64,000 nt of DNA, from positions 1,088,001-1,152,000 of the forward strand of contig CAVQYR010000001.1 in NCBI GenBank assembly GCA_963718235.1, read 5' to 3'. How positions within the stretch are numbered: the first letter of the stretch is position 1; the number at the start of each line of letters is the position of its first letter. Both the position numbers and the translations under genes were made by a program. Below are positions 1 through 64,000 of this stretch, one piece after another. Origin of the DNA: an uncultured Actinomycetota bacterium (GTDB lineage: Bacteria; Actinomycetota; Actinomycetes; JAHEKZ01). The notes beneath the pieces were generated by a model. That model saw only the letters and a program-made list of their open reading frames with translations. It made no database searches and had not been told where the DNA came from.

Positions 1-1210
1 TCGCAACGTCGGCCGTCTCGATGGTCACATCGATGCCGATGGCCTTCAGACCGTCCTGGACGATGGTGGCTGCTCGCTGGTCCACGTCACTGGATCCAGT
101 GGCAAGCAACTTGACTGAGCATCCGTTCTCACACTCGGTACCTTTCAGTAGCTCCTTGGCGGCATTGGCTTGGGGTGCTATCTCGCCTGCGCCCTCAGAC
201 CAGCGTGACGTGGTGGCGAAGAACTCTGCGTTCGGGGCGGCGAGCCCACCCCAAGCAACATCGGCAATCAACTGTCGGTCGATGGCCAGGGAGATCGCCT
301 CGCGGACGTTGAGGTCACTGGTGATGCCGTCAAGGTTGTTCATGGACATGTAGTAGATGAGGTAGGTGCTTGAGCCGACTGACTTCAGCGAGGAGTCGAT
401 GGACTGGATCGTTGCAGGATCGATGTCGTTGGCGACGTCGACCTGACCGCCCTTGAGCTGAGTGAAGCGTCCCGCGCCATCAGTAACCACCTTGAACGCC
501 ATGTTTTCCACAGCCGGTTGAAGATCGGCAGGCTGCTCGGTGTTGCGAGTGAGGGTAAACGAGCTGCCCTTAATGTCACCGTCACTGAGCGTGTACGGCC
601 CTGAGGAAGTCGGCACGTCTGGGATGGAGTAGTCCTGGCCGATCTCGGAGGCCTTGAGGATTGCCATCTCGTACGTTGCCGCGATGTTCTCGAACGAGGC
701 GTAGGGCCTGGTGAAGGTGAATGTGACGTCCTGCCCCTTGGCGGTAACGTCCTTGATCGGAGTGAAGTCACCGACGTTGATGTTCTTTGGGTTGTTCATC
801 GACCGCTCAAAGGTGGCCACAACGTCTTTCGGCGTGATGGGTGCACCGTCCGCGAACTTGATGTCCGAGCGCAGCGTCGCGACCAAGCTCGTCTTGTCAG
901 GTGAGTATTCCCAATTGCTAGCCAGGTAGGGGTAGAGCTTCGACCCGTCAGCGCTGAGTCGGAACAAGGTGCCGGCCCGAAGCGCCAGTATCTGAAGGCT
1001 CGAGAAGTCGGCAGTGCGGTCCGCATCCTGCGTGACAACCTTGTCGCTGATCGCAATGTCGAGTTGATCCAGGTTCGGCTGCGCGGTGAGATCGGCGCCA
1101 GCTCCCACACTCGTTTCAGCGCTCGGACTGCTATCTGAGGAGGCGCAGGCTGCCAGCGGAGCGGTGACCAGCAGGACCGCAACCAGCGCGCGAACCGGAG
1201 TCTTCATCAT
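1..1210 (-). CDS. ABC transporter substrate-binding lipoprotein, peptide/nickel (family 5); runs off the window edge
   Basis: Not in the ORF track. Manual translation from ATG 1210 (RBS GGAG) gives MMKTPVRALVAVLLVTAPLAAC (lipobox), then LASNWEYSPD..LRSDIKFADGAPITPKDVVATF, SGPYTL and VREAISLAIDR. The frame is open to the edge. Confidence 0.88.
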   Translation of the reverse strand, partial: MMKTPVRALVAVLLVTAPLAACASSDSSPSAETSVGAGADLTAQPNLDQLDIAISDKVVTQDADRTADFSSLQILALRAGTLFRLSADGSKLYPYLASNWEYSPDKTSLVATLRSDIKFADGAPITPKDVVATFERSMNNPKNINVGDFTPIKDVTAKGQDVTFTFTRPYASFENIAATYEMAILKASEIGQDYSIPDVPTSSGPYTLSDGDIKGSSFTLTRNTEQPADLQPAVENMAFKVVTDGAGRFTQLKGGQVDVANDIDPATIQSIDSSLKSVGSSTYLIYYMSMNNLDGITSDLNVREAISLAIDRQLIADVAWGGLAAPNAEFFATTSRWSEGAGEIAPQANAAKELLKGTECENGCSVKLLATGSSDVDQRAATIVQDGLKAIGIDVTIETADVA

Positions 1211-1241
1211 GGTGTCTCCAATAGTTGGTGTCGGTCTCGGT

Positions 1242-2396
1242 CTATCCCAAAATGCGTGCTCGGCCGTAGCCGCCTTTGACCTCGGCTCCCGCCGCAAAGC
1301 GGTCGGGGTGGAACTCGGCTAGTCCGGGAGAGGGATTCCCGTCAAGGACCAAGTCGGCGACGTGGCGCCCCATGACCGGTGCAAGCTTGAAGCCATGGCC
1401 ACTGGTGCCAGCGTCGACGAAGACGTCGGTGGCAATCTCACCGATGACCGGTTGCCAGTCCGGGCTGACGTCGTACAGGCTTGCCCAACCGCCGATAGCC
1501 CGCGCGCCGTCAAGAGCGGGGATCCGTGCACTGGCTGCGGTGGCCATGGACTCCTGCTCGGCGATCGTCACTGCCTCGGCGAAATCGTCCGGGTCTGCTT
1601 GTGGCTCGTCGAAGAGCTGGCCGAGCCCAAACATGGACGGTCCCTCGGGCATCAGGTAGAAGCCGTTCATGACGTCCGCGACGCCGTAGGTGATGGCAGG
1701 GGCGATCCCCCAGTCGTTGGTCGTCACGTAATGGCGCTCGACCGTCAGCGGCAGGTTGACACCAATCTGCAGCGCGAGTGCTCGTGTCCACGGTCCCGCC
1801 GCAATCAGCAATCGGCCGGCTTCGATCTCACCCTTCTCGCACCGCAACCGCACTCCGCCGTTAGGCGGCAGCTCGATGTCGTTGACCTTGTTGTAGAGCG
1901 AGGCAACCGCGCCGCGTGATCGGGCAAGTGCCAGCAGGCCCTGCGTGGTGCCGCTGGGATCGGCCGGTCCAGCGTCAGCCTCCCACGCCGATAGCCCCAG
2001 GCCCTGCGTGTCGATCGCGGGAAACCGCGAACTCACCGCATCGGGTCCGAGCACCTCGACCTTGGTGCCGATCACGGCAAGGGCTGCTGCGTTCTCCACC
2101 AACCCTGGGCCGTCCCCTGGCGGGTGCAGAAAGAGAACCCCCAGCTGGCGATAGCCGGACTGGCCGCCTTGTGACCACTCCTCGAAGTTCATCAAGATGT
2201 CGATCGACTCGCGCGCCACTCCAGCCAGGAAGGGGTGCGAGTAGTACGCCCGGCACATGGCGCTCGACCGGCCGGTCGGGCCACCGGCAACCGGACCCTG
2301 GTCGATCACCACGGTTGAGGCGCCACGCGACGCCAAGTGTGCAGCGGCCGAGCAGCCGTGCACGCCGGCTCCAATCACGGCCACGTCGTACGCCAC
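1242..2396 (-). CDS. FAD-dependent oxidoreductase, DAO/sarcosine oxidase family
   Basis: N-terminal VIGAGVHG dinucleotide motif, YDVSPDWQPVIG and SGHGFKLAP. Confidence 0.9.
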   Translation of the reverse strand: MAYDVAVIGAGVHGCSAAAHLASRGASTVVIDQGPVAGGPTGRSSAMCRAYYSHPFLAGVARESIDILMNFEEWSQGGQSGYRQLGVLFLHPPGDGPGLVENAAALAVIGTKVEVLGPDAVSSRFPAIDTQGLGLSAWEADAGPADPSGTTQGLLALARSRGAVASLYNKVNDIELPPNGGVRLRCEKGEIEAGRLLIAAGPWTRALALQIGVNLPLTVERHYVTTNDWGIAPAITYGVADVMNGFYLMPEGPSMFGLGQLFDEPQADPDDFAEAVTIAEQESMATAASARIPALDGARAIGGWASLYDVSPDWQPVIGEIATDVFVDAGTSGHGFKLAPVMGRHVADLVLDGNPSPGLAEFHPDRFAAGAEVKGGYGRARILG

Positions 2397-2493
2397 GCTT
2401 CTCGTCCTCCTCGGGACCCGCTAGCAAGATGAGTCACCTACCTGCGATCGGTGACTGCCGCAAACGGTAGGCGGATGGCTCGACTGAACCTAG

Positions 2494-2537
2494 CGACGAT
2501 CGTCGATGGTCTACGGTTTGTAACGCATCGATTGTCG
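2494..2537. promoter_or_regulatory. Candidate PucR-type operator pair (CGACGATCGTCG / CATCGATTGTCG)
   Basis: Palindromic 12-mers in the divergent intergenic region; a similar pair occurs at 3783-3833. Confidence 0.4.
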
Positions 2538-2558
2538 AGTCGGATCCGAGGTGGGTGG

Positions 2559-3767
2559 ATGGCCATCGAGCTGCAGCCGCTGGTTGAGCATCTCGGGGCG
2601 ACGTTGGGGCGTTCGGTGGCCATCGACGACCCCCACCTGCATTTGCTCGCCTACAGCCGGCATTACGGCGACGTCGACAACGCGCGGCTCGAGTCCGTGT
2701 TGACCCGTGAGGCTCCGGCCGAAGCGATGGCGTACGCGCTCGCCCACGGAGTCGCGGCGGCCGATGGTCCGGTTGAGATTCCCGCTAACGATGACCTCGG
2801 ATTCCTGGCCAGACTCTGCGTTCCGATCCGGAACCGCGGCAGCCTGCTGGGGTACCTCTGGCTCATCCAGACAGATCAACCACTTACCGAGGCCGAGACC
2901 GAGCAGGTGGAGCAGGTCGCCGATGCCGCTGGCGAGTTGATGCGTAGCGATCGGCTGTCGCAGGAACTTCGCTTGGCACAGGAGCAAGGATTGCTTCGCG
3001 ACCTGCTGAGCACGGATCCCACGTTGCGCGCCCATGCCGCAACCGAGCTGATCGAACTCAAGTTCGTCTCACCTCCGAGGTCGGTGTGTTGCCTGGTGCT
3101 TCGACCTTCCGGGGGAGAGGAATCCTCGAGCTCAGCCATCGACGAGACGTTGAGCCGCTCAAGGCGCTTCTGGCCCTTGCGCGGCACCTTGCAGCTGGGT
3201 CGCATTGACCACGGTGCACTCGTTCTCATCCATACCGGCGGAAGTCGAGAGAACGCACAAGTCGCGCAGCACATCATCGACTCCTTCAACGCTCTGTCGC
3301 CAGGCACCTGGCAACCGCGGGTCGGAATCGGAGCCTGGGTGGATTCGCTCGACCAGGCCAAGGAGAGCTATGCCCAAGCTCTCCACGCTTCTCGAGTTGC
3401 TGCGGTCAGGGGCGCTGACATCAGCGACTGGGCGGGGTTGGGGGTGTATCGAACGTTGGCGAAACTCTCCACGGACGAGCTGACACAGGAGGCACTTCCC
3501 CCTGGGCTCTCCAGACTCCTCGAGGTCGACGGGACTGGTGAGCTGGTCATGACCGTCGAGGCCTTCCTCGACCTGGCTGGCGACGTGAAGTCAACAGCTG
3601 AGCATTTGGTCCTGCATCGAACGTCGGTGTACAACCGGCTCCACCGCGTCGAGTTAGCCGCCGGAATCGATCTGGGGAACGGGCTTGACCGACTCGACTT
3701 CCACCTGGGTCTAAAGATGGCCCGCCTTGCGGGCGTCATCACCGCTCCGGCCATCATCGACCGCTAG
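2559..3767 (+). CDS. PucR/CdaR-family transcriptional regulator
   Basis: GAF-like N-terminus; C-terminal HTH TAEHLVLHRTSVYNRLHRVE. Start set at ATG 2559. Confidence 0.88.
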   Translation: MAIELQPLVEHLGATLGRSVAIDDPHLHLLAYSRHYGDVDNARLESVLTREAPAEAMAYALAHGVAAADGPVEIPANDDLGFLARLCVPIRNRGSLLGYLWLIQTDQPLTEAETEQVEQVADAAGELMRSDRLSQELRLAQEQGLLRDLLSTDPTLRAHAATELIELKFVSPPRSVCCLVLRPSGGEESSSSAIDETLSRSRRFWPLRGTLQLGRIDHGALVLIHTGGSRENAQVAQHIIDSFNALSPGTWQPRVGIGAWVDSLDQAKESYAQALHASRVAAVRGADISDWAGLGVYRTLAKLSTDELTQEALPPGLSRLLEVDGTGELVMTVEAFLDLAGDVKSTAEHLVLHRTSVYNRLHRVELAAGIDLGNGLDRLDFHLGLKMARLAGVITAPAIIDR

Positions 3768-3782
3768 GAGGTGGTCAGGGCT

Positions 3783-3833
3783 CGACAAACGTCGCGAAAG
3801 ACAGAGGTGCCCTTCGTCATCTGACGATTGTGC
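3783..3833 (+). promoter_or_regulatory. Candidate PucR-type operator pair upstream of the ABC permease operon
   Basis: CGACAAACGTCG (3783-3794) and TGACGATTGTGC (3822-3833), followed by a CACACT -10-like hexamer. Confidence 0.4.
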
Positions 3834-3920
3834 GATGACGGGCTGGTTGGCACACTTGCGCCACCTCGCGGCCACGAGTTGCCGGGCGGTGCAGCAACGA
3901 CGTACATGACGGGAGGCCGC

Positions 3921-4871
3921 GTGCGGAACGTTGGGCGTCGGCTGCTGCGCCTACTCGGCGAGATGGCCATCGTCGCGGTACTCGTCGTGGTCTTTACCAA
4001 CTTGCTGATTCGACTGGCCCCGGGAGACCCGGCCCGTGTGATCCTCGGCACGAAGGCCAGCCCCGAGCAGATCGCAGCGCTTCGCGAGCAGCTGGGTCTC
4101 GATACGCCACTGCCTCAGCAGGTCGTCGGCATGCTCGCCGATCTGTTTCACGGCGACTTGGGCGCCACGCTGGCCGACCCTGACCGCTCGGTCATGTCGC
4201 TCATCGTGGATGCCCTTCCGGTCACTCTCACCTTGATCGTCTTGACCGTCGTCATTTCGGGCGTGGTGGGGATCTTGCTTGGGCTGTGGGGAGCGCTCTC
4301 TCGGCGCAGGGCGGTCGATCAGGGTGTGTCGGCAGGGGCCATCGCTCTGTTAGCCCTTCCCCCCTTTGTCCTCTCGCTCCTGCTCCTGCTCCTCGTGGCC
4401 GTGGCCTGGGGGCTGGCACCGGCGGGTGGCTGGGGTGACGGTTGGCCGGGCAACTTGGCTTATGCGTGGCTGCCCGCGCTGGCCCTGTGCGGCCTTCTGA
4501 TGCCGCAGGTGATCAGGACGGTCCGACAGAACGCCGGAGAGCTTCGAAGTCAGGAGTTCGTCGAGTCAGCACACTCCCTTGGGCTTTCGCCGATGCGGGT
4601 GAACGTGCGCCACATCCTCCCCAACGCATCTCTTCCCGTGATCACGGTTCTTGGCCTGAACGCTGCGGCTCTCATCGCGGGTGCAGTAGTGGTGGAGTCA
4701 GTGTTCGGAATCCCTGGGCTCGGACAGGTTCTCGAAGACGCAGTCGCGTCTCGCGACTACCCGGTGATCCAGGGCGTGGCGCTCGTGACTGCACTCATTG
4801 TGGTCTTGATCAATGCCGCCACCGATCTGATCTATGGCTTGGTCGACCCCAGAGTGCGAGTGCAGACATGA
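3921..4871 (+). CDS. ABC transporter permease (DppB/OppB-like)
   Basis: PGDPARVILG, LGLDTPL, EAA-like loop and RDYPVIQG; GGAGG RBS before GTG 3921. Confidence 0.92.
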   Translation: MRNVGRRLLRLLGEMAIVAVLVVVFTNLLIRLAPGDPARVILGTKASPEQIAALREQLGLDTPLPQQVVGMLADLFHGDLGATLADPDRSVMSLIVDALPVTLTLIVLTVVISGVVGILLGLWGALSRRRAVDQGVSAGAIALLALPPFVLSLLLLLLVAVAWGLAPAGGWGDGWPGNLAYAWLPALALCGLLMPQVIRTVRQNAGELRSQEFVESAHSLGLSPMRVNVRHILPNASLPVITVLGLNAAALIAGAVVVESVFGIPGLGQVLEDAVASRDYPVIQGVALVTALIVVLINAATDLIYGLVDPRVRVQT

Positions 4872-5749
4872 GCGCCCCGACCACCGCCGCGCTGCGCCCC
4901 AACCTGTGGCACTGGCTGCGTCGAACGTCGGATTGGGTGGTCGTGATTGCTGCCTCCATTCCGGTGTTGATCGTGTTGCTTGGTTCTCTTCTGCCGGTGG
5001 TTACGGGCTACGCACCCGATGAGTTCGTGGCCCGACCGCTCTTGCCCCCTTCTCCCGCGCACCCATTCGGCACTGACACCTTCGGCCGGGACGTGATGGT
5101 CCGCGCGTTCGCCGCGTCGCACACGGACTACTTGATTGCGGTGCTTGGTGTAGGTGCTGCTGCTTTGCTGGGCAGCGCCATTGGAGTCCTCGTTGCCTCG
5201 AGCCGGGTCAGGGGAGTCGACTGGGCCGCGATGCGACTGACCGACGGCGTGATCGCGTTCCCTTTCACTGTCCTGGCCCTGTCGTTCGTCGTGGTGCTAG
5301 GTAGCAACGCCTCGGTGCTCGGGCTTCCCGAGGGAATGCCGGCCCTCTTGGCCGCCTACATATTCGTGGGTTGGGCCTATTACGCGAGGATCGCCCGCGC
5401 GCAGACTGTCTCGCTTCGGTCACGCGACTTTGTGTCCGCTGGTCGCCAGATGGGATTCTCCGACCTGCGTATCGCCGTGCGACACATCCTACCCATCGTG
5501 CTGGCGACCACTATGGCCTATGCGGTGGGCGATGCGATCATCACGGTTGCGCTCACCGCGTCGTTGAGCTTCCTTGGCGCTGGGATTGCTCCCCCAACTC
5601 CCGAGTGGGGGCAGATGATGTACGAGGGCCGCGGCATCATCGAAACCGCCTGGTGGCTCACCGCCTTTCCATCGCTCCTGCTGGTGATCAGTGGGCTCTC
5701 TGTGGCCGTCCTTGCCGACCGGTCGATTCGCCGACTTGAGGACCGCTGA
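4868..5749 (+). CDS. ABC transporter permease (DppC/OppC-like)
   Basis: HPFGTDTFGRD and SLSFLGAGIAPPTPEWG; ATGA overlap with the upstream gene. Confidence 0.92.
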   Translation: MSAPTTAALRPNLWHWLRRTSDWVVVIAASIPVLIVLLGSLLPVVTGYAPDEFVARPLLPPSPAHPFGTDTFGRDVMVRAFAASHTDYLIAVLGVGAAALLGSAIGVLVASSRVRGVDWAAMRLTDGVIAFPFTVLALSFVVVLGSNASVLGLPEGMPALLAAYIFVGWAYYARIARAQTVSLRSRDFVSAGRQMGFSDLRIAVRHILPIVLATTMAYAVGDAIITVALTASLSFLGAGIAPPTPEWGQMMYEGRGIIETAWWLTAFPSLLLVISGLSVAVLADRSIRRLEDR

Positions 5750-6753
5750 TGAGTCAGACCTCACAGACCAGCGCTGTGGAAGCAGCTGGCGGCGACGCAC
5801 CGGTCGCAGAACTGCGAGGGATCGCGATCGAGATTGGCGGCACCGAGATCGTGACCCAGGCTGACCTCGCGATCGACCCGGGCGAGAGCGTCGGCTTGGT
5901 AGGTGAGTCAGGTTCTGGCAAATCCGTCACCTGCCGTGCGTTTACCGGGATCCTCGGCTTCATCGGGGGCAACACAACTCGCGGCCACGTGCTCGTAGAA
6001 GGCAACGACATGACCGGCGCGACGAGTGACGGATGGCGCCAGGTGCGCGGAGGAACCATCGCGCTCATTCCGCAGGCTTCGTTGGCTGGGCTTGATCCCG
6101 TCATGAAAGTCGGTCGCCAGATGGCGGAAGTGGTCAGGCGCTACGACAACAAGGGCGACGTTCGCAGACGTTCGCTGGAACTGCTCGATCAAGTACAGAT
6201 GCCGCAACCGGAGCGGGTACTCAACTCCTACCCGCACGAGCTCTCGGGCGGGATGAGGCAGCGAGCGATGATCGCGATGGGTATCGCGGGCCGCCCCAAG
6301 CTGCTCATCGCCGACGAGCCGACGACTGCGCTAGATGCCACAGTCCAGCAGGCGATTCTCGATCTCCTGCGGCGCCTGCGCGATGAGATGGGCATGGCGC
6401 TTCTCCTGGTCAGCCATGATCTCGGAGCGATTCGCTCGGCGACGGACCGCGTTGCCGTGATGTATGCCGGAACGCTCGTCGAGTCCGGCCGAAGCTCCGA
6501 CGTTCTCCACCAACCGCGTCACCCGTACTCGGCGGCGCTGATTGCATCGGACCCATCGCTGATGGAGCGCGGTGAACGTCTGCGCGGCCTGTTCGGCGAT
6601 CCACCTCAGCCCGGCAGCTGGCCGGTCGGGTGTCGATTCCAACCGCGTTGCGCGCACGCACAGGACCGCTGTCAGGATGCAGCTCCGGAACTCGTCGATG
6701 ACGGCAATGGACATCTCGTGGCTTGTGTGAGGTCAGGTGAACTGGAGCTGTGA
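5749..6753 (+). CDS. ABC transporter ATP-binding protein (DppD/OppD-like)
   Basis: GESGSGKS, LSGGMRQR, LIADEPT, HPY and C-terminal GCRFQPRC. Confidence 0.94.
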   Translation: MSQTSQTSAVEAAGGDAPVAELRGIAIEIGGTEIVTQADLAIDPGESVGLVGESGSGKSVTCRAFTGILGFIGGNTTRGHVLVEGNDMTGATSDGWRQVRGGTIALIPQASLAGLDPVMKVGRQMAEVVRRYDNKGDVRRRSLELLDQVQMPQPERVLNSYPHELSGGMRQRAMIAMGIAGRPKLLIADEPTTALDATVQQAILDLLRRLRDEMGMALLLVSHDLGAIRSATDRVAVMYAGTLVESGRSSDVLHQPRHPYSAALIASDPSLMERGERLRGLFGDPPQPGSWPVGCRFQPRCAHAQDRCQDAAPELVDDGNGHLVACVRSGELEL

Positions 6754-7535
6754 GCAGTGGACCGAAGGCGCACGCTGATGACGCGGCAACCGACTCCGAA
6801 GCAATCGTGATCGCCGACGACGTCAGCCTGGCTTACGGACCGCAGACTGTCGTCCACAACGTGTCGTTGCGCGTAGGACGCGGAGACGCGGTCGGAGTTG
6901 CTGGCGAGAGCGGCTCTGGCAAGTCGACGCTGGCCAAGGCATTGGTCGGGGACCTGAAGCCCAGCTCCGGAACCGTCCGCGTCAACGGAAGAACTTGGTC
7001 GGAGATCGGTCGTAAGGATCCCGATCGTCGACGGGTACAGATGGTCTTCCAAGATCCTTATAGCGCCCTGAACCCGAGGATGACGGCGCGGCAAACAGTG
7101 GCCGAGGTCCTGCGGGTCCAACGACGTGTGCCTCGGTCGGAGGTTGTGGGCCGGGCTGGCGACCTGCTGTCTGACGTCGGCATGACGGGCAATGCGATGG
7201 ACGTACGTCCGCAACGGCTGAGTGGCGGAATGCGGCAACGTGTTGTCATCGCAAGGGCGGTTGCCTGTGAGCCGGACGTGTTGGTGGCAGACGAACCGAC
7301 CTCCGCTCTCGACGTCTCGATCCAGGCGCAGATCTTGAACTTACTGCTACGCCTGCGTACCGACCGGGGTCTTGCGCTTGTCCTCGTGACCCACGATCTC
7401 GCGGTGCTTAAGCACATGACGAACTACACGTTGGTAATGAAGGATGGGCACGTTGTGGAAGAGGGCTCGACTAGAGAGATCCTTGAGCAACCGACACACG
7501 AGTACACCCGGACTCTGGTCGCAGCTCGCCACTAG
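6750..7535 (+). CDS. ABC transporter ATP-binding protein (DppF/OppF-like)
   Basis: GESGSGKST, VFQDPYSALNPR, LSGGMRQR and DEPTSALD. Confidence 0.94.
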   Translation: MSSGPKAHADDAATDSEAIVIADDVSLAYGPQTVVHNVSLRVGRGDAVGVAGESGSGKSTLAKALVGDLKPSSGTVRVNGRTWSEIGRKDPDRRRVQMVFQDPYSALNPRMTARQTVAEVLRVQRRVPRSEVVGRAGDLLSDVGMTGNAMDVRPQRLSGGMRQRVVIARAVACEPDVLVADEPTSALDVSIQAQILNLLLRLRTDRGLALVLVTHDLAVLKHMTNYTLVMKDGHVVEEGSTREILEQPTHEYTRTLVAARH

Positions 7536-7589
7536 TGCCTAAGACGGCTCGGCGCTACTCCGGCACCGATGGGTTAGACACAGTGGCAC

Positions 7590-7810
7590 CTAGAGATAGC
7601 GCTCGATGAGCTCCTTGATGTACGCGTTCATAGTGTCCTGCGCGTGTCTGTAGATCGAGCAATGTCCTATGCCGTCGAACAGGCGGTACTCAGCATTGCC
7701 CGCCAGTTCCACCACCTCCAGGCCGCCCTGAGGTGAGGCTTGCACGTCCGCGTTGAACGCGAGTACATGCATCGGGACCTTGCAGTTTGGGAGTTGGTCC
7801 CGCTGGTCGT
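7590..7810 (-). pseudogene. C-terminal remnant of an alpha/beta hydrolase, truncated by the IS3 fragment
   Basis: KVPMHVLAFNAD...YRLFDGIGHCS matches the Asp/His-bearing end of the fold; the N-terminus is replaced by IS sequence. Confidence 0.55.
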
Positions 7811-8033
7811 CGAGGGCACGCGGTCGTCGATGTCGGCCTGGCGCATCCAGCGCCGCACCGACTCCTCCGGTCACCGAAATCGACCGCGACCTCAGGGACC
7901 GTCAGGTCACCGCGACGAGCGACCGTGACAACGTCCGCGATGAACTCTGGGGGGTACTTCTTCGGCAAAGCGACATCCCTCCCGAGAGACCTCGTCCCTC
8001 GTAGGAGATGTCAATCAAACTGCAGCAATTCCT
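7810..8033 (-). mobile_element. IS3-family 5' remnant (left inverted repeat plus truncated orfA)
   Basis: MPKKYPPEFIADVVTVARRGDLTVPEVAVDFG is an orfA-type HTH; minus-strand end AGGAATTGCTGCAGTTTGATTGACA at 8033-8009. Confidence 0.8.
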
Positions 8034-8329
8034 CCGGTCACACTTGCGGGGGCTGCTTCCGGATTCGGTCAGATCCGCTTCCACCGTGCACTCGGACCCT
8101 GGTGAGCACGCAGGTCAGGTGCGGGTGCGCGGAGTTTCACGCACGTCCTACGGGGGCCACGGGGGCAAACGGGGGCGGGACGTGCGGAATTCCTTGTGGG
8201 AAACCCGTTGGACCCTGCCGCGATCTGGTCGGATCGGGGCGGATCAAGTCTAGGGGGCTGGATTTCTGCGCTGGTTCGGCCGCAGATGGGGCGTCAGGGA
8301 GCGATTTCATGGCTCTGAGTGGGCTGGTG

Positions 8330-9098
8330 GGCGCGGCTGAGCCCGGTGCGGTGACTGGTGGCGATCGCGGGGGAGTCAGGCAGCTACCTGGGGTGGTGAC
8401 TGTTGTCGGTCGATCGGCTCGCTGCCAGGTGTGGCGTGCCCAGGCGTTCTGGGCGAGGGCTGCCATGAGCACGATGACGGTCTGGTTGTGCAGGCCCCAG
8501 GCCGGGAGCCGGCGGTTGTAGAAGGCGCGCTCGAACTGCGCATTCAGCGATTCGGTGTCAGCCCGCTGCCGTAGACGCGGCTGTAGTCGGGGTCAGTCGG
8601 TGGTAGGACGCGCAGGTAATCACTGCGGTTGAACGTGCGCACCTCGTCCGTTTGAGTCGGGGTGAGCGGCTCCCACCAGTCGTGCACGGCATCGCTAGAT
8701 CGGCAGGTCAGGGTGTGCCGGGCGTAGAACGCCCACGTCCCATCGGACTTGCGGTCTCGTCTAGTCTGGTGGCGGATGATTTCGACGAAGTCGAGGCTTC
8801 CGTCGGCGGTCACGACCCGCTCGTAGATCGTCCCGCCGGCCGCGTAGACGACATGCCCGCCGCACTCTTCTATCCACGCCGTCCCGGCTCGGCTTGGTGG
8901 GAGCTGAGCGGCGGCGTGACCGTACTTGCCGATCACGATCCCGCCGCGTTCTGTACTCTTCCGGCGAGCGGGGGAGATCATAGGACAGGCTGTCTCGTTC
9001 TGAACCCGGGCGATGTGTGTTCCGCGAAAGGCACCGTCGGCGACGAAGGCCAAGATGCCCGCGGCGCGATCGTTGAACATGCGCGTCGTGAAGGCCAC
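8330..9098 (-). mobile_element. Degenerate DDE transposase (IS4/IS5-superfamily-like), C-terminal half, frameshifted near 8570
   Basis: FVADGAF (second Asp) and, across the frameshift, VYG..RADTESLNAQFER (YREK-like motif with catalytic Glu). The family assignment is an inference. Confidence 0.55.
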
Positions 9099-9153
9099 AG
9101 TTGTGCCAACTCCGCCCTAGATCCGACCCATTCTTGTGGTGAGCCAGCCGGGC

Positions 9154-9711
9154 TCATTCTCCGGCGGTCGCGGTCCCCTTGTACGCTTGATCGAAGTCCT
9201 GTGAACCGGCTGCGCCGCCTTGAGTGAAGACGACATTAAGGCCCCTAACACCCCAAGCGCCGGGCACACCCGGCGTGATTGAGATCAACACATATGTCCA
9301 CTCGCCAACGGGCACCTTGAGTCCTTCAACGGGAATGAGATCTGGCATCTGGCCCCCGAAGTTCTCGATCATGCCTTCATCCAAGAGCAGACCAGGCGCC
9401 CCATTATCCAACGTGCCCGGCCGATAGAACTTGACCCTAGTTCCGGGGGACGCGGACAGCGCGCGCACTTCCGCAACGACAGCCGGCTGCTCCAGAGCAC
9501 TCAGATCGAGGCTCACCCAGTACCTCGTGCCCACCGGCCGTGGATCACCGGCACCCGCCCCCCCAGGCAACAGCTCGTGCAATCCTGGCACCGCCCCCAG
9601 GTTGGTCGTGACTTCCTCGCGGCACCCGACCGATAACGCCAAGAGCGCTGAGCACACAAGAGCGGCCACCGCGAATCGACGACCACTCCTGTGAGTTATA
9701 GGCGGGCTCAC
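9154..9711 (-). CDS. Hypothetical secreted lipoprotein
   Basis: Basic N-region, hydrophobic stretch and LSVGC lipobox; beta-rich mature part. Confidence 0.65.
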   Translation of the reverse strand: MSPPITHRSGRRFAVAALVCSALLALSVGCREEVTTNLGAVPGLHELLPGGAGAGDPRPVGTRYWVSLDLSALEQPAVVAEVRALSASPGTRVKFYRPGTLDNGAPGLLLDEGMIENFGGQMPDLIPVEGLKVPVGEWTYVLISITPGVPGAWGVRGLNVVFTQGGAAGSQDFDQAYKGTATAGE

Positions 9712-9813
9712 TTCCGAGACGAGTAAACGATGGTCGCGGTTGTGGGCGGTGCCCCGTGACCGAAGAGTGAGTACGTCTTTCCGGACGTGGAACCCATCTT
9801 GAATCCTCCCGGG

Positions 9814-10188
9814 TGGGATTGCTGCAGGTTCGGTTGACGCCGGTTGTGACTGATCAATCTACTTGAGCATCCTTGCTGGGGGTGAAGGCTAGCTCGAACT
9901 CGACGGGAGTGAGCTTGCCGAGGCCGCGTCGGCGGCGGCGCCGGTTGTAGGTGTGCTCGATCCAGTGGACGATCGCGTAGTGCAGCTCCTCGCGGGTGTG
10001 CCACTGCTGGGAGTCCAGGACGTTGCGCTGCAGGAGCGCCCAGAACGATTCCATCGCTGCGTTGTCCCCGGCTGAGGCGACCCGGCCCCTCGAGCCCTGC
10101 GGGCCGGCGGCGACCAGGATGGCCCTGAAGGACCGTGCTCGTAACTGGGCCCCGCGGTCGGCATCGACGATGACCACGCCGTCGGGTT
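9814..10188 (-). mobile_element. IS3-family 3' remnant (orfB integrase C-terminus plus right inverted repeat)
   Basis: DADRGAQ..DNAAMESFWALLQ..WIEHTYNRRRRRRGLGKLTPVEFE; terminal TGGGATTGCTGCAGGTTCGGTTGAC starts at 9814. Confidence 0.85.
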
Positions 10189-10189
10189 G

Positions 10190-10275
10190 GCGCTCTTGCG
10201 GCGAGCGGGGGAGATCACAGCGCATCCGGTGCCACTCTGAACTCGAGCGATGTGGGTTCTTCGGAAGGCACCGTG
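10190..10275 (-). repeat. Second fragment of the DDE transposase at 8.3-9.1 kb
   Basis: GAFRRTHIARVQSGTGCAVISPARRKS aligns with GAFRGTHIARVQNETACPMISPARRKS (8955-9036). Confidence 0.75.
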
Positions 10276-10391
10276 GGTGACTGGTCGGATCAATGTCGTT
10301 CAACTCCAGGGGACCGGGCCCCTCGCCTAGGATCGGCAGATGGCCGCATGCCCGTATCAGGCAAACAGTGTCGTGGTGGAGGGAGACGCAG

Positions 10392-11675
10392 ATGTCGCAG
10401 AAGACCGTCGCATTCTTTCCTGAGCCGGGGGCTTGGGGTCCCACGAACAACTTGGTAGCGATCGCCGAGACGCTTCGTGCGCGTGGGACGCGTTGTGTCT
10501 TCGTGATTGAGGAGTCTTTCGAAGGCAAGTTGGCTGACAAGGGGTTCGACGAGGCGCCGATGCGACTGGGTCCAGCGCCGGAGACGCCCGAAGCGGTGGG
10601 GGAGGGGTGGGCGGAGTTCATCCGAGCGACGGCTCCGGAGTTCCGGAAGCCCACGAGTGAGCAGCTCGCCACGGTGATCAAACCGATCTGGGAGGAGCTC
10701 GTCGGTGGGGGCAAGTACGCCCACGGGCGTCTGATGGAGATCTGGGCCGAGCACCGGCCGGACGTGATCGTCTCGGATAACGTGGTGGGATTCGCGGCGG
10801 TACCGCTGGCGGAAGTGCCGTGGGTTCGGATGGTGTCGGCGAACCCTCTGGAGATGGAAGACCCCGACCTGCCACCACCGTTCTCTGGTCTGCCCACCGA
10901 TGATCGAACGGGATGGATGGAGTTCACCGCGGAGTTCCGGCGTCTGCACGACCCGTTGATCGCTGAGCTCAGCGACTTCAACGTGTCGGTGGGCGCCGAC
11001 CCTCTGCCCGAGGGCCACTTCCAGTACAACTCGCCCTACGCCAACCTGTACCTGTTCCCGGAGGTGATGGACTACCCGCGGTCGATCCCTCTGGACTCCA
11101 CGTGGAGCCGGCTCGACACCACGGTTCGCACCGGCGAGGAGCCGTTCGACGTCGACTCGGTGCTGCCGGGAGAGGGCAAGGTGGTCTACCTGTCGATGGG
11201 AAGCCTGGGCTGCAACGATCTGGAGCTGATGCAGCGACTGATCGATGCCCTCGACCAGACCGAGCACCGGGTGATCGTGAGCATGGGCCCGCTCGGTGAC
11301 CAGATGGAGCTTGGTGAACGGATGTGGGGCGATGAGTTCCTGCCACAACCGTCGATCCTGCCGCAGTGCGACCTGCTGATCACCCACGGCGGCAACAACA
11401 CCGTGACCGAAGGGTTCAACTTCGGACTACCGATGATCGTCCTGCCCCTCTTCTGGGACCAGTACGACAACGCGCAGCGGGTGCAGGAACTCGGCTTCGG
11501 ACGGCGCCTCGCAACGTACGGAGCATCGCAGGACGAGATCGTCACCGCTGTTGACGAGCTCCTCGCCGACAGTGCCCTCAAAGCCCGCATGGCGGACATC
11601 TCCCGCCAGCTGCAGGCCGCCCCTGCCCAGGAACGGGCGGCAGATGTCGTCGAGCAGCTGGCCAACGGCACGTGA
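10392..11675 (+). CDS. GT1 (MGT/UDP-glycosyltransferase family) glycosyltransferase
   Basis: VYLSMGS, LPQPSIL, ITHGGNNT and PLFWDQYDNA; GGAG RBS before ATG 10392. Confidence 0.9.
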   Translation: MSQKTVAFFPEPGAWGPTNNLVAIAETLRARGTRCVFVIEESFEGKLADKGFDEAPMRLGPAPETPEAVGEGWAEFIRATAPEFRKPTSEQLATVIKPIWEELVGGGKYAHGRLMEIWAEHRPDVIVSDNVVGFAAVPLAEVPWVRMVSANPLEMEDPDLPPPFSGLPTDDRTGWMEFTAEFRRLHDPLIAELSDFNVSVGADPLPEGHFQYNSPYANLYLFPEVMDYPRSIPLDSTWSRLDTTVRTGEEPFDVDSVLPGEGKVVYLSMGSLGCNDLELMQRLIDALDQTEHRVIVSMGPLGDQMELGERMWGDEFLPQPSILPQCDLLITHGGNNTVTEGFNFGLPMIVLPLFWDQYDNAQRVQELGFGRRLATYGASQDEIVTAVDELLADSALKARMADISRQLQAAPAQERAADVVEQLANGT

Positions 11676-11812
11676 CCACCCAGGAGAGTCCGGTGGACGC
11701 ATGAGGAGTCGCTAGCGGTTCTCCTCGTCGAGCACATCGAGGTCCGATCGCTTGAGTCGGTGCGGCTTGGCGTTCCGGCGCCAGTGTCTTCCGCACCAGG
11801 GTGACTGCCGGT

Positions 11813-14272
11813 TCAGCACCGAACGCGTGCCAGACCCGGATCGAGGAGCGGCTTCAGCGACGCCTGCGCGCCGACCAGTCTTCCGGCGACGTCGACTTCC
11901 CAATGACCCGCGCTCACGAGGGGTGCGGTGATCGGCTCCTCGAGGCTCACGAAGCCTAGGCCGACGGCCCCGCCGAGAGTGTGGCCGTAGGCGCCCACTT
12001 GAAGGTGGCCGACCGCGTGTCCGTCGAGGTAGATGATCTCGTTGCCGAACAGCAGGGGTACGGGATCGCTCAGGAGGATCTGCAGCATTCGCCGCTTCGG
12101 CGTGCCAGCCGCGTGGATCGACGCGAGGGCTTCGCGGCCGATGAAGCCGTCCGGTTTGTCGAGCCGCACGGCGAAGCCGAGCCCGGCTTCGATCGGGTTG
12201 TCGGTGTTGTCGACGTCCACCCCGAAATCGCGGTACGCCTTCTCCAGACGCAGCGAAGCCAGCGTCTGCATGCCGGCGTTCCGGATGCCCAACCGGCGTC
12301 CTGCCTCCATCACGAGGTCGTACACCTGTACGGCATGAAGGCTCGGGACGTGGAGCTCCCAGCCGAGCTCACCCACGTACGTCACCCGCAGCGCCAGCAC
12401 GTCGAAGTAGCCGACATCGATGCGGCGCGCGGACATGTACGGGAAGCCTTCGTTCGACAGGTCGGCATCGCTGATCGTGCTGAGCAGGTCGCGCGCCTTG
12501 GGGCCGTGGACGTTGATCTGCGTGACTCCGGCGGTCATGTCGGTGATCGTCACGAACTGCTCCGATCTGACGTGACGGCGCAGCCAGGTCTCGGTGTGGC
12601 CGTGGCTGTTCTCGCCGACCACGACCAAGAACGAGTCTGCCTCCAGGCGGGTGACGGTGAGGTCGGCCTCGAATCCGCCAGCCTCGTTCGCCCACGCGGT
12701 GTAGACCACGCGGCCGGGCTCCACATCGACCTCGTTGCAGCTCACGCGACCCAGCAGCTCGCACGCGTCTCGACCCTGGACGAGGAACTTCGACATCGAG
12801 GACATGTCGATCACGACCACGTCCTGCCGGGCCGCATGATGCTCCTCGGCGTGCCAGTCGAACCAGGGCTGACGGCCCCAGCTGTACCGGTCGAGATGCG
12901 CCTGTTCGGGCGTCGGCGCAAACCAGTCGGGCAGTTCCCAGCCGTGGCTCTCCGTGAAGTACGCCCCTGCGGTTCTGAGCCGGTCGTACAGGACCGACTG
13001 CTTCAGCCCGCGGGCAGTTGTGAAGGTGCTGTTGGGGAAGTGCGCGCCGAAGCTCTTCGCGAGCAGCTCTGGTGTCCGGGTGCGCCGGAATGCGGGAGTG
13101 TTCTGGGTGCCGTCGGCGAAGCGGTCGACGTTGAAGGCGGTGTGATCAACTGGGCATGCACCCTCGACGATCCAGCGGGCAAGCACCTTCCCGATCCCCG
13201 GGCCGTACAGGATGCCGAGGGAGTTCAGCCCGGCGGCGACCCAGCAGTTGCGAAGGCTTGGTGCTTCCCCGACAAGCGGTGCGAGGTCAGGGGTGAAGCT
13301 CTCCGGGCCACAGAACAGTTTGCGGATACCGGCGCTGGTCGCTGCCGGTATCCGGGCGAACGCGCGCTCCAGGTGCGGGCCCATCCGGTCCCAGTCGGGC
13401 TCGATCTCGCCGAATGAGAAGTCGTCAGGAATCCGGTCGATGTTCCACGGTGCGGCGTCGGGCTCGAACAGCCCGATCATCATCCCGCCGACCTCTTCGC
13501 GAAAGTACGCCCAGGAGTGTGCGTCCTCGAGCAGGGGGAGGTCCCGGTGGACGCCTTCGATCGGCTCGGTAATGAGGTAGTAGTGCTCGGCTGCCTGCAG
13601 CGGGAGGTTGATCCCGACGACAGCACCGATCTGGCGCGACCACATTCCTGCCGCGATGACGACGTGCTCGGCGTCGATGTCACCCTTGTCGGTGCGGACC
13701 CCGACAGCACGACCGTTCGCTGTCAGGATCTGCTCGACTCGCGTGTCCTCCAGGATCCGTGTCCCGTGGTCGCGAGCGCCGCGGGCGAGCGCCATCGTCG
13801 TGTCTACCGGGTTGACGCGCCCTTCGCGGGGGAACCAGTAGGCGGCAAGCGTCGAGGAGAAGTCGCCGATGGGGAACAGCTCCGCCGCTTCGGCCGGGGA
13901 GACCTCATGTACCTCGATGCCCATGCGGCTCATGAAGGCGGACGCCCGCCTGCACTCCTCGACGCGTTCCTGCGTGTCGGCCGGCTGGATGTACCCCACC
14001 TGGCGCCAGCCCGTGGCCTGACCGGTTCGCGCCTCGAGGTCAGCGATCAAGTCGCGTCCGTAGGTGTAGAGGTCGCAGGCCCACTCGTCTCCGAGCAGCC
14101 CGGGAACGACCTCTCCCGCTGCATGCCAGGTGGTCCCCGAGGTCAACTTGTCGCGTTCGACCACCACGACATCCGTCCAGCCGAGGAGGTTGAGGTGATA
14201 GGCGATGTTGCAGCCGATTGAGCCGCCACCCACGATGACGACCTGGGCACGGGTGGGTAGGTCGCCGGTCAT
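11813..14272 (-). CDS. GcvT-family FAD oxidoreductase (dimethylglycine/sarcosine dehydrogenase-like)
   Basis: IVGGGSIG, SGTTWHAAG, GPESFTPD, folate-binding domain TYVGELGWE and SLRLEKAYR. Confidence 0.93.
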   Translation of the reverse strand: MTGDLPTRAQVVIVGGGSIGCNIAYHLNLLGWTDVVVVERDKLTSGTTWHAAGEVVPGLLGDEWACDLYTYGRDLIADLEARTGQATGWRQVGYIQPADTQERVEECRRASAFMSRMGIEVHEVSPAEAAELFPIGDFSSTLAAYWFPREGRVNPVDTTMALARGARDHGTRILEDTRVEQILTANGRAVGVRTDKGDIDAEHVVIAAGMWSRQIGAVVGINLPLQAAEHYYLITEPIEGVHRDLPLLEDAHSWAYFREEVGGMMIGLFEPDAAPWNIDRIPDDFSFGEIEPDWDRMGPHLERAFARIPAATSAGIRKLFCGPESFTPDLAPLVGEAPSLRNCWVAAGLNSLGILYGPGIGKVLARWIVEGACPVDHTAFNVDRFADGTQNTPAFRRTRTPELLAKSFGAHFPNSTFTTARGLKQSVLYDRLRTAGAYFTESHGWELPDWFAPTPEQAHLDRYSWGRQPWFDWHAEEHHAARQDVVVIDMSSMSKFLVQGRDACELLGRVSCNEVDVEPGRVVYTAWANEAGGFEADLTVTRLEADSFLVVVGENSHGHTETWLRRHVRSEQFVTITDMTAGVTQINVHGPKARDLLSTISDADLSNEGFPYMSARRIDVGYFDVLALRVTYVGELGWELHVPSLHAVQVYDLVMEAGRRLGIRNAGMQTLASLRLEKAYRDFGVDVDNTDNPIEAGLGFAVRLDKPDGFIGREALASIHAAGTPKRRMLQILLSDPVPLLFGNEIIYLDGHAVGHLQVGAYGHTLGGAVGLGFVSLEEPITAPLVSAGHWEVDVAGRLVGAQASLKPLLDPGLARVRC

Positions 14273-14371
14273 TAGCTGCCTCCGTTGCGAGGGTTGAGTG
14301 CGACGTCAACTCTAGGCTTGGCTGCTGGGGTTCGCACTCGACTGCAGGCAGTGGCTGCGGTCGAGGTCTCG

Positions 14372-14412
14372 GTCGATCTGCAGATCAGGGTGTGGCGGGC
14401 GTAGAACGCCGA
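14372..14412 (-). repeat. Third short fragment of the same DDE transposase
   Basis: Encodes AFYARHTLICRS versus AFYARHTLTCRS at ~8697-8733. Confidence 0.65.
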
Positions 14413-14600
14413 AGTGCCGTCCGGTACGTCGAAAGAACCCAGGTCAGACTTTGCCGATGCGGTTCGGCGTCTACACGAGCTCTCCTAGCCGGCGGAGGAC
14501 CTTGGCCTCTGGGAAGTCGCGCCAGGCTTGCAAGTATGAGTTGTGAGGTACGGCCGAGTGACATCGGTCGTAGCGTGAGTCACCGTGGAAGGAGAAGACA

Positions 14601-15020
14601 ATGCCAAAGGTATCGAGGGCCACCGCATCCTCTCACTTGGCCATTCCCGACTACGTGGACAACTGCGAGGAGGAGCTCGGTCGCTGGACCGTGAGCCTGG
14701 AAAGCAGCTTCACCGACATGGACCTCGCGCCCTTCTACAGGGGCGCACCGAATGATCAGTGCCAGGCATCGCACGTTGGCTACGTGCTCAAAGGGAAGTT
14801 CGGTGTCCGGAAGGCCGATGGGGAAGAGGAGATCTTCGAGGCCGGTGACGCGTTCGTCATCGAACCAGGGCACACTCCACTCATGTTCGCTGGATGCGAG
14901 TACGTCGCCTTCACCCCTACTGCTGAGTCGAAAGCGGTCGAAGCTGTGGTCATGCCGAACATGATGAAGTACGCGGAAGAGCAGGGGATCGAACTGCCGG
15001 CGCAGGTGGCGTCTGCGTAG
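14601..15020 (+). CDS. Cupin domain protein
   Basis: CQASHVGYVLKG and FEAGDAFVIEPGHTP; AGGAG RBS. Confidence 0.85.
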   Translation: MPKVSRATASSHLAIPDYVDNCEEELGRWTVSLESSFTDMDLAPFYRGAPNDQCQASHVGYVLKGKFGVRKADGEEEIFEAGDAFVIEPGHTPLMFAGCEYVAFTPTAESKAVEAVVMPNMMKYAEEQGIELPAQVASA

Positions 15021-15107
15021 TTCTTCGTCAGGCAGTCATGGCCTCACGTGCAGGGGGCTGGCATCTTCGGTAGTGGGGCCCCAAGCGGCATCGCGAACGG
15101 GTGCGGG

Positions 15108-16538
15108 TCAGTCGCGCAGGGCTTCAGCGAGTTCGCGGAAGTGGCCGACGAGTAGGTCCATGTCTTCGCGGGTGTGGGCCAGTGACACCAGCCACTGCTC
15201 GTCGAGACCGGGCGGAGTGAGAATGCCGCGGTTCACACCCCACAGCCAGCTGAGCTCAGCGGCACCGAAGTCGGTGCGCTTGTAGTCGCGGTAGTTGCGC
15301 ACCGGAGCCGTAGACCAGGTGACCGCACCCTTGACGCCGAATCCGACGGTGTGAGTTGGCAGCTCGTGCTCGTCGATGATCGCGTTCATCGCCTCGAGGG
15401 AGTCGACGTTGAGCTTCTCGGCAGCGGAGAGTGCTTCCGCTGTGGCGATCTGGTCGATGGCCACTGCTGCGGCCATGACGAGCGGGTTGCCGTTGTAGGT
15501 GCCGAAGTGCGGCATGCGATCGTCGCTCACACAGGCCATGACCTCGGCGCGCCCGCCGAAAGCTGCGAGCGGCAGACCGCCGCCGATGCTCTTGGCCAGA
15601 CAGATCAGGTCCGGCGTGACGCCAAGCCGCTGTGCGGCGCCGGCAGGCCCAGCCGTCAGGCCGGTCTTGACCTCGTCGAACACCAGAAGGGCCCCGTTCA
15701 CGTCGCACATCTCGCGCACGCCGGCGAGGTAGCCCTGGTCGGGGACAACGATTCCGATGTTCTCGAGCACCGGCTCCATGAAGACGCACGCGATCTCCGA
15801 GCCGTGTTCGGCGAACAGCTGCTCCAAGCGCGCGAGGTCGTTGTAGGGGACGACGTAGACCGTTCCGGCCTCGACCTCGAACGGCGTGACCGGTGTCGGT
15901 GCTGCCTCGGGGCCGGCCTCGGCGACCGCGGGCTTCACCGAGACCTGCAGGGCGTCGTAGCCGCCGTGGTAGCCACCTTCGATCTTGATGATCGCCTTGC
16001 GCCTGGTGAACGCTCGGGCGGTCCGCACCGCGTACATCGTCGCCTCGGTGCCGGAGTTGGTGAAACGCAGCTTGTCGAGGCCGAAGCGCCGCTGGAAGCG
16101 CTCGGCCGCCTCGGTCGCTGACGGGGACGGCGTCACGAACAGGGTCCCGGTCTCCAGGGCGCTACCGACCGCGGCGACGACCGTCGGGTTGAGGTGGCCC
16201 GCCAGCATGGCGCCAAAGCCCATCGAGAGGTCGAGCAGCCTGCGACCGTCGACGTCGGTGAGCCAGGCACCCTTGGCGCTGGTCACCGCTACGGGGTAGG
16301 GGTCCCAGTGCTGAAACGATGACGGGACGCCGAGGGGAAGCACGCCGAGGGCCCGAGCGTGGTGTGCACCGGAGCCGGGCGTCTGCGACTCGAACCGCTC
16401 CCACTCAGCGGCGAGCAGCGACGCCACGCGTGCCGGGTCGAGCGGGGTGGCGCCCCCGGGGACGACCCGGTAGGTGGCCGGGTCGTGCGCAGGCCAGGTC
16501 ACAGGAGTGGGGGCGGCGGTAGCCGGCTGCGTGCTCAT
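15108..16538 (-). CDS. Class III PLP aminotransferase (glutamate-1-semialdehyde aminomutase-like)
   Basis: NSGTEAT, GGYHG, FDEVKTG, PDLICLAKSIGGG and GTYNGNP. Confidence 0.9.
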   Translation of the reverse strand: MSTQPATAAPTPVTWPAHDPATYRVVPGGATPLDPARVASLLAAEWERFESQTPGSGAHHARALGVLPLGVPSSFQHWDPYPVAVTSAKGAWLTDVDGRRLLDLSMGFGAMLAGHLNPTVVAAVGSALETGTLFVTPSPSATEAAERFQRRFGLDKLRFTNSGTEATMYAVRTARAFTRRKAIIKIEGGYHGGYDALQVSVKPAVAEAGPEAAPTPVTPFEVEAGTVYVVPYNDLARLEQLFAEHGSEIACVFMEPVLENIGIVVPDQGYLAGVREMCDVNGALLVFDEVKTGLTAGPAGAAQRLGVTPDLICLAKSIGGGLPLAAFGGRAEVMACVSDDRMPHFGTYNGNPLVMAAAVAIDQIATAEALSAAEKLNVDSLEAMNAIIDEHELPTHTVGFGVKGAVTWSTAPVRNYRDYKRTDFGAAELSWLWGVNRGILTPPGLDEQWLVSLAHTREDMDLLVGHFRELAEALRD

Positions 16539-17869
16539 CTCGGCACTGTAGCGGCGCCATGAGGTCCTGGCGAGTGCGCTGCACCCTGCCCCATTGACTC
16601 CTGAGCCTGCCCGTCACGAATGCGGCGGACGGCACCTGCGAATTGCGACTCGAGCAGCACCGGATCGGCTTCACGTTCGACTTCGTCGAGCCGGTAGTCG
16701 GTCACCATCGGCTGTGCCACCCCTTCGGCGGCCAGCGCGCGCAGTCGCGCTGGTTCGCCGAGTCGACGCTGGCGATGGTCACGGTGCATCCGCTCGAAGT
16801 CCGCACGGTCAAGGGGCGTCAGCTCCAGGAACCCAGCCTCGACGGCAGCCGCCACGAGCTCGCTCCCAGCGGCGGTACGTTCGAGGATGACATTCACCCC
16901 AGGAGCTTCCTCATGCAGCGCGTGTCCGTCGCCATCGAGAAGCCAACCGTCGGGACAGACGACGTCGGCGAGCTCACCGATCGCATCAGGACAGATCTTG
17001 CAACGCCACTGCACGTCGTAGCGCCACGGCGCCTCACTGTCGAACCAGGTCTGGTCATAGCTGAGGTCGAACGAACGGCCGTCGGAGGCCTCGACGTGCG
17101 TCGGTCCGGGCCACCCCTCACCTCGCCATCGGAAGATCGCGACCTCCTGAGCCTCCAGCCCGTGGAAACCAGCGATCTTCTGTGCCGTCCCGGCGTTTGG
17201 TACTCCGCCGCAGAACAGGGTGAGCAAGTGCGGAACCTGGGTCTTCACCCGTGCATCGAATCGTGCCAGATTGCGGACCGCAGCGACGTCACACGGCTTG
17301 GCGATGACTGCGAAGGTCTTGCCTTCATCCAGTAGCCGTTGCACGTGGACCAATGGCGCAGACGGTCCATAGCGCGACTGAGCGCCCGCGACGACCTCGT
17401 TGCTCGTGGTTGAGACCTGTGCTGCGGTCAGCATCGGCTGGTCTGTTGACGCCCGCACGTGAAGTACGGCATCGACGCGTCCGCTCTCGAGCAGAAAGCA
17501 GCCGAGTGCGGTCAGGGCGCCGCCCGCCGCAGCGCGATGGCGGATCGCTGGATCGGCCGCCCACCCTCGCGAAAGCCCGCGCATAGGGCCCCAGATCAGG
17601 TCCACCGGAGTGCCTTCGCTGAGCGGCGCGGCTGCACTGCCATCCGCAGAGAACCCCGGGCAGACGGCCAACAACCGCTCGTTCTCCTCAGCGTGGAGGG
17701 CGTCACGGATGAGCGGACGCGTCTGTCCGCTCGGCGACAGACGCATCTCGATGCGATCGCGCCCGGCCAGGCTCTCGCAGATCCCACAACCGGCGCAGAG
17801 TCCGCCGCGAACGACATCTTCGAGGCTTTCGACCTTGCTCCTCGTCAATGTCAGCCACCGCCCGATCAC
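16535..17869 (-). CDS. Coenzyme F420 hydrogenase/dehydrogenase beta-subunit (FrhB/FdhB) family Fe-S flavoprotein
   Basis: CAGCGIC, VCPG, AAGGALT, SRY, KPCD, LFCGG and RCKICPD; start uncertain. Confidence 0.85.
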   Translation of the reverse strand: MIGRWLTLTRSKVESLEDVVRGGLCAGCGICESLAGRDRIEMRLSPSGQTRPLIRDALHAEENERLLAVCPGFSADGSAAAPLSEGTPVDLIWGPMRGLSRGWAADPAIRHRAAAGGALTALGCFLLESGRVDAVLHVRASTDQPMLTAAQVSTTSNEVVAGAQSRYGPSAPLVHVQRLLDEGKTFAVIAKPCDVAAVRNLARFDARVKTQVPHLLTLFCGGVPNAGTAQKIAGFHGLEAQEVAIFRWRGEGWPGPTHVEASDGRSFDLSYDQTWFDSEAPWRYDVQWRCKICPDAIGELADVVCPDGWLLDGDGHALHEEAPGVNVILERTAAGSELVAAAVEAGFLELTPLDRADFERMHRDHRQRRLGEPARLRALAAEGVAQPMVTDYRLDEVEREADPVLLESQFAGAVRRIRDGQAQESMGQGAAHSPGPHGAATVPR

Positions 17870-18006
17870 TGCTGCTCAGTTGAACGGATCTGCCCGACCA
17901 TACATCGGGAGGCGAAGCCTGGAGGGGCTCGACCCATGGCCTGACCACTCACGCACATCGTGGAGGTGGGGGAGATCGGAGCTGAGGACCGTGGTTGCCC
18001 CCAACA

Positions 18007-18492
18007 TCAGCCCGAAAGAGCTTGCTGAACTGACCCGTTGGCCACCGGTCGGCAGGCTCGGCGGACCCGCACGACCTGGGCAATCAAGAGGGTGAAGACG
18101 ATGATGACCAGCCCGAAGAGCGTGAATGCCAGGGTCCTTCCGACCCCAGCGAGGGTTCGCGGCGGCGGTGGTGAGTACAGAGAAGCAGCCTCTGCCACAT
18201 CAAGGCTCGTCGTCCCTGTCACCGGATCGCCCAAGACGGTGGGTAGGTAGGTCGCCGAGATGGTTCGAGGCCCGGTAGTCGCTGCCACATACGTCACTTC
18301 TGCAGTGCCGGTGGCGTCCGTCTGAATGGCGCCGATCGGAACCTGGTTGTCACCGGGGGCGAACATCGCCGTGCTTTCGTAGAAGTTCACCAGCGCACCC
18401 TCGACGGGCTTGCCATCCACGGTGACTGTCGCCGTCACAGTGTTGTCCAGTCCCTCCTCCACCGCGGTCACCTCAACAGTGGGTGCCGTGGG
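18007..18492 (-). CDS. Ig-like beta-sandwich protein with C-terminal TM anchor; probably the 3' part of a longer gene
   Basis: VTATVTVDGKPVEGALVNF..TDATGTAEVTY..ISATY, then a hydrophobic helix. The frame is open back to a TAG adjoining the A12 run. Confidence 0.7.
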   Translation of the reverse strand, partial: PTAPTVEVTAVEEGLDNTVTATVTVDGKPVEGALVNFYESTAMFAPGDNQVPIGAIQTDATGTAEVTYVAATTGPRTISATYLPTVLGDPVTGTTSLDVAEAASLYSPPPPRTLAGVGRTLAFTLFGLVIIVFTLLIAQVVRVRRACRPVANGSVQQALSG

Positions 18493-18494
18493 CT

Positions 18495-18506
18495 AAAAAA
18501 AAAAAA
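18495..18506. repeat. A12 homopolymer (T12 on the coding strand)
   Basis: Directly visible and unique in this GC-rich window. Confidence 0.95.
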
Positions 18507-18536
18507 TGGACGCGGCATAGGCGGGTTGCGCTTGGG

Positions 18537-19967
18537 TCACACCAATCGCTCCCAGCGTGAGCACGAGCAGGACCACCGCTCCAGCAGCGCCGGCCGGGTT
18601 CGCATGCGATGCCTTGCCGGGCAGCGAGAGCTCCTCGACTGGAAGCCGGCCGCCTTCTCGGCCACCTCCTGCACCTCTGCGATGGACAGCAACGGAACGA
18701 CGCGAAACAGCAGCATCAACAACAGTGGTATCGCCGCAACACCACCGAGGGTCACCGTTATCGAGACCCAGGTGAAGTTGAAGAGATCACCGAAGGCATT
18801 GGTCAGGGTGCTGTAGCCAGAGGTCTCGATAACCATGATCACCCGTTTGATCCACATGGCGATGACGACGAGGATGGCCGCGGTCACGATGCCCCAGATG
18901 TTCCGAGTCCATGGCAGGGCGATGAGGACGACTGGCAGGATCGTGCCGGCAACGAGGAAGAGCCAGAACCAGCCCGCCACGCTTCCAACCAGCATGCCGT
19001 AGATGATCTCGGTGGGACCGGTCTCTCCGACGTAGGCGCTGGGGAGCAGGTCGGCGAAGGTCAGGTATAGGTACACCGCACCAAGCGCCACCATGATGTA
19101 CCCGAGGCGCACGAAATGCTGCTTGGTGATGAAGGCCTCCAGATGGTAGCCACGTCGGAATCCCGCGGTGACGAGGATGACCAGGGCGACCCCGGAGTAG
19201 AGCGCAGCTATCACGAAGTAGGGAGCCCAGATGCTCTCGTGCCAACCGGGCCGGCTGACGAGGGCGAAGGCCCACGCCAGCACTGAGTGCACCGAGACGG
19301 CCAGCGGAATGATGACGATGGCAACGATGATCGTCGCGGAGTGGAGCACCTTGCGCTGGTGAGTCGAGCCGACCCAGCCTCGAGAGACAAAGCGGTAGAG
19401 GACTCGGCGTCCGCGCCCGAGCTCATCGGGGTGTGAGGCCAGCAAGGTTGCGGTGTCAGGCACGAGCGGGAGCAGGAAGAAGACGAAGGTGGCGAAGGTG
19501 TACGTGAGGATCGCAATCATGTCCCAGAACACGGGCGAAGCGACGTTCGGACTGGTCACCATGCCAAGGAGGCGATCCGGTCGACCGAGGTGCGGAATGA
19601 TGAAGGCCGCACCGACGACGACCGTGACCAGAGCAGTACCTTCAGCCAGGCGGACCAGCGGTGCGCGCCACGAGGCACCGGTCAACAGCAAGATGGCCGA
19701 AACCACGGCACCGCCGTAGGAGACACCAATGATGGCGACGACATCGGCAATGTAGATGGCCCAGAACGAGTCATCCGTGTAGCCCGCTACTCCCATGCCA
19801 TTCCGGAGTTGGTAGATCCAGGCGGCGATGGCAATGACCACGAGAACCGTCAACAGCGCGACTGCCAGCCAGAACCTCTTACTCGCCTTGTGGAATGGTC
19901 GCATCGCTGCCTCGACCACCTCGGCCTGTTGGTTCGTCTTTGCTGTCGACTCCAGGACGCTGCTCAT
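18537..19967 (-). CDS. nrfD: NrfD/PsrC-family polysulfide reductase-type membrane subunit
   Basis: Multi-TM protein with HLGRPDRL, SPVFWD, SVHSV, RPGWH, PYFVIAALYSG and WIKR; C-terminus probably frameshifted. Confidence 0.88.
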   Translation of the reverse strand: MSSVLESTAKTNQQAEVVEAAMRPFHKASKRFWLAVALLTVLVVIAIAAWIYQLRNGMGVAGYTDDSFWAIYIADVVAIIGVSYGGAVVSAILLLTGASWRAPLVRLAEGTALVTVVVGAAFIIPHLGRPDRLLGMVTSPNVASPVFWDMIAILTYTFATFVFFLLPLVPDTATLLASHPDELGRGRRVLYRFVSRGWVGSTHQRKVLHSATIIVAIVIIPLAVSVHSVLAWAFALVSRPGWHESIWAPYFVIAALYSGVALVILVTAGFRRGYHLEAFITKQHFVRLGYIMVALGAVYLYLTFADLLPSAYVGETGPTEIIYGMLVGSVAGWFWLFLVAGTILPVVLIALPWTRNIWGIVTAAILVVIAMWIKRVIMVIETSGYSTLTNAFGDLFNFTWVSITVTLGGVAAIPLLLMLLFRVVPLLSIAEVQEVAEKAAGFQSRSSRCPARHRMRTRPALLERWSCSCSRWERLV

Positions 19968-20833
19968 TGCACACCCACCAAGGGTCCACCGACCGGCTGG
20001 CCGTTGCCGGGAATGTAGTAGCAGCGAGGTTTGGTACCCAGCTCCTCCTTGAACCGAACCGCGTTGCCCTCACGAAGGAATGTCGAGAGCTTGACGGTCG
20101 TCTGACCGTTGACAGCAACGTCCGTGACGAGGTCACCGATGAAATGTGCGCCGCGGGGGCACGCTTCAACGCAGGCCGGTAGCTGGTTGCTGTACGGGAT
20201 GAGGTCGGCGCACAGCACGCACTTGCCGACTGTCCCGATCTGGTTGGCAGGGAACTCTGGCGTGTTCGGCGACGGTGCCGGCATCCGGTGCGTCGGTGCC
20301 GGCGCGTTCCAGTTGAAGTAGCGGGCCTCGTAGGGGCAGGCAGCCATACAGGCTCGCGAGCCGATGCACCGATCTTGGTCGACCAGGATGACTCCTTGGT
20401 CGGTATGGAGCGTCGCACTGACCGGGCAGACGTCAAGGCAGGGTGGTTCCTGGCACATCTGGCACATCACCGGCATGAAGAACTCCTGGCCTGCCTCGTC
20501 GTGCCACGACAAGGTTCGCATCCAGGTCTGCTCGGGGGGCAGTCCGTGGCGCTCTTGGCAGGCAGCGACACACTTGCGCTCCCCTTTGCAGGCTCGCAGA
20601 TCGACGACCCGGCACCATTGATGCTCCTGGCCGCTGGCGCCCTCGACGGTCGCAGCCTGGGCTTCGTCCCGGTAGGCGATCAGCCCCAGGGCCCCCCCAG
20701 CGGCGGCCACACCAGCCATGCCCAGCCCTCGAAGCAGGTTGCGCCGGGACATGTCCAGCTCCTCTTCGGCGGGGGTGAGTCCGAGATCCACAGGGGGACC
20801 ATGACGCTTGCCGCTGTCGGACAGACGAGTCAT
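19964..20833 (-). CDS. Tat-exported 4Fe-4S dicluster protein (NrfC/PsrB/DmsB family)
   Basis: SRRNLLRGLG twin-arginine signal; four Cys groups including CQMCQEPPCLDVCP and PACVEACP; EELGTKPRCYY; GGAGG RBS. Confidence 0.9.
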   Translation of the reverse strand: MTRLSDSGKRHGPPVDLGLTPAEEELDMSRRNLLRGLGMAGVAAAGGALGLIAYRDEAQAATVEGASGQEHQWCRVVDLRACKGERKCVAACQERHGLPPEQTWMRTLSWHDEAGQEFFMPVMCQMCQEPPCLDVCPVSATLHTDQGVILVDQDRCIGSRACMAACPYEARYFNWNAPAPTHRMPAPSPNTPEFPANQIGTVGKCVLCADLIPYSNQLPACVEACPRGAHFIGDLVTDVAVNGQTTVKLSTFLREGNAVRFKEELGTKPRCYYIPGNGQPVGGPLVGVQ

Positions 20834-20857
20834 CGTTTCCTCCAGGTTGTCGGATGC

Positions 20858-20994
20858 TCCGGCCGCTCTGCACATGTATCTGGCGACCGCCCCGAGAACC
20901 GGTGTTGGTTCCTGGCACCTCTCAGTGTCATTCGCCGCAGGCTTGTGACACATCGGTGTATCCCGCTCGGGCGATAGGTGTTATCACCTACTCA
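20858..20994 (-). promoter_or_regulatory. Conserved leader, copy 1 (operator palindrome, promoter and hairpin) upstream of the NrfC-like gene
   Basis: TAGGTGTTATCACCTA at 20975-20990; aligns over ~140 bp with 23411-23551. Confidence 0.8.
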
Positions 20995-21099
20995 ACCCAA
21001 TTCAGACGCTGGGCGCGTCAGCGGCGTAGAGTTTGGAGGACCGGGACCTGAGCCCGTCACGGCGGGCGAATGCAGGCAGCGCGCTGAAGAAGGGAGCAC

Positions 21100-21771
21100 A
21101 TGGCTGACGCCGGAGAAGCAGACACCCGCATCCGGGTCCTCGTTGTCGATGACCACCCCCTCTTCCGGGCAGGCATCCGTGAACGGATTGAGGTGGTTGA
21201 CGGCCCCATCGTGGTGGTTGGCGAAGCGGAGGACGGGCTTCGGGCCTACGACCTGGTCGGGCGCTTGCGGCCGGATGTGGTGCTCATCGACATCTCGATG
21301 CCGGGTATGAACGGGATCGAAGCCACCCGAATGATCGATGCCGACTTCCCCGACGTAGGCATCATCATTCTGTCTGTCCATGACGACGATCAGTACGTGC
21401 ACGCGGCCCTGGATGCCGGAGCCAACGGCTACCTCCTCAAGACGATTGAGGCCGCCGAGTTGAGGGGATTCATCGTCGGGGTGGCTCGTGGCGAACCCGC
21501 ATTGTCGCCATCCATCGCCCGCAAGGTGCTGACCCTCTTGTCGGGGACACCCACCGACACGAACAGACTGAGCGACCGTGAGCGGCAAGTCCTACAGCTC
21601 GCAGCGGGTGGCGCGGCAAACAAGACGATTGCCAAAGAACTATCCATGAGCACCAGAACCGTTGAGGCACACATGCGCAACATCTTCGAGAAGTTGGGCG
21701 TGTCCTCACGCACCGAAGCAGTTACCCTGGCCGTTCGCCATCAATGGATTCAGCTCACCGATGTCGACTGA
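21100..21771 (+). CDS. NarL/LuxR-family response regulator
   Basis: [23 protein letters not shown] and [28 protein letters not shown]. Confidence 0.95.
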
Positions 21772-23353
21772 GACGGCCACTGCCAAACCGGCCGCCCAAC
21801 CCCTGACGAACGGCGACTCAGGGCCCTTCAGGACCAGAGGTTGGCTGCACCTCGCGAACATCCCACTGCGCGACTACCGGTTCTGGATCGTCCAGATCTT
21901 GATCGTCCTGATCAACCTCGGTCACCTGATCCTGGAAGACGCCGAGGTGCTCGAGGGGGACTGGGCGTTGGACCTGCTGGCCATATCGGTCCTCTTGATC
22001 CCCGTCGTGTACTCCGCCCTCGTCTTCGGCCTCGGAGGGGCGATTCCCACGGCACTGTGGGCGTTCGTGCTCTCACTCCCTGAGATCAGCTCGCATCCTT
22101 GGACGATCAGGATCGGGATCCTGGTCCAGTTCGGGATTGTCAGCGCGATCGGAATTATTGTCGGAATCCGGGTCGATCGAGAGGCGGCGGCAACGCGCGC
22201 TGCCGATCAGGCCAACGTGCGCCTTTCCCGGCTGAACGCGACCGCCGCTGCCGTCGCAGCGTCCCTGGACCTGGAACGCGTTCTGAGGGGAACGCTACGT
22301 GCCACGCTCGACAGCCGAAAGCGGCAAGTCGCCTGGATTCGGACACTCCCCAGAACCCATACGTCGGGGCACACGATCATCGACGCCAGCCGGGTCGAGC
22401 CGCCGTTGCGGCTGGACCCCGTCCAGGAGGGGCTCACCCTCGCTGCCTGCCTCACCGGGCTTGAGCAACGTGACGATCCAGACGGAACGGACGTGCACAC
22501 CGTCGTGGTCGCCCTGAGCTCAGGGGAGCGAACGATCGGGGCCATCGGCATTACGCAGCCGGACGAAGTCATCCTCCGTGACGAGCGCAACGTACTCAAG
22601 GCAGTTGCGAACCAGCTGAGCGTCGCTCTCAACAACATCTTCGACCACACGAGTACACGCGAGGCACTGTCGGAGCTGGCCGAGGCCAAGCAGAACCTGG
22701 AGACGTACATCGAGCTGGCGACCGAAGCCCAGGAGGCCGAACGAAAGCGCCTCTCGCGCGAGCTCCACGACGATGTCCTGCAGTCCCTGGCGGTTGCCAA
22801 GGCCCAGATCGACGCGGTGAGCCCAGACAGCGCCTCTGAAGGGACGCGCGACCGCCTGCTCGGGGTGCAGGCGATTCTGGCCGAGACCATCGGCAGCGTT
22901 CGCCGGTACTGCAAAGATCTGCGCCCGTCTCTGCTGGATGACCTCGGCCTGATCGATGCCATCAGCTGGCTCGTGTCCGAGCTGACGGCTCGAACCGACC
23001 TGTCGGTCGACCTGGCAGTCGCCGGGCCCCGTCTGCGGCTGTCGGAACGCGATGAACTCCTCATCTTCAGGGTGGTGCAAGAGGCGCTCCGTAACGTGGA
23101 ACGCCACGCAGAGGCCACCAACGTGCGGGTCGGACTGGAGTTCAGCCGTGACGAGCTCACGGTTGTGGTCGAAGACAACGGGAAGGGAATGCGTCTGAGC
23201 AGCCAGACCAGGAAGCCCTCCTGGGAGGCCGGTCTCGGACTGCGCGGCATGGACGAGAGAACGAAGCTGCTGAAGGGACTCCTCGTCACCAAGAGCGGTC
23301 CCAGCGCGGGTACCAAGATCGCTCTGACCGTCGCACTTCGCCAAGACGAATGA
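21761..23353 (+). CDS. Membrane sensor histidine kinase (HisKA_3, GAF-like domain)
   Basis: N-terminal TM helices, ERKRLSRELHD, QEALRNVERHA, DNGKG and GLGLRGM. Confidence 0.93.
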   Translation: MSTETATAKPAAQPLTNGDSGPFRTRGWLHLANIPLRDYRFWIVQILIVLINLGHLILEDAEVLEGDWALDLLAISVLLIPVVYSALVFGLGGAIPTALWAFVLSLPEISSHPWTIRIGILVQFGIVSAIGIIVGIRVDREAAATRAADQANVRLSRLNATAAAVAASLDLERVLRGTLRATLDSRKRQVAWIRTLPRTHTSGHTIIDASRVEPPLRLDPVQEGLTLAACLTGLEQRDDPDGTDVHTVVVALSSGERTIGAIGITQPDEVILRDERNVLKAVANQLSVALNNIFDHTSTREALSELAEAKQNLETYIELATEAQEAERKRLSRELHDDVLQSLAVAKAQIDAVSPDSASEGTRDRLLGVQAILAETIGSVRRYCKDLRPSLLDDLGLIDAISWLVSELTARTDLSVDLAVAGPRLRLSERDELLIFRVVQEALRNVERHAEATNVRVGLEFSRDELTVVVEDNGKGMRLSSQTRKPSWEAGLGLRGMDERTKLLKGLLVTKSGPSAGTKIALTVALRQDE

Positions 23354-23410
23354 TGGTGGCGGCCGCCCGCTCGGCGAACCACGTCGCCTGACTCTGCGCG
23401 TGCATGCGGC

Positions 23411-23551
23411 TGAGTAGGTGATATCACCTACCACGTCAGCGGGATACACCGATGTGTCATCACCGTGCGGCGATCGACACTGAGAGGTGCCAGGAGCGCA
23501 ATGACCGGTTCCTGGGCGCTCGCCGGAGACGTGCTTGCAGAGCGTGCGGAG
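23411..23551 (+). promoter_or_regulatory. Conserved leader, copy 2, upstream of the lipoprotein gene
   Basis: Perfect 18-bp palindrome GTAGGTGATATCACCTAC at 23414-23431; homologous to 20858-20994. Confidence 0.8.
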
Positions 23552-23584
23552 TCCGGCTTGCTACCGACCGACTCAAGGAGCGTC

Positions 23585-24007
23585 ATGCGAAACTCAAGAA
23601 TCGTGGCCGGGTTTGTTGCGGCTGCCGCCCTGGTGGCTCTGGTGGGCTGCAGCAGTGACAGCTCGAATACCTCGACGAGCGAGACGGCGAGCGTGTCCAC
23701 AACGGGCACCGCGCCGGAGGACCAGCGAACGACGGACGCAGCGGTCGCCGAAGGCATGAATGCCATCAACGACCTAGCCGCGCAGATTGCCGCGGCCCCA
23801 GCTGCGCAGGGCAAGACACTGTCCGAGGGGATCGAGCCGTTGTGGATGCCGATCGAAGGGACCGTGCAGGAGAACAGCCAGGAGACCTACGACGCCTACG
23901 AAGGCGCCTTCACGCTGTTGGAGTCCGGTGACGTGACGAAGGCCCAGCAAGGTGCGAAGGCAGTCAACGATGCGACCGAGGCCTACCTCGCAGAGTTCCC
24001 CGGATAG
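23585..24007 (+). CDS. Small helical lipoprotein of unknown function
   Basis: AAGGAG RBS, LVGC lipobox, Ser/Thr linker and acidic helical domain. Confidence 0.8.
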   Translation: MRNSRIVAGFVAAAALVALVGCSSDSSNTSTSETASVSTTGTAPEDQRTTDAAVAEGMNAINDLAAQIAAAPAAQGKTLSEGIEPLWMPIEGTVQENSQETYDAYEGAFTLLESGDVTKAQQGAKAVNDATEAYLAEFPG

Positions 24008-24051
24008 TCCGGCGGGGAGTGCACTCCTTGGCTGACTGAAGTTCACGAGAG

Positions 24052-24091
24052 GCTCGGCGTCGTTGCAGTTCACGTTGCAGCGGCGCCGAGC
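24052..24091. terminator. Stem-loop between convergent genes
   Basis: GCTCGGCGTCGTTGCA pairs with TGCAGCGGCGCCGAGC (with G-U pairs). Confidence 0.55.
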
Positions 24092-24136
24092 ACTGTTGGG
24101 CCGGCAGCATTTCCGCCAGCCCACGGTTCGAGGCCC

Positions 24137-25396
24137 TTAGGAACGGTCGTTCGGCGGGTAGGCGAGGTAGCCACGCTGGGTGGCGATGTGGTCGGCCAGG
24201 TAGGCGGCGTCGTGCCAGACGCCCCAGATGAAGCTCGACCCGCGACGTGACAGCCACGGCAGCCCCAGGAAGTAGACGCCGGGCTCGGAGGAGACGCCAC
24301 GTCGGTGCCTCGGCCGGCCGTTCTCGTCGAAGGCGTCCACCTGCAACCAGCCGTAGTCGAGGGAGAAGCCAGTGGCCCAGACGATCGAGGTCACACCGGC
24401 CTGAGTCAGGTACAGCTCGCTCAGGGGATCGGTCACGCAGGCCGGCGTTGGTCCCAGGTCGTGGGCCTCCGGCTCCTCCGGGAGCTCGAGTCCGTTGCGC
24501 TCGACGAACCGGTCGGCCTCCTGGAGCAGGGACAGGTAGTTCTCATCACCTCGGGCGATGTTGTCAGCGAGGTCCGGTGCGAACCGCACCACGCCGGCTT
24601 CGTAGGAGTCCGTTCGGCCGACGAGCACCATGCCACGAGCAGCAAGGTCTCGGAAGTCGACGGTGTGACCACCGTGCGCTCCGCTGACCGCGATCGTGAC
24701 GTGCTCGGCGCCCTTCGGCGGCGTCTCGGCGTCCCACTTGCCCAGCACGCCGAGCCACCAGACGAAGTCGCGCCCGCGGTAGCGGCGCGGCGGGCGATCG
24801 TGCGGGCCCACCGACAGGTAGACGCGGCGCCCGGCGGCGAGCAGCTCGTCGGCGATCTGCACCCCCGACGATCCTGCGCCGACCACGAGCACGCCACCGT
24901 CGGGCAGCTGTCCCGGGTTGCGGTAAGCGGTGGAGTGCAGCTGCACCGGCCCGGCGTCGGCGGGGACCACGTCCGGGACGACCGGACGCTGGAACGGACC
25001 GGTAGCGGCGACCACGAACCGCGCGTCGACCGTCCCCTCCGACGTCTGAACGCGAAAGCCGGACCGTCCCTGGTTCCTCCGGACCGACGTGACCTCCACC
25101 CCGCACCGGATCGGCGCTGCGATCTTCTCGGCGTAGGCGACGAGGTAGTCCGCGACCTGCTCCTTGGTGGCGAAGGCGTCCGGGTCCAGGTCGGAGAACT
25201 CCAGCCCCGGAAAGCGGTCGTGCCAGACAGGTCCGTTAGCGACCAGGGAGTCCCATCGCTCGGAGCGCCAGCGCTCGGCGATGCGGTGCCGTTCGAGGAC
25301 CAGGTGTGAGACCCCGCACCGGCCCAGGTGCTCGCTCATCGCCAGGCCGGCCTGTCCACCTCCGACGACGAGCACCTCCACCGCTTCGGTCGACAT
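24137..25396 (-). CDS. Flavin-containing monooxygenase (candidate imidazoleacetate monooxygenase, HinF-like)
   Basis: VVGGGQAG, ERWDSL, LHSTAYRNP, VVGAGSSG, WATGF and SSFIWGVWHDA. The substrate is inferred from context. Confidence 0.85.
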   Translation of the reverse strand: MSTEAVEVLVVGGGQAGLAMSEHLGRCGVSHLVLERHRIAERWRSERWDSLVANGPVWHDRFPGLEFSDLDPDAFATKEQVADYLVAYAEKIAAPIRCGVEVTSVRRNQGRSGFRVQTSEGTVDARFVVAATGPFQRPVVPDVVPADAGPVQLHSTAYRNPGQLPDGGVLVVGAGSSGVQIADELLAAGRRVYLSVGPHDRPPRRYRGRDFVWWLGVLGKWDAETPPKGAEHVTIAVSGAHGGHTVDFRDLAARGMVLVGRTDSYEAGVVRFAPDLADNIARGDENYLSLLQEADRFVERNGLELPEEPEAHDLGPTPACVTDPLSELYLTQAGVTSIVWATGFSLDYGWLQVDAFDENGRPRHRRGVSSEPGVYFLGLPWLSRRGSSFIWGVWHDAAYLADHIATQRGYLAYPPNDRS

Positions 25397-25454
25397 CGCT
25401 ACCCCGCTCGTCGTGAAGGACCCTGGCCCGGGCTGCGGCTGCACGCCCGTGGGC

Positions 25455-25520
25455 ATCGTCGCGCCGTTGGCTGCTCCTGTCCAACAGATGTTCTAGGCCT
25501 CTTGCATCAATTGCCTCGAT
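25455..25520 (-). promoter_or_regulatory. Candidate LysR-activated promoter of the monooxygenase
   Basis: ATC-N9-GAT, 13 nt, AACATCTGTTGGAC, 18 nt, GACGAT; same layout as 32306-32371. Confidence 0.7.
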
Positions 25521-25597
25521 GCAACGACGCGCCCCCGGCCGGGATCAGGTCTCCAGCCCCGGCACGTGCTCGTTCTCGAACGCGACGTGCTGCCCAC

Positions 25598-26608
25598 TCA
25601 TCGTGGAGTCGCGTCGACCCAGCGCTGGACGCGCTCGACGGTGAACAAGTGGGTGAGGATGTCGTCGAGCCAGAAGACCTTCCGGTCCCGCTCCTCGGTC
25701 GCCAGCGTCTCGTCCAGGGCCTGGACGGCGTAGTGCTCGACGAGGTGCTGCTGGACGGCGAGCACCCCGGCGAACGAGCTCGGCTGCAGCCGGACGGGAG
25801 GGCCGCCGCCCAACTCGTACGCCGCGAGGAAGCCACGAACCTCCCGAAGGGGCACCTCGAACTCCGCAAGCGCACCTGCCAGCTCGCACTCGGCCACCGC
25901 CGGACCGCAGTTCTCCCAGTCCACGACCACGGCGCTACCGTCCGTCCCGAGCAGCACGTTCTGCGGGTTGAAGTCGCGGTGACAGGTCGTGCGTGGACCG
26001 GTGGGTCCCGCGAGCACCAGCTCGTTGGTCGCCGCCAGGTCCGCGACCCGCTGGGCCAGCAGGGCGGCCCACGGGGCCGCCGCGTGGGCAGCCGCCGAGG
26101 CGAGCTCGTCCCAACGTTCAGCGGGCACCGCCTGCGCGAACCAGGGGTCGATCGGCCGGTCGTCGGCGATCGCCAGAGCGTGCAGCCGCCCGAGCAGGTA
26201 CGCCGCCTGGTCGGGAGCAGCGCTGACCGGCCCTGGCAGGAGGTCGACCCAGGTGTGGACCCGCACCTGCCACGCACCAGAACCCGCACGCACGTCGGCG
26301 AGCAGGGCGCCGTCCGGTGTCCGGCGAGGCAGCGGTGTGTGGACGAGCGCGGCGGCTGCCGCACTCGCGAGGCTGGCGTCGACGCGCGCCTCCTCCTCAG
26401 TCCAGGGCTCCAGCAGCTCCTTGACGGCCCAAACGCCGGTGGAGGTCTTCAGGCGCCAGATCCGACCAAGCTCACCGCGCGCCGCGAAGGTCGCCGGTCC
26501 TTCCGGGTGTCCGAGAGCGAAAGCGTCCGCTATGGCGGCGGCGTCCGGCGGCGGAGCGGTGACGGGTACGGGAGGAGGCCCGATCGGGCGCCCGATTGAG
26601 TCGATCAC
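25598..26608 (-). CDS. Aminoglycoside phosphotransferase/kinase-like protein
   Basis: WAVK, CHRDFNPQNVL and VVDWE. Confidence 0.85.
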   Translation of the reverse strand: MIDSIGRPIGPPPVPVTAPPPDAAAIADAFALGHPEGPATFAARGELGRIWRLKTSTGVWAVKELLEPWTEEEARVDASLASAAAAALVHTPLPRRTPDGALLADVRAGSGAWQVRVHTWVDLLPGPVSAAPDQAAYLLGRLHALAIADDRPIDPWFAQAVPAERWDELASAAAHAAAPWAALLAQRVADLAATNELVLAGPTGPRTTCHRDFNPQNVLLGTDGSAVVVDWENCGPAVAECELAGALAEFEVPLREVRGFLAAYELGGGPPVRLQPSSFAGVLAVQQHLVEHYAVQALDETLATEERDRKVFWLDDILTHLFTVERVQRWVDATPR

Positions 26609-26648
26609 CGACTCATCATGGCGGCCCGAGGCGGCCTAGCGTGTGCCC

Positions 26649-27659
26649 ATGACGCAGGATCCGGTCGACGCGCTGCGACGCATCGCGTGCCTGCTCGAGC
26701 GCGAGCAGGCACAGACCTACCGGGTGAGGGCCTTCCGTACCGCAGCGTCGGTGGTGTCAGCACTGCCGCCGGCGGAGCTCGACGCGCGACTGCGGGCGGG
26801 CACCCTGGCCGACCTCAAGGGAGTCGGGCGGGTCACCGCCGAGGTGGTGGCGCAAGCCGCGTCGGGTGAGGTGCCGACGTACCTTGCCGAGCTCGAGGCC
26901 CACCCAGGACCGGACACGGGTTCGGCGCAGCCACTGCTGGATCAGCTGCGCGGCGATCTCCACGTGCACTCCAACTGGAGTGACGGGGGCAGTCCGATCG
27001 AGGAGATGGCCCGCACGGCCGCCGAGCTGGGGCACGCGTACATCGCGCTCACCGACCACTCGGCCCGGCTCACGGTTGCGAACGGTCTGACCCGCGAACG
27101 TCGTCTGCAGCAGCTCGACGTCGTCGCGTCGTTGAATGCCGAGCTGGCTCCCTTCCGGATCCTGACCGGGATCGAGGTGGACATCCTGGACGACGGCAGC
27201 CTCGACTGCGACGACGACGTCCTCGCTCGCCTCGACGTCGTCGTGGCTTCGGTGCACAGCAAGCTACGCATGCCGTCGACGCAGATGACACCGCGCCTGG
27301 TCGCGGCCGTCGCGAACCCGCACACCGACGTGCTCGGGCACTGCACCGGACGCATGGTGGTCGGCAAGGGGCGTCCGGAGTCGGAGTTCGAGGCCGAGCT
27401 GGTCTTCGAGGCCTGCCGGACGTTCGACGTCGCGGTCGAGGTCAACTCCCGCCCCGAACGACTCGACCCCCCGAGGCGGCTGCTGCGCCAGGCCGTCGAG
27501 CGGGGCTGCCGGTTCAGCATCGACACCGACGCGCACGCTCCCGGCCAGCTGGCGTGGCTGCCGTTCGGTGCCGAGCGAGCGGTTGAGTGCGGCGTGACCG
27601 CCGATTCGGTGGTCAACACCTGGGACGTCGACGACCTGCTCGCGTGGACCGCACGCTGA
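26649..27659 (+). CDS. PHP-domain protein with N-terminal PolX-like HhH domain
   Basis: YRVRAFRTAA, LKGVG, DLHVHSNWSDG, TDHS, GHCTGR and DTDAH. Confidence 0.9.
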   Translation: MTQDPVDALRRIACLLEREQAQTYRVRAFRTAASVVSALPPAELDARLRAGTLADLKGVGRVTAEVVAQAASGEVPTYLAELEAHPGPDTGSAQPLLDQLRGDLHVHSNWSDGGSPIEEMARTAAELGHAYIALTDHSARLTVANGLTRERRLQQLDVVASLNAELAPFRILTGIEVDILDDGSLDCDDDVLARLDVVVASVHSKLRMPSTQMTPRLVAAVANPHTDVLGHCTGRMVVGKGRPESEFEAELVFEACRTFDVAVEVNSRPERLDPPRRLLRQAVERGCRFSIDTDAHAPGQLAWLPFGAERAVECGVTADSVVNTWDVDDLLAWTAR

Positions 27660-27707
27660 ACACCGCCGAGCGTGCGTGCTCGCGCGCCGTGCTGCGTGGC
27701 ACTTGCG

Positions 27708-31182
<3,475 letters not shown>

Positions 31183-31285
31183 TGACGCCCTCCCGTCGGA
31201 GAGCCACAGCGTACGGCCATCGTCGCGCCGCTACCGGTCATCTGTAAGGTGCCGGCCCGCGGTGGGCCGACGCGAGGAACCGCCC

Positions 31286-32110
31286 TCAGCGGCGGACGAC
31301 CGCCTCGCAGTCGTGGAAGATGCGGTCAGCAGCATCGGCGTTGGCGTTGTCATGTCCGGTGCCGCACAGGATGAAGTCAGTACCGGCGTCGCCCCACAGC
31401 CGGTCCTCGCCGTCCGATCCGCCGACTCGGTCGTCCCCGTCGCCGCCGTGCATCCGGTCCCGGCCCTGCATGGCGACCAAGTCGTCGTTGCCGGTGCCGC
31501 CCCACACCACGTCGTTGCCGAGCCCTGCTCGGATCCAGTCGGCGCCGTCGTTGCCCCAGACGACGTCACGACCGGAATGGCCGTTGAAGAAGTCCGGCCC
31601 CGCCCCGAAGTGGGCGACGTCGTTGCCCTTGTCGCCCAACACGGTCACAGCGAACGTGGCAGGCAGGGTCGAGGTGTCGGTGAAGTCGTTGCCCAGCCTC
31701 GGCCAGATCTCAAGGAGCAGGGGTCGACGCACACTGATGTCTCCGGGAACCCGGCACACCGCGGCGATCCCTACCTTCACCTTCACCTTCTTGCACGCGG
31801 GCGACAGCCTCTTCCACGACCGGGTACCGGTGTCGACGAGGCGCAGCCCGCGGTCAACCAGGGTGACGACCAGGTGGCTGTTCTGCTGTCCGGTGCGGAA
31901 GCGATACCCGAGGTCGGTCTTGGCGAGCATCCCCTGGTCCTTCAGTGGGATGACCACGAACTGACCCATCAGCTCCGTCGTGTACTGGTACGGCGGGCCG
32001 GCGTGGGACCGAGTGGATGTCTCGCGACCGTCGGCGGTACCGGCCGCTAGCGAGGTCATGGTCGCTGCGACGACAAGCGTCGCAGCCGTGAGCGCGGTTC
32101 GTCGAAGCAC
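31286..32110 (-). CDS. Secreted calcium-binding protein with hemolysin-type (RTX) repeats
   Basis: Signal peptide and tandem GGxGxD-like nonapeptides (GGTGNDDLV, GGDGDDRVG). Confidence 0.85.
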   Translation of the reverse strand: MLRRTALTAATLVVAATMTSLAAGTADGRETSTRSHAGPPYQYTTELMGQFVVIPLKDQGMLAKTDLGYRFRTGQQNSHLVVTLVDRGLRLVDTGTRSWKRLSPACKKVKVKVGIAAVCRVPGDISVRRPLLLEIWPRLGNDFTDTSTLPATFAVTVLGDKGNDVAHFGAGPDFFNGHSGRDVVWGNDGADWIRAGLGNDVVWGGTGNDDLVAMQGRDRMHGGDGDDRVGGSDGEDRLWGDAGTDFILCGTGHDNANADAADRIFHDCEAVVRR

Positions 32111-32305
32111 AGTGACCCCCTCGCGTCGACCGTTTCGCTGCCGGTTGGCAGCGGTGGCCGAGAGTCCGACCCGATCGCCGTCGTAACCTAAAGTAAGCGT
32201 TCGCTCACCGAGCGTCACAGCATACACGAAAGAGCCGGAAAAACGGTAGTGGCGCCTCCGGCGGACGCCTCAGTCCCCGAAACCCGGTCAGCGAGCAGCA
32301 TCAAG

Positions 32306-32371
32306 ATCGATCATTCCGATTTTAATGTCCGATAACATCTGTTGGACTTCTGACCCAGCCGCACCCAGGAT
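32306..32371 (+). promoter_or_regulatory. Candidate LysR-activated promoter of the RidA to dehydrogenase operon
   Basis: ATC-N9-GAT (32306-32320), 13 nt, AACATCTGTTGGAC (32334-32347), 18 nt, CAGGAT. Confidence 0.7.
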
Positions 32372-32462
32372 CGGGCCTGACCGACCGCCCCGCTGACCGA
32401 CGAAGGATGCCTATGACCCGCACCGGCGAGGAGTCCAGCGCGCGCCTTCGTCACGGCCGCCG

Positions 32463-32885
32463 ATGAAGCACCGCCGCATCCGCCCGTTCAACACCCGCGA
32501 GACGTATCCCGAGCAGCGTCTCGACAACGACCTGTGTCAGGCCGTGGTGGCCGCGGGCACCGTCTACCTTCGCGGGCAGATCGGGCAGGATCTCGACACC
32601 CGTGAGTCGGTCGGGGTCGGTGACGTCGAGGCTCAGGCCGAGCGGGCCATGGCCAACGTCGCGTTGTTGCTCGACGAGTGTGGCTCCAGCCTGGAGGACG
32701 TCGTCAAGGTCGTCGTGTACCTCACCGACATCCGTTTCCGCGAGCCCGTCTACCGAGTGATGGGTCGCTGGCTCAAAGGGGTCTTCCCGGTCTCGACCGG
32801 TCTGGTCGTCAGTGCGTTGGCCCGCCCGGAGTGGCTGGTCGAGATCGACGTGACCGCGGTCGTGTCGGAGCCGGCCCAGTCGTGA
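32463..32885 (+). CDS. RidA/YjgF family enamine deaminase
   Basis: VYLRGQIG and PVSTGLVVSALARPEWLVEID; N-terminal RIRPFNTRETYPEQRLDNDLCQAV subfamily signature. Confidence 0.9.
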   Translation: MKHRRIRPFNTRETYPEQRLDNDLCQAVVAAGTVYLRGQIGQDLDTRESVGVGDVEAQAERAMANVALLLDECGSSLEDVVKVVVYLTDIRFREPVYRVMGRWLKGVFPVSTGLVVSALARPEWLVEIDVTAVVSEPAQS

Positions 32886-33574
32886 CGTTCAGCGTCGTCG
32901 GCCGCTGCGCCATCACCGGTGCGATGGGGGTGGCGATCTCGTCGTCGTCGCCCGCTGTGGCGGCCCGCTGCGCCTGGGTGCGCGGGGGAGCAGGTGCTGT
33001 CACCACGCAGAACGTGACCGACCCGCGACTTGGCCCCGCCCTGCTCGACGCGCTGGAGCGCGGTGAGGACGCAGAGACAGCAGTGGCCGGCGTCGTGGCC
33101 CGGCAACCGCAGGAGGTCGTCGCGTGGCGCCAGCTCACGGCCGTCGACCGTCACGGACGAACCGCGGCCTGGACGGGACGGCAGGCCCTCGGCTTGCATG
33201 CCGAGGTCGTGCGCAGCGGTGTGGTGGTCGCGGGCAACCTGCTCGCGTCCCCGGCCGTGCTCGACGCCGCGGCCGAAGCGTTCGACGCCGACCACACCCT
33301 TCCGCTGGGTGCCCGACTCATCGCCGGCCTGGCCGCTGCGCTGTCGGCCGGTGGCGAGGCCGGCCCGGTCCGCTCGGCGGGGATGCTGATCGCCGACGCC
33401 GACCCGACCTACACGTGGCCGACCACGGACCTGCGGGTCGACTGGCACGACCAGCCGGTCACCGAGCTCGCCCGGCTCTGGACGGTCTGGGAGCCCCAGG
33501 CAGCTGCCTACCTGACCCGAGCCGTGGCCCCGGGCACCTCGCCGAGCTATGGAGTGCCGGGGGACCAGAGGTGA
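32882..33574 (+). CDS. DUF1028 (Ntn-hydrolase-like) protein
   Basis: MTFSVVGR, SSSPAVAARC, AGNLL, GGEAG and DLRVDWHDQP. Confidence 0.88.
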   Translation: MTFSVVGRCAITGAMGVAISSSSPAVAARCAWVRGGAGAVTTQNVTDPRLGPALLDALERGEDAETAVAGVVARQPQEVVAWRQLTAVDRHGRTAAWTGRQALGLHAEVVRSGVVVAGNLLASPAVLDAAAEAFDADHTLPLGARLIAGLAAALSAGGEAGPVRSAGMLIADADPTYTWPTTDLRVDWHDQPVTELARLWTVWEPQAAAYLTRAVAPGTSPSYGVPGDQR

Positions 33575-34761
33575 GCGCTGGTCCGGGCCTGCGCGCGCAC
33601 ATCCGTTCGGACGTCGACCGTCGTCGCCCGCGGCTGCTGGACCTCAGCCACCGCATCCACGGGCACCCGGAGGTGGCGTGGGAGGAGGTGCGCGCCAGTG
33701 AGTGGGTCGGGCAGGCGATGGCTGAGGGCGGGTTCGAGGTGACACCCGGTGCCTATGGCCTGCCGACCGCCGTCGAGGCGGTGCGGGGGGCTGGCCCCCT
33801 GACGATCGTGCTCTGTGCCGAGTACGACGCCCTCCCGGGAGTGGGGCATGCATGCGGACACAACGTCATCGCGGCATCGTCGGTCGGAGCAGCACTGGCG
33901 TTGGGAACGGTCGCCGACGACCTCGGGCTGCGCGTGGTGCTGCTGGGAACGCCGGCTGAAGAAGGAGGAGGGGGCAAGATCGAGCTGCTCGCTCGCGGTG
34001 CGTTCGAGCACGCCCACCTGGCGCTGATGGCCCACCCCGGCCCGGTCGACGTTGCCCGAGCCGAGGCCTTCGCCGTCTCGCACGTCCAGGTCACCTACGA
34101 CGGGAAAGCTGCGCATGCGGCTGCCTATCCCGAGGCGGGCGTGAACGCCGCTGACGCGTTTACCGTGGCGCAGGTGGCACTGGGGCTGTTGCGTCAGCAG
34201 CTACCGGCTGACGCACGCGTGCACGGGGTCGTCACGCACGGTGGCGACGCCCCGAACATCATCCCCGCCCGCACGCAGGGTCGCTGGTACGTGCGCGGAG
34301 CGACGACGACACAGCTGATCGAGGTGGAACAGCGTGCCCGGAAGTGCTTCGAGGCGGGTGCCTTGGCGACGGGGTGCCGCTTGACCGTGACTCCGGAGAG
34401 CCCTTCCTATGCCGAGTTCACCAACGACACCGATGTGTTGGCGTACTACGTGGCCAACGCCCAGGAGCTCGGACGGACCTTCGCCGCCGTTGACGACCCG
34501 GCGGGCCGGATGAACCGGGCCAGCACCGACATGGGCAACGTGTCCCAGGTGGTGCCCGCGATCCACCCCTACATCGGGATCGACTCCCTTCCGGCGGTCA
34601 ACCATCAGCCGGAGTTCGCGCTGGCGGCCGGCTCCCCGGCGGCCGACGTAGCCGTCCTCGACGCAGCGACTGCCCTGGCCTGGACCGTGGCTGATGTCGC
34701 TGCTGATCCCCGACAACGTGAGCGACTGCTCCCCGGACCAGCAAGGGGCGACGATGCGTGA
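33571..34761 (+). CDS. M20-family amidohydrolase
   Basis: HGHPEVAWEE, EYDALPGVGHACGHN, GTPAEEGGGGK and STDMGNVS. Confidence 0.9.
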   Translation: MSAGPGLRAHIRSDVDRRRPRLLDLSHRIHGHPEVAWEEVRASEWVGQAMAEGGFEVTPGAYGLPTAVEAVRGAGPLTIVLCAEYDALPGVGHACGHNVIAASSVGAALALGTVADDLGLRVVLLGTPAEEGGGGKIELLARGAFEHAHLALMAHPGPVDVARAEAFAVSHVQVTYDGKAAHAAAYPEAGVNAADAFTVAQVALGLLRQQLPADARVHGVVTHGGDAPNIIPARTQGRWYVRGATTTQLIEVEQRARKCFEAGALATGCRLTVTPESPSYAEFTNDTDVLAYYVANAQELGRTFAAVDDPAGRMNRASTDMGNVSQVVPAIHPYIGIDSLPAVNHQPEFALAAGSPAADVAVLDAATALAWTVADVAADPRQRERLLPGPARGDDA

Positions 34762-36841
34762 GCCGCGCTACGACATCCTGTTCGAGCCCGTCCAGATGGG
34801 CCCGGTCACAGCACCGAACCGCTTCTTCCAGGTACCGCACTGCAACGGCATGGGCTACCGCGACGTCACCGCACTCGCCACGATGCGAGGCGTCAAGGCC
34901 GAAGGTGGGTGGGGAGTCGTCTGCACCGAGCAGGTGGAGCTCCACTACTCGTCGGACATCACACCGTTCATCGAGCTGCGCCTGTGGGACGACCAGGACA
35001 TCCCGGCGCTGGCGCGGATGGCCGAGCGCATCCATGAGCACGGTGCGCTCGCCGGACTCGAGCTCACCTACAACGGGATGAACGGTCCGAACCTCTACAG
35101 CCGTGAGGCACCGATGGGTCCGGCGCATCTGCCGGTGGCCACCTGGTCGCTGGACCCGGTCCAGGCCCGGGCCATGACCAAGCAGGACATCGTCGACCTG
35201 CGTCGCTGGCACAAAGCCGCGGTGGGTCGTGCGCTGCAGGCTGACTACGACATCGTGTACGTGTACGCCGGGCATGCGCTGGGCGGCATCCACCACTTCC
35301 TGAGCCCACGGTTCAACCAGCGCACCGACGAGTACGGCGGCAGCACCGTCAACCGGATGCGCCTGTTGCGCGAGATTCTCGAGGACACCCGTGAGGCGTG
35401 CGACGGTCGGGCAGCTGTGGCGTGCCGGATCACGATCGACGAGCTGCTCGGCGACGGTGGGATCGACCGGGCCGAGATCGAGCACGTGATCGGCGAGCTG
35501 TCCGAGCACCCCGACGTGTGGGACTTCGTCCTCGGCTCGTGGGAGGACGACTCGGTGACCTCCCGGTTCGGTCCCGAGGCCAGCCAGGAGGAGTACGTCA
35601 AAGGCCTGAAACAGCTGACGACCCGACCGGTGGTCGGCGTGGGTCGCTTCACCTCGCCCGACACGATGGTCCGCCAGGTGAAACAAGGGATCCTCGACCT
35701 GATCGGTGCTGCTCGCCCGTCGATCGCCGACCCCTTCCTTCCGCGCAAGATCGAGGAGGGTCGGCTCGAGGAGATCCGCGAGTGCATCGGCTGCAACATC
35801 TGCGTCTCCGGCGACTTCACCATGTCGCCGATCCGCTGCACGCAGAACCCGACGATGGGAGAGGAGTGGCGGCGCGGCTGGCACCCGGAGCGGATCCAGG
35901 TGCGAGGTTCGCAGTCGTCGGTGCTGGTGGTGGGGGCTGGCCCGTCCGGCCTGGAGGCAGCGCGCGCACTCGGGCACCGCGGCTACGACGTCACGCTCAC
36001 CGAGGCCACGCGACAGCTCGGTGGTCGGGTGTGGCGCGAGTCACGACTTCCGGGACTGGCCGCCTGGGTGCGGGTGCTCGACTACCGGGAGCGGCAGATC
36101 CGCTCGCTGAAGAACGTCGAGGTGGCGCTGGAGTCGGTCATGACGGCCGACGACGTCGTCGGCAGCGGGTTCGAGCACGTGGTGGTTGCGACCGGGGCGC
36201 GGTGGAGAAGCGACGGCGTCGGCCGGTGGCACCTGACTCCTGTTCCCGTCGAGGGGTCGGCGTCCGTGCTCACTCCCGACGACCTCATGTCCGGGTCCCG
36301 CCCGGCGGGTAGCCGGGTGGTCGTGTTCGACGACGACCACTACTACATGGGTGGCGTCCTCGCCGAGCTGTTGGCCGGCGAGGGCTACGAGGTGCACCTG
36401 GTGACCCCGGCGGCCCAGGTGTCGAGCTGGACCAACAACACCCTCGAGATCATCCGGATCCAGCAGCGGGTGCTGGGTGCCGGAGTTCACGTGCGCACCG
36501 CTCGGGTCCTGACCGCCGTCGCACCGGGAGAGGTCACGATCGCCTGCGCCTACACCGGCCGCGAGGAGGCGATGGCGGCCGACGCGGTGGTGATGGTCAC
36601 CGCCCGGCTGCCGCGCGAGGAGCTGCTGCACGAGCTGACGGCGCGCGGCACGGAGTGGGAGAGCGGCGGGCTACTGAGTGTGCGCGCGATCGGTGACGCG
36701 TTCGCCCCTGCCACCATCGCTGCTGCCGTCTACGAGGGCCACAAGTACGCCGAGGAGCTGGACGGACCGCCGCGCACGGGAGACGTCGTCCCGTTCCGCC
36801 GCGAGGTGACCGCCTTGGCGCCGCACGGAGACCCCGCATGA
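34754..36841 (+). CDS. Histamine dehydrogenase-like Fe-S flavoprotein (trimethylamine/histamine dehydrogenase family)
   Basis: QVPHCNGMGYRD (6-S-cysteinyl-FMN Cys), CTEQVE, CIGCNICVSGD..RCTQNP and FRREVT; closely matches the recalled Nocardioides simplex histamine dehydrogenase. Confidence 0.85.
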   Translation: MREPRYDILFEPVQMGPVTAPNRFFQVPHCNGMGYRDVTALATMRGVKAEGGWGVVCTEQVELHYSSDITPFIELRLWDDQDIPALARMAERIHEHGALAGLELTYNGMNGPNLYSREAPMGPAHLPVATWSLDPVQARAMTKQDIVDLRRWHKAAVGRALQADYDIVYVYAGHALGGIHHFLSPRFNQRTDEYGGSTVNRMRLLREILEDTREACDGRAAVACRITIDELLGDGGIDRAEIEHVIGELSEHPDVWDFVLGSWEDDSVTSRFGPEASQEEYVKGLKQLTTRPVVGVGRFTSPDTMVRQVKQGILDLIGAARPSIADPFLPRKIEEGRLEEIRECIGCNICVSGDFTMSPIRCTQNPTMGEEWRRGWHPERIQVRGSQSSVLVVGAGPSGLEAARALGHRGYDVTLTEATRQLGGRVWRESRLPGLAAWVRVLDYRERQIRSLKNVEVALESVMTADDVVGSGFEHVVVATGARWRSDGVGRWHLTPVPVEGSASVLTPDDLMSGSRPAGSRVVVFDDDHYYMGGVLAELLAGEGYEVHLVTPAAQVSSWTNNTLEIIRIQQRVLGAGVHVRTARVLTAVAPGEVTIACAYTGREEAMAADAVVMVTARLPREELLHELTARGTEWESGGLLSVRAIGDAFAPATIAAAVYEGHKYAEELDGPPRTGDVVPFRREVTALAPHGDPA

Positions 36842-36920
36842 CTGGAGCTGCCAGCCCAGCGTCACCGACCAGCGTCGATGGGGCGCCCTGTCGCCGAGCC
36901 TCTGCCCCGAGGAGAAGAAC

Positions 36921-38412
36921 ATGCCTGAGACCCGTACCCGTGACGACTGGCAGCGGCAGGCACACGGTCTGCCGTTGCGAGGTGCCGCCTACATCGACGG
37001 GGCGCCGGTCGAGGCGGTGTCTGGGGCGACCTTCGACAACTTCAGCCCGACCACGGGCGAGGTGCTCAACCAGGTGGCCTCGACGGACACGGCCGACGTG
37101 GATCGCGCCGTCGCGGCGGCGCGGGCAGCCTTCGTCCGTGGCGACTGGGCGCACAGCTCACCAGGCGAGCGCAAGGAGGTGCTGCTGCGACTGGCCCAGC
37201 TGATCCGTGACAACGCGGACGAGCTGGCCCTGCTCGAGTGCCTGGACATGGGTAAGCCGATCACCGACGCACTGACTGGTGATGTTCCGGGGGCGGCCGC
37301 GGTATGGCAGTGGCACGCCGAGGCGATCGACAAGGTCTACGACGAGGTGGCTCCCACGGGTCGGGGCGACTTGGCGCTGGTGCGCCGCGAGCCGCTCGGC
37401 GTCGTGGCGGCAGTCGTGCCGTGGAACTTCCCCCTGGACATGGCTGCCTGGAAGTGCGCACCTGCGCTCGCCACCGGGAACTCGGTCATCCTCAAGCCCG
37501 CGGAGCAGTCGCCGCTGTCGGCGCTGCGACTGGCCGAGCTGGCCACGGAGGCCGGCGTGCCCGATGGTGTCCTGAACGTCCTTCCGGGCTTCGGCGAGAC
37601 GGCCGGCGCAGGCACTCGGGCGCCACTTGGACGTCGACTGCCTGGCGTTCACCGGGTCGACCGAGGTCGGCAAGTACTTCTTGAGGTACTCGGCGGAGTC
37701 CAACGCCAAGCAGGTCTGGCTCGAGCTCGGTGGCAAAAGCCCGAACCTGGTGTTCGCCGACGCCGGCCCGTTGGAGGAGGTCGCCGCCAAGGCGGCGTTC
37801 GGCATCTTCTTCAACCAGGGGGAGGTCTGCTCGGCCAACTCCCGCCTGCTCGTGGACCGCACGGTCAAGGACGAGCTGCTCGAGCTGCTGGTCGAGCAGG
37901 CCGCGTCGATGGCCCCAGGTCACCCGCTCGACCCGCAGACCGCGATGGGTGCGCTGGTGACCAGGGAGCACACCGACCAGGTCATGCGCTTCGTGGAGTC
38001 CGGGCGCGCGTCAGCCCGACTGGTCACCGGCGGGGAGAGGCTGACCCTGTCGAGCGACTGCTACGTCACTCCCACCATCTTTGACGACGTGACGCCCGAC
38101 CACGAGATCGGGCGCGACGAGATCTTCGGCCCCGTGCTGTCGGTGATGTCGTTCGACGACGATGCCGAGGCGGTCGCCGTCGCCAACGACAGCCGCTTCG
38201 GACTGGCGGCCTCGGTGTGGACCTCAGACCTGTCGCGAGCGCTGCGGGTGTCCGAGCAGCTGCACGTCGGAACCGTCTCGGTCAACACCGTCGACGCCCT
38301 GAGCCCGATGACCCCGTTCGGCGGGTTCAAGCAGTCGGGCATGGGCCGTGACCTGTCTCTGCACTCGTTCGACAAGTACACGGGCCTGAAGACGACCTGG
38401 ATCAGGTACTGA
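36921..38412 (+). CDS. NAD-dependent aldehyde dehydrogenase (PuuC-like); +1 frameshift near 37605
   Basis: PWNFP, KPAEQS, FTGSTEVG, LELGGKSP, NQGEVC, EIFGP and PFGGFKQSG spread over two frames. Confidence 0.9.
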
Positions 38413-38439
38413 CATGAACGACCTCGACGCGGGGCGCAT

Positions 38440-39399
38440 GTGACCGCCGGCGCTGACCGTGGTTCGGGCACCGCCCGCTACACCCTGCGCCAGCTGGAGT
38501 ACTTCGTCGCAGTCGCCGAGTCCGGAACGGTCACTGCCGCCGCCGACCGGGTCCACCTGTCGCAGTCCGCGATGTCGACCGCGCTGGCCGATCTGGAACG
38601 GGCGCTCGGGGTGCAGCTGCTCGTGCGCCATCATGCCCGCGGCGTCACGCTGACACCGGCCGGTGAGGAGCTGCTGATCCGTGCGCGCGAGCTGCTACGC
38701 CAGGCCGAGGACCTCGACAGTGCGGCACACGCCCTGGGCGAGGCTCTGGTCGGTCGCGTGCGCCTCGGCTGCTTCTCCATCTTGTCGCCGTACCTGCTGC
38801 CGCCGCTGCTGGCGGCCGTCGACGAGCGGCTGCCCGGCCTCGAGGTCGAGCCGGTCGAGGAGTCACTCGACGGGCTGGGGGCCGGTCTGCGCGAAGGACG
38901 GTTCGAGCTGGCCCTGACGTACGACCTGGGCCTCGGTACCGGTTTCGAGTGCGAGCCGTTGCTGGAGGTCCGACCGCACGCTCTGCTGCCCGCCGACCAT
39001 CGGTTCGCCGCCCAGCCCTCGGTACGCCTCGAGGAGCTGGCGGACGAACCCTTCGTCCTGCTCGACCTTCCGCACAGCCGCGACTACTTCACGGCCGCCT
39101 TCGGCGCCGCCGGAGTCACGCCCCGGATCCGGTACCGCACCCGTAGCGCGGAGACGGCCCGGGCCCTGGTCGCGCGGGGCCTCGGCTGGAGCCTGCTCAA
39201 CCTGCGGCCGGCCACCGACGAGTCCGTTGAAGGACGGCCGGTGGTCGCCCGTCCCCTCTCCGACCCAGTTCCCGCGCTCACCGTCGTGCTCGCGCTTGCG
39301 GTCGGCTCCCGGCCGACCCGACGTGCGCAGGCACTGGCCGATCTGGCGCGGGAGGTGCTGACGCCACCGATGCTGCAGGCCGACGGCGACCAGCGGTAG
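38440..39399 (+). CDS. LysR-family transcriptional regulator
   Basis: TLRQLEYFVAVAESGTVTAAA..HLSQSAMS..LGVQLLVR. Confidence 0.95.
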   Translation: MTAGADRGSGTARYTLRQLEYFVAVAESGTVTAAADRVHLSQSAMSTALADLERALGVQLLVRHHARGVTLTPAGEELLIRARELLRQAEDLDSAAHALGEALVGRVRLGCFSILSPYLLPPLLAAVDERLPGLEVEPVEESLDGLGAGLREGRFELALTYDLGLGTGFECEPLLEVRPHALLPADHRFAAQPSVRLEELADEPFVLLDLPHSRDYFTAAFGAAGVTPRIRYRTRSAETARALVARGLGWSLLNLRPATDESVEGRPVVARPLSDPVPALTVVLALAVGSRPTRRAQALADLAREVLTPPMLQADGDQR

Positions 39400-39439
39400 T
39401 TCCCAGGGACCCGGCCAGGGACCTGACCCGCGGCCGCCG

Positions 39440-40465
39440 TCAGGGTGCCGCGGGCTGGTGCTGGGTGATGCAGTGCACGCCTCCGCCGTTGCGGAAGATC
39501 GGACGAGCGTCGACCATCACGATCCGGCGGGAGGGGAACAGGCCCTGGATCTGGTCGCGTGCCCGCGCATCGGACTCGGCGTCGCCGAAGGAGCACATCA
39601 CGATGCCGTCGTTCACGAACGAGAAGTTGATGTAGCTGTGGTCGATGGCGACGCCGTCCTCGATGGTGGTCTCGGGAGCGTCGATGGTGATGAGCTCGAG
39701 CGCGCGGCCTCTGGCGTCGGTGGCCTCCCGAAGCCGTGCCACGTTCTCCTCCATCACCGCATGGTCGTAGTGCTTGGGGTCGGGCTGCCCATGGACGACG
39801 ACCACTCCCGGTCGCACGAAGGCCGCGAGCACGTCGACGTGCCCGTTGGTCCCGATGCCTGGCCGGAACTCCTGCATGTCTCCCATCAGGCCGCGTACCA
39901 GCCAGATGACCTTGGTCACCCCGATCGTTCGCTCCAGCTCGGCCTCGACGTCAGCCTTCGACCAGCCGGGGTTCCGCCCGTCGTGCAGCTGCACCGTCTC
40001 GGTCACGAGGACGGTGCCTTCGCCGTCGACGTGGATCCCCCCACCCTCGTTCACCAGTGGGCTTGACACGAGTCTGGTGCCGGCGACCTCCGCAACGAAG
40101 GAGGCAACCTGGGCGTCGAGATCGGAGGCAACCAGGTTGGAGCCCCACCCGTTGAAGACCCAGTCGACCGCGTGGGGGACGCCCGCGTCGTCGAACACGA
40201 ACGTCGGTCCGTTGTCCCGCAGCCAGCCGTCGTTGAGCTCCGCATTGAGCAGGGTGACGCGTGGGTCGAGAAGGCTGCGCGCCTGTGCCAGGGAGTCCGG
40301 CGTCGCGAGCACCGTGACGGGCTCGAACTCGGCCACTGCGTTCGCGACGCTAGCCCATGCCGGCGCCACGTCATCCCCACTGCCCTGCACCGGGCCGCCG
40401 ATGGGTGGCCAGGACATCCAGGTGCGCAGATGAGGGACCCACTCGGCGGGCATGCGGTAGGTCAT
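39440..40465 (-). CDS. aguA: Agmatine deiminase family protein
   Basis: MPAEW, WLRDNGP, FNGWG, EGGGIHVDG, GHVD, SYIN and GGGVHCITQHQP. Confidence 0.9.
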   Translation of the reverse strand: MTYRMPAEWVPHLRTWMSWPPIGGPVQGSGDDVAPAWASVANAVAEFEPVTVLATPDSLAQARSLLDPRVTLLNAELNDGWLRDNGPTFVFDDAGVPHAVDWVFNGWGSNLVASDLDAQVASFVAEVAGTRLVSSPLVNEGGGIHVDGEGTVLVTETVQLHDGRNPGWSKADVEAELERTIGVTKVIWLVRGLMGDMQEFRPGIGTNGHVDVLAAFVRPGVVVVHGQPDPKHYDHAVMEENVARLREATDARGRALELITIDAPETTIEDGVAIDHSYINFSFVNDGIVMCSFGDAESDARARDQIQGLFPSRRIVMVDARPIFRNGGGVHCITQHQPAAP

Positions 40466-40668
40466 GGACTACCTCCGTGTCACGAGGAGCCGATCCTGAC
40501 ACGCGGCGAGGGAGGGTGCCAGTGCGGTGCTCGGTGCGCGTCGCTGCGCGCTGTGCCCCCATGTGCACAGCCAGGCTGGGTGAAGGCCATCCACAGCCCC
40601 GATGACAACTGCACGACCGGGGATGGATGAAAGCGAGGGTGGGCCGTCCGCTCGGCGAAAGGCAGCCC

Positions 40669-41157
40669 ATGAACGAGATCACCGTCAGCGTGGTAGGCAA
40701 CGTCGCAGGCGACGTCGTGTTCCGGAAGGTCGGCAACGGCATCTCGCGTTCGTCCTTCCGGCTGGCCTCCTCGACCCGGTTCTACGACAAGGTCCGACGT
40801 GAGTGGGCCGACGGCCCCACGACCTGGTTCACCGTCGTCTGCTTCCGCGTGTGCGCGGAGAACGTCTCGTCTTCGCTCAGCAAAGGTGATCCGGTCGTGG
40901 TCACCGGCCAACTGGCCGTCCGGGAGTGGGAGAAGGAAGGCCGGCGGGGTACAACCCTGGTAATCGAGGCCAAGCACCTCGGCCACGACCTGTCCCGAGG
41001 CTCGTCGGCGTTCAAACGGCGGGTACGCGCTGCGGGAGGCCACGACACCGAGGAGGCGCCGAAGGCGGTCGAGGTCGCGCCGACGGCCGGGTCGACCGCA
41101 GGTGAGAAGACCCCTGAGCCTGACGTCAGCACGCGGGACGCCGGTCGGGCTGCGTGA
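40669..41157 (+). CDS. ssb: Single-stranded DNA-binding protein (actinobacterial SsbB-type paralog)
   Basis: VVGNV, SFRLAS, AENVSSSLSKGDPVVVTG and GHDLSRG; lies before ettA. Confidence 0.9.
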   Translation: MNEITVSVVGNVAGDVVFRKVGNGISRSSFRLASSTRFYDKVRREWADGPTTWFTVVCFRVCAENVSSSLSKGDPVVVTGQLAVREWEKEGRRGTTLVIEAKHLGHDLSRGSSAFKRRVRAAGGHDTEEAPKAVEVAPTAGSTAGEKTPEPDVSTRDAGRAA

Positions 41158-41181
41158 GGTGGACCCAACTAGGCTTCGCCC

Positions 41182-42852
<1,671 letters not shown>

Positions 42853-42858
42853 CCCGTC

Positions 42859-43275
42859 GTGGCCCGCCATCGGTACGAGTGCTCGCTGCGCTGGTCCGAC
42901 ATGGATGCCTACGGGCACGTCAACAACGTCGTCTTCCTGACCTACCTGGAAGAGGCGCGGGTCGACATGCTCTTCGTGCACGCCGGCAACGACGCGGCAA
43001 CGGAGAAGCTCGCCTCGGGCATCGTGGTCGCGCGCCACGAGATCGACTACAAGGCCCCACTGGTGTTCCGGCCGGAGCCGGTGCCGATCGAGGTGTGGGT
43101 CGAGAAGCTGGGCAACGCGTCGTTCACCCTGGCCTACGAGGTCAAGGACGACGACGGCACGGTCTACGTGCGGGCCTCCAGCGTGATGGTCCCCTACGAC
43201 GTCCAGGCGGGCCGACCGCGTCGGGTGTCCGACGTCGAGCGTGAGGCCTTGCAGCGGTTCCTCGTGCCGGCATGA
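42859..43275 (+). CDS. Acyl-CoA thioesterase (4HBT/hotdog family)
   Basis: LRWSDMDAYGHVNN..YLEEAR. Confidence 0.92.
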   Translation: MARHRYECSLRWSDMDAYGHVNNVVFLTYLEEARVDMLFVHAGNDAATEKLASGIVVARHEIDYKAPLVFRPEPVPIEVWVEKLGNASFTLAYEVKDDDGTVYVRASSVMVPYDVQAGRPRRVSDVEREALQRFLVPA

Positions 43276-43898
43276 CCGAAGTCGCGCTCGCGGCGGGGGA
43301 GTCGCCCGGCCTCGCCGACTACCTGGACCGGCTGACCGGGCTGGACCACCGGGCGGCCGTACGCCTCCAGGCTTCGTCGTCGGTGCTGGGCGTGTGGAGC
43401 GGCCCACCCTTCGAGGCGGTCGCGCTGCGGCCGGTCGCCCTGGCCGAGCCGGCCACCTTCGACGTCACGGTCTCTGCCCAACGGTTGCGGGACCGGCTGT
43501 CTGATGCCGGAGCCATCGAGCTGCCGGGCCCGGTGCCCGGCCCGTCGTGGGTGGGGCTGCTGCCGCCGCGTTCCGGGTGGGAGGAGCGGGCCCGCGGGCA
43601 GGTCGGCTACCTCCGCGAGGCGGTGGACACGGCCAAGCACTTCTTCCGGCAGCGGGCAGAGGGGGTGACCGAACGCACGCGACTCGACTCGATCGCCGCC
43701 GACGTCTGGGAGCGCGCCTGCCTGGGTGAGGTGCCGGTGCGCGCCGCCCACGCGGCCGAGGCGCTGGGCCTGCTCGGTCCGGCCGACGGAGAAGTCGTGG
43801 CCTGGTCGGCCACCGGCTGGGTCCGGCTGTCCGCTCCCGGGGGCAGCGTCGCCGTCCGCCGTGAGCCGGTTCCCGGCCTGTCGCTCCTGTTCCCCTGA
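43272..43898 (+). CDS. Conserved actinobacterial hypothetical protein
   Basis: AAVRLQA, WVGLLPPRSGW and WVRLSAPGGSV; coupled to the thioesterase. Confidence 0.75.
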   Translation: MTEVALAAGESPGLADYLDRLTGLDHRAAVRLQASSSVLGVWSGPPFEAVALRPVALAEPATFDVTVSAQRLRDRLSDAGAIELPGPVPGPSWVGLLPPRSGWEERARGQVGYLREAVDTAKHFFRQRAEGVTERTRLDSIAADVWERACLGEVPVRAAHAAEALGLLGPADGEVVAWSATGWVRLSAPGGSVAVRREPVPGLSLLFP

Positions 43899-43905
43899 CC
43901 TCTTC

Positions 43906-43946
43906 TGCTGAGACAAAGTGCCCCCTGGGGGCCCGCGATCTCAGCA
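43906..43946. terminator. Inverted repeat between convergent genes
   Basis: TGCTGAGA ... TCTCAGCA. Confidence 0.4.
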
Positions 43947-43953
43947 AGACCGG

Positions 43954-44988
43954 TCAGCGCCGGCTGTCGTAGACGGCGAAGCGGTAGGTGCCCGGGGGGA
44001 AGCGGTCGACCTCGAACCGGATCGCTACCTGGTCGCCCGAGGCGATGCCGAGGTCGCTGAGCGAGACGCTGAACTCGTGGGACTCGCTGTCGTAGGTCCA
44101 CGAGTACTGCGTGGCGACCAGTCGGTCGTCGGCGAACAGCCGGAAGGTACCGGGAGCGACCGTCTGCAGGACCACCCGAAGCCCCTTGCTCACCGGAACC
44201 GTGTAGGTGAAACCAGTGGGATCCGAGGGGTGGGCGCCGCTGAACACGAGCCGGGGGCCGCCGTAGCGCGGCAGCAGCGCGTTGAACGCGTCGAAATCGG
44301 GAAGCAGGACCTCGGGTCGGTCGGGGAACGGGTACTCGTCCAGCGGAACGGCCTGGTAGACGCCGATCCGGAACCGGGTCCCGTCGTATCGGTGCGGATC
44401 CGGGAACTCGAAACGCACCTCCGCCGGAACGCCGGCCTTGAGCCCGTACTCGGCTGCCCAGTCGAGGCCTTTCACGCGACCCATGTCCCCGTCGCCGGAC
44501 AGGCCCAGCGACTGCCCACATCCAGTGCTTGCGTAGGGAACCCCCTTGATCGACAGCAGCGGCATGGCCTTCACCGCCGCCGGAAAGGTGCTGGTCGAGA
44601 AGTGTTCACCGGCGCAGGAGTACACGAGGCCGAAGTCCAAGGACGTGGGCGTGAACACGAGGGTGATCCCCTTCGCGTCGGTCTCCTCCTTCGAGGCCAC
44701 GAGTGTTCCGCCGCGCAGGTACTCCGGCAGCGGGACGTCGCCGTCGGCGGTCACCGTCGGTGTGGGGGTCGGCTGGTCCGACGGAGGTGGCGGGGCCGTT
44801 CGTCCAGGCAGGTTGGGCAGCACGAGCCCGGCAACGGCCACAGCAACCGCGACGACGACGACACCGGACCGTCGACGTCGGATCGTGCGGCCCCGTCGGG
44901 CGGCGCGTTCGGCCAGGTCGCCCACCACCGGCGGCTCGGCGGACACCTGGGCGAGCCGGTGCTTCAGGTCGTCGGTCGTCGGCGTCAT
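43954..44988 (-). CDS. Single-pass membrane protein, probable anti-sigma partner
   Basis: Short N-terminus, RRGRTIRRRR, one TM, Pro linker and an extracellular domain; 4-nt overlap with the ECF sigma gene. Confidence 0.75.
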   Translation of the reverse strand: MTPTTDDLKHRLAQVSAEPPVVGDLAERAARRGRTIRRRRSGVVVVAVAVAVAGLVLPNLPGRTAPPPPSDQPTPTPTVTADGDVPLPEYLRGGTLVASKEETDAKGITLVFTPTSLDFGLVYSCAGEHFSTSTFPAAVKAMPLLSIKGVPYASTGCGQSLGLSGDGDMGRVKGLDWAAEYGLKAGVPAEVRFEFPDPHRYDGTRFRIGVYQAVPLDEYPFPDRPEVLLPDFDAFNALLPRYGGPRLVFSGAHPSDPTGFTYTVPVSKGLRVVLQTVAPGTFRLFADDRLVATQYSWTYDSESHEFSVSLSDLGIASGDQVAIRFEVDRFPPGTYRFAVYDSRR

Positions 44989-45509
44989 CCGACCTCACCT
45001 CCGGGCAGTGCGGTCTCGGGCTCTCGCGGCCGGTCGGGCTGGAGGGTCGGGTCGAGGCGCAGCTTGGCCAGCGCCTTGCTGGTCTGGCTCTTGACCGTGC
45101 CGGGCGCGCATGCCATCGCGGCGGCCGTCTGTGCCTCGCTGAGGTCGAGGAAGAACCGCAGGACCAGGACGGCGCGCTGCCGGCGGGGGAGACGGCCCAG
45201 GGCGTCCCACAGGTCGGTCTCGCCGATCTGCTCGTCGGCACCCGGCGTCAGGGGACCGGGCGGCAGCTCGTCGGTCGGTACCTCTCCGCGCCACTTGCGC
45301 CGCCACCACGACGCGTAGGTGTGCGTCATCGTGCGCCAGAGGTAGGCGTCGGGGTCGTCGATCCGGGACCAGGACAGCCACACCCTGGTGAGGGTGGCCT
45401 GGAGCAGGTCCTCGGCCAGCGCCCAGTCGCGAGTCATCAGGTAGGCCGCGCGCAGTGCGGTCCGCTGGCGTGCGGCGACGTACGCCTCGAACCCGGCCTG
45501 CTCAGCCAT
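44985..45509 (-). CDS. ECF sigma factor (Streptomyces SigE-like family)
   Basis: AEDLLQ, LPRRQRAVLVLRFFLDLSE and GTVKSQTSKAL. Confidence 0.93.
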   Translation of the reverse strand: MAEQAGFEAYVAARQRTALRAAYLMTRDWALAEDLLQATLTRVWLSWSRIDDPDAYLWRTMTHTYASWWRRKWRGEVPTDELPPGPLTPGADEQIGETDLWDALGRLPRRQRAVLVLRFFLDLSEAQTAAAMACAPGTVKSQTSKALAKLRLDPTLQPDRPREPETALPGGEVG

Positions 45510-45705
45510 GCCGCGCCTCCTCCTCGGCCACCATGCTGCCTGGACGACGCCCCAGACCAGCCGAACGGTTGCCCGACCGGCTGTGGCCAAGCGGGCCGGG
45601 ACGAGGGTCTGGCCAGCCCGGCCAGCCGCCGAGCCCCCGGCCGCCGATCGGGTGAATCAGGCCTCACCCCTCAAGACCGGGGGTCCGCGGCACCGATAGG
45701 CCGAT

Positions 45706-47256
45706 ATGACTAGTCATACGCGTCGGGACCTGCTCAAGGTCGCGGGGCTGGGCGCGGCAGGGTCGGTGGCGGCGACAGCGGCCGGTGCCACCCTGGCGGT
45801 CAGCCCGGCACAGGCGGCCGCCACCGGGACGGGTCCGGACTTCGTGCCCGACGACCTGAACGTGCACCTGCTGCGCCGGGCGACGTACGGTCCGGTTCCG
45901 TCGACCGTGTCCGCGCTGAAGCGCCAGGGCCGCGCCGCCTGGGTCGACCAGCAGCTGAACCCGGCCCGGATCGACAACACGTTCTGCGACAACCTGATGG
46001 CCGACCGGTTCCCCGGCCTGCCGTGGACGATCACGCAGGCGCGGGCCAACCTCGACGCCTTCAGCTGGGACCTCATGTTCGACCTCGGCGTGGCGTCTAT
46101 CGCGCGCGCGACGTGGAGCAAGCGACAGCTGCTGGAGGTGATGGTCGACTTCTGGTCTAACCACCTCAACGTCACCAACCCCAGCGACCGGGCGTGGGAC
46201 AACCGGCACGACTACGACCGGCGGGTCATCCGCAAGTACGCCCTCGGGCGCTACGAGGACATGCTGCTCGCAAGCGCCCAGCACCCGGCGATGCTGTACT
46301 ACCTCAACAACGCCGAGTCCTCGCGCTACACGTTGAACGAGAACTACGGCCGCGAGCTGCTCGAGCTGCACAGCGTCGGCGTGGACGCGGGCTACACCGA
46401 GGAGGAGATGTACAACTCGGCGCTGATCATGACCGGGTTCAGCGTCGACTGGGAGACTGGGCTGTTCCAGTACAACGAGTACGACCACTACCGCGGCCGG
46501 GTGTCGGTCCTGGGCTTCGACCACAAGAACGCGACCGGCCCGGGTGGGTTCAACGTGGGGATCGCCTACGTCAAGTACCTGGCGAACCACCCGCGTACTG
46601 CACGCACTATCGCGACGAAGCTGTGTGAGCGCTTCATCTCGGACAAGCCGAACCCCACCCTGGTCAAGGCTCTGGCCTCTACCTACCTGGCCAACGGCAC
46701 CAACATCAAGCCGGTGCTGCGTCAGCTGCTCCTGTCCAAGGCGTTCAACAACAGCGTGGGGCGGAAGGTGCGCCGCCCGTTCGAGGACGTCGTCGCCTCC
46801 CTGCGGATCATGGGCTACAAGCCCGAGCCGACCGGCGTGGACGGCATGCGCTCGCTGTACTGGGCACTCGATGGGATGGGGCACGCGCCGATGGCCTGGC
46901 ACATGCCCAACGGCTACCCCGACGTGGCGATCGCCTGGCAGTCCGCTGGCACCACGTTGGAAAGGTGGAACACCCACCTCAGCTTCGCCGGGCACTGGTG
47001 GCCCGCTGGGGACCTGGTGCGACCTGAGCTACGCACACTCCTGCCGACGAAGCTGCCCACCACGTACGGAGCCATGGTCGATGCGCTGGCCCAGCGGCTG
47101 GTGTTCCGCAAGCTGGCAGCCGCCAAGAAGGCTGCTGTGCTGGAGTTCCTGGGCAAGCAGGCGTCGTCGCCTCTCACCGAGAACGACGTCGTGGACAACC
47201 GACTGGCCTCTGTCGTGGCGCTGATCCTCGACACCCCCTACCACGCGGTCCGGTGA
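45706..47256 (+). CDS. DUF1800 family protein, Tat-exported
   Basis: TRRDLLK signal, HLLRRATYG, FWSNH, PAMLYYLNN and NENYGRELLELH. Confidence 0.9.
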   Translation: MTSHTRRDLLKVAGLGAAGSVAATAAGATLAVSPAQAAATGTGPDFVPDDLNVHLLRRATYGPVPSTVSALKRQGRAAWVDQQLNPARIDNTFCDNLMADRFPGLPWTITQARANLDAFSWDLMFDLGVASIARATWSKRQLLEVMVDFWSNHLNVTNPSDRAWDNRHDYDRRVIRKYALGRYEDMLLASAQHPAMLYYLNNAESSRYTLNENYGRELLELHSVGVDAGYTEEEMYNSALIMTGFSVDWETGLFQYNEYDHYRGRVSVLGFDHKNATGPGGFNVGIAYVKYLANHPRTARTIATKLCERFISDKPNPTLVKALASTYLANGTNIKPVLRQLLLSKAFNNSVGRKVRRPFEDVVASLRIMGYKPEPTGVDGMRSLYWALDGMGHAPMAWHMPNGYPDVAIAWQSAGTTLERWNTHLSFAGHWWPAGDLVRPELRTLLPTKLPTTYGAMVDALAQRLVFRKLAAAKKAAVLEFLGKQASSPLTENDVVDNRLASVVALILDTPYHAVR

Positions 47257-48557
47257 TGACGATGCAGCGACGACGTCCGATGCACGGAACCTGCGACTGC
47301 GACCACGGCGCCGACACCGCGCCCGGGTTCAACCGGAGGTCCTTCCTCAAGCGGTTCGCCGCGACGGGTGCCCTCACCGGTCTGGCCGCGCAGGGCATGG
47401 CCACCCGCCTGGCCTTCGCTGACGGCCCGTACACCGGCGACGTGCTGGTCGTGGTCTCCCTGCGTGGCGGTTTCGACGGGCTCAACGTGGTCGTTCCGAC
47501 CGGTGACCCGGCCTACGCCAGCTGGCGCCCGACCATCGGCATCCCGCAGAACGCGTTGCTGCCGCTGGACGCCATGTTCGGCCTCCACCCTGCGATGCAG
47601 CCCCTGATGCCGTTCTGGAACGCGGGCACGTTCGGCGCCGTGCACGCAGTCGGGCAGGTCAACCCCACCCGCTCGCACTTCGAGGCGATGGAAGAGATGG
47701 AGCGGGCGGCCCCAGGAGCGTCGGCCCGTAGCGGCTGGATCGACCGGACGCTCGGACTGCGCACGACGGGTACCGCCTTCCAGGGCATGCAGCTGGGCAG
47801 CGGCATGGCCGCGTCCAGCTTCATCGGGCCGACCCCCGAGCTGGCCATCTGGTCGGTCGACTCCTTCGAGCTCTCCGGTGCCTACGACACCACCCAGCGC
47901 CTGCGTTGGCAGAAGGCCCTGCGGGCCGCCCACGAGGGGTCGCCTGCCACGATCGGCGGTCCGGCCACCACGACCCTGGACGCGCTGGCCAAGGCCGGAG
48001 AGCTGCAGGACGCCGGGTACACGCCGGAGAACGGCGCGGTCTACCCCGACGCCAACCTCGCCAACGCGCTGCGTGACGTCGCTCGGCTGGTCAAGGCCGA
48101 CGTGGGACTACAGGTGGCGTGCGTCGACTACGGCGACTGGGACATGCACTCCGACATGGGAACCGTGGACTCCGGATGGATGTTCGACCACCTGACCGAG
48201 ATGGGGCAGTCGTTGGCCGCGTTCGCCACGGACCTGGGCGCCAAGCTCAACGACGTGACCGTGCTCACGCTCACCGAGTTCGGTCGGCGGGTGGAGGAGA
48301 ACGGGTCGGCCGGGGTCGACCACGGACACGGTCAGGCAGTCCTGCTGCTCGGGGGCGGGGTCGACGGCGGCAAGGTGCACGGCACCTGGCCCGGTCTGGC
48401 CGAGCAGGACCTCTACGACGGTGACCTGGCCGGAACCACCGACTACCGCAGTGTGCTGGCCGAGGCGCTGGAGAAGCGGTGCGGTGCGGGCGCCTTGACG
48501 TCGGTGTTCCCCAACCTCCCGACCGACCGGGTGGGGGCGTTCAAGACCCGGACCTGA
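47256..48557 (+). CDS. DUF1501 family protein, Tat-exported
   Basis: NRRSFLK, LRGGFDGLN, RSHF, WDMH, EFGR and DHG. Confidence 0.9.
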   Translation: MTMQRRRPMHGTCDCDHGADTAPGFNRRSFLKRFAATGALTGLAAQGMATRLAFADGPYTGDVLVVVSLRGGFDGLNVVVPTGDPAYASWRPTIGIPQNALLPLDAMFGLHPAMQPLMPFWNAGTFGAVHAVGQVNPTRSHFEAMEEMERAAPGASARSGWIDRTLGLRTTGTAFQGMQLGSGMAASSFIGPTPELAIWSVDSFELSGAYDTTQRLRWQKALRAAHEGSPATIGGPATTTLDALAKAGELQDAGYTPENGAVYPDANLANALRDVARLVKADVGLQVACVDYGDWDMHSDMGTVDSGWMFDHLTEMGQSLAAFATDLGAKLNDVTVLTLTEFGRRVEENGSAGVDHGHGQAVLLLGGGVDGGKVHGTWPGLAEQDLYDGDLAGTTDYRSVLAEALEKRCGAGALTSVFPNLPTDRVGAFKTRT

Positions 48558-48630
48558 ACCGGGTGCCCGCTCGGACACGATTGGGTGAACGAGCGGACTG
48601 CCCTGCGCGCGGGTCGCCTAGGCTTCGGCC

Positions 48631-50631
48631 ATGCGCTCCCGCCCCTCCGCCCTGGTGGCCACGATCGGCGCCTGCTGCCTGGTCACCGCCCTCGCGGTCA
48701 CTGCGATCCCGGCGCAGGCCGCGCCGCGCTCGCTGTCCGCGAGCACGCACGGGGTCGCGGCCAGCCCGCGTGCCGTAGCTGCCAGCGTCGTCTGGGACGA
48801 GTGTCGGGCGAGTGTCCCCGCCCGTGCCCGGTGCGGGCACATCCGGACCCTGGCCGACCCCCTAAGGCCCGAGCTGGGCCGGCAGCGGGTCGGTTTCGAG
48901 CTGTACCGGCGCCACGACCGCAGCCGGCCCTCCCTAGGCACCCTCGTGGCGCACGAGGGCGGCCCCGGGTACCCCAGCACCGGTAGCCGTGGCTACTACC
49001 TGGGGCTCTTCCGGCCGTTGGCCGACCGGCACGACGTCCTGCTCGTCGACAAGCGTGGGACGGGCACCTCGGGAGCCCTGATGTGCGAGCCGCTGCAGCG
49101 CGGGACCATGCCGTACGTGAAGGCGGTCGCTGCGTGCGGCAAGCAGCTGGGCGAGCGCGCCGACACCTACGGGACGGCGTACGGGGCCGACGACATGGCG
49201 CAGGTGCTGGACGCCCTCGGCATCGACCAGATCGACCTGTACGGAGACTCGTACGGCACGTTCTTCGCCCAGACCTTCGCGCTTCGCCACCCTGACCGGG
49301 TGCGCACCCTCGTGCTGGATGCGTCGTACCCCGTGTCGGGCTCGGACCCGTGGTGGCGAGACACCAACCGGGCGATCAGCGACGCCCTGACCCGGGTCTG
49401 CTCCCGTGACCCCCGGTGCGCGGCGCTAGGGGGGTCGTCGGTCGCCCGGGTGCGCAACGCGGCCGACCAGCTGCACCGGCGTCCGATCCGGGGGGCTGCG
49501 TACGACGCGGAGGGTGACCGCCGCACGGTCAAGGTCGACGGGGTCAACCTCGCGCTGGTGACCGCCTACGCCACCTACGGCACCAGCATCTACCGGGAGC
49601 TCGATGCCGCCGTTCGGGCCTACCGCCAGGGCTACGACGCGCCACTGCTGCGGATCACCGCCGAGAACCTCAGCAGCGATCCCGACAGCGGCTCGCCGGT
49701 GGGCTACTCGGCGGCCGAGTACGTGGCCGTCATCTGCAACGACTACCCACAGCTGTGGGACGTCTCGCTGCCGCCCGGGCCGCAGCGTCGGCAGCAGTAC
49801 CGCGACGCGGTGGACGAGGTGCAGCAGAACGACCCGCGCGGCTTCGACCCGTTCCGGGTCGACGACTGGATCGACACCGGGTGGGTCGAGCCGCGCACCT
49901 GCATCGGCTGGCCCGCACCCACCGACCCGGTGCTTCCCGAGCCGCCGGGAGCGACCTACCCCGACGTCCCGACCCTCGTGCTGTCCGGTGACCTGGACTC
50001 GGTGACCTCGCCGGAGGGCGGGCTGGATGTCGCGGGTCGGTTCCCCGACTCGACGTTCGTGTCGGTGCCGAACGTCGGTCATGTGACCGCCATGGGTGAC
50101 CGCCAAGGATGCGCCGCCGGGATCGTGCGTCGGTTCGTGCGCTCGGGCGGCACGGCCGGTGACACGTCGTGCGTCTCGGAGTACGTGCCGGTGCGCGCGG
50201 TGCCGCGGTTCGCCCGTGCCGCGGCCGGCCTCGACCCGGCCACCCAGGGCACCCGGGTCACCTCGTCCCGGGCCGACCGGCAGGTGGTCTCCGGAGCGAT
50301 GTACGCCGCGGCCGACGTGCTGACCCGTTGGTACAACAACTACAGCGGCGCAGGTGTGGGGCTGCGCGGCGGCACGTTCCGGTACTCCGGGTCCGACGTC
50401 GTCGACTTCCGGCTGCGCGGGCTGGAGTTCGTCCGCGACGTCGCGGTCACCGGGACCCTCACCTGGAACCGCGACAACGGGCGCATGCGGGCGCGCGTGC
50501 TCGTCGACGGGCCGAGCAGTCGCGACGGACGCCTCACCCTGCAGTGGAACGACTGGGCGCCGTCAGCGCGGGCCACCGTGGTCGGGCGCCTCGACGGTCG
50601 ACCGGTCGACCTCAGCACCCCCGCCCCTTAG
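48631..50631 (+). CDS. Secreted alpha/beta hydrolase (tripeptidyl-aminopeptidase/TAP-like)
   Basis: Signal peptide, GGPG, DKRGTG, GDSYG nucleophile, D..T and GH. Confidence 0.9.
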   Translation: MRSRPSALVATIGACCLVTALAVTAIPAQAAPRSLSASTHGVAASPRAVAASVVWDECRASVPARARCGHIRTLADPLRPELGRQRVGFELYRRHDRSRPSLGTLVAHEGGPGYPSTGSRGYYLGLFRPLADRHDVLLVDKRGTGTSGALMCEPLQRGTMPYVKAVAACGKQLGERADTYGTAYGADDMAQVLDALGIDQIDLYGDSYGTFFAQTFALRHPDRVRTLVLDASYPVSGSDPWWRDTNRAISDALTRVCSRDPRCAALGGSSVARVRNAADQLHRRPIRGAAYDAEGDRRTVKVDGVNLALVTAYATYGTSIYRELDAAVRAYRQGYDAPLLRITAENLSSDPDSGSPVGYSAAEYVAVICNDYPQLWDVSLPPGPQRRQQYRDAVDEVQQNDPRGFDPFRVDDWIDTGWVEPRTCIGWPAPTDPVLPEPPGATYPDVPTLVLSGDLDSVTSPEGGLDVAGRFPDSTFVSVPNVGHVTAMGDRQGCAAGIVRRFVRSGGTAGDTSCVSEYVPVRAVPRFARAAAGLDPATQGTRVTSSRADRQVVSGAMYAAADVLTRWYNNYSGAGVGLRGGTFRYSGSDVVDFRLRGLEFVRDVAVTGTLTWNRDNGRMRARVLVDGPSSRDGRLTLQWNDWAPSARATVVGRLDGRPVDLSTPAP

Positions 50632-50632
50632 G

Positions 50633-51028
50633 TCAGTGGGGGTCGTCGAGGGTGTTGACCATCGAGTGCGCGGCCATCTCCAGGTAGGACCACAGCTGCT
50701 CGCGCTGCTCGTCGGGCAGGTCGACGGTCGCGAGTGCGCGCTGCATGTGGTGCAGCCACCGGTCACGGGCCTGGGGTGTGACGGCGAACGGCGCGTGACG
50801 CAGTCGCAGTCTCGGGTGACCACGTTCGTCGGAGTACGTGCGCGGGCCACCCCAGTACTGCTCGAGGAACAGTCGCAGGCGTCGCGCCGCCGGCGCCAGG
50901 TCGGCCTCGGGGTACATCGGCCGCAGCTCCGGATCGCCGGCAACTCCCGCATAGAACGCCGAGACCAGGGCGTCGAACGTCTCCGCTCCGCCCATCAGCT
51001 CGTAGGGCGACTCCGACGGGTCGGTCAT
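50633..51028 (-). CDS. glbO: Group II truncated hemoglobin
   Basis: [30 protein letters not shown]. Confidence 0.93.
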
Positions 51029-51930
51029 GGCTGCTCGTCTGGCTGGGTCGGGGTGGGCGCGGAGATGCCCGCCTCGTCGAGTGCGCTCAGGGCTCGCACC
51101 CGAAGCTCTCGACCCACGGCGAGCTGGACCCCGGCGACGGTGTGCAGCCGGATCCGGAAGGTGACGGCCTGCGGCGTCATCGACTCGGCTGCGACTTGCG
51201 CCTCGTCCGGGAGGATCTTGGGCTTCCACGCCTCGTCGTTCTGGAGCGCGACCGCTGTCCCGGTCAGCACCTGCTGGACCTGGTCGAGGTCGGCGCCGTA
51301 CGCGACGGGGATGTCGACCGTGGCCAGGGACCACCCCTGGCTGCGGTTGCCCAGCTCGGTGACCGATCCGTTGGTCACGTACCAGAGGGTGCCCTCGACG
51401 TCGCGCAGCTGGGTGATCCGAAGGCCGACGTCCTCGACGGTCCCCGTGATCCCGCTGACAGTGACGACGTCGCCGAGGCCGTACTGGTTCTCCATGATCA
51501 TGAACACCCCGGACAGGAAGTCCCTGACGATCGTCTGGGCGCCGAAACCGAGAGCGATACCGATGACACCGGCGCTGGCGATCAAGGGTGCGACGTCGAC
51601 CCCGAGCCGGGCCAGCAAGACGATCACCGTCACCGACGCGATGACGAACGTACCGACCGAGATGAGCAGCCGAGAGACGGCGTTGGCCCTGGCGCGGTAG
51701 CGCTCCAGGGAGGTCTGGTCGGCGCCGGCTGCGGTCGTGGCGAGGCGACTGCTCAGCTTGCTGACCGTCAGTGCCTCGGTCGTCTTCCGCACGAACCGGA
51801 TCCACAGCCACCGAACGAGCAGAGCGGCGAGGAGGACCAGGACGATCGCCAGCACTCGCCCGACGGGTTGCTCGGTGAACCACTCAGAGACGTTGGCGAC
51901 GATCTCGCCCGGGTCGGCGGTAACCAGCAC
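51025..51930 (-). CDS. mscS: Small-conductance mechanosensitive channel
   Basis: [34 protein letters not shown] and VTNG. Confidence 0.92.
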
Positions 51931-51934
51931 CGGG

Positions 51935-54022
51935 TCAGTCTCCCAGGGCCAGGCCGGTGACCGATGCGGCGAAGGCCAGCGTGTCGACGGAGAGGTCGAC
52001 AGCGCGGCTCACGGCACGTGCGCTGTGACCCACGTCGGACTCCCGGCGCACCAGCACCGGTGCGGGCGAGCTCGTGGCGTGCTGCAGGGCCGCGGCGAGC
52101 TTGCGGCCGTGCAGCGGGTCGACCCGGGTGTCGCCGTCGAAGACGGTGAACAGCACCGCCGGGTACGCCGCACCCTCGGTGACGTGGTGGTAGGGGGAGT
52201 AGGCCAGCAGCCAGCCGAGCTCCGTGGGGTCGTCGACCGTCCCGTACTCGTCGCTCCAGGTCGGCCCGAGGCCGTACTTCTCGTAGCGCACCATGTCGAG
52301 CAGTGGTGCTGCGCAGATGACCGCAGCGTAGAGGTCCGGGTGCTGGGTCAGGGCGGCACCGACCAGGAGCCCGCCGTTGGACCCACCGGAGATGGTCAGC
52401 TGCTCAGACGTCGTCCACCCCTGGTCGATGAGCCACTGCGCCGCCGCCTGGAAGTCGTCGAACACGTTCTGCTTGTTCTCGCGCATACCGTCGCGGTGCC
52501 ACTGCTCGCCCTCCTCAGAGCCTCCGCGCAGGTTGGCGACGGCGTAGACGCCGCCCGCCTCGACCCAGGCGAGGATCGTGGCGGCGTAGGCAGGGGTGAG
52601 CGGCACGCCGAACCCGCCGTAGCCGTAGAGGATCGTGGGGCGGGGCCCCGGGTCGGCATCGGCCCGGGTCAGGACGAACATGCGCACCGCGGTGCCGTCG
52701 AGCGACTCGTAGACGACCTGCTCGGTGCGCACCTCGGGCACCTCCACGCTGCCCGGTGAGGCGGCCCACAGACTCACCGCTCCGGTGAGCGCGTCGAACC
52801 GGTGGATCGCAACCGGCGTCGTGTGGTCGGTGTAGCCGAACCACGCCTCGTGGCCACCTTCGGGGCGCTCGGTCAGTCCGGTCACCGTCCCGAGTCCCGG
52901 CAGCGGCACCGCGCCGACCTCCTCACCAGTGGCCAGGACATGGCGGGTGATCTCGCCCACCGCGTGCCGGGTCCACGCGACGAGCAGGGACGGCTCGGCC
53001 ACCTCGTCCCCGTCGAGGATGGCCCAGCCCTCGAGCACGGCGTCGTCTCGCTCAGCGACCAGCACCTGCCACTGGTCGTAGTCCCAGGCGCCGGGGGTGG
53101 TCATCAGAATGCGACCGCGGGGCGCGTCCCGGTCGCTGTAGATGTAGACGCGCCCGTCGCGCCCGAACGACAGCGACGTCTGGGCATCGACGTCGTGCTG
53201 GACCTCGACGAGCTGCGGCCGGGCGGTGTCGCCGTCGACGAGGTCGGCGACCCACAGGTCGTTACGCGGTGCGGTGCCGGCCGACGCGCTGATCTCGAGC
53301 CACCGTCCGTCGCGGCTCACCGAGACGCCGTAGTAGTTGGTCGCGTCGAGACCCTCGCCGAACACCAGGACGTCGTCAGCGGGGTCTGTGCCCACCTCGT
53401 GCAGCCAGACCCTGCGGTGGAACTGCTCCTCGCCGTCGGGCACCAGGCCCGGCTCGAGGCGTCGGACGTAGTAGTACGCCTTGCCGCCGAGCAGCCACGC
53501 GACCGGCGAGTAGCGCACCCGGTCGATCGGTCCGTCCAGCAGGACGCCGGTGGTCACGTCGATGACCCGCAGGGACGACTCCTCGGTGCCACCCTCGGAC
53601 AGCTGGTAGGCCAGCCGGTCACCTTCCTTGGTGGGCTGCCACGAGTCGAGCGTGGTGGCTCCGGTGGGGTCGACCGCCATCGGGTCGAGGAGCACCCGCT
53701 CGGACCCGTCGGGCTCTCGGACGAGCAGGACGGCGTGCTCCTGGTCGGCGGACCGCCGCAGGAAGAACGCTCGCTCGCCGCGCCAGACCGGGGTCGTGAT
53801 CGCGCCGGCGCCCAAGAGCTCGGTCACCCGGCGGCGCAGCCGCTCCTGACCCGGCCAAGTGGCCCGGTGGGCGGCAAGCAGCGCATCCTGGCCCTGTGAC
53901 CAGGCCTGGGTTCGAGGGTCCTCGGCGTCCTCCAGCCATCGGTAGGGGTCGGCCACGGTGTGCCCGTGCAGGGTGTCGACCAGGTCGAGGCGCTCGGCGG
54001 GGGGGTACGTCGGTCCGGACAT
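51935..54022 (-). CDS. Prolyl oligopeptidase (S9A)
   Basis: [24 protein letters not shown] and GH. Confidence 0.95.
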
Positions 54023-54111
54023 GACGAGCACCCTACGCAGCCGTCGGGGCTGTGGCCGCGGCGGTCAGGTGCTGGCACGAGAGCGTGTCCTCGCGTCACA
54101 CTGGGCTCACC

Positions 54112-54636
54112 ATGGGCCAGGCGTTGGTGCTCAATGCGACGTACGAGCCGCTCGGTGTCGTCAGCGACCGGCGAGCGCTCGTGCTGGTGCTCGGCCAGAA
54201 GGCGGTGACGGTGGAGGACAGCGGGCAGGTGGCCCGCAGCGCCCAGTGCAGCCTGGCCCTGCCCAGCATCGTGCGGTTGACCCGTTTCGTCCGGGTCCCA
54301 CGGCGGGTGCACGTCCCCCTCACCAGGCGCGCGGTCTTCGCCCGTGACGGCGGCCGCTGTGTCTACTGCGGCGCGCCGGCCACGAGCCTGGACCACGTCG
54401 TCCCCCGCAGCCGTGGCGGTGCCCACGTCTGGGAGAACGTGGTGTCCGCGTGTCGCCGGTGCAACCACCTCAAGGCCGATCGCAGCGTGAAGGACCTGGG
54501 CTGGCGCATGCACACCCGGCCGTGGCGCCCGACCGGGTCGGCCTGGCTGATCCTGGGCACCGGCCGCAGCGACCCGCGGTGGATCCCCTACCTCGACGGC
54601 TTCGGCCTGCTCGAGGGCGGGGTGCGCCCGGCCTGA
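54112..54636 (+). CDS. HNH endonuclease (conserved actinobacterial type)
   Basis: LVLNATYEPL, RDGGRCVYC, DHVVPRSRGG and CRRCN. Confidence 0.92.
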   Translation: MGQALVLNATYEPLGVVSDRRALVLVLGQKAVTVEDSGQVARSAQCSLALPSIVRLTRFVRVPRRVHVPLTRRAVFARDGGRCVYCGAPATSLDHVVPRSRGGAHVWENVVSACRRCNHLKADRSVKDLGWRMHTRPWRPTGSAWLILGTGRSDPRWIPYLDGFGLLEGGVRPA

Positions 54637-54722
54637 TCGACGGACCGAGCGGGACCGACCCGCACCGGAAGGCGTGGGCGGGGCCGTGCGGCCGTCACCC
54701 CGGGTCGGTTAACGTGTGTGCC

Positions 54723-54944
54723 ATGTCCGTGCTGCAGGTGCTGGTGGTCTTCGTGGCCCTCCCCCTCGCGTTCTTCGCCGTGGTCGCACTGCTGGTCTAC
54801 ACGCCGTCCTGGGTGCGCGGACCGAAGTACCGCCCGGGGCTGTCCTGGTGGGCTGAGCCCGTCTGGATCGGCGGCGGTGACGCCTCGGCCGTCCACACCG
54901 CCACCCCGGTGACCGAAGGGGGCGGCTGCAGTGCCCGCTGGTGA
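54723..54944 (+). CDS. ctaJ: Cytochrome c oxidase supercomplex small subunit CtaJ-like
   Basis: One TM, YRPG..W..EPVW and GGCSARW; lies next to DUF5130 and pepN as in mycobacteria. Confidence 0.75.
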   Translation: MSVLQVLVVFVALPLAFFAVVALLVYTPSWVRGPKYRPGLSWWAEPVWIGGGDASAVHTATPVTEGGGCSARW

Positions 54945-55323
54945 CGCGTTCTCCGGGCGCCAGCTCGAGTCGATCGAGCGCGCGCTTCGTCAGTCCGAGC
55001 AGAGCAGCGGTCTGACCTACTCGGTGTTCGTCGGCGACACTGAGGGCGACCCGCGGGGAGCCGGACGACGGCTCCTCGGTTCGCTGGGCGACGCCGCCGC
55101 CGATCACGTCGTCGTGGTGGTCGACCCGGCGCACCGCGACCTGGCTGTGCTGTGCGGCTCACGGGCCGCCTACCACCTCGACGACCGGGCCACTGCGCTC
55201 GCGGCGATGTCGATGACGTCGTCGTTCGCCGCCGGTGACCTGGCCGGCGGCGTGGTCGACGGGCTGCGCACCCTGGCCGAGCACGCCCGCCAGCCCCGCA
55301 CCCTGCACTTCGACGAGGTCTGA
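54931..55323 (+). CDS. DUF5130/TPM-like protein (CtaI-like)
   Basis: YSVFVG, VVVDP and MTSSFAAGDLAGG; conserved synteny. Confidence 0.8.
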   Translation: MPAGDAFSGRQLESIERALRQSEQSSGLTYSVFVGDTEGDPRGAGRRLLGSLGDAAADHVVVVVDPAHRDLAVLCGSRAAYHLDDRATALAAMSMTSSFAAGDLAGGVVDGLRTLAEHARQPRTLHFDEV

Positions 55324-55341
55324 GCAGACCGTTCCCGCTCG

Positions 55342-57870
<2,529 letters not shown>

Positions 57871-58089
57871 GTGGGGTCTCCTTCGCTGCTCCGCAGCCGT
57901 CGGTCCTCGCCCACGGCCGGTCCACGGTAGAACACCACGGCCCGCAGTGACGGTTTCGGGTCGAATCCGCCCCTGGAGAGCGACCCGGGGGGCGCCCGCT
58001 CGCACAGCGGTGACCAGGGTGCCCGGCCGTCCACCGACCCGCGTTGCGCTAGCGTTCCGACGCGACAGCCGCAGACTGCTGGAGGAACC

Positions 58090-58710
58090 TTGTCCGCCCT
58101 GAACCCCTCGTTGTCCGGCCCGCGGGTCCTGGCCGACGTCCTGCCCGGCGACCGGGTCCGTGACGTCCTCCTGGTCCTGGGCGGGGCGGCCGTGACCGGC
58201 ATCGCCGCCCAGATCGCCTTCACCATCCCCTCGATCTCCCCGGTGCCTTACACGTTGCAGACCTTCGCGGTGCTGCTCGTGGGGTCGTCCTTCGGATGGC
58301 TGCGTGGACTCCTGGCCATGCTGCTCTACGTCTTCGCCGGTCTCGCCGGCGTCCCCTGGTTCGCCGGCGGCGCATCCGGCTACGACGCGGCGCAGGCGAC
58401 GATGGGGTACCTCGTCGGGTTCGTGCTGGCCGCCGCCCTGCTGGGGTGGCTGTCCCAGCGAGGCAACGACCGGCGCTTCATGTCGTCGGTGGCCGAGATG
58501 TTCCTGCCGATGATCGTGATCTACACCTTGGGGGTCGCCGTCCTCATGCAGCACCTGCCGGACCTCATCGCGGGGACGACGGGGAGCCTGGCCGAGGGTC
58601 TGCAGTTCGGGCTGTACCCGTTCGTGGTGACCGACACCATCAAGGTGCTCGCCGCGGCGGGGCTGCTGCCCCTGGCCTGGCGGCTCGTCGAGAAGGTCAA
58701 GCGCGGCTGA
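58090..58710 (+). CDS. bioY: Biotin transporter BioY
   Basis: VPYTLQTFAV, GVPWFAGG, TMGYLVGF and PFVVTDTIK. Confidence 0.92.
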   Translation: MSALNPSLSGPRVLADVLPGDRVRDVLLVLGGAAVTGIAAQIAFTIPSISPVPYTLQTFAVLLVGSSFGWLRGLLAMLLYVFAGLAGVPWFAGGASGYDAAQATMGYLVGFVLAAALLGWLSQRGNDRRFMSSVAEMFLPMIVIYTLGVAVLMQHLPDLIAGTTGSLAEGLQFGLYPFVVTDTIKVLAAAGLLPLAWRLVEKVKRG

Positions 58711-59180
58711 TGCGGATCCACATCGGCTCCGACCACGCGGGCTTCGAAGCCAAGCAGCGACTGGTCAGGCACCTGACCGAGCGGGGTCACGACGTCGTCG
58801 ACCACGGCCCGCCGGAGTACGACGGACTCGACGACTACCCCGCGTACTGCGTGCGCACAGCGCTGGCCGTGGTGGGTGACCTCGGCAGCCTCGGCGTCGT
58901 GCTCGGGGGTTCGGGCAACGGAGAGCAGATCGCCGCGAACAAGGTCGCGGGAGTGCGGGCGGCACTGGCCTGGAGTGTCGAGACGGCCCAGCTGGCCCGG
59001 GAGCACAACGACGCCAACGTCGTGTCGCTGGGGGCGCGGATGCACCCCTTCGACCACCTGGTCTCGTTCGTCGAGGCCTTCGTTGGCACTGCGTTCAGCG
59101 CGGACGAGCGTCACGAGCGCCGGATCGCCCAGCTCGCCGCGTACGAGCAGAACCACGTCGTCCCGCCGCTGCCGAGCTGA
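58710..59180 (+). CDS. rpiB: Ribose-5-phosphate isomerase B
   Basis: GSDHAG, DDYP, GGSGNGE and AREHNDAN. Confidence 0.95.
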   Translation: MRIHIGSDHAGFEAKQRLVRHLTERGHDVVDHGPPEYDGLDDYPAYCVRTALAVVGDLGSLGVVLGGSGNGEQIAANKVAGVRAALAWSVETAQLAREHNDANVVSLGARMHPFDHLVSFVEAFVGTAFSADERHERRIAQLAAYEQNHVVPPLPS

Positions 59181-59185
59181 CCGCC

Positions 59186-59794
59186 TCAGCTCGCACTGGT
59201 GTCGGGGGTGCCTCCCTCCCCGTTCGAGGGATGACTCGACGGGTGCGTCGCGTGGATGGTCACCCAGTCGTAGATCACCGACGTGCGCATGACGGCGTCC
59301 TGCACCGAGCGGTTCTCGCGGCTGATGACCGCCCAGAACAGCCCGATCGGGAAGAACACGCAGAACAGCGCCCGAAGCAGTGCCCACAGCGGACGCATCC
59401 GGGTCCCGCGGACCCCGACCACGCGCAGGCCGAGGATGTGGTCGCCGTAGGTGCGCCCCGTGGTGATCCAGGCAACCAGGAAGTACCCGACCATCAGCAT
59501 GCCGGTCACGCCCAGCCACACGGCGAAGGACGCGTTCGGCACGGTGAACGACGTGGGGTTGACCAGGAAGAGCAACGCCATCCAGCCCAGGAAGAGCGAC
59601 ACCACCGCGACCTGGACGAGGACGAAGTCGATCGTGTTGGCCAGGCAGCGGGACACGATGCCGGCCCGGTGCCCCTGGAAGTCGCGCGCCTCCTTGGGCA
59701 GGACGTCGACGTCCCGGTCGTCGGGCCGGGGCCAGCGGACCCGGGTCTTGGGCCCGGGTGTCTCGGCCGGCGAGCCACTGGGTGGCTGGGTCAC
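59186..59794 (-). CDS. RDD family membrane protein
   Basis: RAGIVSR...ID, GRTYG..LGLRV and RSVQD. Confidence 0.85.
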   Translation of the reverse strand: MTQPPSGSPAETPGPKTRVRWPRPDDRDVDVLPKEARDFQGHRAGIVSRCLANTIDFVLVQVAVVSLFLGWMALLFLVNPTSFTVPNASFAVWLGVTGMLMVGYFLVAWITTGRTYGDHILGLRVVGVRGTRMRPLWALLRALFCVFFPIGLFWAVISRENRSVQDAVMRTSVIYDWVTIHATHPSSHPSNGEGGTPDTSAS

Positions 59795-60684
59795 GGTGCG
59801 ACCTCCGGCGGGGCGAGGGAATCCGGTTCGCCCGGGGCGTCGGTCTGCCGCCCCCTACGCCACGCCAGGACCCGGTCGACGAGCCGGGCGACCGTCTCGT
59901 CGGCGTCGACGCTCTGCAGGCGCAGCGTGCGGACTCCCTCCGACGCCACCGAGCCGGTCGACCCGCGGATGATGGCCGGCAGGTCGATCCCGTTGACGAC
60001 GTACTCGGCCAGCCCCAGGACGTCGACCTGGGTGACGACGACCTCGGTGAGGTCGAGCTCGGCGAGCGCGGCGTCGACCACCCGGCCCAGGTCGACCTGC
60101 GACACCACGATCTCGGTGAGGTCCAGGGAGGCCAGGGCGGCCCGGACGATCTCGGCCAGCTGCACCTGGTCGACGACGATGCGGGTGAGGTCGATCGGCT
60201 CGGTGGCTGCCGAGACGAGGACCGGAACCCCGCGGTCCCACGCCCGACCCGCCTCGCGCTCCAGCGTCGGCCGGTCGCGGCGCCACTGGGACAGAGCGCC
60301 TCGAAGGTGGTGGGCGGGGCGGAGCGCCTGCGGCACCAAAGGGGGGTCGACCAGCACCGCGGCCACGGGTGTCGCGACTCGCAGGGTGCCGCGCGCGGCC
60401 CGGCCGACCATCGTGGAGGCCTGCCAGCCCACGGCCAGCGCGAGCTCGGTCGCGGGGAACAGGCGAGGTGCAGCCGACGTGCCCTCGGTGGGCCGCGGGG
60501 GCGCAAGCAGCTCGACGGTGGCGGCGGCGAGCACCGAGGCCAGCCCGAACAGGACCCGGGCGGCGCTCTCGGCCGTCGCGGCGATGCCGGGGTCGACCAG
60601 GCTGACCTCGCTGACCGGCCGAGCGAGCACCGGGTCGATGGTCGGCGGGCCGGCGGGGGCCGCAGGAGCATCCATGGAGGTCAT
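59791..60684 (-). CDS. Hypothetical protein with 23-aa amphipathic repeats
   Basis: DLTRIVVDQV / DLTEIVVSQV / DLTEVVVTQV; overlaps the RDD gene by 4 nt. Confidence 0.75.
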   Translation of the reverse strand: MTSMDAPAAPAGPPTIDPVLARPVSEVSLVDPGIAATAESAARVLFGLASVLAAATVELLAPPRPTEGTSAAPRLFPATELALAVGWQASTMVGRAARGTLRVATPVAAVLVDPPLVPQALRPAHHLRGALSQWRRDRPTLEREAGRAWDRGVPVLVSAATEPIDLTRIVVDQVQLAEIVRAALASLDLTEIVVSQVDLGRVVDAALAELDLTEVVVTQVDVLGLAEYVVNGIDLPAIIRGSTGSVASEGVRTLRLQSVDADETVARLVDRVLAWRRGRQTDAPGEPDSLAPPEVAP

Positions 60685-60693
60685 CCTGCCTGC

Positions 60694-61929
60694 TCAGAAC
60701 ACGAACGGACACCACGGAGCGGTGGGCCACCCGAATGCTGCGTGGGCCCGGGCGGTCGCGCCCGGGGAGCACTCCTCGACGTACCCGGCCTGGGCGAGGG
60801 TGCCCCACGACGTCCCGCCCAGGTAGGTGGCGCCCAGCACTCCGACGTCGACCGACAGGTGTGCGGCGTCGACGGTGCGCTCGCAGGTGGCGCCGGATAC
60901 ACCTCCGGACAGCCGCCAGCGCCCGGCGTTCCACGGGTGGAAATCGTCCCGGACGTCGAGCACGAGGTCGAGGTCGGAGGTGTAGCACCGCCGGGCCAGG
61001 GCGTCGCCGACCTCGCCGAGCCGGATGTACAGCTGGTCGCGTCGTCGCAGCTGCAGCTGCTTGGGATCGGCGAGCCAGGTGAGGACCGGGTCGTCGACCG
61101 GGAGGTTCCACAGCCGCGTGCTGGTCATCAGCTCTGAACCCAGCAGCGTCCGGTAGAGGGCGGCAGTGGCACCTGGGTCGACCGAGACCATCTCGCGGAC
61201 GTCGACCCGGCCGTCGCCGAAGCCCTCGGCCCAGTCGTGGTGGTACCGGAACCGGGCGTAGGCCAAGGGTTCGGACGGACCGGTGACCACGAAAGTGCGC
61301 AGAGAGGAGCCCCCGCCGCGCTCGCTCTCGGGGTCGGCCACCGCGCGCTGGTACCAGGGGTCGCTGAGCGCAGGCATGCCGGGCCTGGCCCGCCGGGCCG
61401 ACTCGTAGACGGCCCTTGTCGCGGACTCGTCATCAGCGGCCGACACCAGCTCCACAGCCAGGCCCGCCGTTGCGGTGTCCGGAGCATGGGCCAGCTGCAG
61501 GTGGTGTGGCACGGAGACCTGGAAGGAGTGCGACGCGACGCCGTAGCCGAACCGCTGGTAGATGGACCCCTGGGAGGCCCACAGGGCGAGCAGCGGTTCG
61601 CGACCCTGCGCGTATGCGGCGTCGTGCACGGTGCGCATCAACGCGGTCATCACGCCGCGACGGCGGTGGGCCGGGTGGACACCGACCCAGGTGACCCCGG
61701 TCGTGGGGACCGAGGCTCCGGGCACGCTCAGCTCGAGGCTGAAGGCGGACGCACAGCCGACCGTGGCACCGCCGTCGTGGGCCAGGACGGCCCGGTCGAA
61801 CTCCATGACGCCGTGGTCGTTGGCGGGGGAGGGCTCCTGCGGGTCTCCGCCGAAGGCGGCGGCGTCGATGGCGTTCAGCCTGGCCCAGGCCTGCTCGTCG
61901 GTGCCCAAGGGCCGGATCTCGATCGTCAC
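60694..61929 (-). CDS. Eis-like GNAT acetyltransferase with SCP2 domain
   Basis: VTWVGVHPAHRRRG, LWAS..IYQRFGYG, PWNAGRW and PWCPFVF. Confidence 0.92.
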   Translation of the reverse strand: MTIEIRPLGTDEQAWARLNAIDAAAFGGDPQEPSPANDHGVMEFDRAVLAHDGGATVGCASAFSLELSVPGASVPTTGVTWVGVHPAHRRRGVMTALMRTVHDAAYAQGREPLLALWASQGSIYQRFGYGVASHSFQVSVPHHLQLAHAPDTATAGLAVELVSAADDESATRAVYESARRARPGMPALSDPWYQRAVADPESERGGGSSLRTFVVTGPSEPLAYARFRYHHDWAEGFGDGRVDVREMVSVDPGATAALYRTLLGSELMTSTRLWNLPVDDPVLTWLADPKQLQLRRRDQLYIRLGEVGDALARRCYTSDLDLVLDVRDDFHPWNAGRWRLSGGVSGATCERTVDAAHLSVDVGVLGATYLGGTSWGTLAQAGYVEECSPGATARAHAAFGWPTAPWCPFVF

Positions 61930-62035
61930 GAACCCTGGTCTACCAGCCAGTCGGGCTCCCGGGCGACCGGATTCCGCCTCGGGTGGTCCCGCTGCCGCCG
62001 CGCCGGTGACCGTGGGGACCCCCTACCGTGGGGAC

Positions 62036-62575
62036 ATGGCCGATGCAGAGCTCACCTCCACCAACGCGTTGCTGCAGCAGCAGATCGGCAACGAGTTCTT
62101 CGCCTCGCAGCAGTACACGGCGTTCGCCGTCTGGCTCGACCAGCAGGCGCTGCCGCAGCTGGCGGCGCACTTCTACCGCCAGGCGGTCGAGGAGCACAAC
62201 CACTCGATGATGCTGGTGCGGTACCTCATGGACCGTGACGTGGCGGTGACGATTCCCGGGGTGCCAGACGTCCGCAACGACCTCGGGTCGGTGGTCGAGC
62301 TCGTGGAGCTCGCCCTGGACCAGGAGAAGCGGGTAACCGTCGACTTCGAGCGGATCATTGCTGCCGCCCGCGCCGACGGTGACTACCTCGCCGAGCAGTT
62401 CACCCACTGGTTCCTCAAGGAGCAGGTGGAGGAGGTCGCCTCGATGTCGACGCTCCTGCAGGTGGCCCTTCGGGTCGGCGACAACCTGATGCTCCTCGAG
62501 GACTACCTGGCCCGGGAGACGACCGCCGGCGTGGGCGACCCGACCGCACCACCAGCTGCCGGTGGCGCGCTCTGA
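62036..62575 (+). CDS. Non-heme ferritin
   Basis: NEF.ASQQY, EEHNH, QEK.VT and WFLKEQVEE ferroxidase residues. Confidence 0.92.
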   Translation: MADAELTSTNALLQQQIGNEFFASQQYTAFAVWLDQQALPQLAAHFYRQAVEEHNHSMMLVRYLMDRDVAVTIPGVPDVRNDLGSVVELVELALDQEKRVTVDFERIIAAARADGDYLAEQFTHWFLKEQVEEVASMSTLLQVALRVGDNLMLLEDYLARETTAGVGDPTAPPAAGGAL

Positions 62576-62626
62576 CCGGTTGAGTGACCGTTGTCGGTCC
62601 ACCCGGCCTTGAAGGTCGCTCGATAG

Positions 62627-62640
62627 TGCAATATCATGCA
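62627..62640 (+). promoter_or_regulatory. Candidate autoregulatory operator overlapping the -10 of the XRE gene
   Basis: TGCA-ATATCA-TGCA contains TATCAT 6 nt before GTG 62644. Confidence 0.45.
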
Positions 62641-62643
62641 TCG

Positions 62644-63231
62644 GTGAGTGCACATGGCGAGGCTGACTCCGGGCTGTCGACGTCGATCGGACGGCGCGTC
62701 CGGGCCGCGCGAAGGGACCGCAGCTGGACCCTGGACGACCTCGCGGAGCGATCAGGCGTGAGTCGGCGGATGGTGGTCAACGTCGAGCAGGGGGCGTCGA
62801 ACGCCAGCATCGCGACACTGCTACGGCTGAGCACGGCGCTGGGCATCAGCCTTGCGTCTCTGGTCGACGTGGCGGACGGGGTCGCCCTGTCCGTACGGCG
62901 CAAGGGCGAGCACCACGTCCTCTGGGAGGGCGAGCACGGCGGGCAGGGGCTGCTCGTGGCGTCGACCGACGCACCAGACGTGGTCGAGCTCTGGGACTGG
63001 ACGCTCGGCCCGCACGACGTGTACGCGTCCGAGCAGCACTCAGCCGGTACCCGTGAGCTGCTCCACGTGCTGGCCGGGTCGGTGACCCTCACGGTCGCCG
63101 ATGAGAGCGTCACCCTCGGCTCCGGGGACGGCGTGTGGTTCGCCGGGGACCAGCCGCACACCTACGCCAACGGCGGTAAGCGGGCGGCCCGGTTCTCCCT
63201 GTCGGTCTACCAGCCGGGGGTCGGAGCCTGA
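62644..63231 (+). CDS. XRE-family HTH plus cupin regulator
   Basis: WTLDDLAERSGVSRRM..VEQG; cupin H.AGTRE..H..G and GD...F.GDQPHTY. Confidence 0.9.
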   Translation: MSAHGEADSGLSTSIGRRVRAARRDRSWTLDDLAERSGVSRRMVVNVEQGASNASIATLLRLSTALGISLASLVDVADGVALSVRRKGEHHVLWEGEHGGQGLLVASTDAPDVVELWDWTLGPHDVYASEQHSAGTRELLHVLAGSVTLTVADESVTLGSGDGVWFAGDQPHTYANGGKRAARFSLSVYQPGVGA

Positions 63232-63315
63232 TGACCGACACCACCTGGGCGCTGGCATACGACGCCGTCGACCGGCCTGTCATCTCACCTCTCCTCGACA
63301 CCTGATCGGAGCCTC

Positions 63316-63984
63316 ATGCTCATCCATCCTTGGGACGCTGCCCTCGACGCCGAGGAGTGGCGAGAGTGGCTCGGCACGTCGGCGTTGTTCGGACAGCTCG
63401 TGGTCAACAACGTCGATCGGGCCGAGGCCCCGATGGTCGTGCCCACGCACGCCGTGCTCGACGGGGACGATGCGTTGCTGATCCACCTGGCGCGGCCGAA
63501 CCCGATCTGGGCGCATCTGGATGCGGCCGCGAAAGTCCTGTTCACCGTGGTCGGCGACTACGCCTACATCCCGAGCACCTGGCGCGCCAAGGCCGGGGGA
63601 CCAGACGAGGACGGCGTCCCCACCAGCTACTACGCGACGGTGCAGCTCACCTGCACACCGACGATCCTCGACGACCCCGAGGCGAAGGCCGCATTGCTGC
63701 GCGCCCAGATGATGACCCTGCAGCCCCAGGGGGGTCATGCTGAGATCGGCGTCGGCCTGCCTCCTTACGGGCGCATGCTGCCCGGTATCCGCGGCCTGCG
63801 GCTCGACATCGTTCATGTCACGGCCAAGTTCAAGTACGACGACCACAACCCGATCGACCACCGTCAACGCGTCTCGGCGAACCTGGACCAGCGCGGAGCG
63901 CTTCACGACCCCGGTGCGGCCGCTCAGCAGCGCCGCAGGCTGTCGCGCCTTTCGGGCAGTGACGACGCAGACGCCCGGCAGTGA
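63316..63984 (+). CDS. FMN-binding split-barrel protein (PaiB-like negative regulator)
   Basis: HLARPNP, YAYIPSTW, VPTSYYATVQ and KFKY. Confidence 0.88.
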   Translation: MLIHPWDAALDAEEWREWLGTSALFGQLVVNNVDRAEAPMVVPTHAVLDGDDALLIHLARPNPIWAHLDAAAKVLFTVVGDYAYIPSTWRAKAGGPDEDGVPTSYYATVQLTCTPTILDDPEAKAALLRAQMMTLQPQGGHAEIGVGLPPYGRMLPGIRGLRLDIVHVTAKFKYDDHNPIDHRQRVSANLDQRGALHDPGAAAQQRRRLSRLSGSDDADARQ

Positions 63985-64000
63985 GCGTTGCCCTAGCCGG

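Follow-up and report, generated by a model that had tools for sequence, protein, structure and literature searches.

A candidate two-unit regulon for histamine consumption with histamine dehydrogenase entry in an actinobacterium

Most studies of histamine dehydrogenase (HADH) concern its use in biosensors; in the literature searched, no account of its genetic context was found, and none of the gene neighbourhood of the Nocardioides simplex enzyme. In Pseudomonas, the order and the families of the genes hinFLHG and hinI have been reported (excerpts of PMC8231116 and PMC6467879), and in an excerpt of a 2021 review the hin genes are reported to have been judged absent from Gram-positive bacteria (PMC8231116). 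In 2019, Brevibacterium was proposed to have a hin-like pathway in which a copper amine oxidase provides an oxidative entry step (excerpt of PMC6467879). The cofactor of HADH is 6-S-cysteinyl FMN; the histamine-binding residues proposed for the N. simplex enzyme are Gln65, Ile74, Phe77, Glu79, Asn115, Tyr181, Trp267 and Asp358, and Cys30 is given as a contact residue of the Rhizobium enzyme (excerpt of PMC10180351).

In this work we analyzed a gene set of the window (the whole 64-kb stretch of DNA) that most likely lets an actinobacterium consume histamine, with HADH as the entry enzyme and aspartate as the end product. With good probability, the locus is a regulon of two transcription units that serves growth on histamine, under the control of a HinK-like regulator of the LysR family. 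In a Pfam profile search families were matched for all seven genes, at the places given by an earlier sequence-only reading (Table 1), and the family names and the gene order agree with the published hinFLHG, hinI, hinD and hinK. The DUF1028 domain lies within the ORF 32678-33574, and the Peptidase_M20 and M20_dimer domains within the ORF 33124-34761. The cluster frames were considered as coding given their third-position GC of 0.81-0.94. With the likely starts 32882, 33571 and 34754, the DUF1028, M20 and HADH genes overlap the end of the gene before them by 4, 4 and 8 nt, and the gaps after the HADH and the aldehyde dehydrogenase (ALDH) genes are 79 and 27 nt. This is the spacing expected of a single operon, as had been claimed for the six plus-strand genes. 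The RidA, DUF1028 and M20 genes are adjacent; the monooxygenase gene is inverted, and separated from them by approximately 7 kb of unrelated genes. In a repeat search of the region from 23.5 to 33 kb, the intervening segment was not bordered by long repeats, either direct or inverted. Among the window ORFs scanned, transporter and aspartase genes are lacking from the cluster, and no aspartate ammonia-lyase (HinI) gene is linked to the module. A terminator/promoter consensus scan of the junction between the LysR and the agmatine deiminase genes found nothing. The latter gene was rejected as a member of the system, since neither the locus of the closest relative (L001) nor any other linked locus examined contains it. 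This gene, the split frame of the ALDH gene and the inverted, distant position of the monooxygenase are features that the sequence-only reading does not mention.

Table 1. Position of the genes and putative control elements of the locus in the window
Feature	Position	Strand	Remarks
Flavin-containing monooxygenase, candidate imidazoleacetate monooxygenase (HinF-like)	24137..25396	-	Pfam Pyr_redox_3, 95 bits
Putative operator/promoter element 5' of monooxygenase	25479..25520	-	ATC-N9-GAT box (25506-25520), 13 nt, 14-mer AACATCTGTTGGAC (25479-25492)
Intervening segment of ~7 kb	between monooxygenase and RidA		APH-type kinase, PHP/PolX-like, frameshifted cyclase-AAA16 regulator, RTX-repeat protein
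Putative operator/promoter element 5' of RidA	32306..32347	+	ATC-N9-GAT box (32306-32320), 13 nt, identical 14-mer AACATCTGTTGGAC (32334-32347)
RidA / DUF1028 / M20 / HADH / ALDH / LysR operon	32463-39399	+	six genes, one operon
RidA-family protein, HinL-like candidate imine/enamine deaminase	32463..32885	+	Pfam Ribonuc_L-PSP, 77 bits
DUF1028 protein, HinH-like candidate amidase	32882..33574	+	Pfam DUF1028, 207 bits
M20 amidohydrolase, candidate for formylaspartate to aspartate	33571..34761	+	TIGR01891, 181 bits (cut-off 154)
Histamine dehydrogenase (HADH)	34754..36841	+	end-to-end match to PDB 3K30; ORF from 34694
Aldehyde dehydrogenase (HinD-like)	36921..38412	+	two Aldedh half-matches in different frames; +1 frameshift near 37605-37609
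LysR-type regulator, HinK-like	38440..39399	+	best solved relative 6M5F
Agmatine deiminase gene	39440-40465	-	adjoins LysR gene

The HADH of the window carries the Pfam domains Oxidored_FMN, Pyr_redox_2 and OYE-like_second_a-b, which is the architecture of trimethylamine dehydrogenase (TMADH) and HADH, and its three-domain make-up (FMN barrel, iron-sulfur segment and ADP-binding domains) is complete. The alignment to 3K30, the N. simplex enzyme, spans residues 10-690 of 690, with 1037 bits, as compared with 909 bits to the Rhizobium HADH (6DE6) and 524 to TMADH. The close likeness to the N. simplex enzyme that had been claimed is borne out by these scores, which for TMADH also go against the contrary outcome then named, a grouping with TMADH/DMADH, and support the placement of the window enzyme with the characterised histamine dehydrogenases. 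In N. simplex numbering, Cys35, Gln65, Ile74, Phe77, Glu79, Asn115, Trp267 and Asp358 are kept. The proposed histamine-binding residues are identical at seven of the eight positions; the exception is Tyr181, replaced by Leu here and in most of the linked loci described below, and by Phe in the Rhizobium HADH. The aligned Cys corresponds to Cys35 of the N. simplex enzyme, which we take to be the residue that links the 6-S-cysteinyl FMN. None of the curated NCBIfam models reached its cut-off for HADH, and the same was observed for the monooxygenase, whose best model was TIGR04046 (374 bits, cut-off 498).

The ORF of the monooxygenase extends to 25456, where an in-frame upstream ATG is a less likely start; the alignment with its homologues begins at residue 20 of the 419-amino-acid form. 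A homologue search gave at least 120 matches, those listed being 77-100% identical and the named organisms mostly actinobacterial; Pseudomonas was not among the matches listed in this search or in the plasmid searches. The window gene is 72-79% identical to genes of Burkholderia, Ideonella, Arthrobacter and Streptomyces (L081-L084), which are the first genes of monooxygenase-RidA-DUF1028-M20(-aspartase) operons. Homologues are also found in unrelated contexts, and those on Klebsiella plasmids share 62.7% identity with the monooxygenase of Burkholderia (L081). The identity with the in-cluster genes of relatives is 61-87% for RidA and 45-73% for the DUF1028 protein, whose sole solved relative is the hypothetical protein 2IMH (62 bits). 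For M20 the identity is 60-81% with the genes of L001, L039, L082 and L083, and among solved structures it is closest to Xaa-Arg dipeptidase and HmrA (215-231 bits); the ArgE-type M20 proteins found in the modules of Burkholderia, Ideonella and Leisingera (L081, L084 and L086) showed no similarity to it at E<=1e-5. The window M20 is a candidate functional counterpart of HinG; it belongs to a different M20 subfamily than the proteobacterial in-cluster protein. The order monooxygenase-RidA-DUF1028-M20 is kept in L001 and in L081, L082, L083 and L084. The claim that the window genes mirror the Pseudomonas hin set stands for the families and for the gene order of the relatives, and the M20 subfamily may differ from that of HinG. 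The likeness to HinF, HinL, HinH and HinG is supported by the published names and EC numbers, the gene order and the pattern of conservation. The identities between the window and the Burkholderia module for monooxygenase, RidA and DUF1028 (73%, 63% and 52%) parallel those reported between Brevibacterium and Pseudomonas putida (60-63%, 61-65% and 48-50%; excerpt of PMC6467879).

From these assignments we infer a route in which each catalytic step is a prediction. HADH would oxidatively deaminate histamine to imidazole acetaldehyde, passing the electrons to some acceptor, and ALDH would convert this aldehyde to imidazole-4-acetate. The flavin monooxygenase would then hydroxylate the imidazole ring with NAD(P)H and O2, and the unstable product would be taken through formimino- and formyl-aspartate to aspartate by RidA, the DUF1028 protein and M20, the allotment of the hydrolases to single reactions being provisional. 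This hybrid route with oxidative entry, proposed by the sequence-only reading, finds support in the HADH residues, the HinK-like regulator, the linkage across genomes and the putative operator common to both units.

Regarding the regulator, the window LysR protein matches 6M5F, which is HinK of Pseudomonas aeruginosa (PMC11495319), along its full length with 232 bits, and the next full-length family is OxyR with 102. It resembles a HinK-type regulator, with predicted ligand and DNA binding, and by analogy imidazole-4-acetate is probably the inducer. Both units share an upstream element: the exact 14-mer appears twice in the 64-kb window, once 5' of each unit and nowhere else, and the composite pattern of box, 13 nt and 14-mer was found twice against 0.00 expected, the pattern being derived from these same sequences. 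The repeat search between 23.5 and 33 kb recovered only this putative operator pair, as inverted repeats of 19 nt, and the same architecture lies ahead of the leading gene of the cluster in L001, L039 and L083 (Streptomyces). Neither upstream region gave a sigma-70-like site in a consensus promoter scan, and the hexamers there were read by eye only.

The linkage was surveyed in the fetched flanks of 80 HADH-family loci. The closest relative is L001, whose HADH is 87% identical to that of the window and where the genes monooxygenase-RidA-DUF1028-M20-HADH-(cupin)-ALDH-LysR are contiguous on one strand; synteny with the window stops at the cluster borders. RidA and/or DUF1028 were found in the flanks of seven of the 80 loci. 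The residue set Gln65/Ile74/Phe-or-Tyr77/Glu79/Asn115 is present in all seven linked loci, and none of the 63 loci without it is linked; three of the ten loci with the histamine residues (L003, L028 and L033) showed no hin-like genes in the fetched flank, which for L003 includes little downstream sequence. In the HADH-family tree all linked loci fall in one clade of 19 tips (support 0.94). L002 carries both entry enzymes, a copper amine oxidase and HADH. The module is accompanied by aspartate ammonia-lyase, primary-amine oxidase and ALDH genes in an Arthrobacter record and by aspartate ammonia-lyase in a Streptomyces record, this last gene being present in L082, L083 and L086, and it lies beside HADH-ALDH-LysR in Ideonella and Leisingera. 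Given this recurrence, the sequence records indicate that the hybrid arrangement with HADH entry is real and widespread. The neighbourhood survey, suggested as a check, recovered the module, in some loci beside HADH; the hybrid claimed for actinobacteria was found, but it is not restricted to them, since it is also present in Ideonella, Leisingera and Roseateles. In several genomes small cupin or dodecin genes come after the dehydrogenase.

A different explanation is that the identification is right but the cluster has ceased to work in this organism, with ALDH as a pseudogene, in which case the pathway would be decaying or would depend on an unlinked aldehyde dehydrogenase. We consider this rather unlikely, even though the ALDH gene is split over two frames by one extra base, at a junction placed by comparison with the intact ALDH gene of L039, and the L001 orthologue is likewise broken, but elsewhere in the gene. 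Loss of the enzyme could be tolerated, since P. putida has a second ALDH, HinE, as a backup for HinD (excerpt of PMC6467879). Nonetheless, both halves are strongly conserved: the first, from 36921 to ~37607, covers Aldedh profile positions 7-198 (226 Pfam bits), and the second, 37627-38412, positions 205-460 (295 Pfam bits, third-position GC 0.94); they have no further stops or indels, and the identity with the in-cluster ALDHs of relatives is 52-69%. Furthermore, all the other cluster genes are intact, and a second frameshift, at about 30.7 kb in an unrelated gene, suggests indel errors in the assembly.

Still less probable is a cluster devoted to another amine or heterocycle (agmatine, putrescine, or another imidazole/azole acid) with histamine as a side substrate. 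Agmatine and putrescine are further substrates of the N. simplex HADH (excerpt of PMC10180351), the substrate-contact positions are diverse across the 80 HADH-family loci, and the downstream enzymes are not known to have been assayed outside Pseudomonas; in the window, however, the residues that contact histamine are retained, the regulator is similar to HinK, which responds to imidazoleacetate, and the downstream module co-occurs with aspartase and histamine-type entry enzymes. The agmatine deiminase gene adjoins the cluster but, as mentioned, not in the relatives. It could also be argued that the monooxygenase lies nearby without belonging to the pathway, and that another part of the genome encodes the ring-opening oxygenase, considering its distance, its strand and the unrelated genes in between, the L039 operon with no monooxygenase in its flank, and two proteobacterial loci in which an HpaB-type oxygenase next to RidA takes the place of the flavin monooxygenase. 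This seems very improbable to us, given that the genes adjoining the cluster in L001 and L002 are 78-79% identical to it, that of L001 (79%) lying directly 5' of RidA, and that in the window the 14-mer with its box at 13-nt spacing precedes only the monooxygenase and the RidA units. On the sequence evidence of contiguity in L001 and the common putative operator, we assign the distant monooxygenase to the histamine gene set.

Taken together, the histamine regulon can be extended to a broader proposal, possible although somewhat doubtful as a whole: a distinct, widely distributed and horizontally shuffled HADH-entry regulon with its own conserved LysR operator in Actinomycetota, in which Gln65, Ile74, Phe/Tyr77, Glu79 and Asn115 would mark the true histamine dehydrogenases within the larger amine-dehydrogenase family. 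Single steps would be replaced by unrelated enzymes, such as the HpaB-type two-component oxygenase for the flavin monooxygenase, the last hydrolase would be either of two M20 subfamilies or an AXE1-type esterase, and the cupin/dodecin genes might be part of the HADH electron-transfer or product-handling system.

In the literature searched, no paper couples histamine dehydrogenase with hin, RidA, DUF1028 or imidazoleacetate genes. The combination was not known as a characterised pathway to the sequence-only reading, which agrees with this search for the arrangement itself, but a hin-like pathway with oxidative entry had already been proposed in 2019 (excerpt of PMC6467879). The chemistry is all known, and only the gene arrangement appears undescribed; since this chemistry has long been known, the advance is incremental. 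The locus and its relatives join histamine dehydrogenase to a full route to aspartate and would explain at the gene level how Gram-positive bacteria break down histamine. They also yield three testable elements (an operator, a regulator and a set of residues by which true histamine dehydrogenases could be recognised) and could be of use in choosing histamine-degrading strains for fermented food or in mining enzymes for histamine assays.

Compared with the N. simplex HADH (3K30), the window enzyme is alike in full length, the flavin-linking Cys, the Cys-rich iron-sulfur segment and seven of eight binding residues; it differs in the change of Tyr181 to Leu, and its histamine activity is predicted from sequence. 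TMADH (2TMD/1DJN) belongs to the same three-domain fold family, but its score is about half (524 bits), and the substrate-contact residues of the window enzyme follow HADH. The downstream logic is like that of the hin genes of P. putida U and P. aeruginosa (hinDAC, hinFLHG, hinI, hinK): both systems include an ALDH, a FAD monooxygenase, a RidA-type deaminase, two hydrolases and a LysR protein, the order monooxygenase-RidA-DUF1028-M20 of the relatives equals hinF-L-H-G, and the imidazoleacetate-responsive HinK is the best solved relative of the window regulator. In contrast, entry occurs through the aminotransferase HinC in Pseudomonas and would occur through histamine dehydrogenase here, the M20 hydrolase is probably from another subfamily (the Hin sequences being compared by description only), a single locus contains all the genes and the regulator gene closes the operon, and the cluster has no permease or aspartase gene. 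Actinobacterial hin-like modules with oxidative entry are the putative one described for Brevibacterium from cheese rind (Anast et al. 2019) and that on a plasmid of Arthrobacter sp. ERGS1:01, which comprise monooxygenase, RidA, DUF1028, aspartase and ALDH; the window proteins are 47-80% identical to their counterparts in the Arthrobacter strain. In these modules the entry enzyme is a copper (primary-amine/histamine) oxidase that makes H2O2, whereas in the window it is a dehydrogenase.

All genes named in the sequence-only reading, a monooxygenase together with RidA, DUF1028, M20 amidohydrolase, dehydrogenase, aldehyde dehydrogenase (ALDH) and LysR genes, were correctly recognized and are present in the gene calls, which combined an ORF listing with third-position GC, Pfam and NCBIfam. 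The RidA, DUF1028, M20 and dehydrogenase genes overlap at their start/stop junctions by 4, 4 and 8 nt, and the last two gaps of the row are 79 and 27 nt; therefore, the row from RidA to LysR fits a single operon. The monooxygenase gene lies on the opposite strand beyond an intervening block of 7 kb, around which no flanking long repeats were found.

Features of the window and of related loci mentioned in the text
Feature	Coordinates	Strand	Remarks
DAO/GCV_T fusion	11813-14272		lower-GC part of the window
Class-III aminotransferase	15108-16538		lower-GC part of the window
Flavin-containing monooxygenase	24137-25396	-	alternative start 25456; ORF/Pfam/NCBIfam
14-mer, monooxygenase copy	25479-25492	-	
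ATC-N9-GAT box	25506-25520		upstream of monooxygenase
APH-type kinase	25598-26608	-	intervening block
PHP/PolX-like protein	26643-27659	+	intervening block
Large zinc-ribbon/adenylate-cyclase/AAA16 signalling protein	27708-31182	-	intervening block
RTX-repeat protein	31286-32227	-	intervening block
ATC-N9-GAT box	32306-32320		upstream of RidA
14-mer, RidA copy	32334-32347	+	
RidA	32463-32885	+	first of co-directional row
DUF1028	32882-33574	+	co-directional row
M20 amidohydrolase	33571-34761	+	co-directional row
TMADH/HADH-family dehydrogenase	34754-36841	+	co-directional row
Aldehyde dehydrogenase	36921-38412	+	co-directional row
LysR regulator	38440-39399	+	last of co-directional row
Agmatine deiminase	39440-40465	-	Pfam PAD_porph, 354 bits
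L001, Cupin_3	12085-12480		after HADH
L029, Cupin_3	12105-12485		after HADH
L049, Cupin_3	12079-12450		after HADH
L084 (Ideonella), Cupin_3	16354-16731		after HADH
L086 (Leisingera), dodecin	16289-16495		after HADH
L044, HpaB-type oxygenase	14574-16064		beside RidA
L049, HpaB-type oxygenase	6614-8836		beside RidA
L002, HADH, copper amine oxidase and APH-aminotransferase fusion	5199-7589, 14982-16883		actinobacterial
L087 (Klebsiella plasmid pKP02022), monooxygenase homologue	7001-8251		

The ALDH gene is split over two frames, with positions 7-198 of the Pfam Aldedh profile in the frame from 36921 and 205-460 in that of 37627-38412. Aligned with the intact orthologue of Leekyejoonella (L039), the gene has one surplus base at ~37605-37609 and lacks no residues. 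The ALDH copy of L001, the locus of a related Actinomycetes MAG, is disrupted too, at a different position. The cyclase/AAA16 gene carries the second frameshift of the window, at ~30.7 kb, its cyclase domain starting in the ORF 30499-31182 and running on in the frame of 27708-30770. With two frameshifts among some 55 genes, either the assembly contains indel errors or the genes are really decaying.

Other features surround the cluster. The RTX calcium-binding repeat gene is divergent from the RidA operon, and its matches to RTX toxin/protease models fall far below the cut-offs. LysR and the agmatine deiminase gene are convergently transcribed, and the NCBIfam models for the latter score below their cut-offs; this gene, which related loci do not conserve, is of note as Nocardioides simplex histamine dehydrogenase (HADH) also oxidises agmatine. 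The GC content steps from ~0.62-0.66 (1-24000) to ~0.68-0.73 (24000-64000) just where the monooxygenase gene has its 3' end; the lower-GC part also contains FrhB-like, NrfD-like and ferredoxin genes and a two-component system.

The close likeness to N. simplex HADH that had been proposed for the dehydrogenase was borne out by a score of 1037 bits (3K30, chain residues 10-690 aligned) versus 524 for trimethylamine dehydrogenase (TMADH); Rhizobium HADH (6DE6) scored 909 and the relative 6L6J 678 bits. A cysteine is present at the position of N. simplex Cys35, which we take to be the flavin-linking residue. Seven of the eight histamine-binding residues proposed for N. simplex HADH (Gln65, Ile74, Phe77, Glu79, Asn115, Tyr181, Trp267 and Asp358; PMC10180351) are kept; position 181 is Leu, and the Rhizobium enzyme has Phe there. 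The same paper describes the flavin cofactor; the one cysteine it names is Cys30 in the Rhizobium enzyme, given as a contact residue. By every available sequence test, the predicted product is a histamine dehydrogenase.

A scan of species-representative genomes yielded 609 relatives, and 80 HADH-family loci among the matches listed (52-87% identity) were searched with the window proteins by tblastn (E<=1e-10). RidA and/or DUF1028 matches occur in seven of these 80 (L001, L002, L029, L032, L039, L044 and L049), a monooxygenase match in two (L001, L002) and an M20 of the window type in two (L001, L039), many of the loci being short contig ends where absences are weak evidence. In L001, whose HADH is 87% identical to that of the window, the order monooxygenase-RidA-DUF1028-M20-HADH-cupin-ALDH-LysR is contiguous on one strand; synteny with the window covers the cluster genes only, and relative to L001 the window has the monooxygenase segment in reverse orientation. 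After seven alignments shorter than 600 residues were dropped, the set Gln65/Ile74/Phe-or-Tyr77/Glu79/Asn115 was present in the window and in 10 of the 73 aligned loci, including all seven linked to RidA and/or DUF1028; no such linkage was found among the 63 aligned loci without the set. In a midpoint-rooted FastTree phylogeny of 74 tips, the residue-bearing sequences all fall in one clade of 19 tips (support 0.94), which also contains eight tips that have lost the residues.

Some of these loci vary in content. An HpaB-type two-component flavin oxygenase replaces the flavin monooxygenase beside RidA in the proteobacterial HADH clusters L044 and L049, the latter additionally encoding a flavin reductase. 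In the actinobacterial L002 an AXE1-type esterase follows DUF1028, and as many as three enzymes could serve for amine entry. A small Cupin_3 gene lies directly 3' of HADH in four genomes; the window has no such gene. Two actinobacterial loci, L028 and L032, share the layout amino-acid permease, HADH, (ALDH), cytochrome P450, second permease and TPR regulator, L032 additionally having a DUF1028 gene where its contig ends.

The best solved relative of the window LysR is 6M5F (232 bits over the full length, versus 102 for OxyR), which is HinK of Pseudomonas aeruginosa (PMC11495319). An identical 14-mer, AACATCTGTTGGAC, lies upstream of both the monooxygenase and RidA genes and is matched exactly nowhere else in the 64-kb window; allowing up to three mismatches added three matches, each with three mismatches. 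An ATC-N9-GAT box precedes each copy by 13 nt, such boxes numbering ten in the whole window versus 6.8 expected. The motif has the T-N11-A form of the LysR-type box that HinK recognises (PMC10912698). The composite of box, spacing and 14-mer matched twice in the window versus 0.00 in 100 shuffles, and in 3 of 83 loci (L001, L039 and L083 of Streptomyces) it likewise precedes the gene that opens the cluster. The composite was derived from the very sequences in which it is reported; therefore, what carries weight is that the 14-mer is exact, that the spacing is equal and where the copies lie. Judged by eye, the end of the 14-mer reads as a -35-like TTGGAC with a -10-like hexamer 18 nt further on; a consensus scan called no promoter there.

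The monooxygenase family is very conserved, with 77-100% identity across 120 clusters among the matches listed, and tblastn against plasmids gave 740 records, including 226 whose identity is 60-80%. Seven annotated records, a non-random choice of ours, were opened. Burkholderia multivorans carries monooxygenase-RidA-DUF1028-ArgE-type M20, then LysR and a cytosine permease; Arthrobacter sp. ERGS1:01 has ALDH, primary-amine oxidase, TetR and LysR genes, then monooxygenase-RidA-DUF1028-M20-aspartate ammonia-lyase; and Streptomyces sp. SAT1 has monooxygenase-RidA-DUF1028-M20-aspartase-MFS-LysR. In Ideonella dechloratans the four-gene module is followed by an 8.5-kb restriction/toxin-antitoxin insert and cupin-HADH (66.5% identical)-ALDH-LysR. 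Leisingera caerulea shows monooxygenase-RidA-DUF1028-ALDH-LysR-HADH-like (57%)-dodecin-ArgE-type M20, adjoining aspartase, and Roseateles sp. XES5 monooxygenase-LysR-ALDH-HADH-like, RidA and DUF1028 not being in view. The five residues are present in all three proteobacterial HADH-like proteins of these records. The window M20 is TIGR01891/HmrA-like and, with a threshold of E<=1e-5, shows no relationship to the ArgE-type M20 found in the proteobacterial modules, so different M20 lineages seem to serve the last step.

The seventh record, a Klebsiella pneumoniae plasmid, has a more distant monooxygenase homologue (62.7% identical to that of Burkholderia), of a type that is frequent on plasmids of Klebsiella, with 105 records; it adjoins an ABC transporter and an alpha-hydroxy-acid oxidase, and RidA, DUF1028 and the other module genes are absent.

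According to PMC8231116 and PMC6467879, hinFLHG of Pseudomonas (PA5393-PA5390) encode an FAD monooxygenase (EC 1.14.13.5), an enamine deaminase and two amidases, the second being EC 3.5.1.8; hinI encodes aspartate ammonia-lyase, hinD aldehyde dehydrogenase, and hinK a LysR regulator responsive to imidazole-4-acetate. The published content and order of these genes equal those in the opened module records, in agreement with the resemblance to the Pseudomonas set proposed earlier. The simplest reading is the route proposed from the sequence, a histamine-to-aspartate regulon with dehydrogenase entry. The present analysis itself shows gene identity, linkage and the predicted operator. The enzymatic steps, the inducer and which protein carries out each of the three hydrolytic or deaminating reactions would follow the Pseudomonas pathway, by analogy.

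A full-text literature search found no paper linking histamine dehydrogenase to hin-type genes; a prior mention is possible. According to the review PMC8231116, Gram-positive bacteria had been judged to lack hin genes, and PMC6467879 proposes for Brevibacterium a hin-like pathway that uses a copper histamine oxidase. Since the enzymes and the chemistry are already known and the arrangement occurs in many sequenced genomes, it is a variant of a known pathway.
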